Source: Bdellovibrionales bacterium | Lineage (GTDB): Bacteria; Bdellovibrionota; Bdellovibrionia; Bdellovibrionales; UBA1609 | Direction of reading: 5' to 3' | Length of the DNA stretch: 64,000 nt | Assembly (NCBI GenBank): GCA_028819305.1 | Contig: JAPPLY010000057.1 | Location: 30,432-94,431 of the forward strand | Shown: positions 1 to 64,000 of the stretch, piece after piece | Numbering within the stretch: the stretch's first letter is position 1 | How the letters are laid out: every line of letters starts with the position of its first letter | Translations under genes and position numbers: made by a program | The notes under the pieces: generated by a model | Database searches by the model: none | Told to the model about the DNA's origin: nothing | What the model saw: the letters and a program-made list of their open reading frames with translations, nothing else

Positions 1-1
1 G

Positions 2-208
2 AAAACTCCTTATAATACTTACCGCATTTCTCGGTTTCCCGCGGGTCCGATTAGTAATCCGGGAGAGGAGGCTTTAAAAGCGGTCTTTAAACCTAAAAAA
101 TCGGATTATTTATATTTTGTCAGCCGAAACGATGGCAGCCATGTTTTTTCTAAAACTTATAAAGAACATAAAAAAGCTGTGGATCGTTATCAAAGAGCTT
201 TTAAATAA
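2..208 (+). CDS. mltG: Endolytic murein transglycosylase MltG/YceG, C-terminal fragment (5' end lies outside the window)
   Basis: Frame 2 reads KTPYNTYRISRFPAGPISNPGEEALKAVFKPKKSDYLYFVSRNDGSHVFSKTYKEHKKAVDRYQRAFK*, the conserved YceG C-terminal block. Stop TAA at 206-208. Confidence 0.8.
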   Translation, partial: KTPYNTYRISRFPAGPISNPGEEALKAVFKPKKSDYLYFVSRNDGSHVFSKTYKEHKKAVDRYQRAFK

Positions 209-261
209 GGGTACATTTATCATAGGTTTTATTAAAGTTCGCCAATTAAAACCCTTTGGGT

Positions 262-2421
262 TTACCACCATTCGGGGTCTCCTGGTGGAAAAGGGTTAGA
301 AGCATTTTTATATTTGACTAAGAGATCATCTGATACCATTTTAACGGAATAGCCGGTGCGTCCTCCGTAGATACATCCGTTGGCGATTTTTCCTCTTGGG
401 CTAGGAGAGTAGGGATCCACTCCGGCCTCATGAACCCACTTAAAACACTCTCCAAAATTGGTTTCATTATTGGCATCATAATCGTTATCTCCACTATCAT
501 ATTTTCTTTTAGGAGGGTTCCATCCAGTCAAGAGCAGGTTTAGATTTTTGATATTATAAAAAGGTTTAGTGCTAGCAAAATCATTGTAAATAGAGGGGGT
601 CCTTGAGTTTAGAAGAGCGTAGTAGTCGGTTGGAATTCTTTTCCATATATTTTTATTTGGATCATTGTCATCATAGCCCACTTGTTCCAGAATACTGACT
701 CTGTCCCTAGGCCCCTCTTGTTTTTTAAATCTTGTTCCAAAGTTTCCTCGTAAGTAATTTTTATCCGGAATTAATTTATAGACTTTAGGGTAATACGTTT
801 GTTGATAATAAGGTAATATAGTAAAGTAAGTGACATCAAAAAGATCAGGCGCTACGGCGGCTATCTCCCATCCTCTGGGCCTTATATTAGTACCTCCTGT
901 GTAGTAGCCCTTGGCTAAGGGGTCCTGGTGTTCAGGAAATAGATCTTGCAGATAATAGATTATATTGTTCTCTTCTGGATTTGATTTTATATATTTAGCC
1001 CAGTAGTTATGAACGATGCTCGATCTTAAGCCCCATTTGTCTCCCGGGTAGCGGGAATAGTTGGGACTGTGCTTTTTATCTATTTCAAGAGAGGGTATTC
1101 TGGGCCTCGAAACCGGAGTAGGCTTAGGAAGAAGCGGGTCCATGGAGGGGGAGTCCTGAGTATCTGTTGTGTTAGGACCTATGGTGCCTCCAAAGGGTTT
1201 GGCAAAGGCTTTGGCTTTTAAAGTTATGTTTGTGCTAAAAGGGAGAAAAATTTGGTTTTTATAGTCTAACTCAGCCTTAACACTGTAAAAGACAATGAAG
1301 TTTTCTATTTTTTTCATCCCGGCGGAAGGAAGGCAGAATTTAGAATCTTCAGCGCAAAGCGGCCAGGACTGGTGAGGATCGTCAAAACCTGTTGCTATGA
1401 ATGTAAGGTCTTGAGCTTTTTGAGTGTTTTCGATTGTTTGAGGAGGGATTTGTAAAGTATCAATTTTCTTTTTACATGGCTTTGTGGGGTCAACATTCCA
1501 AGAATTGGAGTAGAATCCATGCCAGCCTTTAAGCTCCTGATCTCTTAACCATTTTTCCGGTGAGCTATCTTTTAAAGAACTAAACTGCTTAAGCTGGTCG
1601 GGGTTGGAATCGAAAGATTTTTTATTGATAAAGCTTAGGTTTCTTTTAAAAGTTTTGCGGACACCCTCACTAATGGATTTGTCATCCAGGTCTTTGTTCT
1701 CAGCTAAAACTTTAGCTAACTCATATATCATGTATTTCCTGGCACTTTGGTCGTATCTAAAATGAGCGAAAAAGTTTATACCTAACATCCATGAATTAAA
1801 ACCATAAAAATTACATTTGTCTGCGATTTCTCTTTGTTTACTTTGAGAGAGATTAAAATTGTTTTCTAGATGATGGGAATACTGTCCAAGATTAAAAACT
1901 CGTGGTGGTAAAACGAGAGCAGGAATGTCTGTGTTTATTTTTTCACACATGTGATCCCCATCCCGGTCAGGGCCTTCCTTGAATTGTGAGGAAGCATTGG
2001 GATCAGGATTTAGGAAATATTTCCAAAATGGATGTCCTACACAGACAAGGTAAGGACCTTCTTCCCTTCTATTTTCATAAACAGGTAAAGTGTGTTCGCT
2101 ATCAGTATCTGGGGCTCGTTTTAAGTCGGAATCCGTAATACTGACACTCCCCAGTACGCGGTATCTCCAGGTCAGAAGTTTCCAGGACTGACGAATTTGA
2201 TAATTAATATGAGCAATGGCGTTCATCATTTCCGCCTGCTTCATGGCTCCGTAATAGGCGGCGATATCCACCGAGTTTTGAAGATTGATTTTATCATGCA
2301 CTACTAAAGCTATGTTTAAGGACATAGCAAAGAGAATAAAAAGCACTTGAAAAATAAGAATGGCAAAAATGGATAATTGCCCTGTAACATGTCGTTTTTT
2401 TCTAGGTCTTAATGTCTTCAT
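262..2421 (-). CDS. Membrane-anchored protein with a TadE/TadG-like N-terminal domain (Flp-pilus TadG-like); the remaining ~650 aa are uncharacterised
   Basis: The ORF track gives 262..2472. I prefer the ATG at 2421 (MKTLRPRKKRHVTGQLSIFAILIF...) because 2425-2472 is a repeat copy. GQLSIFAILIFQVLFILFAMSLNIALVVHDKINLQNSVDIAAYYGA fits the Tad_N pattern (G..a..fAl..p.l........vD......LQ.A.DaAAlaGA). Confidence 0.5.
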   Translation of the reverse strand: MKTLRPRKKRHVTGQLSIFAILIFQVLFILFAMSLNIALVVHDKINLQNSVDIAAYYGAMKQAEMMNAIAHINYQIRQSWKLLTWRYRVLGSVSITDSDLKRAPDTDSEHTLPVYENRREEGPYLVCVGHPFWKYFLNPDPNASSQFKEGPDRDGDHMCEKINTDIPALVLPPRVFNLGQYSHHLENNFNLSQSKQREIADKCNFYGFNSWMLGINFFAHFRYDQSARKYMIYELAKVLAENKDLDDKSISEGVRKTFKRNLSFINKKSFDSNPDQLKQFSSLKDSSPEKWLRDQELKGWHGFYSNSWNVDPTKPCKKKIDTLQIPPQTIENTQKAQDLTFIATGFDDPHQSWPLCAEDSKFCLPSAGMKKIENFIVFYSVKAELDYKNQIFLPFSTNITLKAKAFAKPFGGTIGPNTTDTQDSPSMDPLLPKPTPVSRPRIPSLEIDKKHSPNYSRYPGDKWGLRSSIVHNYWAKYIKSNPEENNIIYYLQDLFPEHQDPLAKGYYTGGTNIRPRGWEIAAVAPDLFDVTYFTILPYYQQTYYPKVYKLIPDKNYLRGNFGTRFKKQEGPRDRVSILEQVGYDDNDPNKNIWKRIPTDYYALLNSRTPSIYNDFASTKPFYNIKNLNLLLTGWNPPKRKYDSGDNDYDANNETNFGECFKWVHEAGVDPYSPSPRGKIANGCIYGGRTGYSVKMVSDDLLVKYKNASNPFPPGDPEWW

Positions 2422-2424
2422 AAG

Positions 2425-2663
2425 GGTTTTTAATTGGTAAACTCCGTTAAAATCTATGTACTTTGAACCCACCGGGTTTTAATAGGTAAACTCCGTTAAA
2501 ATCTATGAACATTTACCTCATCTGCAAAAGTACTGTCATTCCCGGAAAACGGGAATCTGGTGTTTTTCAACCCCCACCGGGTTTTAATAGGCGAACTTTA
2601 ATAAAACCTATGATAAAATTTACCCTCTATAACCCAAGAGGTTTTAATCAGTATAACCTATTT
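2425..2663 (+). repeat. Cluster of four 'family J' repeat copies (core GGKTTTAATWGGTRMAC)
   Basis: Copies at 2425-2458 (gggtttttaattggtaaactccgttaaaatctatg), 2474-2507 (gggttttaataggtaaactccgttaaaatctatg), 2579-2612 (gggttttaataggcgaactttaataaaacctatg) and 2638-2663 (gaggttttaatcagtataacctatt). Confidence 0.75.
2531..2560 (+). repeat. Solo hairpin module of family E (tactgtcattcccggaaaacgggaatctgg)
   Basis: Stem attcccg/cgggaat. It is the near reverse complement of 2816-2845 (agattcccgctttcgcgggaatgacagtg), so the two form an inverted pair around ~250 bp of AT-rich DNA. Confidence 0.6.
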
Positions 2664-2810
2664 TCTTAGTTTTTTAATAATTATAAAAATCATAAATGTT
2701 TTCCCTCTTTTTTTGTTATGCCAGTTGAGCAAAAAAGCTTTTTTTCAAGACTTTTATACTGATTTGGTATAAAATTTCTGCTTTCGAAAAGAGACCAATT
2801 TCTCGTAACG

Positions 2811-2943
2811 ATTAGATTCCCGCTTTCGCGGGAATGACAGTGTTTTCACGGGACGGAGAGCCTCTTAGAGGGCTTTCTGTTTGACCTGTGGCAAAACGCA
2901 TGCCTATCCTCTCGAAAGCGAGGACATAACTGAACGGGTATAA
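2811..2943 (-). repeat. Family E repeat element, reverse orientation
   Basis: The reverse complement begins tatacccgttcagttatgtcctcgctttcgagaggataggc, which matches copy 34521 (tatgaccgaaaaggtcaggaagcctcgcttttaagaggataggc). It ends with the hairpin cattcccgcgaaagcgggaatct. Confidence 0.55.
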
Positions 2944-2957
2944 AAGGAAAGCAAAAT

Positions 2958-3872
2958 ATGAAGACGATGGTCCAGCGAGGGCTTTTAAGCCTTTTGGCTA
3001 TTTTTACGGTTTGTAGTTTTAGTTTTTTTTTGATTCATTTGGTTCCAGGGGATCCTGTGGATCTTATCTTAGGGGATCAGGCCTCTGCTTTGGATCGGGA
3101 AAAGCTCAGAGAAAGTTTGGGCTTGGATCAAAGCTTATGGAAGCAGTATAAAGGTTTTTTTTTAAAGCTCTTAAAAGGAGACTTGTCTTTTTCTCTTCAT
3201 TCTGGTGAACCGGTTTTAACGGAGTTAAAGCAGGCTCTTCCGGCTACCTTTCAATTGGCTTTTTTTGCTTTGTTTCTGGCTATTATGTGGGGAGTTTCCG
3301 CCGGGATTTTTTCTGTTTTAAAAAGAGGCTTGTGGGATACAGGGCTTTCTCTTCTCTCTCTTTTAGCTATGTCTCTTCCGGTTTTTTTTCTAGCTCCTAT
3401 TTTAATTTGGCTTTTTGCCCTTCAGCTTTCCTGGTTACCGGTGAGTGAAAAAGGGGATAGTTGGTTTTACTTTATTTTACCCGCTGTGAGCCTGGCCTTA
3501 CCTTTAGGAGCTGTGTTACTTAAAATGAGCCGGGCGGCTTTGTTGGAAGTGATAGAAAAAGATTATATTCGAACGGCTAAAGCCAAAGGACTTTCCTCTT
3601 TAAAGGTGAATTTAAAACATGGCTTGAAAAATGCCTTAGTGCCCATTGTGACTGTGGTGGGGCTTCAAAGTGGAGCTCTGCTTACAGGCACAGTGATTGT
3701 GGAAAGTATTTTTGACTGGCCCGGCCTGGGACTGTTGCTCTTAGAGGCTATTCAAAGAAGAGATTACCCCCTTGTTCAAGGGGCCGTGCTTTTGATCTCT
3801 GTTATCTATGTTTTAGTGAATTTAATAGTAGATCTGATTTATATCTATATTCATCCTAAAATGCGAACTTAA
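2958..3872 (+). CDS. ABC transporter permease, DppB/OppB family (peptide/nickel type)
   Basis: 304 aa and multi-TM. N-terminus LIHLVPGDPVDLILG. The EAA-loop region and C-terminus EAIQRRDYPLVQGAVLLISVIYVLVNLIVDLIY are typical of DppB/OppB. Confidence 0.85.
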   Translation: MKTMVQRGLLSLLAIFTVCSFSFFLIHLVPGDPVDLILGDQASALDREKLRESLGLDQSLWKQYKGFFLKLLKGDLSFSLHSGEPVLTELKQALPATFQLAFFALFLAIMWGVSAGIFSVLKRGLWDTGLSLLSLLAMSLPVFFLAPILIWLFALQLSWLPVSEKGDSWFYFILPAVSLALPLGAVLLKMSRAALLEVIEKDYIRTAKAKGLSSLKVNLKHGLKNALVPIVTVVGLQSGALLTGTVIVESIFDWPGLGLLLLEAIQRRDYPLVQGAVLLISVIYVLVNLIVDLIYIYIHPKMRT

Positions 3873-3889
3873 AGAGAGAGGGCCCAACT

Positions 3890-4702
3890 GTGAGGAAGAA
3901 AGTGAATATTAAAATTATTATAGGCTTAAGTAGTTTATGCTTACTTTCTCTTTTTGCCCTATTAGCCCCTCTTATTCGTCCTTATGATCCTTTAGCTATG
4001 AATTTATCCCGTTTGCTAGAGGTTCCTAGCTTAAAACATCCTTTCGGTTTGGACGAAAACGGAATGGATCTGCTCTCTCAAGTGCTTTACGGCGCGCGTG
4101 TTTCTCTATGGGTGGCAGGACAGGTAGTGTGTATTAGCCTTTTAGTGGGCTTGATGGTAGGTTCTATATCGGCTTGGTTCGGTTCGGTTGTAGATCAGAT
4201 TTTAATGCGTTTGGTGGATATGGTTTCGGCTTTTCCAAGATTTTTGTTGGCCTTAGCTCTTTTAGCTATGTTGGGGACTAGTGTGTTTAATTTGATTTTA
4301 GCTCTTTGTCTTTCCGGGTGGGCGGGCTTTGCCCGTTTAGTCCGAGCAGAAGTTTTACATCTGAAGAAAGAAGAGTATGTTTTAAGTGCTTTATCTTATG
4401 GAGCTGGTCCCGTAAGAGCTATGGTTTGTTATATCTGGCCCAATCTTTTAGGGCTTTTGTTAGTGCAAGCGGCTTTTTCCTTAGTGGCGGTGGTAATAGC
4501 GGAAGCGGGTTTAAGTTTTTTAGGTTTAGGAGTGCCGCCGGATATCCCTAGCTGGGGCCGGCTTTTAAGTTCGGGCCGGCAGGTTTTGGGAGAGGCCCCT
4601 CACTTAAGCCTTTTCCCAGGGCTTGCTTTATTTTCTTTAGTTTTAAGTTTTCAGCTTTTAGGAGATGGTTTAAGGGATTTTTTTGATCCTACCACTCAAT
4701 AA
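3890..4702 (+). CDS. ABC transporter permease, DppC/OppC family
   Basis: 270 aa. HPFGLDENGMDLLSQVLYGARVSL and the C-terminus PGLALFSLVLSFQLLGDGLRD are typical OppC/DppC blocks. GTG start 17 nt after the upstream permease. Confidence 0.85.
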   Translation: MRKKVNIKIIIGLSSLCLLSLFALLAPLIRPYDPLAMNLSRLLEVPSLKHPFGLDENGMDLLSQVLYGARVSLWVAGQVVCISLLVGLMVGSISAWFGSVVDQILMRLVDMVSAFPRFLLALALLAMLGTSVFNLILALCLSGWAGFARLVRAEVLHLKKEEYVLSALSYGAGPVRAMVCYIWPNLLGLLLVQAAFSLVAVVIAEAGLSFLGLGVPPDIPSWGRLLSSGRQVLGEAPHLSLFPGLALFSLVLSFQLLGDGLRDFFDPTTQ

Positions 4703-4913
4703 AGCCAGGGGGGGTTAATTGGTGCACTTCTTGGCAAAGTTGGTAAGCTAAAAAGAAAAACAACTCAATAAAGCCAGGGGGTTTAATTGGTGCACTTAAC
4801 TAGTTTATATGAAGTGTGATGGGGATACCTGGTTCAATAAGCCAGAAGATTTTTCCTGAAAGTAGTCTCTTTTTATAACACTCAATAAACCAAGAGGATT
4901 TTATTTGGTGAAG
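4694..4913 (+). repeat. Decaying tandem array of four copies of the dppC stop / RBS / start junction (family J related)
   Basis: actcaataaagccagggggggttaattggtgcactt 4694-4729; actcaataaagccagggggtttaattggtgcactt 4763-4797; ttcaataagccagaagatttttcc 4833-4856; actcaataaaccaagaggattttatttggtgaag 4880-4913. Copy 1 contains the dppC stop. Copy 4 contains the nagZ SD and TTG start. Confidence 0.8.
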
Positions 4914-5993
4914 AGTATGCAAACAAATGTTTCCATTTGGATAGGAATAAAAAGTTTTTCTTTGTCCCTGGAGGAAAAAAGAGCTATCGAGGAAGGCTTT
5001 ATTTCCGGAGTGCTTCTTTTTAAAAGAAATATAGAATCTTTATCTCAGCTATGGGAACTATGTCAGGAAATTCATAGTTTAAGACCGGCTCCCATCATTG
5101 CTATAGATCGGGAAGGGGGAGAGGTGGATCGCTTAAAACATCTCCCGGAGTATCCTCTTTGGCCTTCTCCAGCCGAACTGGCCCGGGTCTGTTCTTTAAA
5201 AGAGATTGAAAAAACCGCACTCTATATGTCTCAGGAAATAAGAGATTTAGGTATCTGTGTTAATTTTGCACCCTGTGTGGATATTCCCTCTGTATGTAAT
5301 CCTCTTTTTAAAGGCCGGCTTTGGGGAAAAAACTCAAAATCTATATCAGAAAAAGCGATCGCCTGGTTAAAGGGAGTTAAAAAAGCGGGATTAGCCTCTT
5401 GTGCAAAGCATTTTCCAGGTCATGGAGGAGTGAAGGAAGACTCCCATTTCGAGTTGCCAGTAGATCAAAGGAAATTTGAAATATTGAAAAATAGAGATAT
5501 CTTACCTTTTCAGGAAATGATTACGGAGAAAGTGGATATGATTATGACAGCACATGTGCTTTATCCTGAAGTGGATGCTCTTCATCCCGCCACTTTGTCT
5601 TCCTTTTTTTTACAAAAAGGGCTGAGAGAGAAAATGTCCTTTTCAGGACTGATTGTTTCTGATGATTTAGATATGAAAGCTTTGTATAAGGCCAATACTT
5701 CCTTACCGCAAGTTATGGTGCAGGCCCTGGAAGCCGGGGTGGATATTTTGTTAAAATGCAGTCCTTGTGCAAATGGATGGGAATGGGTGGAGGAGTTTAA
5801 GGAAGCTTTGAGTCAAAAAAAAATAGATCGGGAGCAAATTCAAAAAAATAAAGCAAGAGAGATTCGTATAAGTCAATTTAGGCAACAGTACTCTCACATA
5901 AAACCCTGTTCGTCTTTTAAAGGCTTAAAAAAAAGGTCCCAAAGTTTTGGGAACTGGTGTGATGAGTTACACAAAAGAATAGAGTCCATATAA
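4905..5993 (+). CDS. nagZ: Beta-N-acetylhexosaminidase NagZ (GH3, peptidoglycan recycling)
   Basis: AKHFPGHGGVKEDSHFELP (KHFPGHG...DSH motif) and GLIVSDDLDMKAL. SD aagagga lies 6 nt before the TTG at 4905. Confidence 0.85.
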   Translation: MVKSMQTNVSIWIGIKSFSLSLEEKRAIEEGFISGVLLFKRNIESLSQLWELCQEIHSLRPAPIIAIDREGGEVDRLKHLPEYPLWPSPAELARVCSLKEIEKTALYMSQEIRDLGICVNFAPCVDIPSVCNPLFKGRLWGKNSKSISEKAIAWLKGVKKAGLASCAKHFPGHGGVKEDSHFELPVDQRKFEILKNRDILPFQEMITEKVDMIMTAHVLYPEVDALHPATLSSFFLQKGLREKMSFSGLIVSDDLDMKALYKANTSLPQVMVQALEAGVDILLKCSPCANGWEWVEEFKEALSQKKIDREQIQKNKAREIRISQFRQQYSHIKPCSSFKGLKKRSQSFGNWCDELHKRIESI

Positions 5994-6109
5994 TAAGAGT
6001 TTAAAACACGATGGGTCTAATTTTAGAGATTAGGTTTTTTTTGTTATTATGAATTGATGGTATAATAAAGTTATTAGTGTTTTTTGTTTAAAAGGGATGG
6101 AAAAAAATA
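5901..6109 (+). repeat. Direct repeat DR1 (209 bp): last 93 nt of nagZ plus 116 nt downstream
   Basis: Read base by base against 6781-6990. The two are identical except for an A8 versus A9 homopolymer (5927-5934 vs 6807-6815). Confidence 0.95.
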
Positions 6110-6196
6110 CCCGTAGGGTATAGTGTTTTTCCTAAGAGAATAGAGGTCAAAGAGCTTCAGGCATGTGTTTTGCCTCTATGGATAAGGCAGAAAACC

Positions 6197-6229
6197 TTGA
6201 CTTTTTCTTAAAACAAGCTGATATATATT
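6197..6229 (+). promoter_or_regulatory. Possible sigma70-type promoter for hicBA
   Basis: TTGACT at 6197-6202, followed 17-21 nt later by a TA-rich run (gatatatattatac) offering several -10 candidates. Not resolvable by eye. Confidence 0.3.
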
Positions 6230-6363
6230 ATACTTGGCAAGTTGAGTTCTTCGGGGGAAGTTTTTTATTATGATAATATACTCAATCCGGTTTGAATCCT
6301 CCAAGAGAAAAGAAACTTTGAAGGACGCAAATTCTATACCAGTTCGGATAGAATAAGGAACTT

Positions 6364-6570
6364 ATGAGACAAATTATCATTAAACCAGGGGAAGATGGGT
6401 TTTGGCTCGCTGAATGTCCTAGTTTGCCCGGTTGCCTTAGCCAAGGACAATCCAAAAAAGAAGCTATAAAAAATATTCAAGAAGCTGTTGAGGGGTATAT
6501 TGAAGTTTTACAACAAGATGGAGATCCCATACCTGAAGATAATATGGAATCTGTCATTGTAGCAATATGA
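6364..6570 (+). CDS. hicB: HicB-family antitoxin (UPF0150 fold, short form)
   Basis: 68 aa. EDGFWLAECPSLPGCLSQGQSKKEAIKNIQEAVEGYIE is the classic HicB N-domain pattern. ATGA overlap with hicA. Confidence 0.85.
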   Translation: MRQIIIKPGEDGFWLAECPSLPGCLSQGQSKKEAIKNIQEAVEGYIEVLQQDGDPIPEDNMESVIVAI

Positions 6571-6779
6571 GCAAACTCCCCGTCCTTTCTGGCAAAGAAT
6601 GTGCTCAAATATTAAAAAGATATGGATTTGAGTTTCGCAGGCAGAAGGGAAGTCATATCATTTTACGGCATAGCTCTTCTAAAATACTTCTTACAGTACC
6701 TAATCATAAAGAACTTGATAGAGGAACATTAAGAGCTATTATCAGGCAGTCAGGGTTAGATATGAAAAAATTTTGTTGA
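6567..6779 (+). CDS. hicA: HicA mRNA-interferase toxin
   Basis: 70 aa. LKRYGFEFRRQKGSHIILRH...LTVPNHKELDRGTLRAIIRQSGL matches the HicA/YcfA signature (GSH...H.. .l..gtl..Il.q.gl). Confidence 0.85.
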   Translation: MSKLPVLSGKECAQILKRYGFEFRRQKGSHIILRHSSSKILLTVPNHKELDRGTLRAIIRQSGLDMKKFC

Positions 6780-6780
6780 T

Positions 6781-6874
6781 AAACCCTGTTCGTCTTTTAA
6801 AGGCTTAAAAAAAAAGGTCCCAAAGTTTTGGGAACTGGTGTGATGAGTTACACAAAAGAATAGAGTCCATATAA
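6781..6874 (+). pseudogene. Detached, frame-shifted copy of the last ~31 codons of nagZ
   Basis: This is the portion of DR2 corresponding to nagZ 5901-5993. It has an extra A in the homopolymer, no start codon and no upstream gene body. Confidence 0.7.
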
Positions 6875-6990
6875 TAAGAGTTTAAAACACGATGGGTCTA
6901 ATTTTAGAGATTAGGTTTTTTTTGTTATTATGAATTGATGGTATAATAAAGTTATTAGTGTTTTTTGTTTAAAAGGGATGGAAAAAAATA
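6781..6990 (+). repeat. Direct repeat DR2 (210 bp), second copy of the nagZ 3' end plus downstream sequence
   Basis: Starts immediately after the hicA stop (TGA 6777-6779). See DR1. Confidence 0.95.
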
Positions 6991-7076
6991 GACATATAGT
7001 TTTTTATTTTATCTAAACATGAGATATACCGATCAGGTTTGAAAATGCCGGATGTAAAGACGGGGTAGTTCGTAGC

Positions 7077-7106
7077 AAAAGGGATGGAAAAAAATACCCG
7101 TAGGGT
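7077..7106 (+). repeat. 30-bp direct repeat, partner of 6090-6119
   Basis: aaaagggatggaaaaaaatacccgtagggt occurs identically at 6090-6119 and 7077-7106. A truncated 20-nt version ends DR2 (6971-6990). Confidence 0.9.
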
Positions 7107-7127
7107 TTTTATAGGATTGTCGTTTTT

Positions 7128-8156
7128 ATGAATCGTTTTTTAGCTTTTTTTCTTGTGTCTTTTCTTTTGCACCTAACAGTAGGAGCTTTTCTGCTTTCTC
7201 GCTCTGGTGTGTTAGGGGGAAAAGGGGTAGAAAGCACGGAGTTAACTGACTTAGAAGAAGTTTCTATGGAAGCATCCCCAAGCGGAGAAACGGAAACAGA
7301 GATTTTAGAAAAAAAAGTAAAAAAAATAAAATCTCCCCCCCTTCCTAAACCAAAACCTAAAAAAAAGAGGAAGAAAAAACCGGTTAAAACTCCATCGGCT
7401 TCGTCTCCGCTAAAAAAACAAGCACCCCCGGTGACTAAGCCGCCTATTGTGTCTGAACCCGCTAAGACGAAATCAGATGGAAAAGAGAGGGAAGAGACAG
7501 TTTCCAAGCAAAAGCCGGACCAAGGGGAATCAGAAGAAGTACCTGAAAAAACTTTAGAAAAAAAGAAAGAAACAAAAGAGGAATGGGTGGATGAGAGCGA
7601 AATCGTGCCTCCCCCCACCTCCTCAGCTCCGCCTGAAAAAGCCGAACCAAAAGAAGAAAAAGAAGCTCCTCGTGATGTAAAAAAACAGGAGTCTCAAGGG
7701 GAGTTAAAAGAACCAAAAGCCTCTCCACCGATAGAGGGGGAAGAAAAAAAACCAGATGAAAACCAAAAACCTTCTGTTCCTCCACCGGGGGCGCAGATGG
7801 AAAAAAGCGAGGTTCCTTCTTTAGATGTGGGGGCCGCTCGTATGCACAACCAGTTAAAACAATTGGAAGGTAACCCCCTTCCCGTTTATCCTAAAGAGGC
7901 TTTAAAAAAAAGATGGGAAGGAAGAGCAGAGATATTTTATTATGTCAATCGAGCCGGGTTTGTGGAAAAAATTCAGCTTAAAAACTCCTCCGGGCATTCT
8001 GCTTTAGACAATGCAGCCCTTCGTGCTCTATCTCGTTATCGCTATTACCCGGGTCAAGAAGGCTGGGTCAAACATCCCGTGGAGTTTCTTTTGGATTTAA
8101 GTAAGGAAGTAAAAGAGATCGCTCCCTTAGGAACCTCCACCCCTCCTCCACAATAA
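7128..8156 (+). CDS. TonB-family energy transducer
   Basis: N-terminal TM (FLAFFLVSFLLHLTVGAFLL), a long Pro/Lys/Glu-rich spacer, and a C-terminal TonB_C block PVYPKEALKKRWEGRAEIFYYVNRAGFVEKIQLKNSSGHSALDNAALRALSRYRYYP. Confidence 0.8.
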   Translation: MNRFLAFFLVSFLLHLTVGAFLLSRSGVLGGKGVESTELTDLEEVSMEASPSGETETEILEKKVKKIKSPPLPKPKPKKKRKKKPVKTPSASSPLKKQAPPVTKPPIVSEPAKTKSDGKEREETVSKQKPDQGESEEVPEKTLEKKKETKEEWVDESEIVPPPTSSAPPEKAEPKEEKEAPRDVKKQESQGELKEPKASPPIEGEEKKPDENQKPSVPPPGAQMEKSEVPSLDVGAARMHNQLKQLEGNPLPVYPKEALKKRWEGRAEIFYYVNRAGFVEKIQLKNSSGHSALDNAALRALSRYRYYPGQEGWVKHPVEFLLDLSKEVKEIAPLGTSTPPPQ

Positions 8157-8245
8157 AGCCAAAGGCTTTTAATTGGTAAACTTATGTAGAATTTCTGTTT
8201 CCCCTGTCTTTCTTTTAAAGCCAAAGGTTTTTGTTGTTGTGAAAT
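8151..8245 (+). repeat. Two family J copies spanning the tonB-like stop codon
   Basis: caataaagccaaaggcttttaattggtaaactt 8151-8183 (contains stop TAA 8154-8156) and ttaaagccaaaggtttttgttgttgtgaaat 8215-8245. A further aaagccaaaaatctaatt lies at 9097-9114. Confidence 0.6.
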
Positions 8246-8271
8246 ACAAAAAAAAATGTTCTTTAAAAGAT

Positions 8272-9075
8272 ATGGTTTGGGCTAATACATCAAGGTTTTT
8301 TGTTCTTTTCATAAGTAGTTTTGTTTCTTTTTTTTCTTTGGCTTTAGACCCTCAAGGTCCCTTAGCGCTCTCTATGAGTGGTTCCGGAAGAGCGGCTACT
8401 GGTTCCGGGGCGGAATACCATCTGATCAATCCAGCGGGAATAGCTCATTCTTCCGGGTTTTCTTCCGGGGCTTATTATATGTTTGAGGTGGCCAAAAAAC
8501 GAAAACCGATTTGGGGTGTGTCTCTTTCAGAAACACGGCAGTTTCCTTTGGCTTTAAGCTATATAAAAAAAAGGCATTCAGAAGAGCAATATATGAGTGT
8601 GAGTACAGCAGGTTTTGTTGTCCCTGGTTGGAGTTTGGGTTTAAGCCTTAGTCGCTGGGAGCAAAATAAAAAAGCTAATTGGAATATGCAAGCGGGTATT
8701 TTGGTAAAACCACCTCAATCTTCTTTTGCTGTGGGAGCGACATGGGATCATATTTTACCTCTGGAGGGAGCCTTTGAAAAAAAGAGAAAATGGGGACTAG
8801 GCTTGGATTATAATTTTTATAAAGGGTTTTTCTTAAGAGCGGACGCTTTTTATAATCAAAATACCAGGTGGTTGGTCGCCGGAGGAATAAAAGCTATCTT
8901 TAGTGATTTTTTGGTGTTGCGTTTCTCTGCTCTTTGGCACTTGCAACAAAAGGTCTTTCTCTTTTCAGGAGGGATGGGCCTGGAAACCGGGCAGATTTCT
9001 TTAGATTATGGTTTTAGCCGGTGGGAGAGGGAACAGGCCTGGCTGCACACCATCAATGTACGTTTTTCATTCTAA
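8272..9075 (+). CDS. Putative outer-membrane beta-barrel protein (unknown function)
   Basis: ATG at 8272 gives the signal peptide MVWANTSRFFVLFISSFVSFFSLA. Alternating hydrophobic segments and a C-terminal ...INVRFSF (terminal Phe) are typical of OMPs. The ORF-track start at 8173 lies inside a repeat. Confidence 0.45.
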   Translation: MVWANTSRFFVLFISSFVSFFSLALDPQGPLALSMSGSGRAATGSGAEYHLINPAGIAHSSGFSSGAYYMFEVAKKRKPIWGVSLSETRQFPLALSYIKKRHSEEQYMSVSTAGFVVPGWSLGLSLSRWEQNKKANWNMQAGILVKPPQSSFAVGATWDHILPLEGAFEKKRKWGLGLDYNFYKGFFLRADAFYNQNTRWLVAGGIKAIFSDFLVLRFSALWHLQQKVFLFSGGMGLETGQISLDYGFSRWEREQAWLHTINVRFSF

Positions 9076-9095
9076 GGTCAAAGACCTTTTTTTTC
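9074..9095. terminator. Possible bidirectional intrinsic terminator between convergent genes
   Basis: AAGGTC-aaa-GACCTT hairpin (9074-9088) followed by a T-run. The loop is short, so this is only moderately convincing. Confidence 0.35.
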
Positions 9096-9108
9096 TAAAG
9101 CCAAAAAT

Positions 9109-10353
9109 CTAATTTTTTCTCACACAGATAGATAAAAAATGGGGGCAATATTGACCTCCATTGGCACTGCATTCGGCACCGCTATTGGCTAAGCGATAGG
9201 CAGGGTTATCTTGACTAGTCATGGTGTAACAAAAGTTGCTGGGGCTTTTAAGAGAGATACATTTTTTACTGGTATTGATATTCCATTGGGATCCTAAGAC
9301 CTGGCGAGCGACTGTAACTGCCGTGCCGGTAGATGAGGCACTAGGGCATAACTCTTCCGGTGGGGCGATTCTTTCTTTGGGATCTTTTGCGTTTAAAGCG
9401 GCTTCCAAGGTGGGATATTTTTGCCTATAGTTACCAGGGAGACTGTCATAGTGTCTTTTGGGCTGAAAGGCGTTTTCGGAATGTCGTCTAATTTCGAAGC
9501 GGAGAGATTTAGGGCAGGTCCATGTTTTTTGGGGAGGAGCCTCCGGTCGTTTTTCTTCAGAGATAGAACTTAGAGCGTATCGGGAGAGTAGCCGGGCACT
9601 GGTAATTTCATCTAGTTCTAAAGTGTAAATGCGTCCATAAATATCTACCCCTATATCTCCTCCTGTTTTATGAAGAGTTTTATTACCTTTTCCCCCTTTG
9701 TAGGTTAAAGCCAGTTTCCACCCTCCACTGTTAAGTCCTACTACAATACTAGACACAATATTGGAGGCATAAGAAATTTGAGCTTCAATAGGGCCATCTC
9801 CTGGTCTGATACGAGTCGTGCCCGTCGCTACTAAATCCCCGATCAGACGATAGAGCCGTAAAGGAATTTGAATAGAACTATTAGTTGTTGTAAGGTTGTT
9901 TCTATGAGCATAGGATAACCAAGGGAGGGCTTGATATTTTGTGGAGCTTTTAATGAGAGCTTCTAAAGCACTGGCACTCATAGAGCTTTTTTTTTGTAAA
10001 AAATACTCGCTTAAACGAAGTCCACTTCGGGCAAAGTAAGCTCCCGCTTTAAAAGTAAAAAAAGTGGGGTTTTCGCAGCTCATATAAGCCATCGTGTCCA
10101 GCTGTAAATCATAAGGAAAATAATTAAACTCTTCTGGGTCATCAGGTTCCGCGGGTTTCTCTGTAACCGCTTTTTCGTTAAGAAACTCTTCTGCTTCTTC
10201 TTTTGTGGCCGGAGGAGGGCTTGCTACCTCCAGATCCGATGTGAGAGAGCTTAAAATTTCCGCCCTCCTGGAAGCGGCTCCAGAACAGGCATTGAAGAGA
10301 CCTATATTTAGTGTTAGAACCATGAGAAGCAGAAAAAAGGGAAAATAATTCAT
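9109..10353 (-). CDS. Secreted protein or possible lipoprotein, Cys-rich C-terminus, unknown function
   Basis: 414 aa. Signal peptide MNYFPFFLLLMVLTLNIGLFNAC|SGAAS with a possible lipobox. No recognisable catalytic motif. Confidence 0.5.
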   Translation of the reverse strand: MNYFPFFLLLMVLTLNIGLFNACSGAASRRAEILSSLTSDLEVASPPPATKEEAEEFLNEKAVTEKPAEPDDPEEFNYFPYDLQLDTMAYMSCENPTFFTFKAGAYFARSGLRLSEYFLQKKSSMSASALEALIKSSTKYQALPWLSYAHRNNLTTTNSSIQIPLRLYRLIGDLVATGTTRIRPGDGPIEAQISYASNIVSSIVVGLNSGGWKLALTYKGGKGNKTLHKTGGDIGVDIYGRIYTLELDEITSARLLSRYALSSISEEKRPEAPPQKTWTCPKSLRFEIRRHSENAFQPKRHYDSLPGNYRQKYPTLEAALNAKDPKERIAPPEELCPSASSTGTAVTVARQVLGSQWNINTSKKCISLKSPSNFCYTMTSQDNPAYRLANSGAECSANGGQYCPHFLSICVRKN

Positions 10354-10383
10354 ATTTATTTAATCGGAGATTTATTTAAAAAC

Positions 10384-11244
10384 ATGAAAAAAAAATGGCT
10401 ATATTCTTTTTTTTTCCTTAGTTCTTTATCATTAGAGATGTTTTCTTTTTTCCCTTTAGGGGAAGCTTATATTCCCTCTTATTCCATGATCCTTTCCCAT
10501 TTGGCTGACGCTCAGGGTAAAGGAGGCTATCTTATTGAACAGGAAGTGGTTTTTAAAGAAGGGGCAGAACCTCTTTTTTTAAAAGAGATATGGTGGATCG
10601 CTAGCTCCCAGGAGATGCGTTTGGATGTGGTGAGTGCAAAAAAAACTCTAAAGAAAAAAGATATACAGGCTGGTGGTTCTTCTAAGCTTTATTTACGTTT
10701 TCTTTACAAAGGAGGTAAAAAAATCTTCCGAGACGAAAACAGTCGCCTGCAAAGGCACCCTCTTTCTCCTTATCATTTAGAAAAACCATTTCATTTAAGA
10801 AGTGAAGAAAAATTAAGAAAACTTTTTTCCCTTTGGAGAGTAGCTCCTTATGAAGCGCCGGAAAGAAAAGAAGGTCAAGGTTCAGATTCTTTCACGCGGC
10901 TGAGTCGAAAAGGAGGTGTAATACAGTATCAAATAGGAAAAGGCTTGTCTCATGTATGGGTGGAGCAGGATGAATTTGTGATTCGTTCCTGGAAATGGGC
11001 TTCTGGAGAAAGTTTAAGTGCCGGGGCTTATGTGCTTTATCCAGGCTCCTTGTTTTATCCCTCTTTTAAAGTTTTTCGTCAAAATGCAATGGAAGTGGGT
11101 ATGCAAACACAAAAAGTAAAAAGGTGGAAGGGGAATAAAAAACAGATGCGCATCAAAATTCTTTCTAAAAAAAATACCTTACCAGACCATCTTTCTTCCG
11201 TAGAGCAGGATAGAATTCGTGAGTTTTACGCAAAGTTTCGGTAA
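10384..11244 (+). CDS. Secreted hypothetical protein
   Basis: 286 aa. N-terminal signal-like MKKKWLYSFFFLSSLSLEMFSFF. Divergently arranged with 9109..10353. No family recognised. Confidence 0.4.
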   Translation: MKKKWLYSFFFLSSLSLEMFSFFPLGEAYIPSYSMILSHLADAQGKGGYLIEQEVVFKEGAEPLFLKEIWWIASSQEMRLDVVSAKKTLKKKDIQAGGSSKLYLRFLYKGGKKIFRDENSRLQRHPLSPYHLEKPFHLRSEEKLRKLFSLWRVAPYEAPERKEGQGSDSFTRLSRKGGVIQYQIGKGLSHVWVEQDEFVIRSWKWASGESLSAGAYVLYPGSLFYPSFKVFRQNAMEVGMQTQKVKRWKGNKKQMRIKILSKKNTLPDHLSSVEQDRIREFYAKFR

Positions 11245-13282
11245 ATATGTAAAAAAAGAGGACCTCAAAAAAATCTATTATTATGAGGTGGCCTTGCCTT
11301 TATCCTTAGGGAAAAACTTAATTTACTTCTCTTATGATCTTTTTCAAATAGGAGACTCTGTGTGGGTCCCGCTTAAAAACAGTAAGAAGTCTGGGGTGAT
11401 TTTAAAAAGAGAACTCTCTACAAGGAGAAGAGGTTTTAATGTGAAACCCATTTTATCGTCGGATCCCGAGCGCGAACAACTTTCTATAGCCCGAATGCGG
11501 TGGCTTTCCTGGTTGGCAGAATATTATCAGTATGACTTAGGCTTGGTAGTGCATTTAAGCTTTCCTCCCTCTGTTGGTTTTTCTAAAAAAAGCATCTCTA
11601 AAACTTCTTCCTTAAAATCAGGGCAAAATAGCTCTTTCCCTAAATCCTCTCAACAGGCTCTTAAACCCTCTCTTACGGAAGAACAAAAAAAATGCTTAAG
11701 CGAAATGCAGCTCTCCCAGGGAAGCAAAAGATCAGGTTTTCGTGTGCATCTTTTACATGGTGTTACCGGTTCCGGTAAAACAGAAATTTATTTTCGTTTA
11801 GTAGAACCCGCTCTTCAAAAAAACGAAAGTGTTTTAATTTTGGTGCCGGAGATTGCTCTTACTCCTCAGCATATAGAGAGATTTTCTCTACGTTTTCCGG
11901 GGCAGGTGGCCTGTTTTCATTCCGGTTTAAGTCCAAAGGAAAAATACCAACAGTGGATGTCTGTTTTAAAGGGAGATAAGAAAATTCTCATTGGCCCCCG
12001 CTCGGCCTTGTTTTGTCCTCTCCCGCGACTGGCTTGGATTATTGTGGATGAGGAGCATGAATCTCATTTTAAGCAAGAGGAGAAGTTAAAATATCATGGT
12101 CGAGATGCCGCTATTTACCTTGGAAAATGTTTAAATGTACCGGTGGTTTTGGCTTCGGCCACACCCAGTATGGAAAGTTGGTGGAATGCCCGGTCGGGGA
12201 AATATATTTATCACTGTTTAAAAAAAAGAGTTTTTAAAACACAGGTTCCTAAAATAGAAGTGGTGGATATGAAAAAAGAGCACAAAGGAAGGGAGCTTCC
12301 CTATTGGTTAAGTACTCCCCTTCATAAAGCTCTAAAGGAGTCTTTAAAAAGAGAAGAACAAGCGGCTTTATTTTTAAATCGGAGAGGAGAGAATAGTATT
12401 TTTTGTCCAGCTTGTGTCTATCACTTTTCCTGCGCTAATTGTGATATATCTCTTACTCAACATCAGTCTTCTCACTTACTTTGTCATTACTGCGGCTTTA
12501 GGGAGGAAAAACCAAAAAATTGTCCAGGATGCGGAGGAACGGAACTTTTTTCTTTTGGTATAGGTACCGCACGCTTGCAAAAAGAACTGGAAACACTCTT
12601 TCCCTTAGCTCGTATCGTACGAGCCGATCGGGATGCGGTCCGAAATCACAAAGAGTGGGCCGATATCTTGAATAAAATTGAGAAAAGAGAAGTGGATATG
12701 GTTATTGGCACTCAGATGATAGCTAAGGGACTGGATTTTCCGTACTTAAGTTTAGTGGGCGTGATTTTAGCTGACCAGGGTTTAAGCCGCCCGGACTTTC
12801 GATCAGCAGAAAAAAGTTTTCAACTTATTACTCAAATGGCGGGAAGGGCGGGGAGAAGACAAAGACCAGGGAGGGTTATTTTACAAAGCTATCAACCCTT
12901 TCATCCGGTGATAAGTTTTTTAAAAGAGGGAAATTATGAAAAATTTACCGAGCAGGAACTCTATCAGAGGAAAAAATATCAGTACCCTCCTTTTGGAAAG
13001 CTATCTTTAGTACGAATACAGTCTATTTCCGCCTCTTTTGCTTTTAATGCAGGATTAAAAATTTGTGCCAAATTAAGACATATAAAAAATATAGCCCTGT
13101 TAGGGCCAGCACCGGCTCCTTATTTTAGATTAAGAAATAAATACCGTTATCATTTGTTACTAAAAAGTGAAAAGGCGGGGCCGTTAAAGGAAGCGGAAGA
13201 TCTTATATTGAGCTTGACGAAAAAGGAAAAAACATCTCCTGTGCGAGTAGATATCAATAGGGATCCCGTTTATATGTTTTAA
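11219..13282 (+). CDS. priA: Primosomal protein N' (replication restart helicase PriA)
   Basis: Walker A GVTGSGKTEIY, DEEHE box, Cys-cluster zinc fingers CPACVYHFSCANCDISLTQHQSSHLLCHYCGFREEKPKNCPGCGG, and helicase motif VI QMAGRAGR. Confidence 0.9.
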   Translation: MSFTQSFGKYVKKEDLKKIYYYEVALPLSLGKNLIYFSYDLFQIGDSVWVPLKNSKKSGVILKRELSTRRRGFNVKPILSSDPEREQLSIARMRWLSWLAEYYQYDLGLVVHLSFPPSVGFSKKSISKTSSLKSGQNSSFPKSSQQALKPSLTEEQKKCLSEMQLSQGSKRSGFRVHLLHGVTGSGKTEIYFRLVEPALQKNESVLILVPEIALTPQHIERFSLRFPGQVACFHSGLSPKEKYQQWMSVLKGDKKILIGPRSALFCPLPRLAWIIVDEEHESHFKQEEKLKYHGRDAAIYLGKCLNVPVVLASATPSMESWWNARSGKYIYHCLKKRVFKTQVPKIEVVDMKKEHKGRELPYWLSTPLHKALKESLKREEQAALFLNRRGENSIFCPACVYHFSCANCDISLTQHQSSHLLCHYCGFREEKPKNCPGCGGTELFSFGIGTARLQKELETLFPLARIVRADRDAVRNHKEWADILNKIEKREVDMVIGTQMIAKGLDFPYLSLVGVILADQGLSRPDFRSAEKSFQLITQMAGRAGRRQRPGRVILQSYQPFHPVISFLKEGNYEKFTEQELYQRKKYQYPPFGKLSLVRIQSISASFAFNAGLKICAKLRHIKNIALLGPAPAPYFRLRNKYRYHLLLKSEKAGPLKEAEDLILSLTKKEKTSPVRVDINRDPVYMF

Positions 13283-13508
13283 TAAAAAGTTATTGCTTTT
13301 ATTATAAAAAATATGATAGCCCTCAAAGTTACACCGACCTTGTTTGACAGTTCCTAATTTAAAAGCTTGGCTATTAAGAGGATGGAGAGCCACTAAAGTG
13401 GCTTTCCATTTAAAGGTTATGGAAAAGCTTGTCCTTTTGGAAATGAGGATAACACAGGATATATGGGTATTTCTGTGATTTTAGGACAAAAAAGGAGAGA
13501 TTACATAT

Positions 13509-14465
13509 ATGTCAACGGATTTGAATATTAAAAATATGTTGTTAGCCGGTGTGCATTTCGGTCATCAGATTCAAAGATGGAATCCAAAAATGAAACCCTA
13601 TGTTTATACTTCACGGGGAGGTATTCATATTATCAACTTGCAAAAGACATTGGATTGCGCAAAAAAAGCTTTGAATTTTGTAGAAAGTATAACGGCTAAA
13701 GGGGGACATTTTATTTTTGTGGGGACGAAGAAGCAAGCGGTTCCTTTGATTCGTCCCGCGGCGATCCAAGCTGGACAGTTCTATGTCAGTAAAAGATGGC
13801 TCGGGGGAACCTTAACTAATTTTGAGACAATTAAAGTGAGTATTGATCGTATGAAGAGAATTGATCAGATGAGGGAAAGAGGAGACCTAGATCCTTTTTC
13901 CAAAAAGGAAAGAGCCCGGATTGAGAAAGAATACACACGTTTGAATGACTATTTAGAGGGAATTCGTGATATGAAAAAACCTCCTGAGGCTTTGTTTGTC
14001 GTGGATATTAATAGAGAAAATATTGCCGTTGCGGAGGCCGCTCGTTTAGGGATTCCCGTGGTGGCTTTGGTGGATACAAATAGTGATCCTTCTCTTATTA
14101 GTTATCCTGTTCCTGCTAACGATGATGCCACTCGATCTATTGAATTTTTTATTAATTTAATAAGCCAGGCCTGTCTGAAAGGTCAAAAAAAATGGACCGC
14201 CTTTTTAAGAGAACATCCCCATCCGGAAAAAGCAAAAGAGGGTATTTCTACCTCCCCGGTTCGTTCCCATAAAGGAAAGGAAGACAAAGAAGCAAAAAGT
14301 GGTCCCACTGTAGTAAAAGTGTTTAAGACAAGAGAAAGAAAGCTCGTTGCCGCAGGGACCGCCGACGATGTGGAAATATCTATGGAGTTGGAAGAAAAAA
14401 AAGAAGATAAACAGCCGCAAAAAGAACCAGACTCTGTGGATGGAGAAAAGGATAAGAAACGATGA
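13509..14465 (+). CDS. rpsB: 30S ribosomal protein S2 with a ~70-aa Lys/Glu-rich C-terminal tail
   Basis: MLLAGVHFGHQIQRWNPKMKPYVY...GIHIINLQKT and FVGTKKQA are canonical S2 blocks. Confidence 0.95.
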   Translation: MSTDLNIKNMLLAGVHFGHQIQRWNPKMKPYVYTSRGGIHIINLQKTLDCAKKALNFVESITAKGGHFIFVGTKKQAVPLIRPAAIQAGQFYVSKRWLGGTLTNFETIKVSIDRMKRIDQMRERGDLDPFSKKERARIEKEYTRLNDYLEGIRDMKKPPEALFVVDINRENIAVAEAARLGIPVVALVDTNSDPSLISYPVPANDDATRSIEFFINLISQACLKGQKKWTAFLREHPHPEKAKEGISTSPVRSHKGKEDKEAKSGPTVVKVFKTRERKLVAAGTADDVEISMELEEKKEDKQPQKEPDSVDGEKDKKR

Positions 14466-15091
14466 GTGTGGAAGAAATAAAACATCTGAGGGCTAAGACC
14501 GGAGCGGGTGTTTTGGATTGTAAGAAAGCATGGGAGGAGTCTGGTAAGGACTTTAATAGAGCTTTGGACTGGCTTAAGAAAAAAGGCTTAGCACGAGCAG
14601 AAAAAAAATCTTTGAGACAGGCTAAAGAAGGGAAAATATCGGCTTATCTGCATGGGGAGGGACGTATTGGAGTTTTGGTGGAAGTAAATGTGGAAACCGA
14701 TTTTGCCGCACGAGGGGAGGTTTTTAAGGAGTTTACACACCAATTATGCCTGCATATTGCCGCTATGGACCCTTTGTTCATTCAACGGGAAGAAGTTCCT
14801 AAAGAAAGGGTGGAAAGAGAAGAAGCTATATTTCGGGCGCAGGTAAAAAAAGCAGGTAAAAAAGATTCGGTGCTAGATAAAATAATCCAGGGAAAAATGA
14901 ATAAATGGTTCTCAGAGGTATGTTTATTAGAACAGATATTCTTAATGAGCGCGCAAAGTAAGGAAGCAAAAACAGTAGAAGCGGCCCTAAAAGATGTGAT
15001 CGCCCAGTTAGGGGAAAATGTGCGCATTCGCCGGTTTGTTCGTTTTGAATTAGGTGAGGAATCTCTCCCCTCTTCTGAGGGATCCCCTTGA
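14462..15091 (+). CDS. tsf: Elongation factor Ts (short form)
   Basis: [37 protein letters not shown] (UBA-like N-domain). ATGA overlap with rpsB. Confidence 0.9.
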
Positions 15092-15801
15092 ATCAACTTA
15101 AATATAAGAGGATTTTAATTAAGGTGAGTGGAGAAATTCTCAGTGGAAAAGGAGGCTTTGGTATTCACTCTCCCACCGTATCTGGTCTGGCGGAAGAATT
15201 GGTGGAAGTGCATCGTCTGAAGGTGCAGCTGGCTTTAGTGGTAGGAGGAGGTAATATTTTTCGCGGGACCTCGGAAGAGGCAGAAGGAATGGATAGAGCC
15301 AGTTCGGATTATATGGGTATGCTGGCGACTTGTATTAATGCCTTAGCTCTTCAGGATGCTGTTGAAAAAAAGGGAGTGGAAACCCGGGTGCAAACCGCTT
15401 TACCTATTTCTGAAGTGGCGGAACCTTATATTCGTCGAAAAGCCCTTCGTCATTTAAGTAAACATAGAATTGTTATTTTTGCGGCAGGCACAGGCAATCC
15501 TTACTTTACAACAGATACAGCGGCGGCTTTGCGAGCTATGGAAATGGATATGGATATTTTGTTAAAAGCCACTAAAGTGGATGGCGTTTATGAAGAAGAT
15601 CCAGAAAAAAATAAAAATTCAAAAAAATATGATAAATTAAAATATATTGATATTTTAAATAAAGGTATTAAAATTATGGACTCTACAGCCGTGAGCCTGT
15701 GTATGGATAATCAAATGCCCTTAATTGCTTTTAACTTAAGAAAAAAAGGGAGTATTGTTCGTATTGTTAAAGGAGAAAAGCTAGGCACTATTATATATTG
15801 A
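15088..15801 (+). CDS. pyrH: UMP kinase
   Basis: [40 protein letters not shown]. Confidence 0.95.
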
Positions 15802-15877
15802 GGAAGCTGTGAGGGGCTGAGGGGCTGAACTAGGGGGCTTTCCTTCTCTTTTAGAAAGATTAGGGGTGTAAAATAAA

Positions 15878-16438
15878 GTGGAAATAGAGGAAATAAAATC
15901 ACAGACGCAGGAGAGAATGCAGAAGGCTTTTTGGCATATCCAGGAAAAGGTAAAAAAAGTACGTACCGGTTCTGCACATAGCTCTTTGTTAGAAGGAATA
16001 AAGGTTCACACTTATGGAAGTGAACAAGAGTTAAAACATATAGCTTCTATTTCTTGTCCTTCCACGCGATCCCTGGTTATTTCTCCTTGGGATCAAAACA
16101 CTTTAAAGGATATTGAATCGGCTTTAATTAAAAGTGACTTGGGCATGGCTCCGCAAAGAGATGGTAAAGTGATCCGCCTTCGCCTTCCCGAATTGACAGA
16201 GGAAAGAAGGCAGGAATTAATTCGAGCTTTTAAAAAAGATGTGGAAAAAGCCCGAGTGGAATTTCGTCAAATTCGGAAGATGATGAACGAGCAGGTAAGA
16301 AAAGCTCTCAAGGAAAAAACAATGAGTGAAGATGTAGCAAAAGAGGCGGAAGCGGATATTCAAAAAATGACAGATCAATTTATTGAAAAAGTGAATGAAA
16401 TGTCAGAAAAAAAACAAAAAGAACTTTTACAGGTATAA
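15878..16438 (+). CDS. frr: Ribosome recycling factor
   Basis: VRTGSAHSSLLEGIKV...ISPWD...IRLRLPELTEERRQEL is the RRF pattern. Confidence 0.9.
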   Translation: MEIEEIKSQTQERMQKAFWHIQEKVKKVRTGSAHSSLLEGIKVHTYGSEQELKHIASISCPSTRSLVISPWDQNTLKDIESALIKSDLGMAPQRDGKVIRLRLPELTEERRQELIRAFKKDVEKARVEFRQIRKMMNEQVRKALKEKTMSEDVAKEAEADIQKMTDQFIEKVNEMSEKKQKELLQV

Positions 16439-16446
16439 ATAAGAAA

Positions 16447-17196
16447 GTGGTTTATGTGAAAAAAAAAGAGGCTAGACCAGCCCCTTTGCCACTTCAGCAT
16501 CTCGCTGTTATTATGGACGGTAACGGACGGTGGGCTGAAAAAAAAGGCTGGCCTCGTTATTTCGGTCATTTTCGCGGAGTAAAATCTTTGCGGCAAATGG
16601 TTAAGAGTTGTTCCAGGTGGGGTATTCCTTATCTTACTGTCTTTGCTTTTAGTACAGAAAATTGGAAGAGATCTTCTATAGAAGTATCTGTTATAATGAA
16701 ACTGATGAGTCGTTCTCTAACACGTTATCAGCAGGAGTTGGACAGAAATCAAATTCGTTTACATGTTTTAGGAAATTTAGAGGAGCTAGCCCCTTCTGTT
16801 CGTAATATTTTTAATGAAATGGTAGAAAGAACAAAAAACAATACCGGTCTTAAACTTATTGTAGCTGTGAATTATGGAGGTCGGCAAGAAATTATTCAAG
16901 CGGTCCGGGCTATCTCCCGCGCGGTTAAAGAGGGACAGATGGAAATAGATAACATAACCGAGGATCATTTTTATTCTTATATGAGTTCATCTGTGTTTCC
17001 CCCTCCAGACTTGATTATTAGAACAGGGGCGGTGAGCCGTTTATCTAACTTTTATTTGTGGACAGCGGCTTATTCTGAGATCTATGTTAGTGATGTTCTT
17101 TGGCCAGATTTTAATGAAGCTGAGCTAAAAAAAGCTTTGCATTTTTATACCCAAACTTCGCGTCGGTTTGGGGCAGCCTCTCTCGAAAGAAAGTAA
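16447..17196 (+). CDS. uppS: Undecaprenyl diphosphate synthase
   Basis: HLAVIMDGNGRWA, LTVFAFSTENWKR, IRTGAVSRLSNFYLWTAAYSE. Confidence 0.95.
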   Translation: MVYVKKKEARPAPLPLQHLAVIMDGNGRWAEKKGWPRYFGHFRGVKSLRQMVKSCSRWGIPYLTVFAFSTENWKRSSIEVSVIMKLMSRSLTRYQQELDRNQIRLHVLGNLEELAPSVRNIFNEMVERTKNNTGLKLIVAVNYGGRQEIIQAVRAISRAVKEGQMEIDNITEDHFYSYMSSSVFPPPDLIIRTGAVSRLSNFYLWTAAYSEIYVSDVLWPDFNEAELKKALHFYTQTSRRFGAASLERK

Positions 17197-17201
17197 AAAA
17201 G

Positions 17202-18239
17202 ATGAAGTTAGATAATTTTATTTCTCGAACTTTGACGGCGGTAGGGGCCTTTACCTTTTTCATTCTAGTTTGGTTTTTTTTTCCAGAAAAAGGAATGCCT
17301 TTGCTCGTCTTTGTCATTATGGGTGCTTTGGTTTGGGAATATGAACGATTGGTTTTTATGCCGAGTTGGTCAGGAAATAGCCGCCTTCCGAGTTTCTGTT
17401 CTCTTTTTGGAAAAAAGAGGACCCTGGAAAACCAAGGTTCTTTAGAAACAGGGAACTGTTCTCGTGAAAAAGAGGATCTATCCTCATCCCCCCCTTCCGC
17501 GAGTTTCGTTGGGAGTAAACCAACAGGGTACAATAAAGGCTTTTTTTTATTTTTTCTTTTATCTTCTTTATTTTTTTATTGTTTCTATTTTTTTAAAAAA
17601 CAAAATGTGCTGGAGTTATTTTTCATCTTCTTGTTTTTGTTTTTTGTTTTTGTTTTTTGGATTTTACATAAAAAAAAGAGGGAGCAGATTTTTCATGGAC
17701 TTTGTTTTAGTCTGGTAGGTTGGCTTTATATCGTTTTGCCTTCGGTTTTGTTTTTGGATATGTTTTTACATCAAAAAACGAACACCTGGATTTTATTTTT
17801 ATGTGTTGTATTTTTAGGAGATATTTTTGCTTACCTGGGAGGTCAGCTAAGGGGAAGTAAAAAATGGGCACCCGCTCTTTCTCCTGGAAAAACATGGTTT
17901 GGCTTATTTTGTGGTTTGCTGGCCAGTGGAATAGGTGCTGTGGTTTTAAGTTTTTATATAGATATATATGATGGACAACATGCTTCCCGCTTCGGGACAG
18001 AAATATTTGATTTCCCCTTTTCTTTTTTTCTTTTTATTTTTGGGGCTGTTTTGTTTTTTATTGCTCAAACAGGAGACCTATTCGTCTCTTTACTTAAAAG
18101 ACAAGCGGGTGTGAAAAACAGTGGTTGTTTATTACCGGGCCATGGAGGATTGTTAGACCGTTTAGATGGGCTTTTGTTGGCTTTACCTTTTGTGTATTTT
18201 ATAACTCAGTTGGATCCCTTTTTCATTAAAATCAATTGA
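17202..18239 (+). CDS. cdsA: Phosphatidate cytidylyltransferase (CDP-diglyceride synthase) carrying a 58-codon in-frame repeat insertion
   Basis: The C-terminal signature SLLKRQAGVKNSGCLLPGHGGLLDRLDGLL matches the CdsA S..KR..g.KD.g..iPGHGG.lDR.D motif. 345 aa, against the 285-aa E. coli CdsA as I recall it. Confidence 0.9.
   Translation: MKLDNFISRTLTAVGAFTFFILVWFFFPEKGMPLLVFVIMGALVWEYERLVFMPSWSGNSRLPSFCSLFGKKRTLENQGSLETGNCSREKEDLSSSPPSASFVGSKPTGYNKGFFLFFLLSSLFFYCFYFFKKQNVLELFFIFLFLFFVFVFWILHKKKREQIFHGLCFSLVGWLYIVLPSVLFLDMFLHQKTNTWILFLCVVFLGDIFAYLGGQLRGSKKWAPALSPGKTWFGLFCGLLASGIGAVVLSFYIDIYDGQHASRFGTEIFDFPFSFFLFIFGAVLFFIAQTGDLFVSLLKRQAGVKNSGCLLPGHGGLLDRLDGLLLALPFVYFITQLDPFFIKIN
17358..17531 (+). 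repeat. Family E repeat element inserted in frame in cdsA (174 nt)
   Basis: Starts atgccgagttggtcaggaaatagcc (compare caccgaaccggtcaggaaatcg at 57372). Ends gggagtaaaccaacagggtac (compare ggggatcaaaccagatcagtat at 40392). 174 = 58 x 3. Confidence 0.7.
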
Positions 18240-18477
18240 ATAATTAAAATCAGGCAAAATTGATTTTTTATAATTGTTAAATTGACTCTTTCTTCTTTTT
18301 TTGTCTTCTGGATTTGATGTTTTTCGTGCTGTCTTTTCCGCACAATAAAGTAAAAGCTGATTATAAATACTAGTTTGATTATTTGTAATAGTTTCTAGAA
18401 TCTCAAAATCCATGTAAAAATATAAAAAAATAAAAAAGGAACTGGTGTTTTTAAACGGGATCAGTATAATATAATTC

Positions 18478-20154
18478 ATGTCTATATTATCTAATATGGT
18501 TTTCTCTATAGGGAGTTTAATGAGTGCTCTCCTTCCTTTTATTGTCTTGCTGGGAGTTTTAGTATTTATCCATGAGTTAGGCCACTTTATGGTGGCTAGG
18601 TGGTGTGGAGTTAGGGTAGAGGTTTTTAGCCTTGGCTTTGGTAAAAAACTTCTGAAGTGGAAGAAAAAGGACACTCTTTATTGTATAAGCTTATTTCCTT
18701 TGGGTGGATATGTGAAAATGTTTGGACATGAGTATGGAAAGGAAGTAGCCGAAAAAGATCGTCCGGTGGCTTTTCTTCATAAAAAGTTATGGCAGAGAGC
18801 CGCGATTGTTTTAGCTGGCCCTTTAATGAACTTTTTTTTAGCCATTCTTATTTTTGCCGGTTTGAGTGTCTTTGTGGGAGAAAGAAAAGGGCTTCCGGTT
18901 ATAGGTGAACTGGCCCCTTCTTCGGTCGCCGCTAAAGCCGGGCTGGCTTATGGTGATCTCATTTTATCTATTGGTGATGTTCCTGTAAAAAGTGTAAAAG
19001 AGGTGAGAGAAGTTATCTTTGAAAAACCAGATACTTTGTTGGATATAAAAGTGCGAAATCTTTCCCGGGAAGTGCAAACAAAAAAGGTGCTATCTCAAAC
19101 AGGACCGGCTACGGGAAAATGGGGCTTTTTAGAAAAAGGAGGTGTGATTGATGGGCTTAGCTTTTCCGCCTCTGCCGCGGTGGTGGGAGTCAGCAACCCA
19201 AATAGCCCCGCTGGTCAAGCGGGATTAAAAACTTTTGATAAAGTGATGTCGGTGAACGGAAAAAAAGTAAATACGCGAAAAGAGTTATTTCATCTTTTAA
19301 GCCTCTCTCCTTCTTCTGAATCCTCCTGGACGCTAGAAGTGCAAAGGGGGGAAGAGCTAAAAAAAATAATATTACCTCACTCTAAAAATGATCAAAAAGG
19401 AGATAAGGCCCAGCAGCTGGGTTTTGTTCGTTCTGATTTATTTATAGCCAATTTGAAGAAAAACGGGGTGGCGGAAAAAGCTGGCTTAAAAAAAGAAGAT
19501 TTCATTTTTAAATTGAACGGGGAGCAGGTTCCTTCTTGGTCTTTTTTAGTGGAAAAAATTAAAAACTTTAAAGAGCAGGACGGGACTTTGGAGATGGAAA
19601 TTAAAAGACAAGGGCAAGTAAAATCTTTTTCTTTAGTGCCGGAAATAAGAAAACAAATGATAAACGGGGTGGAAAAAAAATCCTACATGTTAGGTATCAT
19701 TGCTCAGTCCCCTCTTATTCCAGTTGGGGAGAGCTATGTTGAGAAGGAAAAAAATCCAGTAAAAGCTTTAAGCTTTGGAACAGGAAAAGTGCTTCATTGG
19801 TGTGCCTTTCTTTTTGTGTATATTAAAAAGCTGGTAGGGGGAGAGGTATCTACAAAAACTTTGGGAGGAGCTATTACTATAGGGCGGGCGGCTTATGATA
19901 GTTACTCTTATGGCTTAGAGTATTTTTTTAGACTTATGGCTATTTTGTCAGTGCAGTTGTTTTTATTTAATATCTTGCCTATTCCTGTCTTTGATGGAGG
20001 GCACTTGTTATTTTATGTGATCGAGTTTTTTAACGGAGCTCCGTTAAGTATAAAGAAAATGATAATAGCCCAACAAATGGGAGTATTGGCCGTCTTGTTT
20101 TTATTACTTTTTACCACTTTCAATGATCTGCATAATTGGTTATTTACCTGGTGA
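18478..20154 (+). CDS. rseP: RIP zinc metalloprotease RseP (site-2 protease) with PDZ domains
   Basis: HELGHFMVAR (HExxH), FNILPIPVFDGGHLLF (NxxPxxxxDG), PDZ-like segments. Confidence 0.9.
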   Translation: MSILSNMVFSIGSLMSALLPFIVLLGVLVFIHELGHFMVARWCGVRVEVFSLGFGKKLLKWKKKDTLYCISLFPLGGYVKMFGHEYGKEVAEKDRPVAFLHKKLWQRAAIVLAGPLMNFFLAILIFAGLSVFVGERKGLPVIGELAPSSVAAKAGLAYGDLILSIGDVPVKSVKEVREVIFEKPDTLLDIKVRNLSREVQTKKVLSQTGPATGKWGFLEKGGVIDGLSFSASAAVVGVSNPNSPAGQAGLKTFDKVMSVNGKKVNTRKELFHLLSLSPSSESSWTLEVQRGEELKKIILPHSKNDQKGDKAQQLGFVRSDLFIANLKKNGVAEKAGLKKEDFIFKLNGEQVPSWSFLVEKIKNFKEQDGTLEMEIKRQGQVKSFSLVPEIRKQMINGVEKKSYMLGIIAQSPLIPVGESYVEKEKNPVKALSFGTGKVLHWCAFLFVYIKKLVGGEVSTKTLGGAITIGRAAYDSYSYGLEYFFRLMAILSVQLFLFNILPIPVFDGGHLLFYVIEFFNGAPLSIKKMIIAQQMGVLAVLFLLLFTTFNDLHNWLFTW

Positions 20155-20900
20155 TTTGTAAAAAAGTTTGTTTACTTATAGAAACAACTAGCCCCCGAGG
20201 CTCCCTCGGTTTATATTCTCTGTCATCTGAAAAGAGTATAGATCGCCCCTTATTAGTAAAGGAGTGGAAAGGGCCTTCTCATAGCTCCGCTATCACGCCG
20301 GCTTTTGAGTCTATTTTGAATTTTTATCTCAAACCGGCTGATTTTTCGTCTTCAGTCGTTACAAATCATTCCTATTTAAAAACTCTCTCATCCCATATAG
20401 CTTTTATAGCTTTAGGTATTGGTCCCGGTCGTTTTACCGGTGTGCGAGTAGGAGTGAGCTTTGCCAAGACTTTAGGTTTCTTATTGCGTCGGCCTATATA
20501 CCCTGTTTCTTCTCTTAAAATATTGGCGCAGTCTCAGGTAGAACAAGAAAAACCTATATTGGTGATCTTAAATGCTTTTAAGAACAGCGTATATAAGGCT
20601 CTTTATCAAAAAAAAGAATCTAAATTAGAAGAACTGATACCTCCCTGTGTTGTTCTTCCAAAGGATATAGGTAAAGGTATTTTTGAAAAATGTGTTTGTA
20701 TAGGAGACGCCTATTCCGTATATAAGGATTTATTACCTGATGATTTGAGAGACAAACTTCAGGTGAAAGAAAATATTTTTCCAAAAGTAGAGTACTTGGC
20801 TTCTCTTTTGCAAAGAGAGCTTAAAGTCTCTCACTATGTTGACTGGAGAGAGCTTAAACCCGTGTATTTAAGATCGCCAGTATCTCTTATAAAGACATAA
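20151..20900 (+). CDS. tsaB: tRNA t6A37 biosynthesis protein TsaB
   Basis: LLIETTSPRGSLGLY and IAFIALGIGPGRFTGVRVGVSFAKTLGF match TsaB. I prefer the GTG at 20151, which overlaps the rseP stop (GTGA). The ORF track starts at 20136. Confidence 0.7.
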   Translation: MICKKVCLLIETTSPRGSLGLYSLSSEKSIDRPLLVKEWKGPSHSSAITPAFESILNFYLKPADFSSSVVTNHSYLKTLSSHIAFIALGIGPGRFTGVRVGVSFAKTLGFLLRRPIYPVSSLKILAQSQVEQEKPILVILNAFKNSVYKALYQKKESKLEELIPPCVVLPKDIGKGIFEKCVCIGDAYSVYKDLLPDDLRDKLQVKENIFPKVEYLASLLQRELKVSHYVDWRELKPVYLRSPVSLIKT

Positions 20901-20928
20901 AAGATTTGTTGGAAAAGGGGGGTATAAG

Positions 20929-21948
20929 GTGTCTCGGATGGAAAAAGAAATCCAGGTTTCTCCAGAACAGGAAGGTTTAAGGTTGGATATTTTCTTATCT
21001 CAATATGTTTCCAGTCGTTCGCAGGCGGAAAAGATAATAAAAAAAGGATGGGTGAAAAGTGTCCGTGCCGGATCTTGTGAAAGTGTTAAACCTTCTCATA
21101 AGGTAAAGGCAGGTGAGTGTTATCGCTTTTTTTTAAGAGATACAGCCCTTTCGGAAAAGGACTCGTTAAAACCCTATGATTATGATATTCCTATATTATA
21201 TGAAGATACAGATATATTGGTGATAAATAAGCCCGCTGGTATAGTAGTGCACCCGGGAGCTGGACACGAGCAAGATACTTTAGTGAACGCTTTAATTGGA
21301 AAAGTGCCTTTATCTTCCGGGGGGGATCCCCTAAGACCAGGTATTGTTCACCGTTTAGATAAAGGGGTCAGTGGTCTTTTGCTTTTAAGTAAAACCGATA
21401 GGGCTCAGAGTTTTTTAATTGAACAGTTTAAATCTAGGAAAATTAAACGTATTTATCGGGCCTTAGTCCTGGGGTCAGTGAAAAAACATTCTGGGCGGGT
21501 GTTTAGTTTTATTGGTCGGCACCCTAAAGATAGAAAAAAGTTTTACTCCTTTGATAAAGAAGTAACAGGGGCTAAAAAAGCTCTGACTCACTATCAGGTT
21601 ATAGAGTCTTTTCAAGATGACCTTCACCATATTCAATGTTGTTTAGAAACAGGGAGGACCCATCAAATACGGGTTCATTTAAGTCAGGAAGGCTTGCCTA
21701 TTTTAGGAGATGAAGTCTATGGTTCCCGTCGCCGTCAAAGCAAAGCTTTAAATCGTATGACTAAAGAATTATATCCAGCTGGTCAGGAAAATTCGTTTTC
21801 ACAGATAGCTCTTTATTCCGCTTTCTTGGAGTTTATTCACCCGATAGAACAGAAATTGTTGAGCTTTTCTCTTCCCTGGCCTGAGAAATTTCATCCCTTT
21901 ATAAAAAAATTGGGTTTTAGCCCTAAAGGGCCTGATTTTTCAGGATAG
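20929..21948 (+). CDS. rluD: 23S rRNA pseudouridine synthase, RluD family
   Basis: S4-like N-terminus (GLRLDIFLSQYV...SRSQAEKIIKKG), catalytic HRLDKGVSGLLLLSK, ETGRTHQIRVHL. Confidence 0.85.
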   Translation: MSRMEKEIQVSPEQEGLRLDIFLSQYVSSRSQAEKIIKKGWVKSVRAGSCESVKPSHKVKAGECYRFFLRDTALSEKDSLKPYDYDIPILYEDTDILVINKPAGIVVHPGAGHEQDTLVNALIGKVPLSSGGDPLRPGIVHRLDKGVSGLLLLSKTDRAQSFLIEQFKSRKIKRIYRALVLGSVKKHSGRVFSFIGRHPKDRKKFYSFDKEVTGAKKALTHYQVIESFQDDLHHIQCCLETGRTHQIRVHLSQEGLPILGDEVYGSRRRQSKALNRMTKELYPAGQENSFSQIALYSAFLEFIHPIEQKLLSFSLPWPEKFHPFIKKLGFSPKGPDFSG

Positions 21949-22038
21949 CCAGAGTTATTCTAACTAATAAAAATTTTATATTTTTTATAAATGAACCGAA
22001 AAAAAAATATAAGTTAACCCGGTTCGTTCGTAAAATAG

Positions 22039-22530
22039 GTGTTTTTAGGAAGAAAGGGAAAAAGCGTGACAAGGATATCCTGGTTTTTTCTTATTTTTGT
22101 TTTTTTTATTTTAAATGTCGGTTCTACTGTCATTTTGTTTTCTCCTATGCGGCAGGGAGTGCAAAGTTGGCTTGTATCTGAAGAGAAAAAGTTACTGTCT
22201 GTGGTGCATTCAAGAGACTTAATATATGATGGAACCCCTATAAAGGTAGTAAAGTTTCAAACTTTAAAAGGTATCGTGTTGGAGTTTTATTCCAAACATC
22301 AAAATGGTTATCATGCCTTAGTGACTCGGGTGGAAATTCCTAGCGCTAAAGATGGTTTTTTTGATCATCGTGGGCAGGCGGTTCAATTAGCCGTGGTGGA
22401 TTTGGATGGAGATGGTAAAATGGAGCTTCTTTCTCCTACTTTTAATGAGCATCTTCAAGCGAGCTTAAATCCTTATCATTATTCCACAGAGGCAAAGGCT
22501 TTTATTCCGTTTTTCTTTCCTAAAAATTAA
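22039..22530 (+). CDS. Membrane-anchored hypothetical protein
   Basis: 163 aa. N-terminal TM ISWFFLIFVFFILNVGSTVILF. VVDLDGDGKMELL resembles an FG-GAP/VCBS-type Ca-binding loop. Confidence 0.4.
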   Translation: MFLGRKGKSVTRISWFFLIFVFFILNVGSTVILFSPMRQGVQSWLVSEEKKLLSVVHSRDLIYDGTPIKVVKFQTLKGIVLEFYSKHQNGYHALVTRVEIPSAKDGFFDHRGQAVQLAVVDLDGDGKMELLSPTFNEHLQASLNPYHYSTEAKAFIPFFFPKN

Positions 22531-22544
22531 ATTGCTGATAATGT

Positions 22545-22704
22545 TATATCCGTTCGGTTTGCTCCCAGACTGTCGCTAGGACCAGGAAGTTTAGTCATTT
22601 CCGCTAAGCTTATCCCCGTAAAAGCGGGGAGAGGGAACCTTGTTTACTCCCCTCTGGCTGCATGGAATAATAAACACACTTCCAAACTCACAAACAAGGA
22701 GTAT
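22545..22704 (+). repeat. Family E repeat element
   Basis: tatatccgttcggtttgc start. Internal hairpin cttatccccgtaaaagcgggga, shared with 61650-61675 (cttatccccgcttccgcggggataag). Ends tcacaaacaaggagtat. Confidence 0.55.
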
Positions 22705-22784
22705 CCTTTTCTCTTTCTTATTATTTTCTATACAACAAAGTGGCAAAAATTGACAAAATTATAAAATAATAGCAAAAGTTTTTT

Positions 22785-23393
22785 ATGGTTTATAAACATC
22801 ATGTCCCTTCTTTAGATCGTTTGATCCATGAATTAAAAAAATGGCCGGGGGTAGGGCCTCGTAGTGCCAATCGCTGGGCAAATTGGCTGTTAAGAACATC
22901 TAAAGTGGAGATTCAACAACTCAGACAAGCTCTAAAAGATATAAAAACTAATATCAAAAAATGCCCAGGGTGTTTTACTTTAACCGAAGAGGAAAAGCTA
23001 TGCTATTTATGTGATTCTCCAACTCGTAAAAAAGATATTATTTGTATTGTGGAGGAACCTTTTGATATTGCTCATATTGAAGCGTCTGGTAAATTTAAAG
23101 GGCAATATCATGTGTTACATGGGGCTTTATCCCCTTTAAATAAGGTTACCCCGGAGGATCTGACGCTTGGCCCTCTTATGGATAAAATACGAAAAGGACA
23201 AATAAAAGAAGTGATTTTGGCTTTAGATGCAGATATGGAAGGGGATATTACAGCTTTGTATATAGGAAAAATGATGAAAAATTATCATGTAAAAGTATCT
23301 CGCCTAGCTCATGGTATCCCGTTTGGAGGAGATATTGATTATATTGACGAACAAACTTTAGGTCGGGCTTTGGAAAATCGAGTGGAAATATAA
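22785..23393 (+). CDS. recR: Recombination protein RecR
   Basis: LIHELKKWPGVGPRSANRWA (HhH), C4 zinc finger CPGCFTLTEEEKLCYLCDS, Toprim ICIVEEPFDI. Confidence 0.95.
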   Translation: MVYKHHVPSLDRLIHELKKWPGVGPRSANRWANWLLRTSKVEIQQLRQALKDIKTNIKKCPGCFTLTEEEKLCYLCDSPTRKKDIICIVEEPFDIAHIEASGKFKGQYHVLHGALSPLNKVTPEDLTLGPLMDKIRKGQIKEVILALDADMEGDITALYIGKMMKNYHVKVSRLAHGIPFGGDIDYIDEQTLGRALENRVEI

Positions 23394-23395
23394 AA

Positions 23396-23986
23396 ATGTC
23401 TCTTTTTAATTATAACTCCAAGGAAATTCATTGTAAGGTCATCTATTACGGTCCGGTAGGAGCTGGTAAGACCACTAATATCAAATGGATCTGCCGAAAT
23501 ACTTTAGATCAAAAGTGGGATGTGTTTTCCATTCCTTTGCAGACAAAACCCAGCGCTTTCTTTGATTTTTTGCCTTTGGATATCGGTTCCATTCGGGGGT
23601 TTAAAACGCGATTTCACCTTTATACCATTCCGGGAAATGATTTATTTGAAACTTCTCAAAAACTCTTGTTGAAGGGAGTTGATGGTATCGTGTTTGTTGT
23701 GGATTCACAAAAAGGTAAAATGGAGGAAAATGAAAAATCTATGAACCAGCTAAAACAATATTTAAGTGAAGAAGGCTTATCTTTAGAAAAAATTCCTATG
23801 GTTATACAGTACAATAAAAGAGATCTACCGGATATTCATTCTATTACACATATTCGTACAGCCTTAAATTATTATAATCATCCTGATTTTTCAGCTTGTG
23901 CTGAAAAAGGGCAAAATGTTTTTGAGCCTTTAAAAACGCTTTTAAAGATGGTCCTTACTGTTCTGAAAGGGGGTCGTTTTCAATAA
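23396..23986 (+). CDS. mglA: MglA-family Ras-like small GTPase (gliding/polarity GTPase)
   Basis: Collinear with my recollection of the M. xanthus MglA sequence. NYNSKEIHCKVIYYGPVGAGKTTN, FFDFLPL, IRGFKTRFHLYTIPGN, LLKGVDGIVFVVDSQ, VIQYNKRDLP. Starts 2 nt after the recR stop. Confidence 0.9.
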   Translation: MSLFNYNSKEIHCKVIYYGPVGAGKTTNIKWICRNTLDQKWDVFSIPLQTKPSAFFDFLPLDIGSIRGFKTRFHLYTIPGNDLFETSQKLLLKGVDGIVFVVDSQKGKMEENEKSMNQLKQYLSEEGLSLEKIPMVIQYNKRDLPDIHSITHIRTALNYYNHPDFSACAEKGQNVFEPLKTLLKMVLTVLKGGRFQ

Positions 23987-24233
23987 TCCTTGAGTTTACT
24001 ATGTAATAATTTCTCCATGCGCCAAAGTTCTGAAAGGGGGGTGCTTTCAATAATCCTTGAGGAGAACAATCTGGAATTTTATTTTAAATGTTTTGAGATA
24101 AGGTCGTTTTCAATTCTTCTTAAAAAAGGTCTTTTACTGTTTGATGAGTTTGTTCCGTTTGGTTTTATTTTCTTAAAAATGGTTTTTATAAATTTATTAG
24201 TCAGAAAAGTGTTTCAATTATAGAATCTTAAGG
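23960..24233 (+). repeat. Decaying tandem array of copies of the mglA 3' end (stop-codon-spanning 35-mers)
   Basis: gttctgaaagggggtcgttttcaataatccttgag 23960-23994 (contains stop TAA 23984-23986); gttctgaaaggggggtgctttcaataatccttgag 24027-24061; gagataaggtcgttttcaattcttcttaa 24095-24123; tcagaaaagtgtttcaattatagaatcttaagg 24201-24233. The period is ~67 bp for the first three copies. Confidence 0.8.
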
Positions 24234-24393
24234 AAGAAGAATAAAAAAAACCAAGTTGGTAAAAAATCTTTAAAGACTTTAGTCTGGTGACCGATACTTA
24301 TATTGATCTTGTAGGGATTACTGCCGGGATCAATATAAAAACTTTGGTTCTTGACTGATGACAGGTACGTAACAGAAAGGGTGGGTACTTATA

Positions 24394-24753
24394 ATGAATT
24401 TGAGTAATCAGGAAACACAACAGATAAAAGCTTGTTCTATCACTTTTTCCAATGAGGAAAATATTATAGCTAAAAGAGCAATTATTTCGGAGGTGACAAC
24501 CAGTGGTTTTAAGCTCATTCTTAATTATCGTAATTTGGTGCCGGATTCTCTCAAATTTCAATTACACTTAAATACTTTGTGGTATAAAAACATTCGTATA
24601 TATATACCTGATATGGAAATGGATTGGGAAGGGAAAGTGGTCGGCACTCAACATCTGGGAAAAGGCTGCTTTGAGGTGAATATAGAATTTTTTCAGGAAG
24701 TCCCAAATTATTGGCGGGAGTGTCTATTTGAATTATGGCCTAAACCTATTTGA
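24394..24753 (+). CDS. Small protein, possibly a degenerate PilZ domain
   Basis: 119 aa. EVTTSGFKL resembles the (D/N)xSxxG half-motif and the C-terminus FEVNIEFFQEVPNYWRECLFELW resembles PilZ ends. No RxxxR motif. Weak call. Confidence 0.3.
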   Translation: MNLSNQETQQIKACSITFSNEENIIAKRAIISEVTTSGFKLILNYRNLVPDSLKFQLHLNTLWYKNIRIYIPDMEMDWEGKVVGTQHLGKGCFEVNIEFFQEVPNYWRECLFELWPKPI

Positions 24754-24792
24754 TTATCATATCACTTTGTTACGAGAAAAATAGGATGGAGA

Positions 24793-26103
24793 TTATAAAT
24801 CTTTAGAATCTAAAATCTCGGCGGAAAATATGTTTTGGATCTCCTGGATCAAATGATGTTCTTGAACCTGGGTTTCTTTCGACGGTGAAACTTCTTTTAA
24901 TATCTGTCCTTTTTTTTCCTCGATGGAGTGGTTTGTGACTTTCGGGGCTTCTTTTTTTGGTGGAGGTAGCTTGTTTGTTGTGGGAGGTATAACTCCAAAG
25001 AGGCTTTCTACATAAGGAGCTTGACTCATTTTTAAAAGGAGCATTTCTAAAAAGACTTTTGTGTCTTGAACGCGAGTGATATCCCAAGAGCCTTTTAAAG
25101 CCATGTCTAAAAGGAGATGGAGATCTTCGGGGGAGATATCTTGAACCCATTTTGAAAGTTTTAGTTTCTCCTTTTGAGACAAAGAGATCAAATGGTGTGT
25201 AGAGGGGGGGGGAGCTAATTTTAATAATAATAGATTTCTTAATTCTTTAATCAGGTTTTGTAAGAAAACGGAAGGGTCTCCTCCTTTTATATGAAGTTGG
25301 TCAAGCACTTTCAGTATTTGTTGGGGATTTTTTTCTAAAATCCCTTGGAGACTTTGGGTAAGAAGAGCCTCGTCTGTCAATCCTAACACTTCACTTACAT
25401 CTTTAGATGTAAAGTGATTATGGCAAAATGTCATCATTTGATCTAAAAGCCCCTGAGCGTCCCTTAAAGAACCCTGCGCCTCTCTTACCAAAATCCATAG
25501 GGCATTGTCTTCTGTCTGTGCTTTTTCTTTCTTACATATTTTTTTTAACTGCTCATAGATAAGGTGGTCAGCGATCTGATGAAATTGTAAAATCTGACAT
25601 CGCGAAAGTACCGTGGCAGGAATTTTTCTCATCTCTGTTGTAGCCATGATAAAAAGAGCATGAGGGGGAGGTTCTTCCAATGTTTTTAGCAACGCATTGA
25701 AAGCGCTCACAGATAACATGTGCACTTCATCAATGATATATATTTTATAAGGAGCGGCGGGAAGATAAATAATGGTTTCTTTTAGCTGTCTCACCGCTTC
25801 CACTCCATTATTGGAGGCTCCATCAATTTCCATAACATCTAAAGAGCAGCTGCTATCTATGTCTTGGCAAACTGTACAGTGATTGCAGGGAATAAAATTT
25901 TTTAAATTTAAACAATTTAAGCTTTTAGATAAAATACGTGCCGTGGAAGTTTTTCCTGTACCGCGCGGGCCTGAGAAAATAAGGGCAGGGTGCAGTCGTT
26001 TGTGTTTTAAACTATTTGTTAAAATGCGCACAACAGAACTTTGGCCAACAAGGTCTTCAAAAACAGCAGGTCTCCATTTTCTAGCTAGCACTTGATAAGA
26101 CAA
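24793..26103 (-). CDS. dnaX: DNA polymerase III subunit gamma/tau
   Basis: SYQVLARKWRPAVFEDLVGQ, Walker A GPRGTGKTS, Zn module CNHCTVCQDI, DEVHMLS. I prefer the TTG at 26103 (GGAGGTG SD 6 nt upstream, giving MSYQVLARKWRP as in E. coli). The ORF track extends to 26118. Confidence 0.9.
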   Translation of the reverse strand: MSYQVLARKWRPAVFEDLVGQSSVVRILTNSLKHKRLHPALIFSGPRGTGKTSTARILSKSLNCLNLKNFIPCNHCTVCQDIDSSCSLDVMEIDGASNNGVEAVRQLKETIIYLPAAPYKIYIIDEVHMLSVSAFNALLKTLEEPPPHALFIMATTEMRKIPATVLSRCQILQFHQIADHLIYEQLKKICKKEKAQTEDNALWILVREAQGSLRDAQGLLDQMMTFCHNHFTSKDVSEVLGLTDEALLTQSLQGILEKNPQQILKVLDQLHIKGGDPSVFLQNLIKELRNLLLLKLAPPPSTHHLISLSQKEKLKLSKWVQDISPEDLHLLLDMALKGSWDITRVQDTKVFLEMLLLKMSQAPYVESLFGVIPPTTNKLPPPKKEAPKVTNHSIEEKKGQILKEVSPSKETQVQEHHLIQEIQNIFSAEILDSKDL

Positions 26104-35638: not shown

Positions 35639-36601
35639 ATGGAAGAAATATCTTTTAAGCCTTTAAGTGAAGGTTTAGGTTTTTATGACCCTCCTTTACA
35701 GATTGGGGTTTCCGGTCCTTCTAAAAAAATAGCTGATTTACAGAAAAAGAATTTTTTATCCTCACCGGAATGGCCTGAATCTCTCCTATCTGGATCCTTG
35801 GACTTGGACAATTTACAAAATTATGAGCATCTTATATCTTTATTAGAAAAACCGTGGTTAGGAAAAAAGAGCTCGGGTTTTTTTTCAGGGAACAGATCTA
35901 TGATCCTGGAAAATAAGGAAGAAGAAAACCCAGCTTCTTCTCCTGTAACAAGAACCCCTGGTCTTTCTAAAAATCTTATAAAAAAAAACACTCAAGAGCC
36001 TTCTTCCGTATCACCGGTAAAAACCACTTTAGACCGCTCCGGTCAGGAATTTACGAACTCTGAACTTCGTTCATTTTTGGGAAAAAGCTTACGGAAACTA
36101 CAAAAGACAAGCCAGGTTAGTATATCCGCCTCGGACAAGAAGGATATTCTAAATAAAAATACTTTGACCGAACCGTCTTTAAATAAAAATCAGTTGGTTC
36201 CTAAAAAAACATTTTATTTTTCCTTAAAAGCTTACCTGGTGGATACCTTTATTATTTCTTTATTGTTTTTTCCGCCTTTTGCTTTATTTGTGTTTCTAAC
36301 TCAACCCGTTCCTATGGCTGTACTTCCATCGGTATGGCCTCAGATTCTGTTAACCTTTCTGTGTTTTTCTCAAATTTACTGTCTGTTATGTCGTTTGTTT
36401 TGTTTTGAAACCTATGGAGAGGCTCTTGCTAAGATAAGACTTTGCCATTTAGATTCTTCAAAAGAAGTGCATCCCTACAGATGGCTTTTGCGATTTTTTG
36501 TTTCTTGTGCCACTGGTTTTATTTTTCTCCCTTTGTTGTCTCTTATCTTTAGGAAAGATTTTACGGCTCGTCTAACGGGGCTTTATTTTCAAAAAATATA
36601 G
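35639..36601 (+). CDS. Membrane protein, possibly RDD family
   Basis: 320 aa. Soluble Ser/Lys-rich N-half. The C-half has TM helices and LKAYLVDTFIISLL ... ETYGEALAKIRL, reminiscent of RDD-domain proteins. Confidence 0.35.
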   Translation: MEEISFKPLSEGLGFYDPPLQIGVSGPSKKIADLQKKNFLSSPEWPESLLSGSLDLDNLQNYEHLISLLEKPWLGKKSSGFFSGNRSMILENKEEENPASSPVTRTPGLSKNLIKKNTQEPSSVSPVKTTLDRSGQEFTNSELRSFLGKSLRKLQKTSQVSISASDKKDILNKNTLTEPSLNKNQLVPKKTFYFSLKAYLVDTFIISLLFFPPFALFVFLTQPVPMAVLPSVWPQILLTFLCFSQIYCLLCRLFCFETYGEALAKIRLCHLDSSKEVHPYRWLLRFFVSCATGFIFLPLLSLIFRKDFTARLTGLYFQKI

Positions 36602-36637
36602 ATAAACTTTGATGAATCTACAAAAACAAGGAAAAAA

Positions 36638-37462
36638 GTGTCACAAAAACTATGGACTGTTGTTAAAAAATACAGGGATATTCGATTAGAGAGGACCCAG
36701 GATGGTGTGGCTAAAATCACTATCTGTAGGCCGGAAGTGCGCAATGCCTTTCGTCCTCAGACAGTGAAAGAAATGAAAGAAGCCTTGGAGTGGGTACGAG
36801 AGGAATCCTCCATTGGGGTGGCGATTTTAACGGGAGAAGGTTTTAAAGCTTTTTGTGCGGGGGGGGATCAAAAGGTACGTTCAAAAGGGGGGTATGTGGG
36901 AACAGATGGGGTTCCCAGACTGAATATTTTGGATGTGCAAAAACAGATTCGTAATTTACCAAAACCGGTTATAGCCATGGTAGCGGGTTACGCTATTGGA
37001 GGGGGGCATGTACTGCATGTGGTGTGTGATCTCACTATTTGTGCTGATAATGCTCGCTTTGGTCAAACGGGGCCGAAGGTGGGGTCTTTTGATGGAGGCT
37101 TAGGAAGTGCTTATTTAGCACGGATCGTAGGGCAAAAAAAAGCAAGAGAAATATGGTATCTGTGTCGTCAATATGGAGCTAAGGAAGCTTTACAGATGGG
37201 ACTGGTTAATTGTGTTGTACCTTATAAGGAGTTGGAAACGGAAACATTAAAATGGTGTAAAGAAATATTGAAGCATTCCCCTATGGCTCTTCGGTGTTTA
37301 AAAGCGGCCTTAAATGCCGACTGTGATGGACAACAAGGTTTAATGGATCTAGCTGGTAATGCTACTTTGCTCTATTATCTCAGTGAAGAAGCTCAAGAAG
37401 GAAAAAAAGCTTTTTTAGAAAAAAGAAGGCCCGACTTTTCCAAGTTTACTCGTTATCCTTAA
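36638..37462 (+). CDS. menB: 1,4-dihydroxy-2-naphthoyl-CoA synthase
   Basis: Crotonase fold. [10 protein letters not shown] and [38 protein letters not shown] are typical of MenB. Confidence 0.9.
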
Positions 37463-37571
37463 AGAGTCGGTTCTGAAAAAGTCCTAACAGTTTGGTTTTA
37501 TTTATAGTTTTGTTATTTTAAAGAAATAATATTGGCAAGAAAACTTTTTCAGAACCTCCTATGTAGGAGAT

Positions 37572-38513
37572 ATGGTTTTTGTGAGAAACAACGATGTGTC
37601 GTACATCACATTTAAACAAGTGATTTTTGGATGGATCTTATCCATTCGTTTCAAGCCTCTTATTGTGGGTGTAGGACCTGCTCTTATTGGTATTAGCCTC
37701 TCTTTTTCTGGGTGGAATTATTTTTCCTGGTTGTTAAATGGGTCTATTCTCTTTTGTATTTTTTGTATTCAAATAGCGACGCATTTTTTTAATGATGCTT
37801 TTGATTTTCTAAAAGGGGCGGATGATTCTGCTCGTAAAGGCCCCAAAAGAGCTTTGCAAAAAGGATGGCTCACCCCCTCCCAGTTATTTAAAGGTGGCGT
37901 TTTTTGTTTATCTTTAGCTACGCTCACTGGCAGTTATTTAGTGTGGCAGGGGGGTTGGCCTGTTTTTTTTATAGGTGTTGCAAGTTTAGCTTTAGCTTAT
38001 TTTTATACCGGTGGGCCTTATTCTCTAGCTTATACCGGGTTAGCTGATATCTTTGTGTTTTTATTTTTTGGTCTCATTCCTGTAGCAGCGGTGTTTTATC
38101 TTAATACAGGTTATTGGGATGAAGGTGCTGTTGTAGCTGGTCTTCAATGTGGTTTTTTAGCTTTAAGTCTTTTATTGGTTAATAATCTAAGAGATGAAGA
38201 AGAAGATAGAAAGGCTCAAAAGAAAACTTTGGTTGTCAGATTTGGTCGAAAATTTGGAACTTGGGAGTGGACTCTAGCTCATTACCTCCCTTATTTGTTT
38301 ACTTCTTATTGGTTTTTTAAAGGCTTGGGTATGGTGGTGTTTTTACCTTTGATTTTATTTCCTTTTTCAATATACTTACATTCTCTTTTATATAAAGCTT
38401 TTGAAAAAGAAAATATTTATAGCCGGGTTTTTGCTTTCACTTTACTGCATTACTTATTATTTATTTTTTTGTTATCTTTCTGTTTGGTGTCGGGAGAAAA
38501 TGGGCTATTTTAA
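37572..38513 (+). CDS. menA: 1,4-dihydroxy-2-naphthoate polyprenyltransferase
   Basis: UbiA family, multi-TM. NDAFDFLKGAD (NDxxDxxxD) and a second Asp-rich motif NNLRDEEEDRKAQKKT. Confidence 0.85.
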   Translation: MVFVRNNDVSYITFKQVIFGWILSIRFKPLIVGVGPALIGISLSFSGWNYFSWLLNGSILFCIFCIQIATHFFNDAFDFLKGADDSARKGPKRALQKGWLTPSQLFKGGVFCLSLATLTGSYLVWQGGWPVFFIGVASLALAYFYTGGPYSLAYTGLADIFVFLFFGLIPVAAVFYLNTGYWDEGAVVAGLQCGFLALSLLLVNNLRDEEEDRKAQKKTLVVRFGRKFGTWEWTLAHYLPYLFTSYWFFKGLGMVVFLPLILFPFSIYLHSLLYKAFEKENIYSRVFAFTLLHYLLFIFLLSFCLVSGENGLF

Positions 38514-38557
38514 ATGGCTTAGAGCTTATATTGAACGAACCGGTCAGGATATGATAT

Positions 38558-39622
38558 ATGGATCTTCTGTTAAATAGTTCAGTGAAGAATATCTGGTATG
38601 CTTTTTATGAATTAAGGGTGAAAAAAACGGGGCAGGTTCGTTGTGGAGCTTTGTTAAAAGTAGAGTTTAGGGATGGAAAGACGGGTCATGCTGATCTTCA
38701 TCCCTGGCCAGAGAAAGGGGAAGCTCCCTTAAAAGTTCAATTGGACAAATTAAGGAAAAAAGAATGTACGACCTTATGTTCAAGGGTCTTAGCTATTGCC
38801 AGAGAAGAGGCAAAGGCACGAACACAGGAGTTTAATTTACTGAGTTCTTTAAAAATTCCTTTAAGTCATTACCTTATTTCGGATGTAGAAAATTTCTGCG
38901 ATTTAGATAAAGTATTAAATCAGGGTTTTCGCATTTTTAAAGTAAAATTAAATACTCCTTTAAAAAGACAAACACAAAAACTTTTAAGATGGATGCAGAC
39001 TTTAGGTTCTTCTGTTAAATGGCGTTTGGATTTTTATATAAAATTAAACGAGCAACAATGGCGGCGGTGGAGCGAGGAATATTTAGTTAAAATGGATACT
39101 CAATATTTGGATTTTATGGAAGTGCCTTTTCAGTATCAAGAGCGTCTGTGGATGCAATACGAAGAATATCCTTTGGCTTTAGATGTATGGAATGGAAAAA
39201 ATACCTTGCCTGTATCTACTTTAGTGTGGAAAAATTCCAGAAAAAGCGAACCAGAGCTGCTTAGAAAAAAAAGGGCTGGGCTTTTTCAAAGAGTCATTTT
39301 TACTCATAGCCTTTCTCATCCCTTGGATCAACTTTCCAGCGCTTACTTTGCTGCTCGATTTTATAAAATCCATCCTCATTTAAGAGAAGTGTGTGGCTTG
39401 GTTCAAAAGGATGTGTATGAAAATCATAAGTTCACTTTACCCGATCGAGGGCCTTGCTTCCCTCGTCTTTCCGGAAAGGGTTGGGGCTTGGATTCTTTTT
39501 TATTGGATCGTCTTTCCTGGAAGAAATGTTGTTCTTATACTAAACCGATAGAGAAAAAAGAGGCGATAGGAAGAGACTGTAAAGTTACAAAAAAAATAAT
39601 ACCCGCAGGGTATAAAAGATGA
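38558..39622 (+). CDS. menC: o-Succinylbenzoate synthase (enolase superfamily)
   Basis: KxK motif FRIFKVKLN, metal-ligand-like WRLDFY / LDFMEVPF / LALDVW, position between menA and menE, ATGA overlap with menE. Confidence 0.65.
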   Translation: MDLLLNSSVKNIWYAFYELRVKKTGQVRCGALLKVEFRDGKTGHADLHPWPEKGEAPLKVQLDKLRKKECTTLCSRVLAIAREEAKARTQEFNLLSSLKIPLSHYLISDVENFCDLDKVLNQGFRIFKVKLNTPLKRQTQKLLRWMQTLGSSVKWRLDFYIKLNEQQWRRWSEEYLVKMDTQYLDFMEVPFQYQERLWMQYEEYPLALDVWNGKNTLPVSTLVWKNSRKSEPELLRKKRAGLFQRVIFTHSLSHPLDQLSSAYFAARFYKIHPHLREVCGLVQKDVYENHKFTLPDRGPCFPRLSGKGWGLDSFLLDRLSWKKCCSYTKPIEKKEAIGRDCKVTKKIIPAGYKR

Positions 39623-40965
39623 AAACAGCTTTCTATAAAATTAATCCTTCTCAAGTGGATTGGGAATCAGAAAATTCCTTGGTGTTTTTTAATGAGAAGC
39701 ACGCAAAAAAAGATATTTTTGTATCTTCTATACCCCAGCTTCCTTATTTAAAATCACATGTATGGCTAGCTACCTCCGGTAGGGTTTGTCAAAAATGGGT
39801 CGCTCTTTCCAAGGAAGCTTTACTCACTTCCGCTCAAGCGGTTAATCGGCATCTCCATGTTACGGAGAAGGATCGTTGGGGGCTTTGCCTTCCTTTGTTT
39901 CATGTAGGAGGTTTAGCTATTTTAGCTCGTGCTCACCTATCTCATAGCTCTTGCTTTTTATTTTCAGGAAAATGGTCCGCTTCTTCTTTTTTGGCCTTTT
40001 TAAATCAAAATAAGATCACTTTGAGTTCTCTCGTTCCTGCACAAGTGTATGATATAGTAAAAGCTCAACACGCTTGTCCTTCTTTTTTAAGGGCGGTTGT
40101 AGTGGGAGGAGAAAGTTTAAACCCCATCCTTTACCATGCCGCCCGAAAGCTAAATTGGCCCTTACTTCCTTCCTACGGTCTTACGGAATGTGCTTCTCAG
40201 GTGGCTACAGCCGAGTTAGACACTCTTATACCGCACCGGTCAGAAACCCCTGCCGTTCCCCGCGAAGCCAGATTTCGCGAAAGCAGAGGCGAGGACCAGC
40301 TTCACAGAGGCATGTTTTCGAACTCCGCTTCCTCCCTAGAAGGAGCTTCCCTTAGGAAGGAGTTTACAAAAACCACAAAACCAGCCCTCCTGGGGATCAA
40401 ACCAGATCAGTATGATAAAATGGAAATGCCTAAAATGAAAACCCTTTCTCATGTTCAAGTTAAGATTATTCAAAAAAAAGTGGCTATTCAGTCCGGGAGT
40501 CTTCTTAGTGGTTTTGTATCTCTTTTACCTTCGTCTTCTCGTTTAGAGTTTCAAAACCCGAGTCAGGACGGCTGGTACTTTACCGAAGATAAAGGCTCTT
40601 TAGAGGGGTCTTTTTTACAAATAGATAACACGGCTCAAATAAAAATATTAGGAGAGAAAATAAACCTAGAGGGTTTGGAAGACACACTAATGAATATTGT
40701 ATTAAAAAAAAAAGAAATAGCGGGGCAATACATTCTTCTCCCTATACCTAGTGAGAGAGAAGGATTTCAAATAGCTCTTATTTCAGATGTTTTTAACAGG
40801 CCGGTTTTAGCTGATCTTATTCAGGAATTTAATAAGAAAGTCTCTCCTTTTGAAAGAATTAGGAAGTTTTATCTCGTTCCTGAATTAACTTTTACTGATA
40901 TTTCCAAACTTTCAAAGCAAGCTTTACTTAAAAAAATGGCCTTCTCTTCAGAAAAGCGGGCTTAA
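39619..40965 (+). CDS. menE: o-Succinylbenzoate-CoA ligase carrying a 62-codon in-frame repeat insertion
   Basis: Adenylate-forming enzyme blocks: LATSGRVCQKW (degenerate TSGTTG.PK), SYGLTECASQV (YG.TE), GWYFTEDKG, KILGEKINLEGLE. Men operon context. Confidence 0.75.
   Translation: MKTAFYKINPSQVDWESENSLVFFNEKHAKKDIFVSSIPQLPYLKSHVWLATSGRVCQKWVALSKEALLTSAQAVNRHLHVTEKDRWGLCLPLFHVGGLAILARAHLSHSSCFLFSGKWSASSFLAFLNQNKITLSSLVPAQVYDIVKAQHACPSFLRAVVVGGESLNPILYHAARKLNWPLLPSYGLTECASQVATAELDTLIPHRSETPAVPREARFRESRGEDQLHRGMFSNSASSLEGASLRKEFTKTTKPALLGIKPDQYDKMEMPKMKTLSHVQVKIIQKKVAIQSGSLLSGFVSLLPSSSRLEFQNPSQDGWYFTEDKGSLEGSFLQIDNTAQIKILGEKINLEGLEDTLMNIVLKKKEIAGQYILLPIPSEREGFQIALISDVFNRPVLADLIQEFNKKVSPFERIRKFYLVPELTFTDISKLSKQALLKKMAFSSEKRA
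40228..40413 (+). repeat. Family E repeat element inserted in frame in menE (186 nt)
   Basis: ataccgcaccggtcagaaacccc ... accagcttcaca ... aaaccacaaaacc ... ggggatcaaaccagatcagtat. The termini and internal blocks match the intergenic copy 56582-56769 (atatcgaaccggtatagaaccccc ... accagcttcaca ... agggatcaaacaagatcagtat). 186 = 62 x 3. Confidence 0.8.
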
Positions 40966-41077
40966 AAAGCCCCATACTTTCTTTTGTTTTGGGCTATATT
41001 CATAGAGTAAAAAATTTTTATCTTTGTCTGTGAAATCAGTGCTTAGTATCTTGAAAATCACTTTATGGGAAGTATGA

Positions 41078-41319
41078 ATCAGTGACCGGTAGGTATTAGG
41101 TTGCGTGTCTTAAAAATCCCTTCCTGAGAAGGGGGAGAAATATAAAATTTGGAAAAGAAATTCAAAAGCTTAAAAATTTCTGATAATTTCAAAAGCTTGG
41201 TACAAATTTGTACCGCTCCAGTTTGAACATTTCAGATATAAAAGCTTGGCTAACAAGGGGAAAAAGGCCGGGAAGTTACGAAAAGTAATACCCACCGAGT
41301 ATATCAGTGGAGTATATAG
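41078..41319 (+). repeat. Probable divergent family E element containing a 16-bp perfect palindrome
   Basis: Starts atcagtgaccggtaggt and ends atcagtggagtatatag. Interior has GGTACAAATTTGTACC (41199-41214) and three TTCAAAAGCTT-like repeats. Confidence 0.35.
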
Positions 41320-41536
41320 GTCAATTGTGGTAGTTATATTGTTTTTTATAGTTTATGTCGGATTTAGTTTGATCTCTGTGGCGGGGGCGAAGATGTGATT
41401 TTTCGGTTGTTTCGTTCTTTTTTCCCAAAGGAAGAGAGAAGGTTCCCCGTGCTATGCCAGTTCGGTATAATTGATAATTGCAGATGAATAGAAAAGAAAA
41501 TGGGAACAAAGTAAGGTAGAAGAGGTTTAGAAAATC

Positions 41537-42475
41537 ATGATAGAAGAAAAATCTTTTAACTTAAAAAGGGATTTTCCTTTGAATATTCCACAGATGGATC
41601 TTTTATATCAAAATCTGTTTTCAAGAGGAAAAACACTGAGAGCGACCATGACATCTCATGTGGCCGATTGTTTGAATATTTCTAAAGAGAAAAGCGATAA
41701 ATTGGGAAAAATAGTGGAATATATTCATCAATCTTCTATTTTACATGATGATGTGATTGATGCATCTCCTATTCGGAGAGGGGCTTTATCCAGTTGGATG
41801 CAGTATTCAGTAAGAAAAGCGGTTTTAGCGGGGGATTATTTATTAGCTCAGGCAGCGGAGCATACGGCTGAAATGAACAATATAGCTCTGATGAAGCTAA
41901 CGGCTAATGTATTAAAACAATTAGTAGAAGGGGAATGGTTACAATCCTCTCTTAAAAAGAGGGAAAGTATGCCAGAATTAGATAGAGTATCTAAGTTAAA
42001 AACAGCTTCTCTTTTTCAGTGGAGCTTAAGAGCTCCTTTTTTAATAGTGAATCGTTATGAAAGGGAGCTTCATCATTGCTTAGATCAGATAGGGGCTTTG
42101 ATGGGTGTTTTGTTTCAAAGAGCGGATGATCTGTTGGATTTTGATATTAGAAATAAGGAAAATAAAGCTCTTTTTAAGGACATGGAAGAAGGATATTTTA
42201 ACTCTTTTGCTGTATATCTGTCGGAGGGAAAGGATCCTCATTTTCGATCTCAGTTACGGGCCTGTCGTTCCTTAAAAGAGGTAAAAGTGCTTTTTAGGGA
42301 TCAGGAATTTAAGGATATTTTAAACTCTTTTGATGAAGAGAATAAAAAAAAGATACGGGATTGCCAAAATGAAATAGAGCATTCGCTCAAGTTAAAGCTT
42401 CTTAAGTCGGAGCAGTCTTTGATCGATCAGTTAAAACCTTGGCCTTGGCGGTTTTATTGGAGACAAAATGTCTGA
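41537..42475 (+). CDS. trans-Polyprenyl diphosphate synthase (likely menaquinone side chain)
   Basis: First DDxxD in SSILHDDVIDASPIRRG and second in FQRADDLLDF. 312 aa. Confidence 0.8.
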   Translation: MIEEKSFNLKRDFPLNIPQMDLLYQNLFSRGKTLRATMTSHVADCLNISKEKSDKLGKIVEYIHQSSILHDDVIDASPIRRGALSSWMQYSVRKAVLAGDYLLAQAAEHTAEMNNIALMKLTANVLKQLVEGEWLQSSLKKRESMPELDRVSKLKTASLFQWSLRAPFLIVNRYERELHHCLDQIGALMGVLFQRADDLLDFDIRNKENKALFKDMEEGYFNSFAVYLSEGKDPHFRSQLRACRSLKEVKVLFRDQEFKDILNSFDEENKKKIRDCQNEIEHSLKLKLLKSEQSLIDQLKPWPWRFYWRQNV

Positions 42476-43400
42476 ATCTCAAGAATGGAAACAAAAGTTT
42501 GAAGAGCTTTCTGCTCTCTTGCAAGAAAAAGAACAAGCTTTAAAAGAGTACAGACAGATTATTGAACAAAGCAATCAAATGATAAAAGAGGTAATGGACA
42601 AGTTATCTGTTGAGTTAAAAATGGCTCATCAGATTCATCGTGTTTTATTACCTGTAGATCTACCAGTTATTTCCAATTGTGAGTTTAGTTTTAAATTTCG
42701 TCCAGCCTCTATTAAAGGGGAAAGTAAAGATTTTTATGAAGTCTTGCCTCATTTGAATAAAAAATTTTTTAATATTATTATGTCCAGCTGCTCTTCTCAT
42801 GCTTTGTCTGCTTTACTTTTCTCTGCCCGTTTAAAAATGATGAGTCGGGGAGAGAAAGTAAATCAACTCCAGCCGCATGAATTTATGGTTCGTTTATCTG
42901 AAGAGATTAGTTCGGATACTTCTCACCTGTCAGCAGGGGGGATATCTATATCTGAGCCTTTAAAAGAAAAAGTAGCTTTATTTTATGCTTTTATAGATCA
43001 GAAAACCTATCAGATGTCTTATTGTTTGGTGGGGGATATTGTAGCCTTAGTTCAATATGCGGAAACAGGGGAAATAGAAACGCTGAGTGCTTCTGCTTAT
43101 TCCTTGGAAAAAAAGGAGATTCGTAAGTTAAAAACGGATAGGATCTCCTTAAATGGAAAAGATCGTTTCATTTTATGTAGCCCTGGTGTATTACAGTGTC
43201 AGTCTCCTGGTGGAGATATATATTCTTTGTCTGCTTTAAAAGGGGCTCTTCAAAATAAAAACCTGTCTTCTGTACATGAGATAAGAAATAGGATTCTCTA
43301 TGACCTGGAGTCTTTTGCTCAAGGTCGTCCAACGGAGAGGGATCAAAGCGTGTTGGTGATGGAAGTAAAAAGACGTATATTAAAGCTAGCCAAATTTTGA
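42468..43400 (+). CDS. Coiled-coil plus degenerate SpoIIE/PP2C-like domain protein
   Basis: AHQIHRVLLPVDLP...FSFKFRPASIKGESKDFYEV resembles the SpoIIE start (iQ..llP...GGDfYD). The next metal-binding DxxGxG block reads MSSCSSH. ATGTCTGA-type overlap with the upstream gene. Confidence 0.35.
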   Translation: MSESQEWKQKFEELSALLQEKEQALKEYRQIIEQSNQMIKEVMDKLSVELKMAHQIHRVLLPVDLPVISNCEFSFKFRPASIKGESKDFYEVLPHLNKKFFNIIMSSCSSHALSALLFSARLKMMSRGEKVNQLQPHEFMVRLSEEISSDTSHLSAGGISISEPLKEKVALFYAFIDQKTYQMSYCLVGDIVALVQYAETGEIETLSASAYSLEKKEIRKLKTDRISLNGKDRFILCSPGVLQCQSPGGDIYSLSALKGALQNKNLSSVHEIRNRILYDLESFAQGRPTERDQSVLVMEVKRRILKLAKF

Positions 43401-43425
43401 TTCTTTGTTTAGTTACTATGTAATT

Positions 43426-44085
43426 ATGTCTAAAGAAACTTTAAAAAATAAAAAACAGAGAGTAAAAAAAGTGGTCCATCTTCTTAAGAGGTATCATCCT
43501 CAAGCGGACTGTGCTCTTTACCATAAAAATCCTGTTCAACTTTTAGTGGCAACGGTATTAAGTGCACAGTGTACAGATAAGAGGGTAAATCAAGTCACAA
43601 AAACTCTTTTTAAAAAATATCCTACAGCTAAAACTTTTGCTTCCGCGAATTTAAGGGAATTGGAGAAGGAAATACATTCTACTGGTTTTTTTCGCTCTAA
43701 AGCTCAAAATATAAAAGCAGCTTGTCAAAAAATCCAAAAAGACTTTAAAGGGAAGGTGCCGAATCGTTTGGAAGACTTACTTACTTTACCCGGAGTGGGG
43801 CGAAAAACCGCTCATGTTGTTTTAGGAACGGCTTTTCAAATCAGCTCTGGAGTGGTGGTGGATACGCATGTGCGTAGGCTTTCCAATCGGCTTAATTTTA
43901 CAAATTCAAATGATCCGAAAAAAATAGAAGAGGATCTCAATTACCTTTTACCTAAAAAAGAATGGATTTATTTTTCTCATGCTTTGATTTTACATGGGAG
44001 AGAGGTATGTAAAGCTCGTGCTCCTCGGTGCAACACTTGTTTTTTAGAAGAATTTTGTCCTAAAAAAGGAGTGAAGAGAAAATAG
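43426..44085 (+). CDS. nth: Endonuclease III
   Basis: LLVATVLSAQCTD, HhH-GPD LPGVGRKTAHVVL, 4Fe-4S cluster CKARAPRCNTCFLEEFC. Confidence 0.9.
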   Translation: MSKETLKNKKQRVKKVVHLLKRYHPQADCALYHKNPVQLLVATVLSAQCTDKRVNQVTKTLFKKYPTAKTFASANLRELEKEIHSTGFFRSKAQNIKAACQKIQKDFKGKVPNRLEDLLTLPGVGRKTAHVVLGTAFQISSGVVVDTHVRRLSNRLNFTNSNDPKKIEEDLNYLLPKKEWIYFSHALILHGREVCKARAPRCNTCFLEEFCPKKGVKRK

Positions 44086-44151
44086 AGGTTTTTGAAAAGT
44101 AAGAGCAGTTTGCCTTTTTAGGTTTTTAAACCATCTAGGAGGTATAAAAAT

Positions 44152-45153
44152 TTGATGTTTTTAAAAAGAATTATTGTTTTATTTGTTATTGTGGCTTTAG
44201 GGATGGGTGTTTTGTCTTTTTGGTGGCGATCGGTTCCTCAAAAGAAAGTATTGAGGGTAATGACCTATTCTTCTTTTGTGGCTGTCTTTGGCCCTGGTTC
44301 TCATATTAAAAAAGAATTTGAAAAAATATGTGATTGCCGTGTGAAGTGGATTAAAGTGCCGGATTCCACTCTGTTTGTTCAGCGTTTAAATTTAAGAGAA
44401 GATGGTTTTAAAACAGATGTGGTTTTAGGTTTGGATCAACTTTCTTTAAAAAAGGTAAAGATACTATCTTGGAAGAAGACAAAAGTAAAAAAAGATATAT
44501 TTACCTCTCCTGCTCGGGCATTTTTATCAGATGAATTTATTCCTTATAATTGGTCACCTATGAGTTTTCTTGCCAGGACAAAAAAGGGTGAAATGAATTT
44601 AAGCGATTTATTAGAAGGAAAATATAAAAATAATCTCTCTCTTCCGGCTCCTCGCACCAGTACGGTGGGGTTACAGTTTTACTATTGGGTATGGTGTGTT
44701 TTTAGAGAAAAAACAGAAGAGTTTTTGAAAAAAATTAAAGATAGGCTTTATGGCCTACCTCCATCCTGGTCCACCTCTTATGCTCTCTTTCAAAGAGGTC
44801 ATGTGAGTTTAAGTTTTTCTTATTTGAGTTCTTTACTTTACCACCAAGAGCAAAATCAGCAGGATTTTCATTTTGTTTTATTTAAGGAAGGACATCCTTT
44901 TCAAGTGGAACTCATGGCGGTCTCCGGTTTTTGCACTCAGTGTGAGTTAGCTCGTTCTTTTGTGCGTTTTTTGCTTACACCAAAAATACAAGTTTTACTC
45001 AAGCAAAAAAACTATATGTTACCGGTTATTCATTTAAACCAGAATGGTCCAGTTAAAGATATGCTTTCTAAAGTAAAACTCATTCAATACGATCCTGTTT
45101 TTTTAGATCATAAAGAAGAATGGCTGAATAAGTGGGACAGATGGATGAGATAG
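44152..45153 (+). CDS. thiB: Thiamine ABC transporter substrate-binding protein
   Basis: LRVMTYSSFVAVFGPGSHIKKEFEKICDCRVKWIKVPDSTLFVQRLNLREDGFKTDVVLGLDQ is collinear with my recollection of the E. coli TbpA N-terminus (LTVYTYDSF...GPG...KKAFE..C.C......EDG..LLNRL..EG...KADVVLGLD). Confidence 0.75.
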   Translation: MMFLKRIIVLFVIVALGMGVLSFWWRSVPQKKVLRVMTYSSFVAVFGPGSHIKKEFEKICDCRVKWIKVPDSTLFVQRLNLREDGFKTDVVLGLDQLSLKKVKILSWKKTKVKKDIFTSPARAFLSDEFIPYNWSPMSFLARTKKGEMNLSDLLEGKYKNNLSLPAPRTSTVGLQFYYWVWCVFREKTEEFLKKIKDRLYGLPPSWSTSYALFQRGHVSLSFSYLSSLLYHQEQNQQDFHFVLFKEGHPFQVELMAVSGFCTQCELARSFVRFLLTPKIQVLLKQKNYMLPVIHLNQNGPVKDMLSKVKLIQYDPVFLDHKEEWLNKWDRWMR

Positions 45154-45301
45154 TTGCTCTATTGTGTCCTCTGTTTTAATTAGACCATTTGGTTATCTGA
45201 TTTCCCTAGCTTATATAGGACTTTTCATACATGGTTGATTTTCCATTTAACATGATTCATTCTATCATAATCAATGAGTGGAATAAGGGAAATAAAAACC
45301 T

Positions 45302-46876
45302 ATGAAAGTAAATAGAACTCACTTTTTTTCTTTTTTTTTAATGGCTCTTGTACTTTTTCCGGTGTTTGTTTTTTTGTTTAAAGTTCCTCTGTTACAGTTT
45401 CCTGCTTCTTCTGAGTGGTTTGAAGTTTTTATTTCTACTTTGCTGCAAGCGGGATTGAGCGCTTTTTTTTCTGTTTTGCTTGGGATCTTTGGTGCTTTAG
45501 GACTTTGTGCTTTTTCAAATATACCGAATCGGTATCGAAAAAAGAGGAATCTTCAGAGGCCCTCACTGCCTTTGGGAGAAAACAAAAAGACGCCCGGAAA
45601 GAGCAAAACAGATTGGAATAGTATAAAAAAGAAAGGGTTGGAGCTTTTCTGTCTTCTACCTGCTCTACTCCCTCCTTTGATTCCAGTTTTAGCCTGGATT
45701 AATGTATTTGAGTTTTTTTATCATTTTCCTTTTTCTTTTTATTCTGTTTTGGCGATTCATATATGTATGAATGTGGGTTTTACTTCGGTTTTCTTTTTTC
45801 GTTTGTTTCAAAATCAAACAGGTTCCCTCCCAGCATGGGCTTTTTTACATGGTGTAAGCCGCTTATATTTTTTAAAAAAGATATTATTTTTTGAGTTCAG
45901 AAAAGATATTATACTTATTTTCTTATTAATATTTTCTTTTTGTTTTACTAGTTTTTCCGTCCCTCTGCTTATAGGGGGAGTGAGTGGTCAAACTATGGAA
46001 GTATTTATTGCGGAAAAACTTAAAGACCCTGCTACCTGGCCGGAAGCGATGGCTTTATTTACTATAGAAACGGTATTTATTTTTATCTTTTTTATCTTAC
46101 TTTATGGGAGGGAAGAAAAAGAGGTGAGAATTGTAAAACAGACAGAGCCATTATATTTATTGCCCTGTCTGCCGTTTTTGATTTTACCGGTATTGCCTTC
46201 TTTGTTAATTTTTTTGGGGTTGGGGGATGTGTTTTCTTCAGAAGCCGTCTGGCGGGATTTATTTACTATTAAGGAGAGTGTGGCTATGGCTGTCATACAA
46301 ACTTTGTTTGTTGGTATAGGCACAGGGCTTTTAGTGCTTTTTTTATTAGCCTTTGTGGCTTTTTGCCTACGGGATCTTTTTTTGCGTCATTTTCTTGTGG
46401 CCTATTCTGGAGCTTCCGTGGCTTTTATGGGTTTTGCTTTTTTACTCATAGGTTCGGATGGTCCTATAACAGTAGGGATGAAGTGGTCTGTCGGTTTGGC
46501 TTTGCTTTTTTTACCAACTTTATATCGTTTAATGGGAGAGTCTCTTCTACGACGATTAAAAAATCAAATCCAACTGGCTGATCTTATGGGAGCTAGTAGA
46601 GGTTTAAGTTTTATTAAAGTTATCTGGCCTCAATGTGCTGGTGTTTTCTTTTTTCTTTCCGGTATAGCGGCTTTTTGGGCTTGTGGGGATTTTGCATATT
46701 CTTCTATTGTGGCAGGTGAACAAACGCATTTGGCACTACTTATTCAAGATCTATTTTCCTCTTATCGTTTTGAACTGGCTACAGTGCTGACTTGGTTTTT
46801 GATTTTGAGTGGCACTTTTTGTTTTTCTTTGTTTGCAGGAGGAGCTTTTGTCTTATATAAAAAATCTTATTTGTAA
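45302..46876 (+). CDS. thiP: Thiamine ABC transporter permease (duplicated two-module type)
   Basis: 524 aa, ~12 TM, between thiB and thiQ. Contains a short family E insertion. Confidence 0.7.
45521..45625 (+). repeat. Short family E element inside thiP, reading through in frame
   Basis: ataccgaatcggtatcgaaaaaag (compare gataccgaaccggtatagaaaag at 26124) ... gagcaaaacagattggaatagtataaaa. Translates to [35 protein letters not shown] between two TM helices. Boundaries are accurate to about 3 nt. Confidence 0.55.
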
Positions 46877-47495
46877 TCAAGGTGATTTCAAACTGGATAT
46901 TCCCTTTATGGAATGGCCGGATAAAGGAGTGAGTGTTTTAACAGGACCTTCCGGTTCGGGAAAAAGCACTTTGGCCCTGGCTTTATGTGGATTAAAAAAA
47001 GTGGAAAAAGGCTTTCAGTGGATTTTTAAAGATCAGGATATGGTTCTTCTTTCTCCTCCGGACAGGAATATTTCGTTGATGTTTCAAAGTTTAGAGCTTT
47101 TTCCTCATTTGAGTGCAGAACAAAATATTTTATTTCCCGCTCAAGCTCGAAAAATAGATAAGCAAGAAACACAAAAACGAATGTGTGTTTTACAGGAACA
47201 TTTGAAGCTTTTTTCTTTTTTAAAAAAGCCAGTGTTTATGCTCTCCGGTGGGGAAAAACAAAGGGTGGCTTTAGCCAGAGCTTTAATAGTAAAGCCTCGG
47301 TTTTTGATTTTAGATGAACCTTTTTCCTCCTTAGATGGGCAGTTACGAAAACAGGCAGCTACTTTAATTAAAAACATTTTGGAATGGGAAAAATGTCCTA
47401 CCCTTCTCATTTCCCATAGTGAAGAGGAGATAAAAACTTTAGCTCAAAAGATTTTTTATATTCATACAGGGAAGTTGCAATTGGCTGGAGTATAA
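46848..47495 (+). CDS. thiQ: Thiamine ABC transporter ATPase
   Basis: Walker [10 protein letters not shown], signature [15 protein letters not shown], Walker [13 protein letters not shown]. Short, with no C-terminal regulatory domain. I prefer the TTG at 46848, preceded by AGGAGG. The ORF track starts at 46809. Confidence 0.75.
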
Positions 47496-47804
47496 ACTTC
47501 ACCCTTTCTTTATTTAAGCTCAAAGATAATGGGTTTTGCCTTTAGCACCTCTTCTGCTACGATTTTTTTACAAAAGAAATCAAGGCTGACTCTTGTAAAA
47601 ATCCCTCTTCGCATTTGGTGGCGTGGGTCCAAATAGGGATAAAGATTAAGAAAAAGAGAAGCTGTATTTTTAAAGGCATTATGTTTGTATATCTGATGTA
47701 AAGATGTTTTACTACTCTTGTTGTTGTTGTTGTAAATTTTACATTGCTTAATGTGGCAGTTTTTTTTTACGGAGACAAAAACTAACCATCCGGATTGATA
47801 TAAT

Positions 47805-49859
47805 ATGCGAAACAAAAACACTTTAGTTAAAAATTTTAAAAGAAAAAATACTTTATTCCTTCAGACTAAAAATAAACCAAAATATTCTGTGTCTGTAGAG
47901 AATGGCAAAGGAAAAAAGTGGGAGCTGGCCGATCCTAGAATAACCCGTCTGGCTTTGGTTTTAATGGATATGCAAGCGGGGCTGGGTGGGGCGGCCAGCC
48001 ACTGGGGAGGTCCCTCTGCTTTTGCCGAAATTGTATCCGCTCTTTATGCCGTAGTTTTTCGGTTGGCTAATAAGGAAGATCGCTCTTGGTATGATTTATT
48101 TCATTTAATCAATGATGCTGGTCACTGTGAAAACGGGCTTTACGCTATTAAAGCCAATTACGGTATGGGGGGCTTAAGTTTTAAAGATTTAAAAGGGTTC
48201 AGATCTATAGATAGTCCTTTGACAGGACATGGAGAAGCTCATCTTTTTCCGGAAGGGGTGTATTTAAGTAATGGCCCTTTAGGTTCCACTTTAGCACAGG
48301 CCCAAGGGCTTTGTATGGCAGATAGTCTGGCGGGGTTAAAGCGATCCACTCTTGTTTTAATGTCGGACGGAGCTTGCATGGAAGGAGAAGCAAAAGAGGC
48401 TTTTAATTCTATTCCGGGCTTTTTTCAAAAAAAGAAGATGAATCCTTTTATCGTAATCGTGAGTGATAACAATACGAAACTGAGTGGTCGCATAGATAAA
48501 GATAGTTTTTCTTTAAATCCTTTTTTTAAATCTTTGGAGACACTGGGTTGGAAGTATGTAGAGCTTTCCTCTGCCCATGATTTAAAAAGTTGTGTAAATA
48601 CTTTAGAAGAAGTATTGACTTGTTCTTTTTCTACTTTGAAAGCCTGTCCTATTTTTATTCATGCAAAAACTATTAAAGGTTATGGTGTGGAGGCTACACA
48701 AATAGCCCCGCACGGAGGGCATGGTTTTCCACTTAAAAATACGGAAAAGCTTTTGGGTTTTTTAGAGGAAATTTATGGTCATCAGGATATACCGACTGAG
48801 TTTTTAGATTGGGCTAAGGAATTAAATCAGAAGAGTCAGGAATTAAGTGAGAAAAAATCTATGGGTTCAGGTGCGAAAAAAGTAAAAGTGCAAGAGGGGA
48901 TTGGGCGGGCCATGATTCATTGTCGGGAGACAAAATCTTTGCCGGTAGTATCGGTGAGTGCGGACCTTCAGGGTTCTACGGGAGTCCTTCCTTTTAGAAA
49001 AAAGTTTCCTGATTTTTCTTTTGATGTGGGAGTGGCAGAGGCCAATATGGTGTCTCTGGCGGCCGGGTTTTCCAAACAGGGTTTTATTCCCGTGGTGGAT
49101 ACTTTTACTCAATTTGGAGTGACCAAGGGGGCTCTTCCTTTGTTTATGGCTAATTTGTCGCAGGCTCCGGTGATAGCTGTTTTTTCCCATGCCGGATTTC
49201 AAGATGCTGCCGACGGAGCCTCTCACCAGTGCCTCACCTATCTGGCTAAAACCTGTGCTCTTCCTATGACAGATGTTTATTGTCTCTCTTCCAGTGAAGA
49301 GGCTTTTTCTTTAATGAGCCAGGCTATAGAGTCTTTTTCTCAAGCTTATAAAGAGGGAAAAATCCCCAGAACAAAAATCTTCTTTTTAGGGAGAGAAACT
49401 TTTCCTCCTACTTATTTGCCTGAAGATTATTCCTATAAACTAGGGAAAGCGCAAATAGTTTATTCTCAGTTAGGAGAGCAAAAAAAAGCTCTAACATTAT
49501 GGGCGGCGGGGCCTTTGTTGGAACAGACTTTGAGGGCGGGCCAGATTCTTTTTGAAAAAGGTTGGAAAATTATAGTGGTGCATGCTTCTATTATTAATGA
49601 CCCCGATATGGAAACCCTTCTTTCTTGTTTGGAGAAAACCCATTTTCGTTTGTTGACTATAGAGGATCACCGTTTACCAGGAGGCATGGGTTCTTTAGTG
49701 GCACAGGCCTTGGCAATGAAAGGGGTGTCCGTGGATATGCACTCTTTAGCTGTAAAGGCGGATTTTGGCCGAAGCGCTTATAAGTCTTCTCAGTTATATA
49801 AAAAGGAAAAACTAATGGCGGAAGATATCGTGAAAGCAGCTTTGTCCAAATGGTCTTAG
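47805..49859 (+). CDS. Transketolase-family thiamine-diphosphate enzyme (divergent)
   Basis: 684 aa with three-domain TK layout. ThDP motif region LVLMSDGACMEGEAKEAFNSI...IVIVSDNNTKLSG (GDG...EG...N pattern with GDG changed to SDG). AASHWGGPSAF stands in place of the SGH.G block. Confidence 0.6.
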   Translation: MRNKNTLVKNFKRKNTLFLQTKNKPKYSVSVENGKGKKWELADPRITRLALVLMDMQAGLGGAASHWGGPSAFAEIVSALYAVVFRLANKEDRSWYDLFHLINDAGHCENGLYAIKANYGMGGLSFKDLKGFRSIDSPLTGHGEAHLFPEGVYLSNGPLGSTLAQAQGLCMADSLAGLKRSTLVLMSDGACMEGEAKEAFNSIPGFFQKKKMNPFIVIVSDNNTKLSGRIDKDSFSLNPFFKSLETLGWKYVELSSAHDLKSCVNTLEEVLTCSFSTLKACPIFIHAKTIKGYGVEATQIAPHGGHGFPLKNTEKLLGFLEEIYGHQDIPTEFLDWAKELNQKSQELSEKKSMGSGAKKVKVQEGIGRAMIHCRETKSLPVVSVSADLQGSTGVLPFRKKFPDFSFDVGVAEANMVSLAAGFSKQGFIPVVDTFTQFGVTKGALPLFMANLSQAPVIAVFSHAGFQDAADGASHQCLTYLAKTCALPMTDVYCLSSSEEAFSLMSQAIESFSQAYKEGKIPRTKIFFLGRETFPPTYLPEDYSYKLGKAQIVYSQLGEQKKALTLWAAGPLLEQTLRAGQILFEKGWKIIVVHASIINDPDMETLLSCLEKTHFRLLTIEDHRLPGGMGSLVAQALAMKGVSVDMHSLAVKADFGRSAYKSSQLYKKEKLMAEDIVKAALSKWS

Positions 49860-49892
49860 ATTGTATTTGTGCCTTTTTTTCTATAGAAAATT

Positions 49893-50126
49893 TTATTTTG
49901 TTTTTTCGGAGGGGGTGGAAGAGGAAGGGGCTTGAGGATTTGTGCTGTTTTCTGTAGAGGAAAGAGTTTGATTATTTTCCGACGTATCTGGTTTTTCTTC
50001 CAAACCTTTTTTAAAGTCTCTTAAGGCTTCCCCTAAGGATTTTCCGAACTCCCGGATTCTTTTATGGCCGAAGAGGAGAAGAAAAATGCCAAGGATGATT
50101 AAAATCTGCCAAAGTGATGGATACAT
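49893..50126 (-). CDS. tatA: Twin-arginine translocase subunit TatA/E
   Basis: WQILIILGIFLLLFGHKRIREFGKSLGEALRDFKKGLEE is the canonical TatA TM plus amphipathic helix. Confidence 0.9.
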   Translation of the reverse strand: MYPSLWQILIILGIFLLLFGHKRIREFGKSLGEALRDFKKGLEEKPDTSENNQTLSSTENSTNPQAPSSSTPSEKTK

Positions 50127-50249
50127 GTTTATTCCTCCTGTTTTCTTTTCTTATAAGCGAAGTAAGAGATCAAAGCAATATTTTTATTTAGGATCCCTTT
50201 TTTAAAAGATGCGGTTATATTTTATGCTTAGTTTTTCTTTATATGGTTT

Positions 50250-52217
50250 TTAATAATTAGTAATGAGGACTTCTTTTAGCTTCTTTTTCTTATTATTATA
50301 ATAGTTGATATAATTGCTCTCTATTTTATGAACACTGTATTTTTTCATCCACTTAATTAATGAGCTATTTTTGTGTCCGTTATAATGAGTGACATTTGAA
50401 AAAGCAAACCTAACATTTTTTTTGTTTAAATCATCTATTAAAGATAGTAGATCAACCTCTAGTTTGTCATTCCAAAGTTTATTGTATTCACTACCTGTTA
50501 TTAAATAAGGGGGATCTAGATAAATAAAGTCATCTTTTAGATAATTTTTTTTGTTTAAAAATTTTTTAAAATTTTTTGTTGTGAGCTTTATATTTTTACC
50601 TTGAACAAAAGAAAAGTAATCGTTAAGAGCCTTAACGACATTTTTGTTAAAATCCACATTACCTACAGGTAAATTAAATTTCCCCCCGCCATTGAATCTA
50701 AGCATTCTGTTAAAGCCATATATAAGTAAAACATAAAGAATCAAAGGATCATTTTCTTTATGTTTATTAGCTTGTTTACGTAATTTTTCATAACCAACTT
50801 TATTAAATTGAGCATAGTAGGTTTTTTTAAAAGATTTTTTTAAAGAATCCGGAACAATATCTTTTTTATAGGAGTGGGAAAGATTATATTTGTGTATAAT
50901 CTTTTCAATATTCTTAAAAAAGTTCTTTTGATGGGAAGCACTGTTTATTAAGAATTTATGTATATTTATTAGATTTTTATCTATGTCGTTTAAAAAATAT
51001 TTTTTAGCTTGAATATTTAAAAAAACAGTTCCTCCTCCTACGAAAGGTTCATAAAAATGATTTATTTGTTTAGGAAATAAATCATTTAACTGATTCATTA
51101 ATTTATATTTATCTCCCACATAAAATAGAGGAGATCTTTTTATTTTTCTTTTATTTTCTACTTTGGTTATAAATAAATACTCTTTGTGATTATTAAAATG
51201 GGTGTTTCCGGCATTAAAGTAGCGATAGTCTTTTTCAAAAGTTTTGGTCTTTCCTCTTTGATTTAATATATCTGTTATTTCTTCTAATGAAATTTTATTT
51301 TGGGATGAACTGCTTTTAGAAAGATAAGTATTGTTATAAGACACCACCAGATGTTTTGTTTTTATATTCTTAATTAATTCAGAAAACCGGTCTTTAGCAC
51401 TTTCTTTACAATAGTCGCTCATGTTTTCTCTCTTTGGTTTTAAAGCCACTCCATATAGCTTGGGATGATCCCATTTTGTGAGAGTTTCCAAAATATGATA
51501 AAACCGGCTGTACTGTCTGGAATTATAAGGAGGATCAATATAAACAATATCGGCTTTAATTTTTTTAACTAAGGTATTTGTGTCTTCTCTAAAAATAGAA
51601 AGAGATTTTATGTCAATAGGTTGAATTAAGCTCATATAAAAATTGTCTCTGATAAAATTTTTTTTAAAGTAAGCGTCGTAGTGTCCGACTGTGTTGGCAA
51701 TTTTGTCTGTAGAATAAAGAAGGGAAGCTATTAAAATGTGGTATTCCTTCTCTGTAAAATCTTTTTTATTATCTTCGATGTGTTGTCTGATAAATCCAAT
51801 GATTTTTGCAGAATCTTTAGAGAAATATTTTTTTCCAAAGTTTTTGGAAAAATAATTGCCGGTTAAATTTTTAACATTGATATTATTATAGTGATTTATA
51901 ACAGAGTTTAGGTTGTTTTGATTCCAATGTCCTTTTTTAAAAAAAGCCTTATAAATAATATAATTGGAATAAAGAAAGTCATTTAAAATAATTTTATTAA
52001 AATATTTACTGGCTGTAGCTCCCACAATACCTGTGCCGGCAAAAATGTCGGCAAAGGAATCCCCTGAGCATTCTCTATTAAGGGTAGAAAAAATCCAATT
52101 TGCTAATCTATATTTATTACCAATGTATCTGCGGTTTTGTAGTTGAAAAAATGGATTTGGTGGAAAGGAAAAAAAATCATTAGACTTTTGATTAAAAAAG
52201 CTTTTTTGTATTTCCAT
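50250..52217 (-). CDS. Tandem double-domain N6-adenine DNA methyltransferase (two D12/Dam-class modules, M.FokI-like architecture)
   Basis: Module 1: RRYIGNKYRL, FADIFAGTGIVG, IVYIDPPYNSRQYSRFYHILE. Module 2: PLFYVGDKYKLMNQL, FYEPFVGGGTVF, FIYLDPPYLITGSEYN, C-terminal EVLITNY. Each module has an F.G.G SAM loop and a DPPY motif. Confidence 0.85.
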   Translation of the reverse strand: MEIQKSFFNQKSNDFFSFPPNPFFQLQNRRYIGNKYRLANWIFSTLNRECSGDSFADIFAGTGIVGATASKYFNKIILNDFLYSNYIIYKAFFKKGHWNQNNLNSVINHYNNINVKNLTGNYFSKNFGKKYFSKDSAKIIGFIRQHIEDNKKDFTEKEYHILIASLLYSTDKIANTVGHYDAYFKKNFIRDNFYMSLIQPIDIKSLSIFREDTNTLVKKIKADIVYIDPPYNSRQYSRFYHILETLTKWDHPKLYGVALKPKRENMSDYCKESAKDRFSELIKNIKTKHLVVSYNNTYLSKSSSSQNKISLEEITDILNQRGKTKTFEKDYRYFNAGNTHFNNHKEYLFITKVENKRKIKRSPLFYVGDKYKLMNQLNDLFPKQINHFYEPFVGGGTVFLNIQAKKYFLNDIDKNLINIHKFLINSASHQKNFFKNIEKIIHKYNLSHSYKKDIVPDSLKKSFKKTYYAQFNKVGYEKLRKQANKHKENDPLILYVLLIYGFNRMLRFNGGGKFNLPVGNVDFNKNVVKALNDYFSFVQGKNIKLTTKNFKKFLNKKNYLKDDFIYLDPPYLITGSEYNKLWNDKLEVDLLSLIDDLNKKNVRFAFSNVTHYNGHKNSSLIKWMKKYSVHKIESNYINYYNNKKKKLKEVLITNY

Positions 52218-52422
52218 AATTATTAATTTAGTCTCGTTTAAAATTACTTTTTCTCTTGATTTGAGAATAAAATTTTTATCTAAATTATTAGATAATTAAG
52301 CTTATTAGATTTAAACAATAAATCATTAACACTGAGTGATATGTAAAATTGTATCTGAATATTTAAAGAGATAAAATAATGCACCGCTTATCAGACGAAA
52401 GGGCAGCTTTTTTTAAAGCATA

Positions 52423-53511
52423 TTAAAATTTTCCCAATTTAATAGAAAGAATTTTTTTAATCAAACTAGAAGGGTTTTTCTTTTGTAGGTTTTTAATGGG
52501 TACCCATGAGACCTTTGGCAAAGATGAGGAAGGTGCTTTTTTAGATACTAGAACATAAATAACATGATGAGTGATGGAATGTATAAAGTCATATCGTTTG
52601 GGGGGGACTTTCTTTCTAATAGCTTTTCCAGGAAAGAGGGGGTAGTTTTTTAGTACCGGTAAAGAGTGATGATGAGTTAAGGCTATTTTATTTTTTTTTA
52701 TATCCATCCGATTTGGATTTTTTAGGGGTGTCTTTTTTTCTTCCAAGGGCAAGCGGAGTTTGGAGGGTGTAAATTTCTGACTGGTTCGGTCTATTAACAC
52801 GAGGGGTTGCCAGAACCATATTTCTTTTTCCTTTTTTTCTTTTTTCAAGGGGATAAAATGTACTTGATTATGTTTAAGAGCTTTGCAGTTTTTTTTAAGA
52901 GGGCAGGCTGTGCATAGCGGTTTCCCGACTGTGCAAACAAGGGCTCCTAACTCCATTAAGGCTTGATTTAAAATGGAAGAAGGGTATTTTACCATCCACT
53001 GATCCACCTCCTTTTGTAAAATCTCTCTGCCTTGTTTGTTCCACCAGGGTTTTTTAAAATTAAGATAACGGGTGAGGACCCGAATGACATTGGCATCCAG
53101 CACTCCTGTTTTTTCATTAAAAGCTAAAGCGCTCACAGCTCTGGCGGTGTAGGGACCAAACCCGGGTAGTTTTAATAATTCTTGATGAGTTCGGGGGAAA
53201 GATTTTTTCTTACTAATGATTTGTGCGGACTTATGGAGATTTTTTACTCGGGAATAGTAACCCAGGCCAGCCCAGTAAGGGATAACTTCTTCCAGGGGAG
53301 TTTTAGCTAAAGATTCCAAAGTTTTAAATTTTTTAATAAATTTTTTGTAGTAGGGGATCACCGTGTTTACAGTCGTTTGTTGCAACATTACTTCCGATAC
53401 CCAGATAGGGTAAGGGTTTTTCTTTTTTTTTCTCCAAGGGAGAGGTCTTTTGTTTTGCCTATACCATTTAATAAGTTGATTTTGACTGGTTTGATGTGGA
53501 TTGTCTGACAT
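52423..53511 (-). CDS. mutY: A/G-specific adenine glycosylase MutY
   Basis: LIKWYRQNKRPLPWR, YPIWVSEVMLQQTTV, LPGFGPYTARAV, 4Fe-4S CTVGKPLCTACPLKKNC, C-terminal MutT-like domain. Confidence 0.9.
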   Translation of the reverse strand: MSDNPHQTSQNQLIKWYRQNKRPLPWRKKKKNPYPIWVSEVMLQQTTVNTVIPYYKKFIKKFKTLESLAKTPLEEVIPYWAGLGYYSRVKNLHKSAQIISKKKSFPRTHQELLKLPGFGPYTARAVSALAFNEKTGVLDANVIRVLTRYLNFKKPWWNKQGREILQKEVDQWMVKYPSSILNQALMELGALVCTVGKPLCTACPLKKNCKALKHNQVHFIPLKKEKKEKEIWFWQPLVLIDRTSQKFTPSKLRLPLEEKKTPLKNPNRMDIKKNKIALTHHHSLPVLKNYPLFPGKAIRKKVPPKRYDFIHSITHHVIYVLVSKKAPSSSLPKVSWVPIKNLQKKNPSSLIKKILSIKLGKF

Positions 53512-53549
53512 GTTTTTTATTTCTCAATGTGAGTATTACAATAAAAGTT

Positions 53550-56500
53550 TTAATTGTTTTTTGGTAGAGCTTTTAATAAAATATTTTCCAGTTCGGCAAA
53601 ACGACTTTTATTTTTGATCGTTCCTTGGGCAAAGCGAGCCTGCCCTCCTCCTTTACCGTTCAGAAAAGGGGCGATGGTGTTTTTCAAAAGTTCTCCGGCG
53701 GAGATATATTGTTGTAGCTCTTTGGAAACAGTGATGACGAGAGGAAATTGCTTTTCCCCTTCACCTAAAATGACCACGATGGCGGGAGCCCTTTTGGATT
53801 TGAGTTGATCGGCTGTTTCCGCTAGTATTTTTCTATCTTCAATGGGCAAAGCTATACTTAGTAAATAGCCTTTTATATTTTGGTGTTCAAAGGGTTTTGC
53901 TTTTTTTATTAAATTGTCTAAGTTGAAAGAAGAAGTGATGTTTTCTAATTGCTTTTTAAGTGTTTTGATTTGTTCTTCTTGTTTTTGGAAAAAGGGAACG
54001 AAAATGGCATCTGTTTCTTCAAAATTTTTGGGAAGAGGGAGTTTTAAGTATTCTCTTAACTCTTCATTTTGATGGACTAAAAAATAAGGTTCTTTTGACT
54101 GAGTATGTTCAAAAGTTGTTTTCTCTGTAGTAAGTGCTTTCTTCTCTGAATTGGTCCTATTTAAAGATATTTTAATTTGAGTTTTTAAAGTTTTAATTTC
54201 TTCTTCTTTTTTTTGAAAGTAGTGAATAAAAGGATTTTCCCTTTCTGGGGTGTTTGGTAAGGGAATATTTAAATATTTTCTAAGTGTGTTATTTTGTGTT
54301 TCTAAAAGAGAGAACCATTTTTTGGCTATATCACTTGTGTAAGCGGTGATTCTTCGCACTCCCGATTGCACACCCGTTTCAGAAATGATTTTAAAGCTGC
54401 CGATGTCGGAAGTGTTTTTTACATGAATCCCCCCGCAAAACTCCAAGCTCTCTCCCATTTGGATGACCCGTACTTCGTTCTCGTAAGTTTCTCCGGCTAA
54501 AGATAAAGCCCCTTTATGGATAGCTTCTCTATAAGGATAGGTGGCATCAGACACAGAGTGACTTTTTTGGATATACTCTATTACTTTATTTTCAATCGTT
54601 TTTAATTGCTCTTTGCTTAAGGGTTTAGAGTGACTAAAATCAAATCTCAGTTTTCCTGGTTCCACTAAGGAACCTTTTTGTCTAACAGATTTACCGAGGA
54701 TCTCTCTTAAAGCCTGATGTAGCAAGTGAGTGGCAGAGTGACTGGTGGCGATCAGCCGCCGGTGATCTGGATCTACGTGCATTTCACAAGCTTGGTTTGT
54801 TTTTATTTCTCCTTCTAAGATTTTTACTGCATGAAAAATAAAGTTCCCTTTTTTTTGACAATCCAGTACCTCTGCTTGGCCAGTTTCGGTTTTGATGATA
54901 CCTTTATCTCCAACAGGCCCACCCCCTTCCGGGTAAAAACAAGTTTTATCTGTTATTAAATATAACTCATTTTCATTTTGTTCTATTGTTTTTTCATATG
55001 AAACTGCCTGGTCGTCTATCCTTGTCCATAATGTTATTTTTAGCTTCCCATCTTTTTCTTTTTTTATAGAGCTTGAAGGACGGGGGCGTTGGGCGGCAAA
55101 AGAAATAATATTTTCATCCATTATGGGGTCGTCAAGGGGTTTTTCAATAAACAGGAGATGTGTAATCTGACTGTTCTCTTGATCTTTGTTGTAACCGGTA
55201 AATTCTGTTTTTGTTATGGGATTCGATTTATATTCTCTCGAGTTTAATTGCTGTATAGATTCCTCTAAATTTCTCTTTATACTTTGTTTTCTAAAGCTGG
55301 ATATGTATGTTTGTTTAAATTTCTCTAAATTAAAATTTTCATTAACTTCAAAACCTTTTTCTTTTGCGATAAGGCGAGTGAGATCAGGAGGGAACCCGTA
55401 AGTGCTGTAAAGGTTCCAGACAATAGAGTCGGGAATCGTTTTCCCTGATAGATTTTTTATTTTTTGAAGTAAAATATTTTTCCCCATTTCTAAGCTTTCC
55501 GTGAAAAGCTCCGATTCGGCTTTTATGGTGGAATCAATCAGGGTATTTTCTTCACTTAATTCCGGGTAGATGTTCTCCATTAAATGAGTCACTTGTTTAA
55601 CAGCAATAGATAAAAGGTTTTTATTTTTTGTTAATTTTTGGCTATAAAATAAAGCTCTTCTTAAAATGCGTCTCAGGACATAGCTAGCCCCATCGCTTCC
55701 TGGTAATACCCCATCGCAAATAAGAAAAGCAATGGCGCGGCTGTGATCCGCTATAACTCGAAAAGCCACTTGCTCTTCATTGAGATGGGTTTGGGTAAAA
55801 TCATATTTTACATCAGAGGCTTTTTCTAAACATTTTATAATCCCTTTAAAAAGATCGGTGTGATAGTTGCTTTTTTCCCCTTGTAAAACTGCCGCCAGCC
55901 GCTCCAATCCCATACCCGTATCCACACAAGGCTTAGGCAATGGTGCTTTTCTTCCGGACCGATCTTCATTAAACTCCATAAAAACCAGGTTCCATATCTC
56001 CGTCATATCTTCCGGTAGAGGATTTTTTTTTGGTCCATCATAATAGTAAATTTCCGAACAGGGACCGCAGGGTCCGGTGTCTCCCATGCGCCAAAAGTTA
56101 TCTTTTTCGTCCAGGAAGAATATTTTTTCTAGCGAAACCTTTTCTTGTTTCTGCCAAATTTCCGCACTTTCCTTATCTTCTTTAAAGACACTCACCCACA
56201 GCCGGTCTTTAGGAAGCCCTAATTCTTTTGTGAGAAAATTTATGGCGTACTCAATAGCTTGCTTTTTAAAGTAACTACCAAAAGAAAAAGAGCCTATCAT
56301 TTCAAAAAAAGTGTGATGATAAGGAGAGTAACCCACTTCTTCCAGATCATTGTGTTTTCCTCCCGCTCGCAGACATTTTTGAATACTGCAAACTTGTGTT
56401 GAGGGAGGGGGCTTTAATCCTAAAAAGCCATCTTTAAATTGATTCATTCCGGCGTTGGTAAATAAGAGGCTGGAATCTCCTTGCGGGATAAGGCTAGAGC

Positions 56501-56570
56501 TAGGTACCCAGGTGTGACCTTGGTGTGTAAAATAATGTTGAAATTTTTTTCTAATATCAGAACTGTTCAT
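53550..56570 (-). CDS. alaS: Alanine-tRNA ligase (1006 aa, longer than the AlaRS sequences I know; carries an internal 75-aa tandem duplication)
   Basis: MNSSDIRKKFQHYFTHQGHTWVPSSSLIP...DSSLLFTNAGMNQFKD, HHTFFEMIGSFSFG, editing-domain HSATHLLHQALR and C-terminal DHHA1-like GKGGGQARFAQG. Confidence 0.95.
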   Translation of the reverse strand: MNSSDIRKKFQHYFTHQGHTWVPSSSLIPQGDSSLLFTNAGMNQFKDGFLGLKPPPSTQVCSIQKCLRAGGKHNDLEEVGYSPYHHTFFEMIGSFSFGSYFKKQAIEYAINFLTKELGLPKDRLWVSVFKEDKESAEIWQKQEKVSLEKIFFLDEKDNFWRMGDTGPCGPCSEIYYYDGPKKNPLPEDMTEIWNLVFMEFNEDRSGRKAPLPKPCVDTGMGLERLAAVLQGEKSNYHTDLFKGIIKCLEKASDVKYDFTQTHLNEEQVAFRVIADHSRAIAFLICDGVLPGSDGASYVLRRILRRALFYSQKLTKNKNLLSIAVKQVTHLMENIYPELSEENTLIDSTIKAESELFTESLEMGKNILLQKIKNLSGKTIPDSIVWNLYSTYGFPPDLTRLIAKEKGFEVNENFNLEKFKQTYISSFRKQSIKRNLEESIQQLNSREYKSNPITKTEFTGYNKDQENSQITHLLFIEKPLDDPIMDENIISFAAQRPRPSSSIKKEKDGKLKITLWTRIDDQAVSYEKTIEQNENELYLITDKTCFYPEGGGPVGDKGIIKTETGQAEVLDCQKKGNFIFHAVKILEGEIKTNQACEMHVDPDHRRLIATSHSATHLLHQALREILGKSVRQKGSLVEPGKLRFDFSHSKPLSKEQLKTIENKVIEYIQKSHSVSDATYPYREAIHKGALSLAGETYENEVRVIQMGESLEFCGGIHVKNTSDIGSFKIISETGVQSGVRRITAYTSDIAKKWFSLLETQNNTLRKYLNIPLPNTPERENPFIHYFQKKEEEIKTLKTQIKISLNRTNSEKKALTTEKTTFEHTQSKEPYFLVHQNEELREYLKLPLPKNFEETDAIFVPFFQKQEEQIKTLKKQLENITSSFNLDNLIKKAKPFEHQNIKGYLLSIALPIEDRKILAETADQLKSKRAPAIVVILGEGEKQFPLVITVSKELQQYISAGELLKNTIAPFLNGKGGGQARFAQGTIKNKSRFAELENILLKALPKNN

Positions 56571-56581
56571 ATTTTTAAATT

Positions 56582-56769
56582 ATATCGAACCGGTATAGAA
56601 CCCCCGCTCCCGCGAGAACCAGCTTCACAAGGACCGGGTTTTCTCATTCCTACTTCTCCCCCAGAAGAGAATCACTACCTGATTCATATAAAAAATCGGA
56701 CAACATATTCTTGCCCTCCACTTGTGCGGGGGCAGGGTGCATGGGTAGTAGGGATCAAACAAGATCAGT
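56582..56769 (+). repeat. Family E repeat element (reference intergenic copy, between alaS start and recX end)
   Basis: atatcgaaccggtatagaacccccgctcccgcgagaaccagcttcaca ... gtgcgggggcagggtgc ... agggatcaaacaagatcagtat. It explains ORF-track entry 56481..56831. Confidence 0.8.
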
Positions 56770-56871
56770 ATAGAGCAATTACTGCTTTGTTATCAAGTTT
56801 TTATTTTTTACTTGTATGGCTATTTTTTTAGGATGTCCTTTGTTTATAGAAAAGATTGCTTTCCTTATTTT

Positions 56872-57318
56872 TTATCTATGGATGTCATATATGACCTTTT
56901 TTATTATAGATTGTTCAAAACCTCTATAGGAAAGAAAGCGGTGCATTTTTTGTATTATATTCTGTGGGGGATTTTGTATATGTTTGAATTTTTTTTCCAT
57001 CCACCATCGGCATTTTTTTTCTTCTAAAGCTTCTTGTCTTTGTGTGGAAGGCAGGTGCTTTCTCTTTAATGCTGCTTGAATCAAAAGCCAACCTCTGTTT
57101 TTTCTGTGTAACTCATTAATAAGTTGCTCAGCTATTTCTTCGGGTTCAGGAAGCCATTTTTGTTTCTTTGCCAGACAGAGGGCTTTCATTACATCTTGTT
57201 TGTTAAAATGCTTTTTAAGTTTACACTCTAGCTCGTACTCGGAATGTGTTCGATAACAGATGTAAGTTTGTAGCTTTTCTATAATGTTTTTTTCAGAAAG
57301 TTTCTTCTTATTGTTCAT
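56872..57318 (-). CDS. recX: RecA regulator RecX (probable)
   Basis: 148 aa, helical-repeat composition. CYRTHSEYELECKLKK fits the RecX N-terminal pattern (R..S..EL..KL). It sits directly upstream of alaS, as in the widespread recA-recX-alaS arrangement. Confidence 0.55.
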   Translation of the reverse strand: MNNKKKLSEKNIIEKLQTYICYRTHSEYELECKLKKHFNKQDVMKALCLAKKQKWLPEPEEIAEQLINELHRKNRGWLLIQAALKRKHLPSTQRQEALEEKKCRWWMEKKFKHIQNPPQNIIQKMHRFLSYRGFEQSIIKKVIYDIHR

Positions 57319-57371
57319 TAGAAATGAAAATTAATATTTATAGGAAACAAAATCCAGTTTTATTTTGTGTT

Positions 57372-57700
57372 TCACCGAACCGGTCAGGAAATCGTATCTC
57401 TCAGAGGGTCTCTTTGGAAGATAAAAAAAGAGACCCTCGAAAAACTCTGTCTCCGCGAAGGTTGTTTCCACAAAATGACTCCTCGTGAAAACGGGGGAGT
57501 GGGGCTAGATTCCTGTTTCTACAGAATTGACAAGCTAGAGAAGTTTGTCCTTATGAGAACAGGGAGCGCGGGGACCTTTTTCCTCACGGACAGGGGGGAT
57601 CAAGGAGGACCGAAAATTTTAGGATATACAGAAAAAGACCTGTCCCTTGAAGGGGGGTAAGGGGGTAAGGGGGTAAGGGGGGATCAAATCAGATGAGTAT
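57372..57700 (+). repeat. Family E repeat element, long variant (329 nt) with a G-run microsatellite
   Basis: tcaccgaaccggtcaggaaatcg start. 10-bp perfect hairpin gagggtctct...agagaccctc. ccacaaaatgac block. Ends ggggggatcaaatcagatgagtat. It explains ORF-track entry 57367..57660. Confidence 0.8.
57652..57682 (+). repeat. (GGGGGTAA)n microsatellite / canonical G-quadruplex motif
   Basis: ggggggtaagggggtaagggggtaagggggg: four G5-6 runs separated by TAA loops. Confidence 0.9.
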
Positions 57701-57708
57701 AAATGATT

Positions 57709-58899
57709 TTAAGAGGCGTTCGTCTTTGTTTTTAAAGATAATCCTGTGCTAGATATGTCTTGAGTTTTAGTTATTTGCTCTGGGGCAGATTGATTCATAT
57801 ATTTTTCAAATTGATTTTCAAAGGAGATTCCAGAGGAGATCAGTTTAATTTTTTCTGCAGATGTGGAAAACCGATTAGCGTCTCTTTTAGAAATTAATTT
57901 TTGTTTCATCATTTCAATTAAATGTTGATCGAAAGTTTGCATGCCCCAGTGGTTTTTACTTTCCGTCATAATTTTCCTTATTTGCTCTGTAGAGCTGTGT
58001 TGTTTTTCAATCTCTTTTTGTACTCGATAGTTATTAATTAAAATTTCCATAGCGGGAATATAACCTGTTCCATCTTTTTTAGGAATCAACCTTTGTGCAA
58101 AAACAGCTTTTAATACAGAAGATAAAACCAGTCTTACAGACTGTTGTTCGACACTGGAGAACACACTCAAAATTCGATTAATAGTTTCTGCTGCCTCTTG
58201 AGTGTGAATAGTAGAAAATATTAAATGTCCTGTTTCTGCAGCCGTTAAGGCAGTAGAAATAACATCTTTTGTTCTTAATTCGGAAAAAAGAATAATATCC
58301 GGGTCTTGCCTTAAAGCGGATTTTAGAGCGAGATGGGGATCATAACAATCTACACCCATTTCTCTTTGAGTGATAAGGCTATGATGATCTTGAATCAAAA
58401 ATTCAATCGGGTCTTCAATGGTAAGGATGTGTTTATTTTTGGTTTTATTGATGTGATTAATGATAGCTGCCAAAGTGGTTGATTTTCCCACTCCAGTGGC
58501 TCCCGTAACCAAAATTAAGCCTCTTTCTGCTTTGTTTACGATGTTTAGTATTTCCATTGGAAGGTTTAAATCGTTAAAAAGAGGGACATTGTGAGGAATG
58601 TGACGAACAGCTACCCTTATACTGCCTCGTTGAAAAAAGATATTAAAACGGAATCGCCCTATTCCTTTTAATCCATAACCTAGATCCACAGACCCATATT
58701 CTCTCAATTGTTCCTGGTAATTGTCAGTTAATATAGGTGCGATCAGCTGATCTATTGTGTGATTATTAATAATAGGTAAATCAGAACTGAGAGTGCATAA
58801 TTTGGTTTTTTTTCTCATAATAGGGGGAGCCCCTACTTTTAGATGCAGATCACTTCCTCCTTTGTGCACTAATTCTGTTAATAATTTATCTATGTCCAT
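57709..58899 (-). CDS. pilT: Type IV pilus retraction ATPase PilT/PilU family
   Basis: GGSDLHLKVGAPP, Walker A GATGVGKSTTLAA, Asp box, LRQDPDIILFSELR, HLIFSTIHT. Confidence 0.85.
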   Translation of the reverse strand: MDIDKLLTELVHKGGSDLHLKVGAPPIMRKKTKLCTLSSDLPIINNHTIDQLIAPILTDNYQEQLREYGSVDLGYGLKGIGRFRFNIFFQRGSIRVAVRHIPHNVPLFNDLNLPMEILNIVNKAERGLILVTGATGVGKSTTLAAIINHINKTKNKHILTIEDPIEFLIQDHHSLITQREMGVDCYDPHLALKSALRQDPDIILFSELRTKDVISTALTAAETGHLIFSTIHTQEAAETINRILSVFSSVEQQSVRLVLSSVLKAVFAQRLIPKKDGTGYIPAMEILINNYRVQKEIEKQHSSTEQIRKIMTESKNHWGMQTFDQHLIEMMKQKLISKRDANRFSTSAEKIKLISSGISFENQFEKYMNQSAPEQITKTQDISSTGLSLKTKTNAS

Positions 58900-59095
58900 T
58901 TGTCTCTTTAGCCTTTCTTTTTAAGGTCATCGGTATATCATTTTCATTTTTTGAGAATTTTTTAGCTTATTATTTTTAAATACCCGTTTTTGTAACTAAA
59001 TGGCTCTTTTTAGGTTAAATAGTTCAGGAAAACCCCTAATAAATAGAGAAAAAGAGGGTAAAAAATAAATATTTAGAGTTTCTTGATCGTTTTCT

Positions 59096-59680
59096 ATGGA
59101 ATCCTTAGTTAAGGATCGTTATAGTAAGGATGAAATTAAGGAGTTTTTTGAAATGTTGTATTTTGAAGAGTTAGAGAAAAAATCCTTATATATTCACACG
59201 CTTTTTACGCAGAATAAACAGACTTTAGCCTTGGCAGAAAGTTGTACAGGAGGTTTGCTTTCTTATTTTTTAACGATAAAAGAGGGAGCTAGTGTATTTT
59301 TTTTAGGTTCTGTAGTAGGTTACTCTTACTTGGCAAAAATGCGGAGCTTAGATATTCCCTCTAAAGTGTTGAAGGAAAAAGGGGCTGTTAATCAGTCTGT
59401 TTGTCGTTTAATGGCGCAAGGTATAAAAAAAAAATGGGATAGTGATTGGGCTATGGCTATCACCGGAGTAGCCGGTCCAGGGAGAATGGAGAGAGATCCG
59501 GAGGTGGGAGTGGTTTTTATTGGTGTTTTGGGACCAGATTGTGACGAAGTGGCTCCTTTTTTGCTAGATAAAAAAAATCGTCAGGACATACGGCATCAAT
59601 CTGCCATTTTTGCATTGGATTTTTTACAATCCCGTATAAAAATAGGCGGCAAAATAAAGAAGGAGGTAAGTTATGAGTGA
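59096..59680 (+). CDS. pncC: CinA C-terminal domain protein / NMN amidohydrolase PncC
   Basis: [14 protein letters not shown] and [12 protein letters not shown] are CinA-C signatures. It overlaps recA by 8 nt (classic cinA-recA pair). Confidence 0.8.
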
Positions 59681-60755
59681 CAAACAAAAAAGTGAAAAAC
59701 AAAAGGCCTTGGATTTAGCTATTACATCCATTGAGAAACAATTTGGAAAAGGTTCCATTATGAAGCTGGGAGGGGGTAAATCTATTTATGAAGATGTATC
59801 CGTTTATAGCACAGGATCTTTAGGTTTAGATATAGCTCTTGGTATCGGAGGACTTCCTAAAGGAAGGGTGGTGGAGATTTTTGGGCCAGAAAGCTCAGGT
59901 AAGACCACTTTAGCTCTTTCTACAGCGGCTCAAGCACAGAAGGCAGGTGGTACAGTGGCTTTTGTAGATGCGGAGCATGCTTTGGATATTAACTATGCTG
60001 CTAAGCTGGGAGTGAATATACCGGAAATGTTGATTTCCCAACCCGATGCCGGGGAACAGGCTTTGGAGATTACAGAAACTTTAGTGCGGTCAGGAGCGGT
60101 TGATGTGCTTATTGTGGATTCCGTTGCGGCTTTGACTCCTAAAGCAGAAATTGAAGGGGACATGGGCGATTCTCACATGGGATTGCAAGCGCGGCTTATG
60201 TCTCAAGCTCTCCGTAAATTAACAGCCGCCATTAATCGTAGTGGGGCTTTAGTTATTTTTATTAATCAAATTAGAATGAAAATAGGTGTTATGTTCGGCA
60301 ATCCGGAAACCACCACTGGAGGAAATGCTCTTAAGTTTTATTCTTCTGTTCGTTTAGATGTCAGAAGAGTGGCCGCTCTCAAAAAAGGGGATGTGATTGT
60401 CGGTAACAAGACAGTAGTGAAAGTGGTTAAAAACAAAATGTCTCCTCCTTTTGCTCGGGCGGAGTTTGACTTAATGTATGGAGATGGTATTTCCCGAGAG
60501 GCGGAATTATTGGACTTAGCTTGTAAGAAAGATATTGTGCAAAAATCGGGAGCCTGGTACAGCTTTGAAGGAAATAAAATAGGCCAAGGGAGAGACCTGG
60601 CTCGCGTCTTTTTAAAGGAAAATAAGCCTATTAGAAATAAAATTTTACAGACTGTTTTTAAGGCTTATGACATAAAAATAAGGGGGCTTAAAAACCAACA
60701 GCCCTTAGCTGGAAAACAGGCATACTCATCAGTGCAACCAGGTTCTTCTCATTAA
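59673..60755 (+). CDS. recA: Recombinase RecA
   Basis: [25 protein letters not shown], Walker [20 protein letters not shown]1/L2 loop region [15 protein letters not shown]. Confidence 0.98.
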
Positions 60756-60802
60756 AGTGCTCTCTATAATAATAGAGAAAGGACAAGGGACGTTTCCTTA
60801 TT

Positions 60803-61282
60803 TTAAATAGGGCAAGAAGGTGTTTTTCTTTTTTTATGAAAGAACTCTTTTAGGAGTTTAGCGCTTTCCTCTGCTAAAAGCCCCGGGTGGATTTCTATTT
60901 GATGGTTTAAACGTAGGTCTTGCGGGATTTGGTAAAGAGAGTGAACGGCACCGGATTTAGGGTCTTTACATCCATACACCAGCCGTTTTAGTCGGGCAGC
61001 TACCAAAGCCCCCGCGCACATGGGACAAGGTTCCAGGGTAACATAAATTGTGCAGTTATTTAGCCGCCAACTCCCTAATTTAGAAGAGGCTTGTTCTATA
61101 GCTAGGATTTCTGCATGGGCAGTGGCCTTTGTTAAAGTTTCTTTTTGATTAAAAGCGCAAGCTATCACCTTTTTTTCTTGAGTAATCACGGCTCCTACAG
61201 GTACTTCACCTTTTTTTCCTGCTTGTTCAGCCAGCTTAAGAGCCATTTTCATAAATATAAAATCAGTTGTTGGTTCTTTCAA
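60803..61282 (-). CDS. tadA: tRNA-specific adenosine deaminase
   Basis: CDA fold: HAEILAI and PCPMCAGAL. Confidence 0.9.
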   Translation of the reverse strand: MKEPTTDFIFMKMALKLAEQAGKKGEVPVGAVITQEKKVIACAFNQKETLTKATAHAEILAIEQASSKLGSWRLNNCTIYVTLEPCPMCAGALVAARLKRLVYGCKDPKSGAVHSLYQIPQDLRLNHQIEIHPGLLAEESAKLLKEFFHKKRKTPSCPI

Positions 61283-61582
61283 AATGATTACTCCTTTTTA
61301 GGAAAGATTTTATGTTTATACCGGACAGATCAAGAATCCCCTTTTCCACAGGGACCTCTGTTTACGCCCTCCGTTTACTCTTGGGAGAAAAAAGAGGCTA
61401 TCGAAAAATGCAAACTAGACTGGTATATATACTCTAAAGTAAAACTTTTTTAAAGTAGGGAATCCCTTGAGTTCTTGTTGTCATTATTAATTTATTCTTA
61501 AATTTTTAACCTGTGCTTGTTTTTAGAGATATTATCTGTTATGTGTGGTCCTTTAAACTGAGTAGAGAAAAGAATTAAATTT

Positions 61583-61743
61583 ATACTGATCTTATTTGAT
61601 TCCCGCGACCCTGCTCCCGCAAAAGCAGGGGGCGAGGACCTTATCCCCGCTTCCGCGGGGATAAGGTTTTGTGCTTTCTGTAAGCTTCTTCCGAGGAGGT
61701 GAGCGGAGTTTGAAATTCGCAATTTCTATATCGGGTCAGTATC
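61583..61743 (-). repeat. Family E repeat element (termini in reverse orientation, mosaic interior)
   Basis: The left end atactgatcttatttgattccc is the reverse complement of gggaatcaaataagatcagtat. Hairpins ccctgctcccgcaaaagcaggg and cttatccccgcttccgcggggataag. Right end ctatatcgggtcagtat. Confidence 0.7.
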
Positions 61744-61773
61744 ATCTCATAAACATAGAAGGTGGTGAAATCT

Positions 61774-61971
61774 GTGCCTCGTGTAAAAATCCGTGAAGGG
61801 GAGCATTTTGAACAAGCTCTTAGACGTTTTAAAAAGTCTTGTGAAAAATTTGGCATTCTTTCTGAAATTAAAAAAAGAGAGTTTTATGAAAAACCTAGTG
61901 TTTCTAAGAAAAAGAAAGCACTTAATGCCCGGAGAAGGTTATTGAAGAAAACAAGAAAAGGGGGGACTTAA
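61774..61971 (+). CDS. rpsU: 30S ribosomal protein S21
   Basis: (M)[44 protein letters not shown] at 61774 preceded by gaaggtggtg. The ORF track starts at 61762. Confidence 0.9.
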
Positions 61972-61975
61972 GTAA

Positions 61976-62437
61976 GTGAGTACATCTATTTCTTTAAGGG
62001 ACCGAATTTTAGCTGATATGAGATCTGCTATGAAAAGTAAAAAAAACGCTGAACTTCAAGCTCTGAAGCTGGTATATGCGGAATGTAAGAATAAAGAAAT
62101 TGAGCTAAAGACTGTTTTAGATGATAGGCAAATGATCTCTCTTTTGAAAAAACAAGTTAAACAGTATGAAGAAAGTATCGAGCAGTATAAAAAAGGAGAT
62201 CATCAAGAAGGAGTTTTAGAACAAAAAAAGAGAAGGGATTTTATAAAATCTTATTTACCTAAAGAAATTTCAGAAAGAGAGTTAGAGGCTCTTGTTATTG
62301 AAACCATTGCCGAGTTGAAAGTGACTTCGATAAAAGAAATGGGAACAGTTATGAAGGTTATGCAAGCCCGTACAGCGGGTTCTGCTGATAATCGTCGTCT
62401 GGCGGCCCTAATAAAAGAGAGATTACAGGCTATATGA
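61976..62437 (+). CDS. yqeY: GatB/YqeY domain protein
   Basis: LRDRILADMRSAMKSKKNAELQALKLVYAECKNKEIE and the C-terminus KEMGTVMKVMQARTAGSADNRRLAALIKERL are typical YqeY. Confidence 0.8.
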   Translation: MSTSISLRDRILADMRSAMKSKKNAELQALKLVYAECKNKEIELKTVLDDRQMISLLKKQVKQYEESIEQYKKGDHQEGVLEQKKRRDFIKSYLPKEISERELEALVIETIAELKVTSIKEMGTVMKVMQARTAGSADNRRLAALIKERLQAI

Positions 62438-64000
62438 GGAGAATTTCTCCGGAGTTTATAGAGCAGATCCGAATGGCCAATGATATCGTGGATGTTATTG
62501 GAGAGGATACGTTTTTAAAACGGGTGGGAGTTCGTTATATGGGGTGTTGTCCCTTTCCTTCTCATAATGAAAAGACCCCTAGTTTTTCTGTTTCCCCTGA
62601 TAAGCAACTCTATCACTGTTTTGGTTGTGGTCAGTCTGGAAATATCTTTACTTATCTTCAAGTAAAACGAGGTATGGATTTTGTGGAAGCCTTAAAACAA
62701 TTAGCTCATAGAGTGGGTTTATCTCTCCCAGAAGGTTCAGAACAGGAGGAAGACAAAACATATCAGAGGCGAAAAAAGTTATTGGAGATCAATTTGTTTG
62801 CTTGTGATTTTTATGAAAACTCTTTGTTGGCCTTATCTCCATCTCATATTGTAAAACAATATTTAAAAGAGCGGAATTTATCAGATGAAACTGTAAAAAA
62901 ATTTCGACTAGGTTATGCACCAGCTAGTTGGGATGGCCTGTTTTCTCATTTAAAGAAAAAAAGATATGGTGATCTGGATTTGGCTCTAGATTTGGGTTTG
63001 ATTAAAAAGAAAGAGGATCATTGCTATGATTTTTTTCGTAATCGCCTCATGTTTCCCGTATTTGCGAAAAATGGCAAGGATATTTTGGGGTTTGGAGGGA
63101 GAACATTTTCAGCAGATCAGGCCAAATATATTAATAGTGCAGATTCCTTTGTTTTTCATAAAGGGCGCACTTTCTATGGTTGGCAAAAGGCCACAGGTTT
63201 TATTCGAAACGCGGGAAAAGCCCTAGTTGTAGAAGGTTATACTGATTATCTGAGTTTATATCAAAGAGATATAAAAAATGTGGTGGCAACTTTAGGAACA
63301 GCTCTGACAGAAGATCATGCCCGTTGGCTTTCTCAATATGCGGAACAGGTCATTTTATCTTTTGATGGAGATGAAGCTGGTGGACGAGCGGCGGAAAGGA
63401 GTTTGAGTGTATTACTTGCTTCCGGGTTAATTCCTAAGATATTAAAGTTAGAAGAAGGTATGGACCCCGATTCTTTTATTCGTCTTCAAGGAAAAGAGGC
63501 TTTACAGAAAAAAGCAGAGGTCGCTCAGGATCTTTTTTTATATTTATTTTTACAGGAGTTAAAGAAGTATCCTGCCGGAGTGGATCGCTTATCTTTAATT
63601 GAAAAAATAGCTCATTTGTTGGTTCAAACAAAAAAAGAAGTGTTAAGGAAGTACTATACTGATCGTTTTTTAGATAGCTTTGGTTTCGATGAAAAAGTGG
63701 CGCGGGAAGCTTTAAGAAAGGCTTTGAAGAAAAAAACTAATAAAATAAACCAAAGATCTTATTTTCGACCAGACCCTGTCTCTGTTCGGGACCAATATGG
63801 TTCTGACCCTGCTCCAAAGCTAAAAAAAGCCCATCCAGATCGGAAAAAAGAAAAACTTTCTCTCCAATCGGCTCCCCGAGCGGAATTATATCTTTTGATA
63901 TTATCTTTACAGAATCTGGATTATTATACCATCATCAAGGCTTCCGGTGTGCTTAAAAGGTTAAGCCATGCGGGTATTGTCAAAATGTTTCAAGTGATGG
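62434..64000 (+). CDS. dnaG: DNA primase DnaG, N-terminal ~522 codons (3' end lies outside the window)
   Basis: ATGA overlap with yqeY. Zinc finger CCPFPSHNEKTPSFSVSPDKQLYHCFGCGQSGN. Toprim VVEGYTDYLSLYQ...VVATLGTALTEDH checked to be in frame. Absent from the ORF track because it is open at the window edge. Confidence 0.9.
   Translation, partial: MRRISPEFIEQIRMANDIVDVIGEDTFLKRVGVRYMGCCPFPSHNEKTPSFSVSPDKQLYHCFGCGQSGNIFTYLQVKRGMDFVEALKQLAHRVGLSLPEGSEQEEDKTYQRRKKLLEINLFACDFYENSLLALSPSHIVKQYLKERNLSDETVKKFRLGYAPASWDGLFSHLKKKRYGDLDLALDLGLIKKKEDHCYDFFRNRLMFPVFAKNGKDILGFGGRTFSADQAKYINSADSFVFHKGRTFYGWQKATGFIRNAGKALVVEGYTDYLSLYQRDIKNVVATLGTALTEDHARWLSQYAEQVILSFDGDEAGGRAAERSLSVLLASGLIPKILKLEEGMDPDSFIRLQGKEALQKKAEVAQDLFLYLFLQELKKYPAGVDRLSLIEKIAHLLVQTKKEVLRKYYTDRFLDSFGFDEKVAREALRKALKKKTNKINQRSYFRPDPVSVRDQYGSDPAPKLKKAHPDRKKEKLSLQSAPRAELYLLILSLQNLDYYTIIKASGVLKRLSHAGIVKMFQVM

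Follow-up and report, generated by a model that had tools for sequence, protein, structure and literature searches.

A hicBA cassette between direct copies of the nagZ 3' end in a Bdellovibrionales genome: a probable insertion-duplication

Phage 21 and e14, which target icd in Escherichia coli, and islands that target tRNA genes bring with them a substitute for the 3' end of the gene into which they integrate; such elements have an integrase gene and use a defined att core for recombination. In Haemophilus influenzae, hicAB reportedly occupies the hif/purE-pepN hotspot, an intergenic slot bounded by repeated intergenic sequence. Homology-facilitated illegitimate recombination (HFIR) and the displacement of gene 3' ends are described in passages of PMC5361080 that cite de Vries & Wackernagel 2002 and Prudhomme et al. 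2002. Transformation-driven tandem duplications in pneumococci span 100 to 900 kb and involve IS-sized repeats (PMC3784515). Here, we describe a hicBA toxin-antitoxin (TA) cassette that lies between two copies of the 3' end of nagZ in an uncultured Bdellovibrionales bacterium and compare it with these systems; the whole stretch of DNA analyzed, 64 kb in length, is referred to as the window.

Anatomy of the nagZ-tonB interval

Pfam bore out the gene calls of the preliminary description, returning GH3/NagZ, HicB_lk_antitox, HicA_toxin, and TonB_C for nagZ, hicB, hicA, and the tonB-like gene, respectively. The nagZ gene (4917 to 5993, forward strand), encoding a GH3 beta-N-acetylhexosaminidase (PF00933; E = 4e-62), yields from its ATG start a 358-aa product that is an exact match to NCBI MDE0119513.1, with a TTG at 4905 as an alternative start. 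The tonB-family gene (7128 to 8156, forward strand; PF03544, E = 3e-14; MDE0119515.1) lies downstream. Between them, a foreign block of 661 nt (X; 6120 to 6780, forward strand), comprising the hicBA cassette and its own upstream region, is placed at a novel junction between two copies of a duplicated unit that begins at nagZ codon -31 and stops 21 nt short of the tonB ATG. This duplication of the nagZ end is the only long direct repeat of the window.

The repetition of 5901 to 6109 at 6781 to 6990 was confirmed by base-by-base alignment, in which the sole difference is one A-run: A8 at 5927 to 5934 in copy 1 and A9 at 6807 to 6815 in copy 2. Over their full extents, copy 1 (5901 to 6119, 219 nt, forward strand) and copy 2 (6781 to 7106, 326 nt, forward strand) are identical in 219 of 219 aligned columns, and the only gaps are a 1-nt indel (the extra A in copy 2) and a single gap of 106 nt. 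Copy 1, written a-b-c, contains the final 31 nagZ codons, 116 intergenic nt, and the 10-nt c, while copy 2, written a'-b-Y-b-c, contains a noncoding nagZ 3' end with the A9 run, a copy of the putative tonB promoter, Y (6991 to 7076), and a second b-c (7077 to 7106). The 106 nt found in copy 2 only (Y+b; 6991 to 7096, forward strand) lie between 20-nt b repeats at 6971 to 6990 and 7077 to 7096.

The 30-mer AAAAGGGATGGAAAAAAATACCCGTAGGGT is, as reported earlier, exact at 6090 to 6119 and 7077 to 7106. In its left copy (forward strand), b occupies 6090 to 6109 and c occupies 6110 to 6119; b, the first 20 nt, is present three times, starting at 6090, 6971, and 7077. The preliminary description treated the long and short repeats as nested and allowed that the 30-mers bounding the block might reflect an att-like event. 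Because one alignment with a single 106-nt gap accommodates both, the nesting is an internal indel of one duplication rather than a second pair of sites, and the 30-mer forms the right-hand end of that duplicated segment, probably brought up to a-b in the left copy through a 106-nt deletion between the 20-nt repeats. With regard to the suggested recurrent attachment site, no third copy of the 30-mer occurs in the 64 kb, even with 3 mismatches allowed (shuffles with any match, 0 of 100).

Copy 1, which is attached to nagZ, is judged to be the native 3' end because the NagZ tail that it encodes is conserved: the C-terminal 30 residues are kept in homologues, and the repeat-encoded residues K329, P330, S333, L337, K338, W347, C348, and L351 are invariant in nine of them. 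The repeat's intergenic portion and the spacers between nagZ and tonB in two relatives, L084 and L085, are homologous (0 of 500 shuffles). In copy 1, which is without the 106-nt Y+b, this 116-nt part holds a putative tonB promoter with an extended -10 box (TGgTATAAT; TATAAT at 6061 to 6066, forward strand) that points into the hicBA block. A second TATAAT is found in copy 2 at 6942 to 6947, and the box is conserved at the same place upstream of tonB in the relatives, as TATAAT in L084 and TACAAT in L085.

The Y+b stretch is probably the ancestral tonB leader. The 5' end of Y matches the tonB leader of L085 (ACATATAG[T/G]TTTTTAT; 2 of 500 shuffles); its match to the L084 spacer was not significant, and searches with lenient gaps were swamped by AT-rich noise. 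The ancestral status of Y depends on short similarities. A reading of Y as the promoter part of a, duplicated and diverged, was set aside as not significant (238 of 1,000 shuffles). A segment paralogous to part of Y lies in the hicB leader (6258 to 6296, forward strand), matching 6998 to 7043 at 34 of 38 positions with a 10-nt gap; the score of 33 compares with 17.2 +/- 2.6 for dinucleotide shuffles, none of which reached it (0 of 1,000).

At both of its ends, the foreign DNA joins the host at a microhomology of about 5 nt (ATAAA and AGGGT), which speaks for illegitimate or short-homology recombination and not for a site-specific event. An imperfect palindrome is centered on host site b-c, which, together with the first bases of the insert, forms a junction hairpin, GGAAAAAAATACCC-GTA-GGGTATAGTGTTTTTCC (6099 to 6132, forward strand), that is terminator-like on both strands (terminator-like matches at 6107 to 6121), with a computed RNA fold of -11.1 kcal/mol (z, -2.7) versus -4.2 kcal/mol for the native copy. 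The motif ATACYN6GGTTTGAA was considered as a genome-wide element and dropped, its frequency being at chance level.

The hicBA cassette and the empty site in relatives

The toxin gene hicA (6567 to 6779, forward strand; 70 aa) covers positions 1 to 58 of the 58-position PF07927 profile (E = 5e-21), and its translation contains the motif QKGSHIIL, with GSH and hence the catalytic His present. The antitoxin gene hicB (6364 to 6570, forward strand; 68 aa; PF15919, E = 2e-9, and PF21748; MDE0119514.1) encodes a short UPF0150-like form that fits only positions 3 to 58 of a 123-position profile. No C-terminal DNA-binding domain (RHH or HTH), as would serve autoregulation, was found in this HicB. The hicB stop and hicA start overlap by 4 nt (ATGA, 6567 to 6570), and the order hicB-hicA is the reverse of that in E. 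coli hicAB and the same as in the related cassettes of L082, L083, L086, and L087. By its HicA domain and adjacent HicB, the pair is classed as a type II TA system, HicAB, with predicted toxicity and neutralization.

Positions 6348 to 6783 are 89 to 91% identical in DNA to cassettes of L082 and L083, which lie there in defense islands, and HicA homologues elsewhere reach 91 to 93% identity. The DNA similarity of hicBA is confined to this interval, the contexts in L082, L083, L086, and L087 being unrelated (AbiE, ParE, methylases, and GmrSD), and two parts of the region upstream in X (6114 to 6151 and 6167 to 6231) are homologous to the cassette upstream regions of L082 and L083. The homology to other cassettes gives out no more than 4 nt from the hicA stop, precisely at the start of a'. 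By these sequence comparisons, hicBA is foreign, horizontally acquired, and mobile. Its close relatives sit in arrays of same-orientation cassettes separated by a conserved repeat of ~145 nt. A scan of JGI metagenomes with a 19-mer of this element gave only two single matches, and Rfam searches returned no match in 5500 to 7600 and only a tRNA in L082 and L083. Insertion of hicBA at nagZ was not seen in other genomes, among which one with both genes was checked (L087); there, hicBA adjoins smpB in a defense island.

The view of the block as an insertion is upheld by the two nearest relatives, which carry nagZ and then tonB with no hicBA. In L084, NagZ is 81% identical, the nagZ-tonB spacer is 176 nt, and the contig ends inside tonB; in L085, NagZ is 74% identical, the spacer is 120 nt, and downstream synteny with the window extends to priA, rpsB, and tsf. 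Orthologous TonB N termini follow nagZ in both. The preliminary description had allowed that all relatives might share the arrangement with diverged repeats; L084 and L085 have an empty site instead. Since these nearest relatives are merely 74 to 81% identical in NagZ, the time of insertion is only loosely bounded. A scan of GTDB species representatives with NagZ recovered no relative above 39% identity, the closer ones being found only by protein search, and a 22-mer common to the window and L084 had 0 matches in the JGI metagenome scan.

Mechanism of acquisition and alternative readings

As had been remarked, no integrase is visible: a Pfam scan of the 64 kb, covering every one of its 50 ORFs of 90 aa or more, returned no integrase, recombinase, or transposase. 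No tRNA gene was found in the window, nor, in the case of an integron (intI/attI), any integrase there; RecA, RecR, and RecX are encoded in the window. The statement that no attC-like structure is present also stands, as the foreign DNA ends 1 to 4 nt after the hicA stop and no inverted repeats link the ends of X. Terminal inverted repeats are missing at 6120 and 6780, and readings of the block as an IS, MITE, or transposon were rejected on this ground; no transposase was found, and the duplication measures 219 or 326 bp, not 2 to 14 bp. The 145-nt repeat of the relatives was assessed by eye as a possible attC and rejected because its box order is wrong: its GTT...AAC boxes stand in the order opposite to that of attC (R'' RYYYAAC ... 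R' GTTRRRY). No integrase was seen beside these arrays in 20 kb.

The reading that we favor, with a probability of roughly 0.6, is a recent insertion-duplication, formally Campbell-type, through illegitimate or short-homology recombination rather than an att system. A 661-bp hicBA cassette from the cassette pool of defense islands in related Bdellovibrionota/Oligoflexia genomes would have entered the nagZ-tonB spacer by such an event. Its left end would have been joined to host sequence ending in ...CCCGTAGGGT, at a point 21 nt ahead of the tonB ATG, and its right end to ATAAA in nagZ codon -31; because, in host coordinates, the left join comes after the right one, an interval of ~326 bp would now stand on both sides of the cassette. 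The joins would have used short or patchy homology, namely, the ~5-nt microhomology and a 12/13-nt resemblance at the left, with no need for a dedicated recombinase or att site. A small circle bearing the ~326-bp interval would give the same product through one Campbell-type crossover. Of the Campbell-type integration proposed earlier, the layout is retained, being formally that of a single crossover, but not the att-like component, the joins being ~5-nt microhomologies. A circular intermediate is possible; given that the foreign ends meet the host at such microhomologies, an illegitimate step would be needed to build any circle.

The upstream copy would then have lost 106 nt by recombination or slippage between the two 20-nt repeats, giving rise to the apparent "second" 30-bp repeat, or it may have been templated from an allele already without those 106 nt. 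In this outcome nagZ would keep its native C terminus and tonB would gain a fresh promoter and leader copy, so that neither core gene would be damaged. Excision by homologous recombination, as previously suggested, is plausible, given the near-identity of the repeats and a recA gene within the window. If RecA recombined the two 210-bp repeats, an 881-bp unit (c-X-a-b) would be lost and nagZ-a-b-Y-b-c-tonB restored, while a-b-c joined directly to TTTTATAGG would represent a 987-bp deletion allele. The hicBA pair may select against its own recombinational loss.

The integrated arrangement is given as read from the assembly, with copy number and population frequency outside its reach. It could instead stand for a nagZ-a-b-Y-b-c-tonB chromosome together with an 881-bp circle or tandem multimer (a-b-c-X), or for strains with and without the cassette, the assembler having threaded the loop once through the shared 210-bp repeat; we consider this unlikely. 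The 175 identical bases beyond the A-run would exceed usual short-read k-mers, and the graph, with two ways in and two out, would be identical in both situations. Logan contig L001 independently reproduces 6961 to 8182 at 100% identity, confirming the joins of b to Y, Y to b-c, and c to tonB; its start lies 30 nt (k-1) ahead of the a-b fork, precisely where a real repeat would place it, although a break exactly at the fork would also suit a separate loop. In the Logan assembly of SRR10996925, a TonB product was found and no HicA, HicB, or NagZ product, and exact-product look-ups gave nothing for HicA, HicB, NagZ, or the 414-aa neighbor and an independent contig for TonB only. That HicA, HicB, and complete NagZ are unrecorded from this run fits a nonintegrated form or a cassette-free subpopulation, but the gaps may merely reflect short contigs, X being expected to assemble to ~730 nt. 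Moreover, the unequal A-runs (A8/A9) tell two separate copies apart, and within 35 nt each is phased to the left flank that it adjoins; the join of X to a' was not made by the assembler, since the shared ATAAA is too short; and an 881-bp circle, having no replication function, could last only if it arose by excision from the integrated form. It is very improbable, in our estimation, that the arrangement is old and fixed, with gene conversion maintaining the identity of its repeats. Such conversion is common where direct repeats lie close together, and the 106-nt loss in copy 1 and the diverged Y-like piece in the X leader suggest that the locus has a history. However, the insertion is absent from relatives at 81% and 74% NagZ identity, the copies are 219/219 identical while the hicBA coding region is just 89 to 91% identical to its closest known relatives elsewhere, and the sole difference in 209 nt is a homopolymer slip.

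A site-directed event, which we regard as quite unlikely, would take the palindromic b-c (GGAAAAAAATACCC-GTA-GGGT...) as the core for an unknown recombinase acting in trans, with the 30-mers as attL and attR, and the same recombinase would move the cassettes in the 145-nt-repeat arrays of related genomes. The whole inserted block is indeed flanked by the 30-mer, and the palindrome is lengthened by the left junction. The donor-type 145-nt element ends in AAAAATCCCGTA...AGGGT, which resembles AAAAATACCCGTAGGGT of the window, and the hicBA cassette of L082 is bracketed on both sides by ...TCCCGTAAAA. CCCGTA, contained in host b-c, also terminates the 145-nt repeat that bounds cassettes in donor-type arrays, which keeps a site-directed mechanism alive, although this coincidence is post hoc and CCCGTA occurs 19 times in the window with both strands counted. 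Yet between the 30-mers lie 210 bp of host DNA (a'-b) and Y, which would not be expected in a site-specific cassette, and the foreign DNA ends on the right at the hicA stop/ATAAA rather than at the 30-mer. The 64 kb hold neither a recombinase gene nor a third 30-mer, and one duplication plus a 106-nt indel accounts for the entire pattern. Highly doubtful, too, is an extension in which the b-c palindrome (AAAAATACCC-GTA-GGGT) would be a secondary target of an undescribed, integrase-poor cassette-shuffling system and the window an off-array capture. If true, this system would build defense/TA cassette arrays in related sponge-associated Bdellovibrionota or Oligoflexia, their cassettes separated by a 145-nt repeat ending ...ATCCCGTAAA.

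Comparison with described systems

The hicBA insertion is an ordinary gene-acquisition footprint, not a new kind of mobile element, and current concepts are unchanged by the nagZ-hicBA-tonB locus. It offers a clean natural example of a very small TA module entering a conserved core-gene spacer without a mobile-element vehicle and with its neighbors unharmed. With its near-identical 210-bp repeats, the locus is a built-in test of whether a TA pair on the chromosome guards itself against loss by recombination. In annotation, a footprint, and not an independently arisen pseudogene, should be seen in the second nagZ 3' fragment.

As with phage 21 and e14, both sides of the insert carry a copy of the end of the target gene, whose function is preserved; unlike in those elements, there is no integrase, and the duplicated stretch also takes in the putative promoter and the leader of the neighboring gene. 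The TA cassettes of sedentary chromosomal integrons are similar in that a small TA module has relatives in same-orientation arrays, but the window is without attC, IntI, or an array. The occupation of a variable slot between core genes, with repeated intergenic sequence at its borders, recalls what is said of H. influenzae hicAB, although the phylum and the repeats differ. In common with HFIR as covered in those passages of PMC5361080, foreign DNA stands beside a conserved gene end through short-homology or microhomology joins and a displaced 3'-end copy lies downstream; classical HFIR, by contrast, usually deletes recipient DNA instead of duplicating it. New material at the junction is shared with the transformation-driven tandem duplications of pneumococci (PMC3784515), unlike the scale, which here is 219/326 bp as opposed to 100 to 900 kb with IS-sized repeats. 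Finally, relative to Campbell-type insertion-duplication, the locus has no vector, origin, or marker, its cargo is just 661 bp, and the circle is an inferred form; like it, the insert lies between direct copies of a chromosomal segment with both flanking genes intact, and the event would be reversible by homologous recombination between the copies.

Repeat structure around hicBA

Profile search confirmed the four open reading frames (ORFs) described at this locus, which encode a GH3 NagZ (4917-5993), a HicB-like antitoxin of 68 aa (6364-6570), a HicA toxin of 70 aa (6567-6779; its first 4 nt, ATGA, also end hicB), and a TonB-family protein (7128-8156). The toxin-antitoxin pair belongs to HicAB, with a short-form HicB. 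NagZ, HicB, and TonB are numbered consecutively in NCBI (MDE0119513-15) and hicA has no protein accession; its ORF is intact (PF07927, E=5e-21), and the toxin gene was apparently left uncalled in the deposited annotation.

The preliminary description placed hicBA within nested direct repeats. Base-by-base alignment bore out that 5901-6109 recurs at 6781-6990, the sole difference being an A8 run (5927-5934) versus an A9 run (6807-6815), and that the 30-mer AAAAGGGATGGAAAAAAATACCCGTAGGGT occurs at 6090-6119 and 7077-7106 (0 matches in 100 shuffles). A search for the 30-mer elsewhere in the 64-kb window, allowing up to 3 mismatches, returned no further copy, and the nagZ-3′ duplication is the only long direct repeat within the window. 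The locus reads nagZ...a-b-c-X-a′-b-Y-b-c-tonB, where a is 5901-6089 and a′ its second copy, b is the 20-mer AAAAGGGATGGAAAAAAATA (three copies, starting at 6090, 6971, and 7077), c is CCCGTAGGGT (starting at 6110 and 7097), X is 6120-6780, and Y is 6991-7076. Global alignment of 5901-6119 with 6781-7106 gave 219/219 identical columns, a 1-nt indel in the A run, and one 106-nt gap that corresponds to Y+b and ends inside the b repeat. Since one alignment covers both repeats, they constitute a single duplicated segment (left copy, 219 nt; right copy, 326 nt), which starts at nagZ codon -31 and stops 21 nt upstream of the tonB ATG, with X at the novel junction. The 30-mers, previously taken as a separate pair bounding the block, are the right end of this segment and resemble a separate repeat because the left copy lacks Y+b.

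Smaller repeats also occur in the window. A 35-nt unit, GTTCTGAAAGGGGGTCGTTTTCAATAATCCTTGAG, is present three times at 23960-24124 with periods of 67 and 63 nt; its first copy takes in the last codons and stop of a small-GTPase ORF (23396-23986), making this a second, smaller duplicated gene 3′ end. Members of a REP-like family of 35 to 42 nt (...CAATAAAGCCNNGGGGTTTAATTGGTRMACTT...), at 2419-2613, 4688-4915, and 8142-8198, are placed at or shortly past the stop codons of several genes.

The ancestral spacer and the reality of the junction

The source record, an NCBI MAG, carries the label Bdellovibrionales bacterium, and the locus is on a contig of 121,340 nt. A collection of species-representative genomes held no NagZ relative nearer than 38 to 39% identity; a large protein collection yielded P0122 (81% identical) and P0123 (74%). 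Comparison with related genomes, as the preliminary description had proposed, showed that on the contigs of these relatives (L084 and L085) nagZ is followed by a tonB orthologue with no hicBA between them. Their spacers are 176 nt (L084) and 120 nt (L085), against 1134 nt in the window, where 253 nt would remain once c-X-a-b (881 nt) is taken out, and 147 nt once 987 nt is taken out. L085 and the window agree in downstream gene order (priA, rpsB, and tsf); the L084 contig stops within tonB.

The 30-residue NagZ tail encoded by the repeat is conserved across nine homologues (invariant at K329, P330, S333, L337, K338, W347, C348, and L351), so it is the A8 copy attached to nagZ that forms its native, functional end; a′ is a non-coding duplicate. 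Where it is intergenic, a shows clear homology to the L084 and L085 spacers (0/500 shuffles) and includes a conserved -10 box (TATAAT in the window and L084, TACAAT in L085), which in the window and L085 has TGG ahead of it. Because this box lies in duplicated sequence, the putative tonB promoter is duplicated as well: copy 1 (6061-6066) is now directed towards the insert and copy 2 (6942-6947) serves tonB.

Loss of DNA between 20-nt direct repeats is a common event, and no known transposon makes a 20-bp "target duplication." The 5′ end of Y plus four bases of b also matches the L085 tonB leader (AATAGACATATAGTTTTTTAT versus AATAAACATATAGGTTTTTAT; 2/500 shuffles); similarity of Y to L084 was not significant. 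On these grounds, we infer that a-b-Y-b-c is probably the ancestral form and the left copy a deletion derivative. Separately, a 10-mer in the hicB leader (6245-6300), GTTCTTCGGG, recurs unchanged as the -35 region of the L085 tonB promoter, and the leader matches Y of the local tonB leader at 34/38 positions. These matches hint at an earlier recombination of the cassette, or of its leader, with a nagZ-tonB-type spacer.

An assembly artefact was considered as the source of the duplication. Only five bases are common to the two sides of the X|a′ join, however, too few for a k-mer assembler to have invented it; molecules in which hicA is followed by a nagZ 3′ fragment do exist. Each left flank is linked in phase to its own run length, the A8/A9 difference being located 26 nt inside the repeat. 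L001, an independent Logan contig of 1222 nt from run SRR10996925, is concordant, being 100% identical to 6961-8182 and crossing the second 30-mer without a break. It starts exactly 30 nt (k-1, k = 31) ahead of the fork of a-b into c or Y, as expected if the reads hold both continuations (a-b-c and a-b-Y); it terminates within the REP-like copy at 8142-8183. No HicA, HicB, or complete NagZ product is on record for this Logan run, which may be a contig-length effect. c-X-a-b may be integrated in every cell, or it may also, or only, exist as an excised 881-bp circle or in a subpopulation; the assembly graph is the same for all of these states.

Origin of the cassette

HicA homologues 91 to 93% identical are found in other metagenome-assembled genomes, and the DNA of 6348-6783 is 90.6% identical to contig L083 and 89.2% to L082. 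Homology to other cassettes stops no more than 4 nt past the hicA stop, exactly at the start of a′, and the 20-kb neighborhoods in L082 and L083 have no match to the window locus beyond 6348-6783. Upstream, 6167-6231 aligns with the L083 hicB promoter region (score 40 versus 19.8 ± 2.5), and 6114-6151 aligns with the sequence following a 145-nt repeat in several L082/L083 cassettes (scores 29 to 31; 1 to 3 per 1000 shuffles). Since both hicBA and the upstream stretches match, X as a whole (6120-6780) is a cassette from the L082/L083-type pool with its own putative promoter. Composition is uninformative, because the G+C content of X (0.35 to 0.37) equals that of the window (0.37).

In three of these genomes hicBA is situated in defence islands of differing context: AbiE, methylases, HNH, and Vsr in L082; ParE, AAA_14, and an ISL3 transposase in L083; and a SacI-type restriction-modification system, GmrSD, and Rpn, adjoining smpB, in L087. 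A sponge-metagenome contig, L086, bears the same cassette. In L082, L083, and L086, defence and toxin-antitoxin genes are arrayed in one orientation, with cassettes set apart by the ~145-nt repeat (L082, 5155-5307, 7826-8017, 9560-9740, 12108-12286, and 14453-14651; L083, 3559-3751, 6515-6664, 7974-8164, 9500-9700, and 11568-11717; L086, 1-110). Its copies are 83 to 94% identical, with ends that base-pair, four TAACC iterons, and a 3′ end of ...CCGGAGTATCCCGTAAAAATCCCGTAAAG. It is not a canonical attC, had no Rfam match, and has no integrase within 20 kb; it may represent a cassette-array repeat not previously described. The L083 island adjoins a tRNA (16565-16647, minus strand). An IS3-type transposase C-terminus relic in the window (...SLGYLTPQEWEIRLKKQEEI...; 27271-27370, minus strand; no intact gene) is 80% identical to one directly downstream of L082 hicA (L082:10305-10405).

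Mechanism and relation to known systems

At the right junction, cassette ...TGATAAA meets nagZ ...CATAAAACCC, with ATAAA common to both; at the left, host ...CCCGTAGGGT meets cassette ...(A)GGGT/GAGT-ATAG..., with 4 to 5 nt in common. The host interval is duplicated because the left-end breakpoint (after 7106) lies downstream of the right-end breakpoint (5901). Of the two origins proposed earlier, the Campbell-type one retains its footprint in this duplicated interval, the layout being formally identical to integration of a circle composed of X and that interval; the 30-mer does not stand as an independent att pair. On these data, the joining needed an illegitimate step at the level of microhomology but no att system. 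As described, no integrase or attC is visible: 0/50 ORFs (≥90 aa, 64-kb window) encode an integrase, recombinase, or transposase, the window has no attC or tRNA, and no terminal inverted repeats linking the ends of X were found. RecA, RecR, and RecX are encoded in the window. A palindromic host site does resemble the end of the 145-nt repeat separating donor-type cassettes (host AAAAATACCCGTA versus donor AAAAATCCCGTA, 12/13 positions alike), the one feature that could raise the locus above known processes, but a real site-directed system here is very improbable.

After the insertion, nagZ would retain its conserved tail and tonB its leader and putative promoter. A transcript started at promoter copy 1 would reach the cassette via a junction-made hairpin (6099-6132), which is terminator-like on both strands (RNA fold, -11.1 kcal/mol, z -2.7; native site, -4.2 kcal/mol). 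The proposed excisability likely holds, as recombination between the 210-bp repeats would delete the cassette; toxin-antitoxin loss would be expected to be counter-selected, which could aid persistence of the repeats.

By tests of membership, the locus does not qualify as a site-specific element, an integron cassette, or a transposon. It adds one more case of processes already known. It works in the same way as insertion-duplication (Campbell-type) and has kinship with two other processes, homology-facilitated illegitimate recombination in which gene ends are displaced (PMC5361080) and tandem duplication driven by transformation (PMC3784515). It also resembles phage 21 and e14 in icd, where integration is integrase mediated and a gene 3′ end is duplicated.

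Follow-up and report, generated by a model that had tools for sequence, protein, structure and literature searches.

A probable old copy of a MITE-type repeat carried in frame within cdsA of a metagenome-assembled "Bdellovibrionales" genome

Reviews describe bacterial MITEs and RPEs fused in frame to genes (PMC2229807, PMC10969869); the 107-bp Correia element, ERIC and YPAL are examples reported to have fused in this way to open reading frames (ORFs) (PMC2229807). Rickettsia offers the best-known cases of selfish repeats lying in frame within conserved genes; their entry, tolerance and possible function constitute a standing puzzle. Here, we describe a repeat family from the window (the whole 64-kb stretch of DNA that was analysed) and from a sister genome (CBDETO01). 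By analogy with the described systems, it appears to be a new, RPE-like MITE family in a metagenome-assembled "Bdellovibrionales" genome, and a new example of a known phenomenon. This extends the phenomenon to an uncultured lineage unrelated to Rickettsia, where copies are locally dense and an essential integral-membrane enzyme of lipid synthesis is among the hosts.

Like the RPEs (PMC2229807, PMC10969869), the window family is short (about 100-150 nt), multi-copy and non-coding, with inverted ends. Both are found between genes and also in frame within numerous conserved housekeeping genes of unrelated kinds, as tolerated surface or loop peptides (on the window side, presumably translated). 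Copies are old and decaying in both, and both reside in small AT-rich host genomes; the window host is possibly eukaryote-associated, because Arf and LRR genes lie nearby. However, the host here is titled Bdellovibrionales in the window and sister records, not Rickettsia, and long stem-loops are the predicted fold of RPEs, whereas the window copies fold no better than shuffled sequence. The window family also uses all three frames, and the likeness to RPEs drawn here is one of description.

Compared with bacterial MITEs (Correia/NEMIS of Neisseria, RUP of S. pneumoniae, ERIC, YPAL), the window family is alike in its size (80-340 nt), inverted ends with TA at both extremities (TATAC...GTATA), many copies, lack of a transposase gene, and shorter and longer variants. 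RUP is thought to be mobilised by an IS630-family transposase. The window family differs in that a TA duplication is only suggested and its copies form no long stem-loop, and the share of genes hit looks far higher here (6 ORFs in 64 kb) than in PMC2229807 and PMC10969869. With REP/REPIN-RAYT systems it has in common a short end hairpin, solo hairpin remnants beside full units, and high density. It is nevertheless without the long REPIN hairpin, the GTAG motif and, in the loci read, a RAYT gene, and its copies often lie in genes whereas REPs are by definition extragenic.

The insert in cdsA

The window CdsA is identical to a record annotated as phosphatidate cytidylyltransferase and titled 'MAG: Bdellovibrionales bacterium', and its gene lies in the conserved order frr-uppS-cdsA-rseP. 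The ORF matches the Pfam family CTP_transf_1 (PF01148) at E=9e-43, with a match that begins only at residue 115, and PDB 4Q2G/4Q2E can be aligned to residues 117-336. The sequence-only reading had described an in-frame insert of 174 nt (58 codons), and the description holds, with no stop in the cdsA frame across 17358-17531. These extra ~58 residues are not conserved: they have no counterpart in any of the 16 CdsA orthologues aligned, including the closest two (79% and 64% identity). The insert lies directly after the invariant W-E-Y...L.F segment, and DNA alignment of two syntenic loci with the window cdsA leaves a clean gap at its position. Its GC content is 47.7%, versus 33.4% in the remainder of cdsA. 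A CdsA search of metagenome contigs returned only distant relatives among the matches listed (32-36% identity). Inserts of this kind have consequences for annotation, as they inflate protein length, break domain matches (here the late start of the CdsA Pfam match) and mimic novel domains.

In the AlphaFold2 model of CdsA, pLDDT is below 50 for residues 60-104, which are flanked by confident helices at residues 31-52 and 112-132. This agrees with the earlier expectation that the insert occupies a loop, and in the model it is a predicted disordered loop that joins transmembrane helices 2 and 3. The 58-residue peptide is rich in serine, glycine and proline and of low complexity. For the 52 codons 5' of the insert, dN/dS is 0.26 and 0.15 against two relatives; the N-terminal coding sequence adjoining the insert is under purifying selection, and the insert termini have decayed from the family consensus.

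Membership in the repeat family was assessed with profile HMMs and pairwise alignment. When the cdsA copy was left out, a profile HMM of seven other copies still matched 17357-17433 (E=3.8e-6); an HMM of 16 copies, the cdsA copy among them, spans 17356-17535 (E=2.4e-11). Both end motifs are present in the insert in the correct order and orientation. These motifs exceed chance by far, with 0 matches expected once the sequence is shuffled, and the 5' terminus of the cdsA copy ranks 10 among plus-strand sites in a position-weight-matrix scan of the window. The cdsA copy is decayed and holds ~80 nt of additional interior sequence relative to the ~100-nt core. Four copies listed by the sequence-only reading were tested by Smith-Waterman alignment against the cdsA copy. 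Only the copy at 57370-57704 aligned significantly (score 20 against 11.0 +/- 1.7 for shuffles, with 1 of 500 shuffles reaching 20), and none of the other three was individually significant. The proposed similarity to other copies above background, and with it the assignment of the cdsA and menE inserts to one family, is thus borne out by the profile, and for one of the four pairwise comparisons.

We consider it likely that the 174-nt cdsA insert derives from a non-autonomous MITE-type repeat, of which it is an old copy with decayed sequence; this is the best explanation overall. That the insert might instead be a lineage-specific loop expansion resembling the repeats by chance, or an artefact of metagenome assembly, is suggested by the background-level pairwise similarity to three of the four listed copies tested and by the metagenome-assembled source genome, but we give this almost no credence. 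The HMM built without the cdsA copy matches it and both end motifs are correctly placed, GC jumps inside the insert, the copies are too diverged for mis-joining by an assembler, and a genome assembled independently has a homologous remnant at this very site. The sister remnant and the HMM match (E=3.8e-6) effectively refute this reading.

The repeat family, its ends and its mobility

At least 14 recognisable copies (HMM E<0.01), plus remnants, occur in the 64-kb window (Table 1), and the HMM finds 9 further copies in ~58 kb of the sister genome. Copies measure 80-335 nt around a core of ~100 nt, within the range of roughly 50-500 bp typical of bacterial MITEs, none is long enough to hold a transposase gene, and they are found between genes and, in sense orientation, within genes.

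Table 1. Coordinates of cdsA, its insert and the repeat copies in the window.
Feature	Position	Strand	Details
cdsA (phosphatidate cytidylyltransferase)	17202-18239	+	345 aa; Pfam PF01148; hosts element copy
Element copy in cdsA	17356-17533 (sequence-only reading: 17358-17531)	+	net 174 nt, 58 codons
5' terminus of cdsA copy	17356-17377	+	TTATGCCGAGTTGGTCAGGAAA; family consensus TTATACCGAACCGGTCAGGAAA
3' terminus of cdsA copy	17512-17533	+	GGGAGTAAACCAACAGGGTACA; family consensus GGGGATCAAACCAGATCAGTATA; pairwise and 16-copy alignments
Collapsed remnant in rluD-like gene	21748-21790	+	two terminus-like pieces in tandem
Partial copy, 5' end only	26123-26154	+	TGATACCGAACCGGTATAGAAA; just upstream of probable dnaX start
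Intergenic copy	6265-6352	-	shortest in window, ~80 nt; HMM
Intergenic copy	34521-34652	+	also in sister genome, L125 4250-4382; HMM
RDD-family ORF copy	36029-36127	+	in ORF 35639-36601; sense; other frame (TTA GAC CGC); HMM E=4.4e-19
menC-like ORF copy	39535-39621	+	ORF 38558-39622; sense; third frame (TAT ACT AAA); E=4.3e-8
menE copy	40226-40417	+	in ORF 39619-40965; 62 codons; orientation and frame as cdsA copy
Intergenic copy downstream of menE	41343-41470	-	HMM
Copy in ORF 45302-46876 (probable ABC-transporter permease)	45519-45626	+	sense; cdsA-copy frame; HMM E=1.4e-11
mutY-like ORF copy	52694-52794	-	in ORF 52423-53511 (minus); sense; HMM E=2.6e-17
Intergenic copy	56580-56773	+	starts 10 nt upstream of alaS start codon (56570, minus strand)
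Longest copy, intergenic	57370-57704	+	335 nt; HMM
Intergenic copy	61316-61432	+	HMM
Intergenic copy	61579-61744	-	inverted repeat and HMM

The terminal inverted repeats are imperfect, with TATACCGAACCGGT at the 5' end and ACCAGATCAGTATA at the 3' end; reverse-complemented, the 3' end reads TATACTGATCTGGT and agrees with TATACCGAACCGGT at 11 of 14 positions, and the three mismatches are all C/T. Most copies read TA-TACCG...CAGTA-TA. One filled/empty pair contrasts an empty AAAAAAA-TA-GCTG with a filled AAAAAAA-CA-[GACCG...CAGTG]-TA-ACTG. A TA duplication is clean in this one of three filled/empty pairs and blurred in the other two by mutation or by element-end-like flanks, and it is inseparable from a TATA that may be the element's own tips.

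Stop-free, in-frame copies are carried by cdsA, menE, mutY, the RDD-family gene, the permease gene and menC in the window, and by tsaB and rluD in the sister genome. Among 15 aligned MenE sequences, the site is occupied in only two: the insert has 62 aa in the window and 20 aa (IPNRCGFARGIPDQY) in the sister genome. Alignment to the solved MenE structure breaks off at residue 198 and picks up again at residue 315, and the copy is located in a MenE loop. In the mutY-like ORF, the element makes up residues 240-274 and alignment to solved MutY structures stops at residue 227; the copy is in the interdomain linker after the catalytic domain. In the menC-like ORF, the C-terminal 29 residues are made by the element copy.

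Single-stranded DNA folds of 10 whole copies gave z values of -0.2 to -1.8 against dinucleotide shuffles, showing no significant structure, and a 6-7-bp hairpin at the 5' end is the only recurring fold. This hairpin has a 7-bp stem and a 3-nt loop in many copies, as might be expected if the family consisted of REPINs, that is, REP doublets moved by an IS200/IS605-like RAYT with the TATACCG-AAC-CGGTATA hairpin as recognition unit and solo hairpins as REP singlets. A mini-palindrome of element tips is also kept at three sites in the genome without a full element. Nevertheless, we judge the REPIN explanation unlikely, given that whole copies form no long hairpin, a conserved GTAG-type 5' tetranucleotide is absent, and the loci read hold no annotated gene with a Y1 transposase (Y1_Tnp) domain. 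Moreover, the cdsA outgroup is without the hairpin while remnant and full copy share a derived base, which fits collapse better than a pre-existing target, and three other empty sites are clean. Both the REPIN reading and that of a 'palindromic element' were dropped because whole copies fold no better than shuffled sequence.

For the MITE-type repeat that we favour, mobility could hypothetically be provided by a transposase supplied in trans that would recognise the inverted ends and insert at TA, as in the IS630/Tc1-mariner group. No transposase gene or autonomous element with the family ends was found in the ~64 kb of the window plus 78 kb read (L001, L002, L003, L060, L097 and L125), and window ORFs outside the sister-syntenic region revealed no evident transposase when their translations were read. 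Rfam gave no match for the whole window at gathering thresholds or for the insert at E up to 1, blastn of a near-consensus copy against plasmid records gave none, and literature on repeats in Bdellovibrionota yielded nothing relevant. A scan of genome contigs with ACCGAACCGGTMWRGAA was unspecific, returning at least 118 loci that were nearly all single chance matches in unrelated genomes; the only real copies among the matches listed were at two loci of the sister genome (L060 and L097).

Orientation and frame of the genic copies

We tallied 11 independent intragenic sites, 6 in the window and 5 in the sister genome. The copy is in sense orientation at all 11, and its three possible frames account for 5, 4 and 2 sites. 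Five sites read TTA-GAC-CGx (L-D-R...) and two read TAT-ACC-GAA (Y-T-E...); cdsA, menE, the permease ORF (orf45302) and the sister-genome tsaB share a frame with the end peptides (I/M)-P-x-(R/W)... and ...K-P-x-x-Y. The end codons confirm the earlier observation that cdsA and menE hold independent in-frame insertions with one orientation and one element frame. The 5' end reads TTT ATG CCG AGT TGG TCA GGA in cdsA and CTT ATA CCG CAC CGG TCA GAA in menE, and the 3' end reads GGG AGT AAA CCA ACA GGG TAC AAT AAA and GGG ATC AAA CCA GAT CAG TAT GAT AAA, respectively.

The sequence-only reading took the shared frame as a sign of a mechanism favouring it, which the larger tally does not support: with frames spread 5, 4 and 2, the cdsA/menE match is a coincidence of about one in three. 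In seven intergenic copies (of 16 tallied), 8 of 21 sense frames and 1 of 21 antisense frames are stop-free, and the ranking of frame usage in genes equals the ranking of stop-free frames. The all-sense orientation is due to the element's own stop codons, of which the sense strand is poor and the antisense strand rich. Insertions survive where they leave the gene open, which is enough to explain the pattern without a frame-specific insertion mechanism. The related proposal of selection on translatability stands in the restricted sense that insertions keeping an essential gene open persist; it does not extend to a particular frame. Purifying selection acting on an element with a stop-poor sense and a stop-rich antisense strand would thus leave genic copies that are all sense and in all three frames. 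The contrary suggestion, that the element inserts in one preferred reading frame or carries a peptide module selected at the protein level, draws on the similar end peptides at the four sites of the cdsA type. We regard it as very improbable, since the five TTA-GAC-CGx and two TAT-ACC-GAA sites mean that no single peptide is conserved across genic copies, and since most frames of intergenic copies have stops and usage tracks how often a frame is stop-free.

These frames also bear on whether the element could be removed like an intron or intein, leaving mature CdsA without the insert. This scenario has nothing direct in its favour, being raised only because of the location within essential genes, and it is barely credible. 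Peptides of the three frames are unrelated, the insert gives no Rfam match at E up to 1, and if the element were removed, nothing would require the length of each genic copy to be divisible by three and its frame to be stop-free. Mini-inteins have ~130 residues, and the insert (58 residues) and core-length copies (~31-33) are below that size.

Age and fate of the insertions

Presence and absence were compared across relatives, a comparison that the sequence-only reading had proposed for closely related strains. At the cdsA site, the sister locus (L001) reads TATGCCG-GATCGGTAT, which is the 5' tip, with an A-to-G change, joined to the 3' tip. The TATGCCG variant is common to this remnant and the window copy. 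The remnant is 15 nt long, in frame, encodes 5 residues and occupies the same site as the 174-nt insert, and the outgroup locus (L002) has neither the 5' nor the 3' tip there. At the menE site, the window has 186 nt and the sister genome 60 nt, with both ends intact. The cdsA and menE insertions are old, not recent: the sister genome has collapsed in-frame remnants at exactly the same sites.

From this distribution, we infer that the MITE-type element entered cdsA in the common ancestor of the window and sister genomes, after the split from the more distant relative, and landed in what would be the loop between transmembrane helices 2 and 3 of CdsA. Later, the window copy would have diverged and gained interior sequence while the sister copy collapsed to the 15-nt in-frame remnant. 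As its length is a multiple of three and the gene frame has no stop, the insert is probably transcribed and translated with cdsA as a 58-residue, predicted disordered loop that would leave the enzyme core of CdsA intact. Judged by its sequence properties, the cdsA copy is probably kept as nearly neutral and not for a function. Co-option of the insert for a new CdsA function (interaction or regulation) or as a DNA regulatory site could be argued from the fact that its reading frame has stayed intact from before the divergence of the two genomes, and from element-derived sequence in rluD of all three genomes compared. We nonetheless find co-option highly unlikely, as both genes survive in the sister genome although only 5 residues of insert are left in cdsA and 20 in menE, the loop has low complexity and predicted disorder, and decay of the termini away from the consensus contrasts with the purifying selection on the adjoining N-terminal coding sequence.

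The empty, full and collapsed states found with the sister genome offer a view of the life cycle of such repeats, from insertion through in-frame persistence to internal deletion that keeps the frame. It is tentatively possible that the lineage represents a second, independent and heavier 'Rickettsia-like' case, a host-associated, small-genome, Bdellovibrionales-labelled clade in which on the order of 10% of genes hold in-frame copies of one repeat family and the stop-poor sense strand is perhaps an adaptation for life in genes. If true, it would provide a large natural experiment on selfish DNA adding protein loops, with graded decay (from 174 to 15 nt in cdsA and from 186 to 60 nt in menE).

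At least four copies are common to the window and the sister genome, and three clean filled/empty pairs distinguish them (orf45302, RDD site 1 and tsaB). Its activity thus probably began before the two genomes separated and went on afterwards. The orthologue of the RDD-family ORF copy lies at L125 5697-5792, and the sister-genome site of the 45519-45626 copy is empty, with a 99-nt difference in the filled/empty alignment. The collapsed remnant in the rluD-like gene of the window corresponds to a copy of 93 nt in the sister genome and to a longer insert in the more distant relative. By eye, the interior of the intergenic copy at 6265-6352 resembles the 5' half of the cdsA copy.

The cdsA insert and its repeat family

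The sequence-only reading had described an insert of 174 nt, or 58 codons, within cdsA, and the sequence confirms that it is free of stop codons in the gene's frame. In an alignment of 16 orthologues, its 58 residues directly follow the invariant W-E-Y...L.F segment of CdsA and have no counterpart in any of the 16, including the nearest two (79% and 64% identity), while at the DNA level the site is a clean gap relative to the syntenic loci of two relatives. The gene order frr-uppS-cdsA-rseP is common to two other assemblies, one a sister genome and one a more distant relative. The window CdsA is the longest among the 120 best database matches (345 aa versus 208–324), and the insert has a GC content of 47.7% versus 33.4% in the remaining gene and encodes a peptide rich in Ser, Gly and Pro. 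Compared with the two relatives, the 52 codons 5' of the insert have dN/dS ratios of 0.26 and 0.15, indicating purifying selection, which argues that translation must run through the insert.

When the insert was compared pairwise with the other copies listed in that reading, significant similarity was found with the copy at 57370 (score of 20 versus 11.0 +/- 1.7 in shuffles; 1 of 500 shuffles reached 20), and with that copy only. A weight-matrix scan of the window using the end motifs of the element exposed many additional copies. A profile HMM built from seven copies, excluding the cdsA copy, matched 17357-17433 at E=3.8e-6 and recovered three of the other four copies of the reading, plus a new one at 34524; the copy at 56580 was missed by this HMM and recovered only by a second, 16-copy model. 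The latter defines a core of ~100 nt with the 5' end TTATACCGAACCGGT(C/A)AGGAAT, a conserved middle block (...AACTCCG.TT...CTTGGGAGAAAA...ACAGAAACCACAAAA...) and the 3' end AAACCAGATCAGTATA, the excess length of longer copies being additional interior sequence. The ends form imperfect inverted repeats (11 of 14 positions match, and the mismatches are all C/T). With 14 copies at E<0.01 in the 64-kb window and several remnants besides, recognized by eye, the cdsA insert belongs, as judged from sequence similarity, to a real repeat family that is far larger than first noticed.

Features of the window and of related loci (window coordinates unless a locus is named; L001 and L125, sister genome; L002, more distant relative)
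Feature	Position	Strand	Remarks
cdsA	17202-18239	+	Pfam CTP_transf_1, E=9e-43
Insert in cdsA	17358-17531		5'-end frame xTT ATA CCG
Copy in menE	40228-40413		5'-end frame xTT ATA CCG
Copy in ORF 45302 (permease-like)			5'-end frame xTT ATA CCG
Copy in ORF 35639 (RDD family)			5'-end frame TTA GAC CGx
Copy in mutY-like ORF 52423		minus	5'-end frame TTA GAC CGx
Copy at C-terminal end of menC-like ORF 38558			5'-end frame TAT ACT AAA
Copy upstream of alaS	56580-56773		alaS start codon at 56570, minus strand
Motif 5' of rseP	18446-18471; L001 about 10800-10825; L002 10948-11000		AAAC.GATCAGTATAAT
Nested GC-rich hairpins	40262-40288; 61600-61665; 56715-56745
5'-end direct repeat in rluD	L001 14188-14307		25 nt, perfect
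Tandem repeats, menC-menE gap	L125 9848-10034		~70-nt unit, ~four repeats
Second short repeat family	2419-2613; 4688-4915; 8142-8198; inverted 201-260		GGGTTTTAATTGGTAAACTCCGTTAAAATCTATG-like
Direct repeat	5915-6135; 6796-7016		221 nt, 93% identity, 881 nt apart
Three tandem units	23960-24124		~65 nt each
Low-GC island	50250-52217	-	GC 0.27 versus ~0.37 elsewhere
Arf-family GTPase (PF00025) and leucine-rich-repeat genes	L001 15832-16422, 18988-20445; L002 16060-16650; window orthologue about 23.4-24.0 kb

Orientation, reading frame and turnover of copies

Six copies in the window lie inside ORFs, a high local density for 64 kb in a window that was chosen for looking unusual. The cdsA and menE copies share orientation and frame at both ends, as had been claimed; the further proposal drawn from this, a mechanism favouring one frame, was not supported. 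Together with five more independent genic sites in the sister genome (tsaB, rluD, a second site in the RDD gene, and ORFs in loci L060 and L097), the element is in sense orientation at 11 of 11 sites, and its three frames are used 5, 4 and 2 times. No single frame is preferred, and the family as a whole has no conserved peptide. We tallied stop codons in 16 copies, seven of them intergenic, and found that stop-free frames in the intergenic copies numbered 8 of 21 in sense and 1 of 21 in antisense, with the sense frame most often open also being the one most used. The sense-only orientation of genic copies is accounted for by the distribution of stop codons in the element, and gene-breaking insertions are not retained.

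We compared these sites with the sister genome (contig CBDETO010000005.1, 2.07 Mb; flanks 84–86% identical in DNA) and with a more distant relative (loci L002 and L003). At the cdsA site, the sister carries TTTTTATGCCGGATCGGTATCATTTG, encoding M-P-D-R-Y in frame, a remnant in which the 5' tip of the element is fused to the 3' tip GATCGGTAT and which has an A-to-G variant of the 5' tip in common with the window copy; the distant relative has neither tip. The menE site has 62 extra residues in the window and 20 in the sister (IPNRCGFARGIPDQY) with both termini intact, and the insert is absent from 13 other aligned orthologues. The reverse collapse is seen in rluD and just downstream, where copies are full in the sister but reduced to tips in the window; the rluD insert is visible in the distant relative too. 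Clean filled/empty pairs were found in ORF 45302 (window filled, sister empty; 99-nt difference) and, with the sister as the filled member, in RDD site 1 (93 nt) and tsaB. Shared, collapsed and filled/empty sites together indicate that the family was active before and after the split of these genomes, and copies then decay through internal deletions that keep the reading frame.

At the level of sequence, then, the element recurs at dispersed positions, has inverted ends and is present or absent at orthologous sites, and its genic copies are all compatible with translation. RDD site 1, the best pair (empty, AAAAAAA-TA-GCTG; filled, AAAAAAA-CA-[GACCG...CAGTG]-TA-ACTG), fits a TA target duplication; the ORF 45302 and tsaB pairs are ambiguous. 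We hypothesize that a transposase acting in trans moves the element at TA sites, and none was seen in the window or the relatives' loci examined. Insertions are probably filtered for orientation and frame by purifying selection, and the element is probably co-translated as a nearly neutral loop.

In the sister rluD, a direct repeat of the element's 5' end (GCTTTAGACCGAATCGGTCAGGAAT), 93 nt apart, bounds the copy and points to nested or tandem insertion with subsequent gene conversion. The tandem unit in the sister menC-menE gap consists of the element's 3' part at the menC end and the menE start.

Host proteins and known repeat families

The AlphaFold2 model of CdsA (mean pLDDT of 75.9) bears out the claim that the insert lies in a loop: residues 60-104, flanked by the confident helices 31-52 and 112-132, lack secondary structure and score below 50 in pLDDT, and the insert is therefore predicted to be a disordered loop joining the second to the third transmembrane helix. 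By the positive-inside rule this loop is probably cytoplasmic. The Pfam match starts no earlier than residue 115, and alignment of the catalytic part with the solved structure of Thermotoga CdsA begins at residue 117. The MutY copy is located past the end of the catalytic domain, and the MenE copy splits the AMP-binding domain at a point where alignment with a solved MenE structure is lost, to be regained later. Distant relatives' MenE (P0127, P0130, P0131, P0133, P0152, P0153) have unrelated in-frame inserts in two other loops (e.g., GQVFWVPAFAGMTEEEGVT), and in-frame repeat insertion may be common across the clade.

Among known systems the nearest are the Rickettsia palindromic elements (RPE), which are tolerated as in-frame insertions in many conserved genes (PMC2229807, PMC10969869). 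Similarity extends to bacterial MITEs whose inverted ends are flanked by TA (Correia, RUP, ERIC, YPAL), some of which form in-frame fusions too (PMC2229807). Assignment to RPE was rejected on the different host and the missing long stem-loop, and assignment to REPINs (doublets of repetitive extragenic palindromes) on the missing long hairpin. In folding, whole copies do not surpass shuffled sequence (z from -0.2 to -1.8), the sole recurring fold being a 6-7-bp hairpin inside the 5' end, and the element had no match in Rfam or plasmid records. We classify it as a new MITE-type repeat family with RPE-like behaviour.

Other repeats and neighbouring genes

Nested small GC-rich hairpins in longer copies (e.g., CCCCGCGAAGCCAGATTTCGCGAAAGC, CCCCGCTTCCGCGGGG) may be another tiny repeat family inserting into the elements. 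The unrelated GGGTTTTAATTGGTAAACTCCGTTAAAATCTATG-like repeats cluster in intergenic regions at the window's left end, and the 221-nt direct repeat and ~65-nt tandem units both coincide with length differences from the sister genome. Within the low-GC island lies one ORF of 655 aa which, judged by eye, resembles a doubled Dam/D12-type adenine methyltransferase, and the element's 3' end has two GATC sites (GGGGATCAAACCAGATCAGTATA); a link between methylation and transposition might exist. Arf-family GTPase and leucine-rich-repeat genes, in a genome of roughly 2 Mb labelled Bdellovibrionales, hint at a life in association with eukaryotes, a parallel to Rickettsia if so. The copy upstream of alaS begins only 10 nt from the start codon and so must belong to the 5' leader or promoter region of alaS. 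A motif like the element's 3' end, with TATAAT, lies immediately 5' of the rseP start codon and is conserved in three of three genomes, and the window's rseP upstream region has about 214 nt of additional spacer.

Follow-up and report, generated by a model that had tools for sequence, protein, structure and literature searches.

An MglA orthologue encoded next to recR lacks the residues used for GTP hydrolysis and may be a constitutively GTP-bound scaffold

The window that we analysed is a 64-kb stretch, with a GC content of 37%, of a roughly 121-kb source contig. It carries an mglA gene directly downstream of recR, a short run of repeats that begins inside the mglA 3′ end, and a small gene whose product is predicted to adopt a PilZ fold. 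These features, the neighbouring dnaX gene and a more distant pilus gene are located as follows.

22785–23393, + strand: recR, directly upstream of mglA (TIGR00615, E = 6e-67; Pfam RecR_HhH, Toprim_4 and RecR_C)
23396–23986, + strand: mglA orthologue, 196 aa, a member of the X21/P53/S54/X82/Q89 clade (phmmer against PDB, AF2/Foldseek and NJ tree)
23960–24124, + strand: three direct 35-nt repeats, read as diverged copies of the mglA 3′ end, at 23960, 24027 and 24090
24394–24753, + strand: small protein of 119 aa with a predicted PilZ fold (AF2, Foldseek and linkage to mglA)
24793–26118, − strand: dnaX, ancestrally the leading gene of the dnaX-recR-mglA-pilZ-like block (gene order compared with relatives L001, L002, L081, L083 and L084)
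57709–58899, − strand: PilT-like type IV pilus ATPase, candidate machinery downstream of MglA (Pfam T2SSE, E = 6e-41)

MglA is a model bacterial small GTPase for cell polarity. Pfam returned only a generic Arf/small-GTPase signal for the product of ORF 23396–23986. When all PDB sequences were searched with phmmer, the best matches were the Myxococcus xanthus MglA entries 6h17, 5ymx and 6hjh (E about 1e-63), the Thermus thermophilus MglA 3t12 scored E = 3.5e-54, and the next family, represented by Rab27B, reached only 6e-7. An earlier note on this DNA had described the protein as collinear with M. xanthus MglA, and the phmmer alignment agrees, pairing window residues 1–193 with M. xanthus residues 1–194 across a single 1-residue gap. 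The gap sits before switch I, with the window protein the shorter, and hence N81 lies opposite M. xanthus Q82. An AF2 model built on 46 sequences (mean pLDDT 81.8) matched the MglA structures 6izw and 6h17 in Foldseek with TM scores of 0.81–0.83. By both sequence and fold, as is required of Group 1 of the family, its closest relatives are MglA proteins. It shares with M. xanthus and T. thermophilus MglA (6h17, 6izw and 3t12) the fold, the length, the Thr78 that stands for Ras Asp57, the FFDF motif with D58, and NKxD, and its identity to M. xanthus MglA is 53%. The Ras-like G domain signatures GxxxxGK[ST] and [NT]KxD are both present. These comparisons confirm that the ORF is an MglA orthologue. 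An independent Logan contig from a sponge-metagenome run spans 22400–24900 with 0 differences from the window; therefore, the residues described below are not assembly errors.

We then read the nucleotide-binding and catalytic positions of the protein, all on the + strand.

23450–23473: P-loop G19-P-V21-G-A-G24-K25-T26 (direct reading of the sequence)
23549–23554: switch I residues P52-S53, opposite M. xanthus R53 (the intrinsic arginine finger) and T54 (the G2 threonine) (MAFFT and HMMER alignments agree)
23624–23638: switch II/G3 motif T77-I-P-G-N81 (direct reading of the sequence)
23657–23659: Q88 in the switch II helix, opposite M. xanthus R89 and at the position of Ras R68 (alignment)
23813–23824: G4 motif N-K-R-D for guanine specificity, kept (sequence and clade alignment)

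The P-loop is GPVGAGKT in the window and GPGLCGKT in M. xanthus, with the codons ggt (G19, 23450–23452), ccg (P20), gta (V21, 23456–23458), gga (G22), gct (A23), ggt (G24), aag (K25) and acc (T26); V21 occupies the position of Ras G12 and MglA G21. In switch II, N81 (aat, 23636–23638) replaces the catalytic Gln82 of M. xanthus numbering, which we use for comparisons from here on, and the TVPGQ of Group 1 MglA becomes TIPGN, keeping the T, P and G and exchanging Gln for Asn. In switch I, the equivalent of R53 is a Pro (ccc, 23549–23551) and that of T54 is a Ser, leaving P52-S53 in place of the R53-T54 of Group 1. The substitutions at both GTPase hot spots that the earlier note had reported are therefore real, since the MglA alignment it called for placed V and N, not Gly and Gln, at positions 21 and 82. 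That note had overlooked a third loss, the exchange of R53 for Pro, along with those of T54 for Ser and R89 for Gln. The GAP MglB supplies no catalytic residue and instead repositions MglA's own Arg and Gln (PMC4316618; PMC9481161), and the intrinsic arginine finger beside the G2 threonine (R53-T54) is reported to be conserved in all Group 1 members (PMC4316618).

We compared the locus with canonical ones (G21/R53/T54/Q82), using an MglB HMM built from 62 iterated-search hits, essentially one mglB ORF per canonical locus. In 61 of the 65 canonical loci the HMM detected mglB, immediately upstream of mglA; in three of the four misses mglA lies at the edge of the locus (L025, L029 and L057). The remaining miss is L035, which has about 4.8 kb of upstream sequence and is unexplained. 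With the same HMM, mglB was detected in 0 of 13 loci of the Bdellovibrio-type group described below and 0 of 7 loci of the window's own clade (about ±8–10 kb around mglA in the relatives), and nothing was found across the whole 64-kb window, where the best E-value was 0.22. No Robl_LC7 domain occurred among the Pfam calls for neighbouring genes in the window and clade loci, and the small ORFs flanking the window mglA had no Pfam match. Group 1 membership includes an mglB (Roadblock/LC7 GAP) within four genes of mglA (Wuichet & Sogaard-Andersen 2014, PMC4316618), and the window locus has none at that distance. The claim that no Roadblock/LC7 ORF follows mglA thus holds and extends to the full window, but the downstream side was the wrong place to look, as canonical mglB sits upstream. 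Compared to M. xanthus and T. thermophilus MglA with their MglB, the window protein is without a nearby MglB, G21, the intrinsic arginine finger and the catalytic Gln.

These losses are not confined to one sequence. A search of 5.8 billion proteins recovered a tight group of about 42 clusters with 63–92% identity to the window MglA, many of them on contigs of 1–3 Mb; an identity gap follows below 63%, and Bdellovibrio-like proteins begin at about 55%. We counted residues in an alignment of 41 clade members and 78 Bdellovibrio-like sequences, which we call the S21 group. In the clade, position 21 is Ala in 20 members, Lys in 6, Val in 4, Thr in 4, Pro in 2 and other residues in the remainder (entropy 2.43 bits, n = 41), with K, V, T, P, E and N among the bulky or charged residues found in various members. 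Position 82 is similarly free (N17, G10, D6, H3, S2, E1, R1 and Q1; entropy 2.31 bits, n = 41). Pro occupies position 53 in 36/41 members, Ser position 54 in 38/41 and Gln position 89 in 39/41. Two members have Arg at 53 (P0010 and P0028), and one has Gln at 82 (P0040). Residues G19, G24, K25, T26, D58, P80, N141, K142 and D144 are unchanged in 41/41, G81 is present in 39/41, A170 in 37/41, and T78 in 34/41 with Ser or Ala otherwise.

The variability at the two hot spots stands out against a strongly conserved background. Of the three columns that vary most in the clade among the 95 that hardly change in the S21 group, two are positions 21 and 82. Position 82 and the adjoining 83 are among the most variable of all clade columns; at sites invariant in the S21 group, the median column entropy in the clade is 0.17 bits. 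The third of the three columns is G175, for which we found no explanation. All 41 clade clusters hold full-length, intact ORFs, and dN/dS across clade mglA is 0.05–0.18, with synonymous sites at or near saturation. The loss of hydrolysis residues is a trait of the clade and not a one-off, and clade mglA is under strong purifying selection.

The Bdellovibrio-type group shows a different pattern, with Ser21 in 77/78 sequences, compared to V21 in the window, and with R53, T54, Q82 and R89 each in 78/78; Arg89 is also present in all canonical loci. In an NJ tree, the window clade is monophyletic in 200/200 bootstraps and joins the S21 group in 199/200, and Bacteriovoracia, which have G21 and MglB, are sister to both. 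Bdellovibrio MglA has been described as an S21 protein without mglB, with a proposed GTP-locked state and a role in prey invasion (Milner et al. 2014, PMC3983030), and what the earlier note said of the literature is accurate. Its proposed place is the invasive, piliated pole (PMC3983030, PMC11025332); the Bdellovibrio-type orphan MglA is characterised by being needed to form type IV pili and invade prey, and by interacting with a TPR protein (SgmX-like) and the RomR hub. The window gene resembles that of Bdellovibrio bacteriovorus (Bd3734) in its non-Gly residue at 21, the lack of an adjacent mglB, its position directly after recR, the same downstream gene for a PilZ-fold protein, and the sister relationship of the two clades in the tree. 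It differs in that R53, T54, Q82 and R89 are kept in the Bdellovibrio type, whereas the window clade has P53, S54 and Q89 and varies freely at 21 and 82; identity between the two proteins is only about 52%. If S21 alone abolished hydrolysis, R53 and Q82 would have been free to drift in the S21 group. Their invariance there therefore argues that Bdellovibrio MglA still uses both residues.

The gene order around recR follows the same relationships. The recR gene is a full equivalog match to TIGR00615, and its stop codon (TAA, 23391–23393) leaves 2 nt before the mglA ATG at 23396, exactly as first noted. The accompanying view that recR is an unusual operon partner has to be given up. Bdellovibrio spp. 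and all the clade members that we examined share a conserved dnaX-(ybaB)-recR-mglA order, with recR and mglA adjacent in the clade loci L001, L002, L081, L083 and L084 and in the Bdellovibrio locus L008. Those five clade loci read dnaX-recR-mglA-(small ORF), followed on the other strand by an ORF of 150–165 aa, rluD, tsaB, rseP, cdsA, uppS, frr, pyrH, tsf and rpsB. In Bdellovibrio sp. HCB290 (L008) the order is dnaX-ybaB-recR-mglA-nadA-PPTase gene-PilZ-like small ORF, and the mglA ATG overlaps the recR stop; the ybaB between dnaX and recR, and the nadA and PPTase genes between mglA and the PilZ-like gene, are absent from these places in the window clade. Because recR-mglA is common to the clade and Bdellovibrio, the coupling is ancestral to both and not peculiar to the window.

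In the window, dnaX lies on the opposite strand because the recR-mglA-pilZ-like segment has been inverted in this lineage relative to dnaX and the rluD side, and a ~93%-identical strain found in another sponge metagenome has the same inverted order. We found no terminator-like sites between recR and mglA or elsewhere in the scan, and promoter-like sites were no commoner than in shuffled sequences. The sequencing runs that contain the window sequence are DNA or unclassified only. An Rfam scan of 22400–24900 returned a single sub-threshold 20-nt match, at 24.7 bits where the gathering score is 65.5; we take it as chance.

The repeat array previously noticed after mglA consists of three 35-nt direct copies that are 100, 91 and 71% identical, with 0 expected in shuffled sequences. 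The copies open with the last 27 nt of mglA, the first lying inside the conserved mglA 3′ end, and are separated by segments of 32 and 28 nt; units 1 and 3 have inter-repeat segments that can be aligned to one another. The window holds no further copies, the repeats are absent from L001, L002, L081 and L084, and in the ~93%-identical strain 23991–24207 is replaced by unlike sequence. TRF found nothing. The geometry would fit a CRISPR mini-array, which we rejected on account of the first copy being the mglA 3′ end, the degenerate copies, the alignable spacers, and the absence from relatives and replacement in the strain. We read the repeats as the outcome of a tandem duplication of the mglA 3′ end that is specific to the strain and has since degenerated. 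An analogous duplication, 3 × 144 nt, is found at the 3′ end of the PilZ-like gene in L083.

The small ORF at 24394–24753 had been called PilZ-like, and this is borne out at the level of the fold. Its AF2 model (pLDDT 80.5) is a predicted β-barrel, and nearly all top-ranked Foldseek matches in PDB are PilZ domains (probability about 1.0, TMq 0.57–0.62), including BcsA (4hg6, E = 9e-4, TMq 0.62), VCA0042/PlzD, PP4397, MotI and MrkH. The protein differs from these in having no Pfam PilZ match and no RxxxR motif. No Pfam family, PilZ included, was assigned at E ≤ 0.1 to it or to its Bdellovibrio orthologue (30% identity, E = 2e-22), and none at E ≤ 10 to 16 aligned relatives. A profile search retrieved only 72 representatives among 1.8 billion proteins.

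The gene is linked to mglA. In 9/13 S21 loci it is found downstream and on the mglA strand; in 7/7 clade loci it adjoins mglA, with the same orientation in all but L001, in which it is inverted; and it occurs in 0/65 canonical loci. The Bdellovibrio orthologues carry both [KR]RxxxRK and [DEN]ASxxG. In the clade, RxxxR is absent from 7/7 copies and only part of the second motif remains (EVTTSG); the window protein has no Arg within its N-terminal 25 residues and lacks the RxxxR and [D/N]xSxxG pair that marks c-di-GMP binding. The motif losses suggest that c-di-GMP binding has probably been lost in the clade's PilZ-like protein.

The gene is best explained as the Bdellovibrio mglA orthologue of a lineage of Bdellovibrionia that is associated with sponges and has small genomes. 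Sponge metagenomes contain the window sequence, the relative L001 is found in runs labelled with single organisms, and more distant relatives again come from sponge metagenomes; published work describes Bdellovibrionota with reduced genomes as symbionts of sponges (PMC9944714). The most parsimonious order of events has MglB and G21 lost first, followed by R53, R89 and the constraint on Q82. The common ancestor of the window lineage and Bdellovibrio would already have lost MglB and Gly21. On the long stem of the window clade, R53 would then have become Pro and Arg89 Gln, and Gln82 would have been released to drift, becoming Asn in the window.

We propose, with a probability of about 70%, that the window MglA binds GTP, is deficient in hydrolysis and independent of a GAP, and acts as a constitutive GTP-bound scaffold in place of a cycling switch. 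Without G21, R53 and Q82, and with the binding residues kept, the protein is expected to bind GTP but leave it unhydrolysed, whether or not a GAP of the MglB type is present. The binders of guanine nucleotide and Mg2+ and the sensors of the γ-phosphate are retained (the P-loop Lys and Thr, D58, S54 for T54, G81 and NKxD), and the protein would load GTP, take up the ON conformation and stay there. It would serve as a polar scaffold or recruiter, most likely for a type IV pilus or invasion-pole module as in Bdellovibrio, from which this role is extrapolated. The PilT-like ATPase of the window is a candidate member of that machinery by analogy with the M. xanthus and Bdellovibrio literature (PMC7519303, PMC3983030). 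The amount of MglA might be set by constitutive co-transcription with recR, and the adjacent PilZ-fold protein is a probable partner. What the analysis establishes is the orthology, the residue states and their pattern across the clade, the purifying selection, the synteny and the lack of an mglB nearby; the loss of hydrolysis, the GTP-locked state, the cellular role and the partnership are inferred.

Known proteins offer parallels to such a state. In eukaryotes the comparison is with the GTPase-deficient Ras-superfamily members Rnd1-3 and RhoH and with the pseudoGTPase concept. The window protein resembles these members in its natural substitutions at the equivalents of G12 and Q61, in its predicted retention of nucleotide binding, and in a predicted constitutive GTP-bound state with control through abundance or localisation; it differs in being a bacterial MglA-family protein that additionally lacks the intrinsic arginine finger. 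Single changes at the same positions have also been engineered in MglA: G21V cuts its kcat about 7-fold (PMC3000849), and Q82A is the standard GTP-locked allele (PMC7519303). The window protein naturally combines G21V with a change at Q82, to Asn as opposed to the engineered Ala or Leu, and with the loss of R53.

Several observations count against a protein that does not cycle. The retained S54 and G81 sensors matter most if two nucleotide states alternate, and Arg53 persists in P0010 and P0028 and Gln82 in P0040. There may also be a trans-acting GAP that brings catalytic residues, or an mglB beyond the 64 kb of the window and about ±10 kb of the relatives. Sponge Bdellovibrionota MAGs have been reported without motility genes (PMC9944714), which counts against a pilus role, although the window has its PilT-like gene.

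In the main rival reading, the protein could be a GTPase that still cycles with catalytic residues inserted by a trans-acting GAP, as a Rap/RapGAP-style Asn thumb or an extrinsic Arg finger, so that hydrolysis would have changed its mechanism without being lost. Small GTPases that lack the catalytic Gln and use residues in trans are known (GAP types are summarised in PMC9481161), and S54 (38/41), G81 (39/41) and most of both switch regions are conserved as if two states matter. However, position 21 is variable and carries bulky or charged residues, which by analogy with Ras G12 would stand in the way of a finger inserted there. In place of Gln82 there is no polar residue that has become conserved, and the conserved neighbourhood encodes no candidate GAP. 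We consider this reading improbable.

A structural pseudoGTPase that binds neither GTP nor GDP would account for the alteration of several active-site positions (21, 22, 53, 82 and 89), but if binding were dispensable one would not expect G19, G24, K25, T26, D58, N141, K142 and D144 in all 41 members, or A170 in 37; this makes independence from nucleotide very unlikely. We give as little credence to a divergent paralogue, either SofG-like or from some other group within the MglA family, in a genome that would carry a canonical mglA/mglB pair at another site. Myxococcus has such paralogues (PMC4316618), and 64 kb of this genome were examined, but the recR-linked position and the downstream PilZ-like gene are those of Bdellovibrio mglA, the sequence groups with the S21 clade at 199/200, and its length of 196 aa without a SofG-type extension and its T-x-P-G motif are those of Group 1. 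Decay under relaxed selection in a shrinking symbiont genome, with the hot-spot changes as early pseudogenisation, might be suspected from the small genomes of the lineage (contigs of 1.0–3.0 Mb, one apparently circular at 1.76 Mb), the GC of 37% and the motif loss in the neighbouring PilZ-like gene, but is scarcely credible for a gene with conserved synteny, intact ORFs in 41 clusters, a dN/dS of 0.05–0.18 and a median entropy of 0.17 bits at sister-invariant sites.

The orphan S21 MglA of Bdellovibrio is already known (PMC3983030). A Group 1-derived clade without the Arg finger and Gln was not described in the 2014 MglA survey (PMC4316618), and a full-text literature search combining MglA with pseudoGTPase found nothing relevant. 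A broader formulation, that a host-associated lineage of Bdellovibrionia has turned MglA into a 'pseudo-switch' that binds GTP and has discarded all hydrolysis elements together with the c-di-GMP motif of the linked PilZ protein, could equally well prove right or wrong. The clade and S21 loci point to a conserved linkage between mglA and the PilZ-like gene, of which we know of no earlier description. To our knowledge, the repositioning of the intrinsic Arg finger and Gln by MglB has been considered universal for Group 1 members. In about 40 lineages, MglA has remained under strong purifying selection after losing its hydrolysis determinants, a natural experiment that offers a direct way of separating the GTP-binding, scaffolding function from the GTPase cycle. 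The clade is relevant, too, to the proposal, now a decade old, of a permanently GTP-bound MglA in Bdellovibrio: if the broader formulation is correct, Bdellovibrio MglA, in which R53 and Q82 never vary, would be something other than the simple GTP-locked protein that was proposed, and the essential function that MglA has conserved across this class would be GTP-dependent scaffolding, not GTPase cycling.

Compared with the dnaX...rluD arrangement found in five relatives, we found the recR-mglA-pilZ-like segment of the window to run in the opposite orientation, an inversion that has parted recR from dnaX. The same inverted order is present in a second strain, from a sponge metagenome. At the clade locus L001, inversion is limited to the PilZ-like gene, whose overlap with the 3′ end of mglA is 24 nt. 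In Bdellovibrio, ybaB/ebfC sits between dnaX and recR (L008 9043-9366); it was not found between these two genes in any locus examined from the window's clade. The intervals and the PilZ-fold gene are as follows.

Window 22531-22784: inversion breakpoint interval
Window 24754-24792: inversion breakpoint interval
Window 24394-24753: gene for a small PilZ-fold protein, linked to mglA across Bdellovibrionia
L001 9283-9375: dnaX-recR interval without ybaB/ebfC
L002 9337-9366: the same
L081 7357-7361: the same
L084 7264-7369: the same

Two tandem duplications were identified, both beginning within the 3′ end of a gene: the end of mglA lies in three diverged 35-nt copies in the window (23960-24124), and the end of the PilZ-like gene in three near-identical 144-nt copies at L083 (9126-9597). 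Within recR (23271-23290), the Rfam model of a plastid group II intron D5 matched below threshold (24.7 bits; gathering score 65.5), and the match was regarded as a chance hit.

The mglA block is bordered without exception, in the window and at L001, L002, L081, L083 and L084, by the gene of a conserved protein (window 22039-22530). This protein is 150-165 aa long and has a hydrophobic segment at its N terminus; its weak FG-GAP-like repeat falls under the Pfam cutoff (E=0.002-0.003). Elsewhere in the window, two overlapping small ORFs (6364-6779) were judged by eye to be a putative HicB/HicA toxin-antitoxin pair. A leucine-rich-repeat protein gene (27666-29129; Pfam LRR_8, LRR_4 and LRR_14) is followed by that of a 1163-aa protein without a Pfam match (29133-32624), and one relative retains this pair beside a YgjP-like gene (L084 1-4605). 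Among the eukaryote-like proteins of sponge symbionts, those with leucine-rich repeats are typical.

The PilZ-fold gene lies 0.6-4.5 kb downstream of mglA at L004-L010, L014 and L015, and was not found beside canonical mglBA. Copies accompanying S21-type MglA carry both RxxxR and [DEN]ASxxG. RxxxR is gone from all seven copies of the window's clade, paralleling the loss of catalytic residues in the clade's MglA.

Aligning the 78 S21, MglB-less Bdellovibrio-type MglA sequences of the sister group (P0043-P0120) showed that R53, T54, Q82 and R89 are retained in every one. Because these positions drift in the window's clade, yet stay fixed in the S21 group, a simple GTP lock of Bdellovibrio-type MglA is hard to reconcile with the alignment. 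Besides 21 and 82, the MglA columns noted were 175, 167, 112, 52 and 22 (M. xanthus numbering). G175, invariant in the sister group, has become the clade's most variable formerly invariant column other than those two, and D/E at position 52 is mostly replaced by Lys; in M. xanthus, the D52A substitution leaves MglA delocalised. Together, the variable column 175 and the Lys at 52 suggest that an effector or partner surface of the clade's MglA may have been remodelled.

Follow-up and report, generated by a model that had tools for sequence, protein, structure and literature searches.

An in-frame MITE copy in a menE-like gene and its dispersed family in a Bdellovibrio-like bacterium

The menE-like gene and its insert

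The window analysed, to whose coordinates all features refer, is a 64,000-nt stretch of contig JAPPLY010000057.1. All sequences compared were metagenome-assembled; L010 is the closest relative (sister) genome, and L011, from a sponge metagenome, supplies a closely related MenE. The window contains a menB-menA-menC-menE run, with menE as the last gene and menB, menA and menC intact. The product of the menE-like ORF matched the Pfam AMP-binding family (E 1e-17). Its top matches among PDB sequences were MenE of B. subtilis, S. aureus and E. coli, and a Foldseek fold search returned B. subtilis MenE structure 5x8f as top match (E 1.5e-23). On these best matches, and on its place in the men operon, the ORF probably encodes MenE. 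Approximately 100 N-terminal residues are missing from MenE of this clade relative to solved MenE structures. The gene and its insert comprise:

39619..40965, + strand: menE-like ORF, 448 aa (~386 aa minus the insert)
40227..40228, + strand: left TA of the duplicated target, from the filled/empty comparison
40229..40412, + strand: menE MITE copy, 184 nt (1 mod 3), sense, from the family alignment and profiles
40413..40414, + strand: right target duplication, a degenerate TG (TA at the orthologous L010 site)

The original prediction placed an in-frame, 186-nt repeat copy at 40228–40413. The insertion itself was borne out. The segment begins with ATACCGCACCGGTCAGAAACCCC at 40228, finishes with GGGGATCAAACCAGATCAGTAT at 40413 and contains the internal blocks ACCAGCTTCACA and AAACCACAAAACC, all as described, and the reading frame, read directly in the menE sequence, stays open across 62 additional codons. 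As a span for the element the interval was off by one base: the 186 nt comprise a 184-nt MITE copy (40229–40412) and the duplicated TA. Counted from TE in the YGLTE motif, the insert starts 13 residues on, where ~10 had been estimated. Its G+C content is 54% versus 37% for the window. G+C spikes were of little use as a detector of more in-ORF inserts, the peaks being too numerous, and a comparison of AlaRS (1006 aa) with the PDB in search of inserts was uninformative past residue 418.

The menE copy is made up of the family core, an additional ~66-nt module and a ~23-nt internal duplication. Its TIRs (left TACCGCACCGGTCAG, right ATCAAACCAGATCAGTA) are imperfect, with ~15/22 positions in agreement. 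These TIRs and the TA target-site duplication, both missed by the original prediction, point to transposition as the likely mechanism. The site reads CTCT-TA-(element)-TG-ATAAAATGG in the window and CTCT-TA-(43 nt)-TA-ATAAAATGG in L010, which thus carries a mini-copy and TA at the identical position. The L011 site is empty, with ACCTTG joined to AATAAAAT. Judged from these sequences, the menE duplication is read through an apparent later point change, the right TA now being TG.

A dispersed MITE family

That the menE segment belongs to a dispersed repeat family, as originally proposed, was confirmed with an external nhmmer profile, for which three copies of a different genome (L006–L008) were the sole source. 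This profile matched 40315–40412 of the insert (E = 8.5e-13), and a second-round profile matched 40228–40413 (E 1.1e-15). Terminus patterns also exceeded chance, with four occurrences of the 3' pattern in the window against 0.01 expected and two of the 5' pattern against 0.00 expected. At nhmmer E < 1e-3 the window holds 11 copies, amounting to ~2.5% of its sequence. Exact-terminus matches were found in the sister genome (8) and in a third genome (1). The copies share ~70–80% identity. Plain self-BLAST of the window barely connects them because they are old and modular, and profile searches are needed. Accordingly, the predicted likeness of the menE segment to the intergenic copy at 56582–56771 held as family kinship by profile but was weak by plain BLAST, which aligned a 21-nt terminus and 57 nt at 75%. 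Besides menE, the following copies and fragment were placed:

6279..6348, - strand: intergenic copy, 70 nt, upstream of a hicB-like ORF; TA/TA; nhmmer E 1.2e-6
17364..17519, + strand: CdsA copy, degenerate, in frame and sense in ORF 17202–18239; nhmmer E 1.4e-4 (17358–17498)
34524..34649, + strand: intergenic copy, 126 nt, orthologous to L010:4250–4376; nhmmer E 7.2e-16
36032..36122, + strand: RDD copy, 91 nt, in frame and sense in ORF 35639–36601; TA/TA; external-profile nhmmer E 5.9e-13
38533..38550, + strand: left-end fragment GAACGAACCGGTCAGGAT, between menA and menC
41356..41467, - strand: intergenic copy, 112 nt, between menE and a polyprenyl synthase gene; TA/TA; nhmmer E 5.1e-9
52701..52791, - strand: MutY-like copy, 91 nt, in frame and sense in ORF 52423–53511; TA/TA; nhmmer E 2.8e-9
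56583..56770, + strand: intergenic copy, 188 nt, the one in the original prediction; TA/TA; nhmmer E 2.2e-13
57373..57699, + strand: apparently composite copy, 327 nt; nhmmer matches at both ends
61319..61425, + strand: intergenic copy, 107 nt; TA/TA; nhmmer E 1.3e-9
61584..61741, - strand: intergenic copy, 158 nt, the window's top match to the external profile; nhmmer E 2.1e-16

The family TIRs are TACYGAWCYGGT...ACCAGATCAGTA, the inverted repeat end also being written TACTGATCTTGTTTGATCC; those of the L002 and L003 copies are near-perfect over ~17–20 nt. TA-flanked TIRs occur in copies of L001, L002, L003, L006, L007, L010 and the window, and TA is present on most copies. Copies range from 43 to 327 nt in size and are devoid of transposase-like ORFs. 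Being small, with TIRs, a TA target-site duplication and multiple dispersed copies, the family is a MITE. RNA folds of copies gave z = -3.4, -2.6 and -1.4, with pairing limited to the termini and short local hairpins (for example, CCUCGC-GAAA-GCGGGG). Inside the composite copy, GGGGGGATCAAGG, which resembles a right end, precedes GACCGAAAA, which resembles a left end, and GGGGGTAA occurs in a run of three. At the position of the left-end fragment, L010 has a ~535-nt TIR-bounded element.

Of the 11 window copies, four occupy ORFs, all in frame and in the sense direction; these ORFs encode MenE, a MutY-like glycosylase, an RDD-family protein and CdsA. The RDD copy encodes DRSGQEFTNSELRSFLGKSLRKLQKTSQVSI and the MutY-like copy DRTSQKFTPSKLRLPLEEKKTPLKNPNRMDI. 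The CdsA insert is ~52 aa; its profile match is weak and its right end decayed, making its boundaries approximate. In-ORF elements measure 184, 91 and 91 nt in the window and 43 and 91 nt in L010. All these lengths are 1 mod 3, so that element plus TA keeps the reading frame; the intergenic lengths (70, 112, 107, 158, 126, 188 and 327 nt) have mixed remainders. Every in-ORF copy is in sense orientation, and one frame of the core is shared by all of them (...EF.NS.LR..LGKK...). The 113-nt consensus has zero stops in every sense frame and stops in 3/3 antisense frames. Sense-strand stops were depleted, intergenic copies included, with 60 observed versus 109 expected from shuffles that count related copies as independent.

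Host sites and the fate of the inserted peptides

TA duplication is supported by three filled/empty comparisons, at menE, RDD and MutY. The RDD copy at 36032..36122 has an orthologue in L010, whose RDD gene holds an additional 91+2-nt copy with CA in place of the left TA; the window site for the latter is empty, AAAAAAATAGCTGATT. The MutY site is filled in the window, L029 and L030 and empty in L031. Alignment A2 shows the 31-aa MutY insert in the window, P0122 and P0123 alone; 12 others lack it, among them P0124, an 84% identical homologue. The CdsA insert (aa 55–106) is missing in 8/8 homologues of alignment A6, all of which are just 34–47% identical.

An alignment of MenE homologues, suggested with the original prediction, was gapped at the insert in 23/24 sequences (alignment A1), and unrelated orthologues did not align across it. 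The closest relative keeps a 15-residue remnant. On this alignment the 62 residues are lineage-specific, as had been supposed. The loop in question holds unrelated inserts in four other MenE lineages. In L010 the mini-copy is similar to a short subfamily that also occurs at L001, and it may represent an independent insertion or a copy replacement at the same TA. That would weaken the dN/dS argument below for menE specifically.

Comparison of the window menE with its L010 orthologue gave a dN/dS of 0.19. Across four orthologous comparisons, inserts had dN/dS of 0.90–1.21 versus 0.13–0.21 for the host remainder, the insert values being noisy (31–32 codons). Individual values were 1.07 versus 0.21 for RDD, and 0.9–1.2 versus 0.13–0.15 for MutY-like proteins. 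By these estimates the inserted peptides evolve in an apparently neutral manner and the host proteins are under purifying selection after insertion, which suggests passengers rather than functional modules. The structure prediction, likewise proposed at the outset, gave an AlphaFold2 model of MenE with pLDDT < 50 at residues 206–261 and mostly > 84 elsewhere. The MenE insert is accordingly predicted to be a disordered loop. The host proteins seem to tolerate the loops added by the element.

We consider it very probable that the menE insert is an in-frame MITE copy plus TA duplication, in a gene most likely still expressed with a 62-residue disordered loop. The alternative that insertion inactivated menE, leaving a pseudogene whose frame is open by luck, would suit a 62-residue insert lying just 13 residues past a catalytic core motif, in an enzyme that in this clade already lacks ~100 N-terminal residues of the solved structures. 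It is nonetheless very improbable given the dN/dS of 0.19 between two insert-bearing orthologues, the intact menB, menA and menC, the confident MenE-like fold outside the insert in the AlphaFold model, and the open in-frame inserts in conserved hosts likewise found in MutY, RDD and CdsA.

Domestication of the inserted peptide as a functional module, with the element supplying many proteins with a common tag or linker, is in our view very improbable. The single frame of the core across in-ORF copies, the depletion of sense-strand stops and the retention of inserts across speciation are what such a module might leave. However, the insert dN/dS of 0.9–1.2 in four comparisons, against 0.13–0.21 for the hosts, speaks against functional constraint, as do the predicted disorder and the shrinkage of the sister genome's MenE copy to 15 residues. 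The shuffle test, moreover, treats related copies as independent.

Removal of the segment before MenE matures, as a small self-splicing intron or intein, appears exceedingly unlikely. Known inteins span at least ~130 residues, with Cys, Ser or Thr at the N-terminus and a C-terminal His-Asn followed by Cys, Ser or Thr. The 62 residues are too few, and the insert begins IPHR and ends PDQY then D, so that neither the nucleophile nor His-Asn stands at its junctions. Identity with a known RNA or intron was dismissed for the insert, since Rfam gave no match at E ≤ 1 on 40100–40550 and none at gathering score in the whole window. The element is also found between genes, with TIRs and TA duplications. 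An assembly artefact that threaded a repeat wrongly into menE, conceivable for a repetitive element in a metagenome-assembled genome, is of negligible probability given an independent Logan assembly of SRR10996925 that is 100% identical over 38619–41965 (3,347 nt), the sister genome's related insert at the very same TA, and ~70–80% identity between copies, too divergent for assembler collapse.

Returning to MITE insertion as the preferred explanation, the element would have entered menE at a TA and duplicated it. Persistence of the insertion would reflect a combined length of element and duplicated TA that is a multiple of three, a read frame of the element without a stop codon, and a landing site in a loop past the YGxTE motif where additional residues may be tolerated. 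Copies in MutY, the RDD-family protein and CdsA would have passed the same survival filter. We infer that the menE insert is translated.

Because TA is duplicated, we propose mobilisation in trans by a putative IS630/Tc1-mariner-type DDE transposase. A search of the window and of ~110 kb from related loci (L001–L012) yielded neither a transposase nor a full-length IS bearing these TIRs, and inspection of the stretches that separate unpaired ends at L001, L004 and L009 for an autonomous partner revealed no transposase-like ORF. A metagenome scan with the TIR TACTGATCTKGTTTGATCC returned 16 loci (G+C 36–67%) with at most two weak, terminus-only profile matches, taken as chance. Neither the consensus nor the menE insert had a blastn match in plasmid and phage collections, and a search for other proteins carrying the insert with a 62-aa-anchored profile (A5) gave no match at E ≤ 10.

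Relation to known elements

In-frame selfish repeats inside essential genes are a textbook feature of Rickettsia. To our knowledge, the mechanism by which those repeats spread is not established. The likeness to the Rickettsia palindromic elements (RPEs) drawn by the original prediction holds at the level of behaviour, with three more in-frame sense copies in other window ORFs. RPEs (Ogata et al. 2000; summary in PMC10969869) are ~100–150 nt long and occur both between genes and in frame in unrelated housekeeping genes. They preserve host ORFs, with a consistent frame per family, inserts thought to occupy fold-tolerant places and a large intragenic share (PMC10969869), and the menE family resembles them in these respects (intragenic share here 4/11). 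The host phylum differs, the host genes here being Bdellovibrio-like. Unlike RPEs, the menE family has clear TIRs, a TA duplication and recoverable empty sites, which indicate a transposition mechanism, and its interior is modular and apparently just weakly palindromic (fold z -1.4 to -3.4). By analogy, then, it behaves like RPEs and would be a MITE family of its own.

Correia elements duplicate a TA target. Correia/NEMIS of Neisseria, ERIC and related enterobacterial MITEs resemble the menE family in being abundant, ~100–200 nt long and bounded by TIRs, mostly intergenic but sometimes intragenic, with size variants arising by internal deletion or insertion (PMC10969869, PMC3184786). Compared by description, Correia/NEMIS and ERIC are mostly regulatory or intergenic and usually gene-disrupting when intragenic, whereas the menE family is frequently retained in frame. 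Coxiella burnetii harbours many selfish elements, among them QMITE1, a MITE with many ORF overlaps that, like the menE family, encodes basic peptides (PMC5896051). QMITE1 is 300–400 bp with variable 2–3-nt direct repeats, in contrast to 43–327 nt and a fixed TA here (PMC5896051). A literature search on MITEs in Bdellovibrio-like bacteria found nothing relevant.

Biochemistry of ISY100 shows that IS630/Tc1-mariner elements insert at TA and duplicate it (PMC2170065). These elements and their derived MITEs share TA insertion, the 2-bp TA duplication and TIRs with the menE family (PMC2170065). The link is by target signature alone, no cognate transposase or full-length IS having been found here.

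The menE family is a further example of the in-frame repeat phenomenon best known from Rickettsia. To that it adds a transposon signature that is explicit, orthologous sites in the filled, shrunken and empty state, and a direct measurement of neutral inserted peptides against constrained hosts. The stop-free sense strand, single frame and 1 mod 3 sizes fit adaptation to coding sequence. That the family is specifically so adapted, with a genome-wide gene occupancy rivalling or exceeding that of the Rickettsia elements, is a tentative proposal that we regard as rather doubtful. If true, the family would become the first case of this kind from beyond the Rickettsiales in which a transposition signature can be identified, and could offer a tractable model for the spread of 'protein-coding' selfish repeats and the origin of disordered loops. 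The family offers a natural experiment in protein tolerance and the build-up of disordered loops, and in reading-frame filtering of MITEs. In practical terms, such inserts lengthen proteins and split homology matches in the annotation of uncultured Bdellovibrio-like genomes; the MenE insert breaks the PDB homology match of MenE into pieces.

The menE gene and its insert

The original prediction described a 186-nt repeat copy lying in frame inside menE (40228-40413). The sequence it gave matches the window exactly, and ORF 39619-40965 runs stop-free across the insert to encode a 448-aa product. G+C content is 54% in the insert against 37% for the window. The ORF carries a Pfam AMP-binding match (E 1e-17), a PDB sequence search was headed by the 2-succinylbenzoate-CoA ligases of B. 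subtilis, S. aureus and E. coli, and the top Foldseek match to its AlphaFold2 model was B. subtilis MenE (5x8f, E 1.5e-23). Preceding genes comprise an enoyl-CoA hydratase/MenB-type ORF, menA (UbiA) and menC (OSBS). These best matches, to sequence and to predicted structure, point to MenE as the host protein. The database entry for an identical protein reads 'MAG: Bdellovibrionales bacterium'. Without the insert, MenE of this clade (~380 aa) has ~100 fewer N-terminal residues than solved MenE structures; residue 74 of the query pairs with residue 174-177 of the B. subtilis enzyme, and the P-loop region (ATSGRVCQK) is atypical.

Misassembly is very unlikely, since run SRR10996925, assembled independently by Logan, gives the identical 3,347 nt, insert included; an artefact is further contradicted by the orthologous site in the sister genome (L010). 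An intron or intein is likewise contradicted, with zero Rfam matches for the former, and with 62 aa being too short and junction residues absent for the latter.

A TA-targeting repeat family

Within the window, BLAST of the menE insert gave marginal matches only, to the copy at 56582-56771: a terminus of 21 nt (E 0.001) and 57 nt of sequence that are 75% identical. The terminus GGGATCAAACNAGATCAGTAT occurs four times in the window, far above chance (0.01 expected). Scanning species-representative genomes for the terminus located eight copies in the 2.08-Mb contig CBDETO010000005.1 of a related MAG; a third genome (OZ251471.1) has one. Three of these (L006, L007 and L008) are compact elements of 112-129 nt, and the first nhmmer profile was built from them alone, with no window sequences.

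Matches of the L006-L008 profile in the window
61642-61741; E 2e-16
36033-36107; E 6e-13
40315-40412 (menE insert); E 8.5e-13

The test is therefore not circular, and confirms the menE insert as a family copy. The frame is open and 23 of 24 aligned MenE homologues have a gap at this position; the in-frame insertion is real. The menE copy consists of the family core, an additional module of ~66 nt following the left end (shorter in the 56583 copy) and a ~23-nt internal duplication also found in L007.

Aligned copies have a common left end, TACCGAACCGGTMWGGAA, and right end, GGGATCAAACMAGATCAGTA, which are imperfect inverted repeats of one another; L002 and L003 show the symmetric form TACTGATCTTGTTTGATCC...GGATYAAACAAGATCAGTA. 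Almost all well-bounded copies have TA on both flanks.

Filled and empty sites
menE, filled, window: CTCT-TA-[184 nt]-TG-ATAAAATGG
menE, filled, sister genome L010: CTCT-TA-[43 nt]-TA-ATAAAATGG
menE, empty, L011 (sponge metagenome, protein 77% identical): ACC TTG/AAT AAA AT
RDD-family gene, filled, extra copy in L010: AAAAAAA-CA-[91 nt]-TA-ACTGATT
RDD-family gene, empty, window: AAAAAAATAGCTGATT
MutY-like gene, filled, window and related loci L029 and L030: ATA-[91 nt]-TA-AAA
MutY-like gene, empty, L031 (protein 84% identical): TTC ACT AAA

These three comparisons place the flanking TA outside the element, as a target duplication, so that the inserted length is that of the element plus two. 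Within ORFs, the window's elements measure 184, 91 and 91 nt and those of L010 43 and 91 nt, every one of them 1 mod 3; intergenic lengths of 70, 112, 107, 158, 126, 188 and 327 nt leave mixed remainders. The element is non-autonomous, bears terminal inverted repeats (TIRs), and integrates at TA, which it duplicates. Related genomes differ in the presence or absence of copies. The RDD-family gene of the sister genome holds a second, private in-frame copy (L010:5427-5516, 31 aa); this is such a difference, as the TA site at ~35725 is still empty in the window.

A second-round profile detected 11 copies at E < 1e-3 in the 64 kb, occupying ~1.6 kb (~2.5% of the window). Four are in conserved ORFs, where each is read in frame and in the sense direction.

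In-frame hosts besides menE
MutY-like glycosylase: 31-aa insert that separates the glycosylase domain from the C-terminal domain; only in the 3 closest of 15 sequences
RDD-family membrane protein: one copy common to the window and sister genome
CdsA: ~52-aa insert; absent in 8 homologues; profile E 1.4e-4

The CdsA case is weaker, given its profile E-value and homologues just 34-47% identical. In the 113-nt consensus all three sense frames are free of stops, and each antisense frame contains them. Intergenic copies contain 60 sense-strand stops versus 109 in shuffles, a depletion that is suggestive only because the copies are mutually related. The core frame is identical in all in-ORF copies (...EF.NS.LR..LGKK...); in menE the left end begins in a different frame and the extra module restores that of the core. 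The 327-nt copy at 57373-57699 is apparently composite, with an internal right-end-like GGGGGGATCAAGG directly followed by a left-end-like GACCGAAAA, and three GGGGGTAA in a run ahead of the true right end. Two tandem or nested elements may account for it.

Fate of the inserts in host proteins

From a 25-sequence alignment, AlphaFold2 gave a MenE model of mean pLDDT 79.9 in which residues 206-261 lie below pLDDT 50 and have no secondary structure, while the flanking enzyme folds confidently. Four other MenE lineages carry unrelated insertions of 20-100 residues a few residues from the insert site, indicating a permissive loop. Across the alignment, unrelated 20-100-residue insertions, in several loops, were seen in homologues P0007, P0010, P0011, P0013, P0032, P0033, P0039, P0041, P0046, P0067 and P0095. 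In some of these there are motifs of the kind seen in translated repeats (e.g. ...VPAFAGMT...), and the MITE copy at L005:703-832 also includes CGCGGGAATGAC-type modules. Insertion of repeats in frame may be a general trait of the lineage.

Between the window and L010, both with an insert, menE dN/dS was 0.19; the gene appears to have stayed under purifying selection since insertion. A pseudogene is contradicted by this value and by the fact that other genes show the same pattern.

dN/dS of insert and of remaining protein
MutY pair 1: 1.20; 0.13
MutY pair 2: 1.21; 0.14
MutY pair 3: 0.90; 0.15
RDD: 1.07; 0.21

Judged from these orthologues, the inserted codons appear to evolve neutrally while the remaining protein is constrained. 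The menE copy in the sister genome retains both termini in only 43 nt, likeliest through internal deletion; alternatively, a short subfamily member like L001:1231-1305 replaced it. Neutral insert dN/dS and the shrunken copy contradict a functional peptide module. Taken with the disorder and the purifying selection on the host, they argue for a selfish passenger, which can be described as having only to stay open and in frame.

Origin, known systems and other repeats

All four features tested for prokaryotic MITEs (size, TIRs, target duplication and dispersed copies) were found, and the family is a MITE by these defining features. Its TA signature makes it a candidate IS630/Tc1-mariner derivative, which a DDE transposase of that type would mobilise in trans. 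ISY100, of this family, inserts in vitro almost exclusively into TA, which is duplicated (PMC2170065). No such transposase, or full-length IS with MITE ends, was found in the window or in ~110 kb of related loci, and an extra collection scan for the ends gave chance matches only. The source may lie elsewhere in the genome, be extinct or be foreign. The large intragenic share most likely has three causes: the genome is gene-dense and offers few intergenic TA targets, the sense strand lacks stops, and a filter purges out-of-frame, antisense or structurally intolerable insertions.

The menA-menC gap of the sister genome (L010:8232-8768) holds a ~535-nt element with inverted MITE left-type ends, TACCGGACTGGTATAAGA ... 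TTTCTGTTCGGTA, whose 152-aa ORF is Cys-rich and hydrophobic at its N-terminus; the equivalent window position (38533-38550) has a left-end fragment only. Such an ORF between MITE-type ends suggests that the TIRs may mobilise a passenger gene.

Clear target duplication is not a known feature of Rickettsia palindromic elements (RPEs). The present family shows it clearly and has a Bdellovibrio-like host (MutY ~48-51% identical to B. bacteriovorus). On these two grounds it is set apart from RPEs; the likeness is one of behaviour. The predicted RPE-like behaviour is borne out by in-frame sense copies in MenE, MutY, RDD and CdsA, and the feature had been correctly read as a whole. The literature records in-frame fusions created by intragenic copies of ERIC, BOX, QMITE1 and Anabaena MITEs; such fusions are commonest for RPEs, which hit many unrelated metabolic genes (PMC10969869, PMC5896051, PMC3184786). 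The article library searched yielded nothing on MITEs of Bdellovibrio-like bacteria. This is a new MITE family, and it adds a case from an uncultured lineage to a known phenomenon. The comparative evidence is unusually clean: orthologous sites occur empty, filled and shrunken, and the inserts are neutral within constrained hosts.

At 1006 aa, the alanyl-tRNA synthetase ORF 53550-56570(-) is longer than typical bacterial enzymes of this kind and may contain inserts too; comparison with PDB is uninformative about inserts past residue 418. Two 210-nt direct repeats (5901-6109 and 6781-6990, 99.5% identical, with 6365-6779 between them) flank a putative small hicB/hicA-like gene pair, read from translation, and a short MITE copy (6279-6348). 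The 5901-6990 region has the appearance of a toxin-antitoxin cassette whose insertion duplicated the flanking sequence. Further short intergenic repeats, at 201-260(-), 2419-2459, 2468-2508, 2573-2632 and 8158-8198, and also at 4688-4729, 4756-4797, 4874-4915 and 8142-8183, form one or two families (GGGTTTTAATWGGTAAACTCCGTTAAAATCTATG and CAATAAAGCCAGGGGG..TTAATTGGTGCACTT) unrelated to the MITE. Three ~35-nt repeats (GTTCTGAAAGGGGGTCGTTTTCAATAATCCTTGAG) lie at 23960-24124 with a spacing of 63-67 nt.

Follow-up and report, generated by a model that had tools for sequence, protein, structure and literature searches.

The segment described here lies inside a predicted thiP gene in a window of 64,000 nt, the whole stretch of DNA that was analysed. 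The thiP ORF (45302-46876, +) specifies 524 aa and is uninterrupted through the segment, as the first-pass annotation had stated; in this ORF the region reads ...TTTTCAAA TATACCGAATCGGTATCGAAAAAAGAGG...GAGCAAAACAGATTGGAATA GTATAAAAAAG.... The match of the ThiP product to Pfam BPD_transp_1 was weak. Assignment to the ThiP/FbpB type is based on two tandem type-I importer membrane domains and on substrate-binding and ATPase gene neighbours. Upstream, 44152-45153 scores above cutoff for TIGR01254, the thiamine ABC substrate-binding subfamily, and downstream, 46809-47495 encodes an ABC ATPase. Features of the locus, together with related repeats found elsewhere in the window, are collected in Table 1.

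Table 1. Features of the thiP locus and copies of the repeat family in the 64-kb window (CM, covariance model).
Feature	Position	Strand	Basis or remarks
Host gene, thiP	45302..46876	+	fused two-domain ABC importer permease, ThiP/FbpB type, thiamine/iron-type
Net insertion in thiP	45522..45620	+	99 nt = 33 codons relative to all orthologues
Left TA of putative target-site duplication	45520..45521	+	empty versus filled site
Right TA of putative target-site duplication	45619..45620	+	empty versus filled site
5'-terminal palindrome of thiP copy, ATACCGAATCGGTAT	45521..45535	+	ATACCG-AAT-CGGTAT, 6-bp stem, 3-nt loop
3' terminus of thiP copy, ...CAAAACAGATTGGAATA	45604..45620	+	variant of family end CAAAC(M)AGATCAGTATA / CCGGATTGAGTATA
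GTATAAAA ("gtataaaa")	45621..45628	+	host sequence, outside the element
Short copy in cdsA ORF, past the first two membrane helices	17354..17449	+	CM 58.9 bits; Pfam CTP_transf_1; MPSW...
Short copy, in frame in RDD-family membrane protein gene	36027..36127	+	CM 73.5 bits
Long copy, in frame in menE	40228..40416	+	net 186 nt, 62 codons; IPHR...
Short copy, in frame in HhH-GPD (MutY-like) gene	52696..52796	-	CM 86.3 bits; +31 aa
Truncated copy, 5' part alone, directly upstream of dnaX start	26124..26159	+	CM 21.7 bits, positions 6-44
Intergenic short copy	6274..6354	-	CM 56.1 bits
Intergenic short copy	41388..41472	-	CM 57.4 bits
Intergenic long copy, GC-rich internal module	56580..56775	+	sequence comparison within window
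Intergenic copy	57368..57700	+	CM on 5' part, 57368-57455; 3' terminus GGGATCAAATCAGATGAGTATA ends near 57700
Partial copy adjoining the 61582..61746 copy	61360-61430	+	sequence comparison and CM
Intergenic long copy	61582..61746	-	sequence comparison and CM

The extent of the insertion was established from protein and DNA alignments with loci L001-L009, L020 and L023-L025 and with 72 homologous proteins, the latter retrieved from a collection of 5.8 billion protein clusters. The closest match among GTDB representative genomes, where all best matches were Bdellovibrionales MAGs, was CBDETO010000005 (the sister genome), whose ThiP is 80% identical; no relative above ~80% identity was found in the 5.8-billion-cluster collection. 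The 33-residue segment was absent from 9/9 orthologous loci aligned and from 72/72 further homologous proteins covering the site, the 80%-identical orthologue included. The first-pass annotation had proposed an inserted element and looked to ThiP orthologues for a decision, and their alignment bears it out in that the stretch is not conserved. The proposed extent, 45521-45625 or ~105 nt, was too long; the net insertion is 99 nt. A variant of the family's 3' terminus does close the segment, as had been suggested, but the trailing GTATAAAA that had been included with it is host sequence, since L020 (GTGTAAAA) and L024 (GTATATAAAA) have it at their empty sites.

Comparison of empty and filled sites was used to place the junctions. 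In the closest relative the empty thiP site reads TTTTCTAATA/GTGTAAAAA, as compared to TTTTCAAATA[TACCG...GATTGGAATA]GTATAAAAA in the window. Aligned on the TA, the empty site of L001/L020 is TCTAA-TA-GTGTA and the filled site of the window is CAAA-TA-[TACCG...TTGGAA]-TA-GTATA; divided at the element boundary, the same sites are TCTAATA/GTGTAAAA without the element and CAAATA[TACCG...GGAATA]GTATAAAA with it. The empty site has a single AATA, a tetranucleotide that includes the TA, and the filled site has one at each junction, so that placement of the insertion may slide left by up to 4 nt. The target-site duplication in thiP would thus be TA, ATA or AATA (2-4 nt).

Given the metagenomic origin of the window and the many copies of the family, an assembler could in principle have produced such a pattern by collapsing a repeat or mis-joining it into thiP. 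However, an independent Logan contig (sponge-metagenome run X1, ~17x) matches 45200-46000 with 0 differences, and the reading frame is preserved. Mis-joining is also unlikely because the thiP copy, at 44-71% identity to the other copies, is too diverged from them. The probability of an assembly artefact is therefore considered negligible. The best explanation for the filled and empty sites is that the thiP copy arrived after the lineage of the window had split from its closest sequenced relative; a precise, footprint-free loss in the sister lineage would be less parsimonious than a gain. Neither the window type nor the sister type of the empty thiP site had a match in JGI metagenome contigs, where the lineage is not represented.

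Profile models were built to assess membership of the thiP segment in the repeat family. An Infernal covariance model made from 11 other copies, with thiP excluded, matched 45517-45623 at 50.9 bits (E ~2e-10) over positions 1-101 of 101, and the thiP segment was the top match of this model outside the training set. An nhmmer profile of six short copies, again with thiP excluded, matched 45519-45620 (E=1.6e-6), and the same profile exposed six more copies in the window. Scanning with a model built from clear copies had been proposed in the first-pass annotation, and membership in the family is upheld by both models. The pattern ATACCGNNNCGGTAT with at most one mismatch was found three times in the window (26125, 45521 and 56582) as compared to 0.01 expected from shuffles. 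The start of the segment had been described as nearly identical to a terminus upstream of dnaX, and 19 of 21 positions do match there (26125-26145). The nearest kin of the thiP copy is L013:1814-1920 in the sister genome, with 71% identity over 107 columns; the two have a pair of small subtype-specific insertions in common in the model-guided alignment. Mean identity of the thiP copy to the family is 0.53, and the family mean is 0.54. These matches place 45520-45620 in a dispersed repeat family, as a short and diverged member.

The same data bear on whether the 33 residues could be a ThiP loop, either ancestral or evolved independently by expansion or slippage, that resembles the repeat by chance or composition. 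The loop between the second and third membrane helices (TM2-TM3) is variable in length, and distant homologues carry unrelated extra segments there (P0021-P0024, P0027, P0029 and P0031), which indicates that this ThiP loop tolerates length changes and lends this reading some plausibility. Against it stand the full-length covariance-model match, the subtype indels common to the thiP copy and L013, the lack of the segment in the 80%-identical orthologue as well as in all other homologues, and boundaries that fall exactly at the family termini. An evolved loop is effectively refuted by the model match, the absence from homologues and the coincidence of boundaries.

At least 13 copies of the family are present in the window. 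Five of these lie in frame inside genes, all five in the sense orientation. The thiP copy had been counted as a third coding insertion within 64 kb; it is coding, but the count was too low, as it is at least the fifth (cdsA, RDD-family, menE, thiP and HhH-GPD). In-frame insertion was verified by comparison to insert-free orthologues in the case of menE, thiP, HhH-GPD and the RDD-family gene, and the cdsA copy is probably an in-frame coding insertion as well. Coding sequence makes up at least 83% of the window and 5/13 copies are genic, so the copies are strongly enriched between genes, which is expected if selection purges most genic insertions. The truncated copy adjoins ORF 24793-26118 (-), whose identity as dnaX was confirmed. 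Two reading frames of the element are used: IP[NH]R... (thiP and menE) and MPSW... (cdsA), versus [IL]DR[TS][SG]Q... (RDD-family and MutY-like). The shared frame of thiP and menE had been reported previously and holds, with ATA CCG in codon register in both and offsets from the ORF start that are multiples of three (45521-45302 = 219; 40228-39619 = 609). Peptides from different copies are poorly conserved.

The ends of the family are TATACCGAACCGGTATAGAA ... GATCAGTATA, and the consensus can be written as TA/TACCGAACCGGTATAGAA ... (C/T-rich)TTGGAAGAAAAAAAGA...CAAACCGGAT(c)AGTA/TA, with boundaries TA/TACCGAACCGGTATAGAA ... GATCAGTA/TA. Its inverted ends are short and imperfect: the 5' TATACCGAAC and the reverse-complemented 3' TATACTGATC agree at 8/10 positions, and the corresponding ends of the thiP copy are TATACCGAATC and TAT-TCCAATC. 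Copies fall into a short class (~75-107 nt) and a long class (~165-330 nt), and the thiP copy measures 97-101 nt. The 5' end is a 17-bp palindrome, the most conserved stretch of the family, and it is intact in thiP. In an RNAalifold analysis of 11 copies, predicted pairs were limited to this 5' hairpin (5-7 bp), which was also present in single-strand folds. The overall fold of the elements was mostly unremarkable, with single-strand z values from -0.4 to -3.5 and a value of -1.2 for the thiP copy. An Rfam scan of the window and three sister-genome loci returned one tRNA and no other family at threshold, and blastn of a well-conserved copy against PLSDB gave no plasmid match; the family thus has no counterpart in either collection.

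Conservation of the palindrome, which is perfect in thiP, raises the question of whether the element has been co-opted: the palindrome might be bound by a protein or linked to methylation, or the basic peptide might act as a functional loop. Alternatively, the element might be removed from the RNA or protein. Older coding copies are kept in both species at an identity similar to that of their host genes, which would agree with a function. However, no structure is conserved past the 5-pair hairpin, and the peptides of different copies are read in two frames and poorly conserved. Inteins possess splicing blocks and have sizes above ~130 aa. Removal as a self-splicing intron or an intein was rejected, as no Rfam family, introns included, matches anywhere in the window and the insert, at 33 aa, falls far below intein size. 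Co-option or removal is accordingly regarded as very improbable.

The consequences of the insertion for ThiP were examined by structure prediction and by comparison to the CBDETO orthologue. An AlphaFold2 model built with 63 homologues had a pLDDT of 91.8 and a pTM of 0.90, and its top structural match was the FbpB permease 9j4r_A (TM 0.68-0.72). Confidence was low solely at residues ~71-105 (pLDDT 56-69), which link the second membrane helix (38-72) to the third (105-122). In the model the insert is a floppy loop on a confidently predicted fold. The TM2-TM3 loop is basic in its native form (SNSVKKKG), and the insert contributes 10 K/R versus 2 D/E; the net charge of the 33 added residues is ~ +8. 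Because both the native loop and the inserted peptide are basic, the positive-inside rule would put the insert loop on the cytoplasmic face. Measured against its CBDETO orthologue, thiP has a dN/dS ratio of 0.18 over the whole gene, with 0.25 before the insert and 0.16 after it. These values indicate that thiP is under purifying selection, and the gene has no signs of a pseudogene. The insert would be translated by read-through as 33 extra residues, and the permease that contains it probably still works. The window sequence was found in one DNA run, a sponge metagenome, and in 0 RNA runs.

The history of the family was assessed by comparison to relatives. The sister genome also carries the family, with short copies of 80-107 nt; 21.5 kb of syntenic sister DNA contained four covariance-model matches and two mini copies. 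The 19-mer ATAYCGAACCGGTATAGAA occurs eight times in the sister genome and elsewhere only twice in 596 Gb, which is consistent with chance. Across genome and metagenome collections, the only three matches outside the sister genome, in Shewanella, Flavobacterium and one metagenome contig, were rejected as chance, as they match the 19-mer alone (17-19 bits). In three more distant relatives, whose ThiP is 70-73% identical, synteny is kept; 64 kb of their syntenic DNA gave 0 model matches, and all four inserts compared (RDD-family, menE, thiP and MutY-like) are absent. Presence in both species and absence from the three distant relatives indicate that the expansion of the family took place in the ancestor shared by the two.

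Individual sites differ between the two species. The RDD-family and MutY-like copies occupy the same sites in the sister genome, at an identity similar to that of the surrounding genes; the sister orthologue of the MutY-like copy is L020:16001-16101, and L023-L025 have no copy there. In the case of menE, the sister (L020) has a mini copy with a net length of 45 nt, or 15 codons, an in-frame difference of 141 nt from the window. The thiP site is empty in the sister genome. In addition, recX has been deleted in the sister genome between two same-orientation copies, and 22 nt of fused termini remain. With a mean identity of 54%, the family is old and diverged, so recent mobility is seen only in presence or absence between the two species. 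The thiP difference indicates that the family was still mobile after the two species split, when the thiP copy came in.

Taken together, the most probable reading, to which we assign a probability of roughly 0.78, is that a MITE-like, TA-targeting, lineage-specific non-autonomous element has inserted in frame in thiP and is tolerated there. Such an element would be mobilised in trans and would insert at TA. In thiP it would have duplicated the TA, with element plus TA amounting to 99 nt; the frame stays open and gains 33 residues because that frame has no stop codon across the 99 nt. The added residues would extend the short basic TM2-TM3 loop, which is predicted to be cytoplasmic, and the insertion is likely tolerated because this loop is length-variable in the protein family. 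Genic copies that survive would be those whose length, with the duplication added, is divisible by three, that carry no stops in the host frame and that fall in a permissive loop. Other insertions would be purged, or kept between genes.

The menE sites also fit a TA target, with empty sites TCTTTAAAYA in three relatives versus a filled site TCTTA[TACCG...CAGTA]TAATAAA in L020. One sister-genome insertion, L020:16848-16944, has no TA...TA flanks, and its flanks are too diverged to decide. With two usable empty-site pairs and this one insertion lacking TA flanks, TA duplication is inferred rather than demonstrated. IS630 and Tc1-mariner transposons duplicate TA on insertion, and the target suggests, by analogy, a transposase of that type. 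Among the window ORFs examined and near copies in the compared loci, no transposase or full-length parent insertion sequence with the family ends was found. Non-syntenic or copy-adjacent ORFs of the window that were considered as a transposase were identified instead as D12 methyltransferase, recX, hicAB and deaminase genes and the like.

These observations leave some room for a selfish repeat of the Rickettsia palindromic element (RPE) kind that spreads with no dedicated transposase, through recombination, gene conversion or another mechanism, its TA flanks being simply conserved ends. The lack of a transposase among the ORFs scanned would agree with such spread, as would the loss of recX between same-orientation copies in the sister (with its 22 nt of fused termini), the internal 141-nt difference between the menE copies of the two species and the one insertion without TA flanks. 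However, the thiP junction is sharp and lies at the family termini, with a direct repeat of 2-4 nt that is single at the empty site, and the empty site has no homologous sequence. Sharp junctions at family termini and the direct repeat favour transposition over homologous exchange, and transposase-free spread is considered unlikely.

Insertion of a MITE-like element in thiP may be one instance of a broader process. It is possible, though doubtful, that the family constitutes an RPE-like system denser than that of Rickettsia, with copies in loops of essential genes (cdsA, menE, mutY-like and thiP) at ~1 per 13 kb that persist through speciation, are resized in threes and drive the loss of recX. 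It would then be a major ongoing source of protein loops and genome reduction in a second, unrelated host-associated group. Rickettsia is the best-known case of tiny mobile repeats colonising housekeeping genes in frame, and scattered examples exist in Coxiella, Neisseria and cyanobacteria. Such behaviour at high density in a sponge-associated lineage that is unrelated to these, uncultured and small in genome lends support to the notion that such elements thrive under relaxed selection in host-restricted bacteria. The record of two species provides dated examples across the life of a copy, from lineage-specific insertion (thiP) through retention (mutY-like and RDD-family) and in-frame resizing (menE) to the element-mediated loss of a gene (recX). 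There is also a practical aspect: to gene callers and homology tools, proteins of this kind appear oddly long or to contain 'unknown' segments, and a family model permits masking. The interest of the locus is moderate and lies mainly in the density of coding copies and in the clear two-species record. This is a new repeat family in a new lineage; the phenomenon itself has precedents in Rickettsia and Coxiella.

A literature search found no such elements described in Bdellovibrio-related bacteria, and the family was compared to systems known from elsewhere. TA duplication as in IS630/Tc1-mariner elements would fit the junctions in thiP and menE, a link drawn from the target site alone; no DDE transposase of this or another family was found in the sequence examined. 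REP/BIME sequences are 20-40 nt palindromes tagged with GTAG or CGTC and linked to RAYT transposases (PMC3733652). They were rejected as a match, as the element here is ~100 nt, its palindrome ATACCGNNNCGGTAT has no GTAG/CGTC tag and no RAYT was seen.

In its small size with no transposase ORF, its many dispersed copies and its terminal inverted repeats, the family agrees with the definition of a MITE. It resembles the Correia/NEMIS elements of Neisseria, the RUP of pneumococcus and QMITE1/2 of Coxiella (PMC5896051, PMC3184786), which are likewise small and dispersed, contain no transposase ORF, have terminal inverted repeats with TA ends, occur in short and long classes and form some in-frame ORF fusions. 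The encoded peptides are basic, as in the case of Coxiella QMITE1. Unlike those MITEs, however, the inverted repeats of this family are short (~10 nt) and imperfect, and there is no stable overall stem-loop. Its terminus sequences are not known to be related to Correia. A strict RPE or Correia-type hairpin of the whole element was rejected, as only the 5' mini-hairpin is conserved (RNAalifold; thiP z = -1.2).

The genome of R. conorii is ~1.27 Mb in size. Its Rickettsia palindromic elements belong to a set known as RPE-1 to RPE-10 (Ogata et al. 2000, as summarised in PMC10969869), and 44 coding copies are reported per R. conorii genome (PMC10969869). As in Rickettsia, the repeats described here are ~100-150 nt long and occupy a small, AT-rich, host-associated genome; they have repeatedly entered unrelated housekeeping genes in frame, adding surface or loop peptides and leaving the gene intact; and old copies are kept across species, with no transposase known. 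The two differ in that the family has defined inverted ends and probable TA duplications, and in that its host is a sponge-associated member of the Bdellovibrionales, in another phylum; the likeness is one of behaviour, and a relationship in sequence is not expected. Coding copies of the family occur at ~1 per 13 kb (five in 64 kb), as compared to the 44 per genome of R. conorii.

Besides the copy in thiP, four more copies of the repeat family were found in frame within genes of the window, and two different reading frames of the element are used among these four. The copies in the RDD-family and MutY-like genes are conserved, being held also at the orthologous sites of the sister genome (CBDETO010000005, the closest relative).

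Features of the window discussed in this section
Feature	Position (nt)	Strand	Remarks
Family copy	6274-6354		beside hicB-hicA
hicB-hicA toxin-antitoxin pair	6364-6779		Pfam HicB_lk_antitox + HicA_toxin
Family copy in cdsA	17354-17449		sense, in frame
Family copy in RDD-family gene	36027-36127		sense, in frame
Family copy in menE	40228-40416		sense, in frame
GC-rich module or run	40240-40300
D12-class N6-adenine DNA methyltransferase gene	50250-52217	minus	654 aa
Family copy in HhH-GPD/MutY-like gene	52696-52796	minus	sense, in frame
GC-rich module or run	56600-56740
recX	56872-57318	minus	flanked by two family copies
GC-rich module or run	57651-57681
GC-rich module or run	61620-61670	minus

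At the menE site, the sister genome (L020, its syntenic locus, ~5205-5250) carries only a mini copy with both termini nearly fused, giving a net insertion of 45 nt as compared to 186 nt in the window. The reading frame was kept through this internal length change of 141 nt. Two of the more distant relatives, L024 (aa ~290-345) and L025, have low-complexity insertions of their own at a different site in menE, such as ...CAGMTSLAGMTSVAGRAGEAEVKEE..., which are unrelated to the family.

The two copies flanking recX are in the same orientation (region 56580-57700). The sister genome lacks this entire 1.1 kb, having in its place 22 nt of fused termini, TATATCAGACCTGACGGGTATA (L020 ~19990-20012), and recX is absent at that site. 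All three more distant relatives retain recX, adjoining alaS. The absence of recX from the sister-genome site looks like an element-mediated deletion.

The hicB-hicA pair and the family copy beside it are enclosed by 221-nt direct repeats (5915-6135 and 6796-7016; 93% identical), and a terminus-like fragment, ATATACCGATCAGG, lies past the second repeat at about 7024. The sister genome holds a ParE-like toxin pair, and no D12-class methyltransferase gene, at the site syntenic to that of the window's methyltransferase. Two GATC sites are present in the long-form 3' termini of the family.

Long-form copies also contain GC-rich hairpin modules, e.g. CCCCGCGGAAGCGGGG, in a window otherwise of 37% GC, as well as a (GGGGGTAA)n run; the modules and the run may represent another small repeat, nested in these copies. 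The window has two occurrences (6108-6120 and 39600-39612; 0.03 expected) of a second short palindrome type, TACCCGNAGGGTA, which is located at the ends of genes and looks similar to a terminator hairpin.

Unrelated extra segments occupy the same TM2-TM3 loop, between membrane helices 2 and 3, in ThiP homologues of other lineages (P0021-P0024, P0027, P0029 and P0031), and the ThiP of one orthologous locus, L005, has a 33-aa insert in another loop (~aa 270-300). Other repeat families may have given rise, by insertion, to these segments and to the L005 insert.
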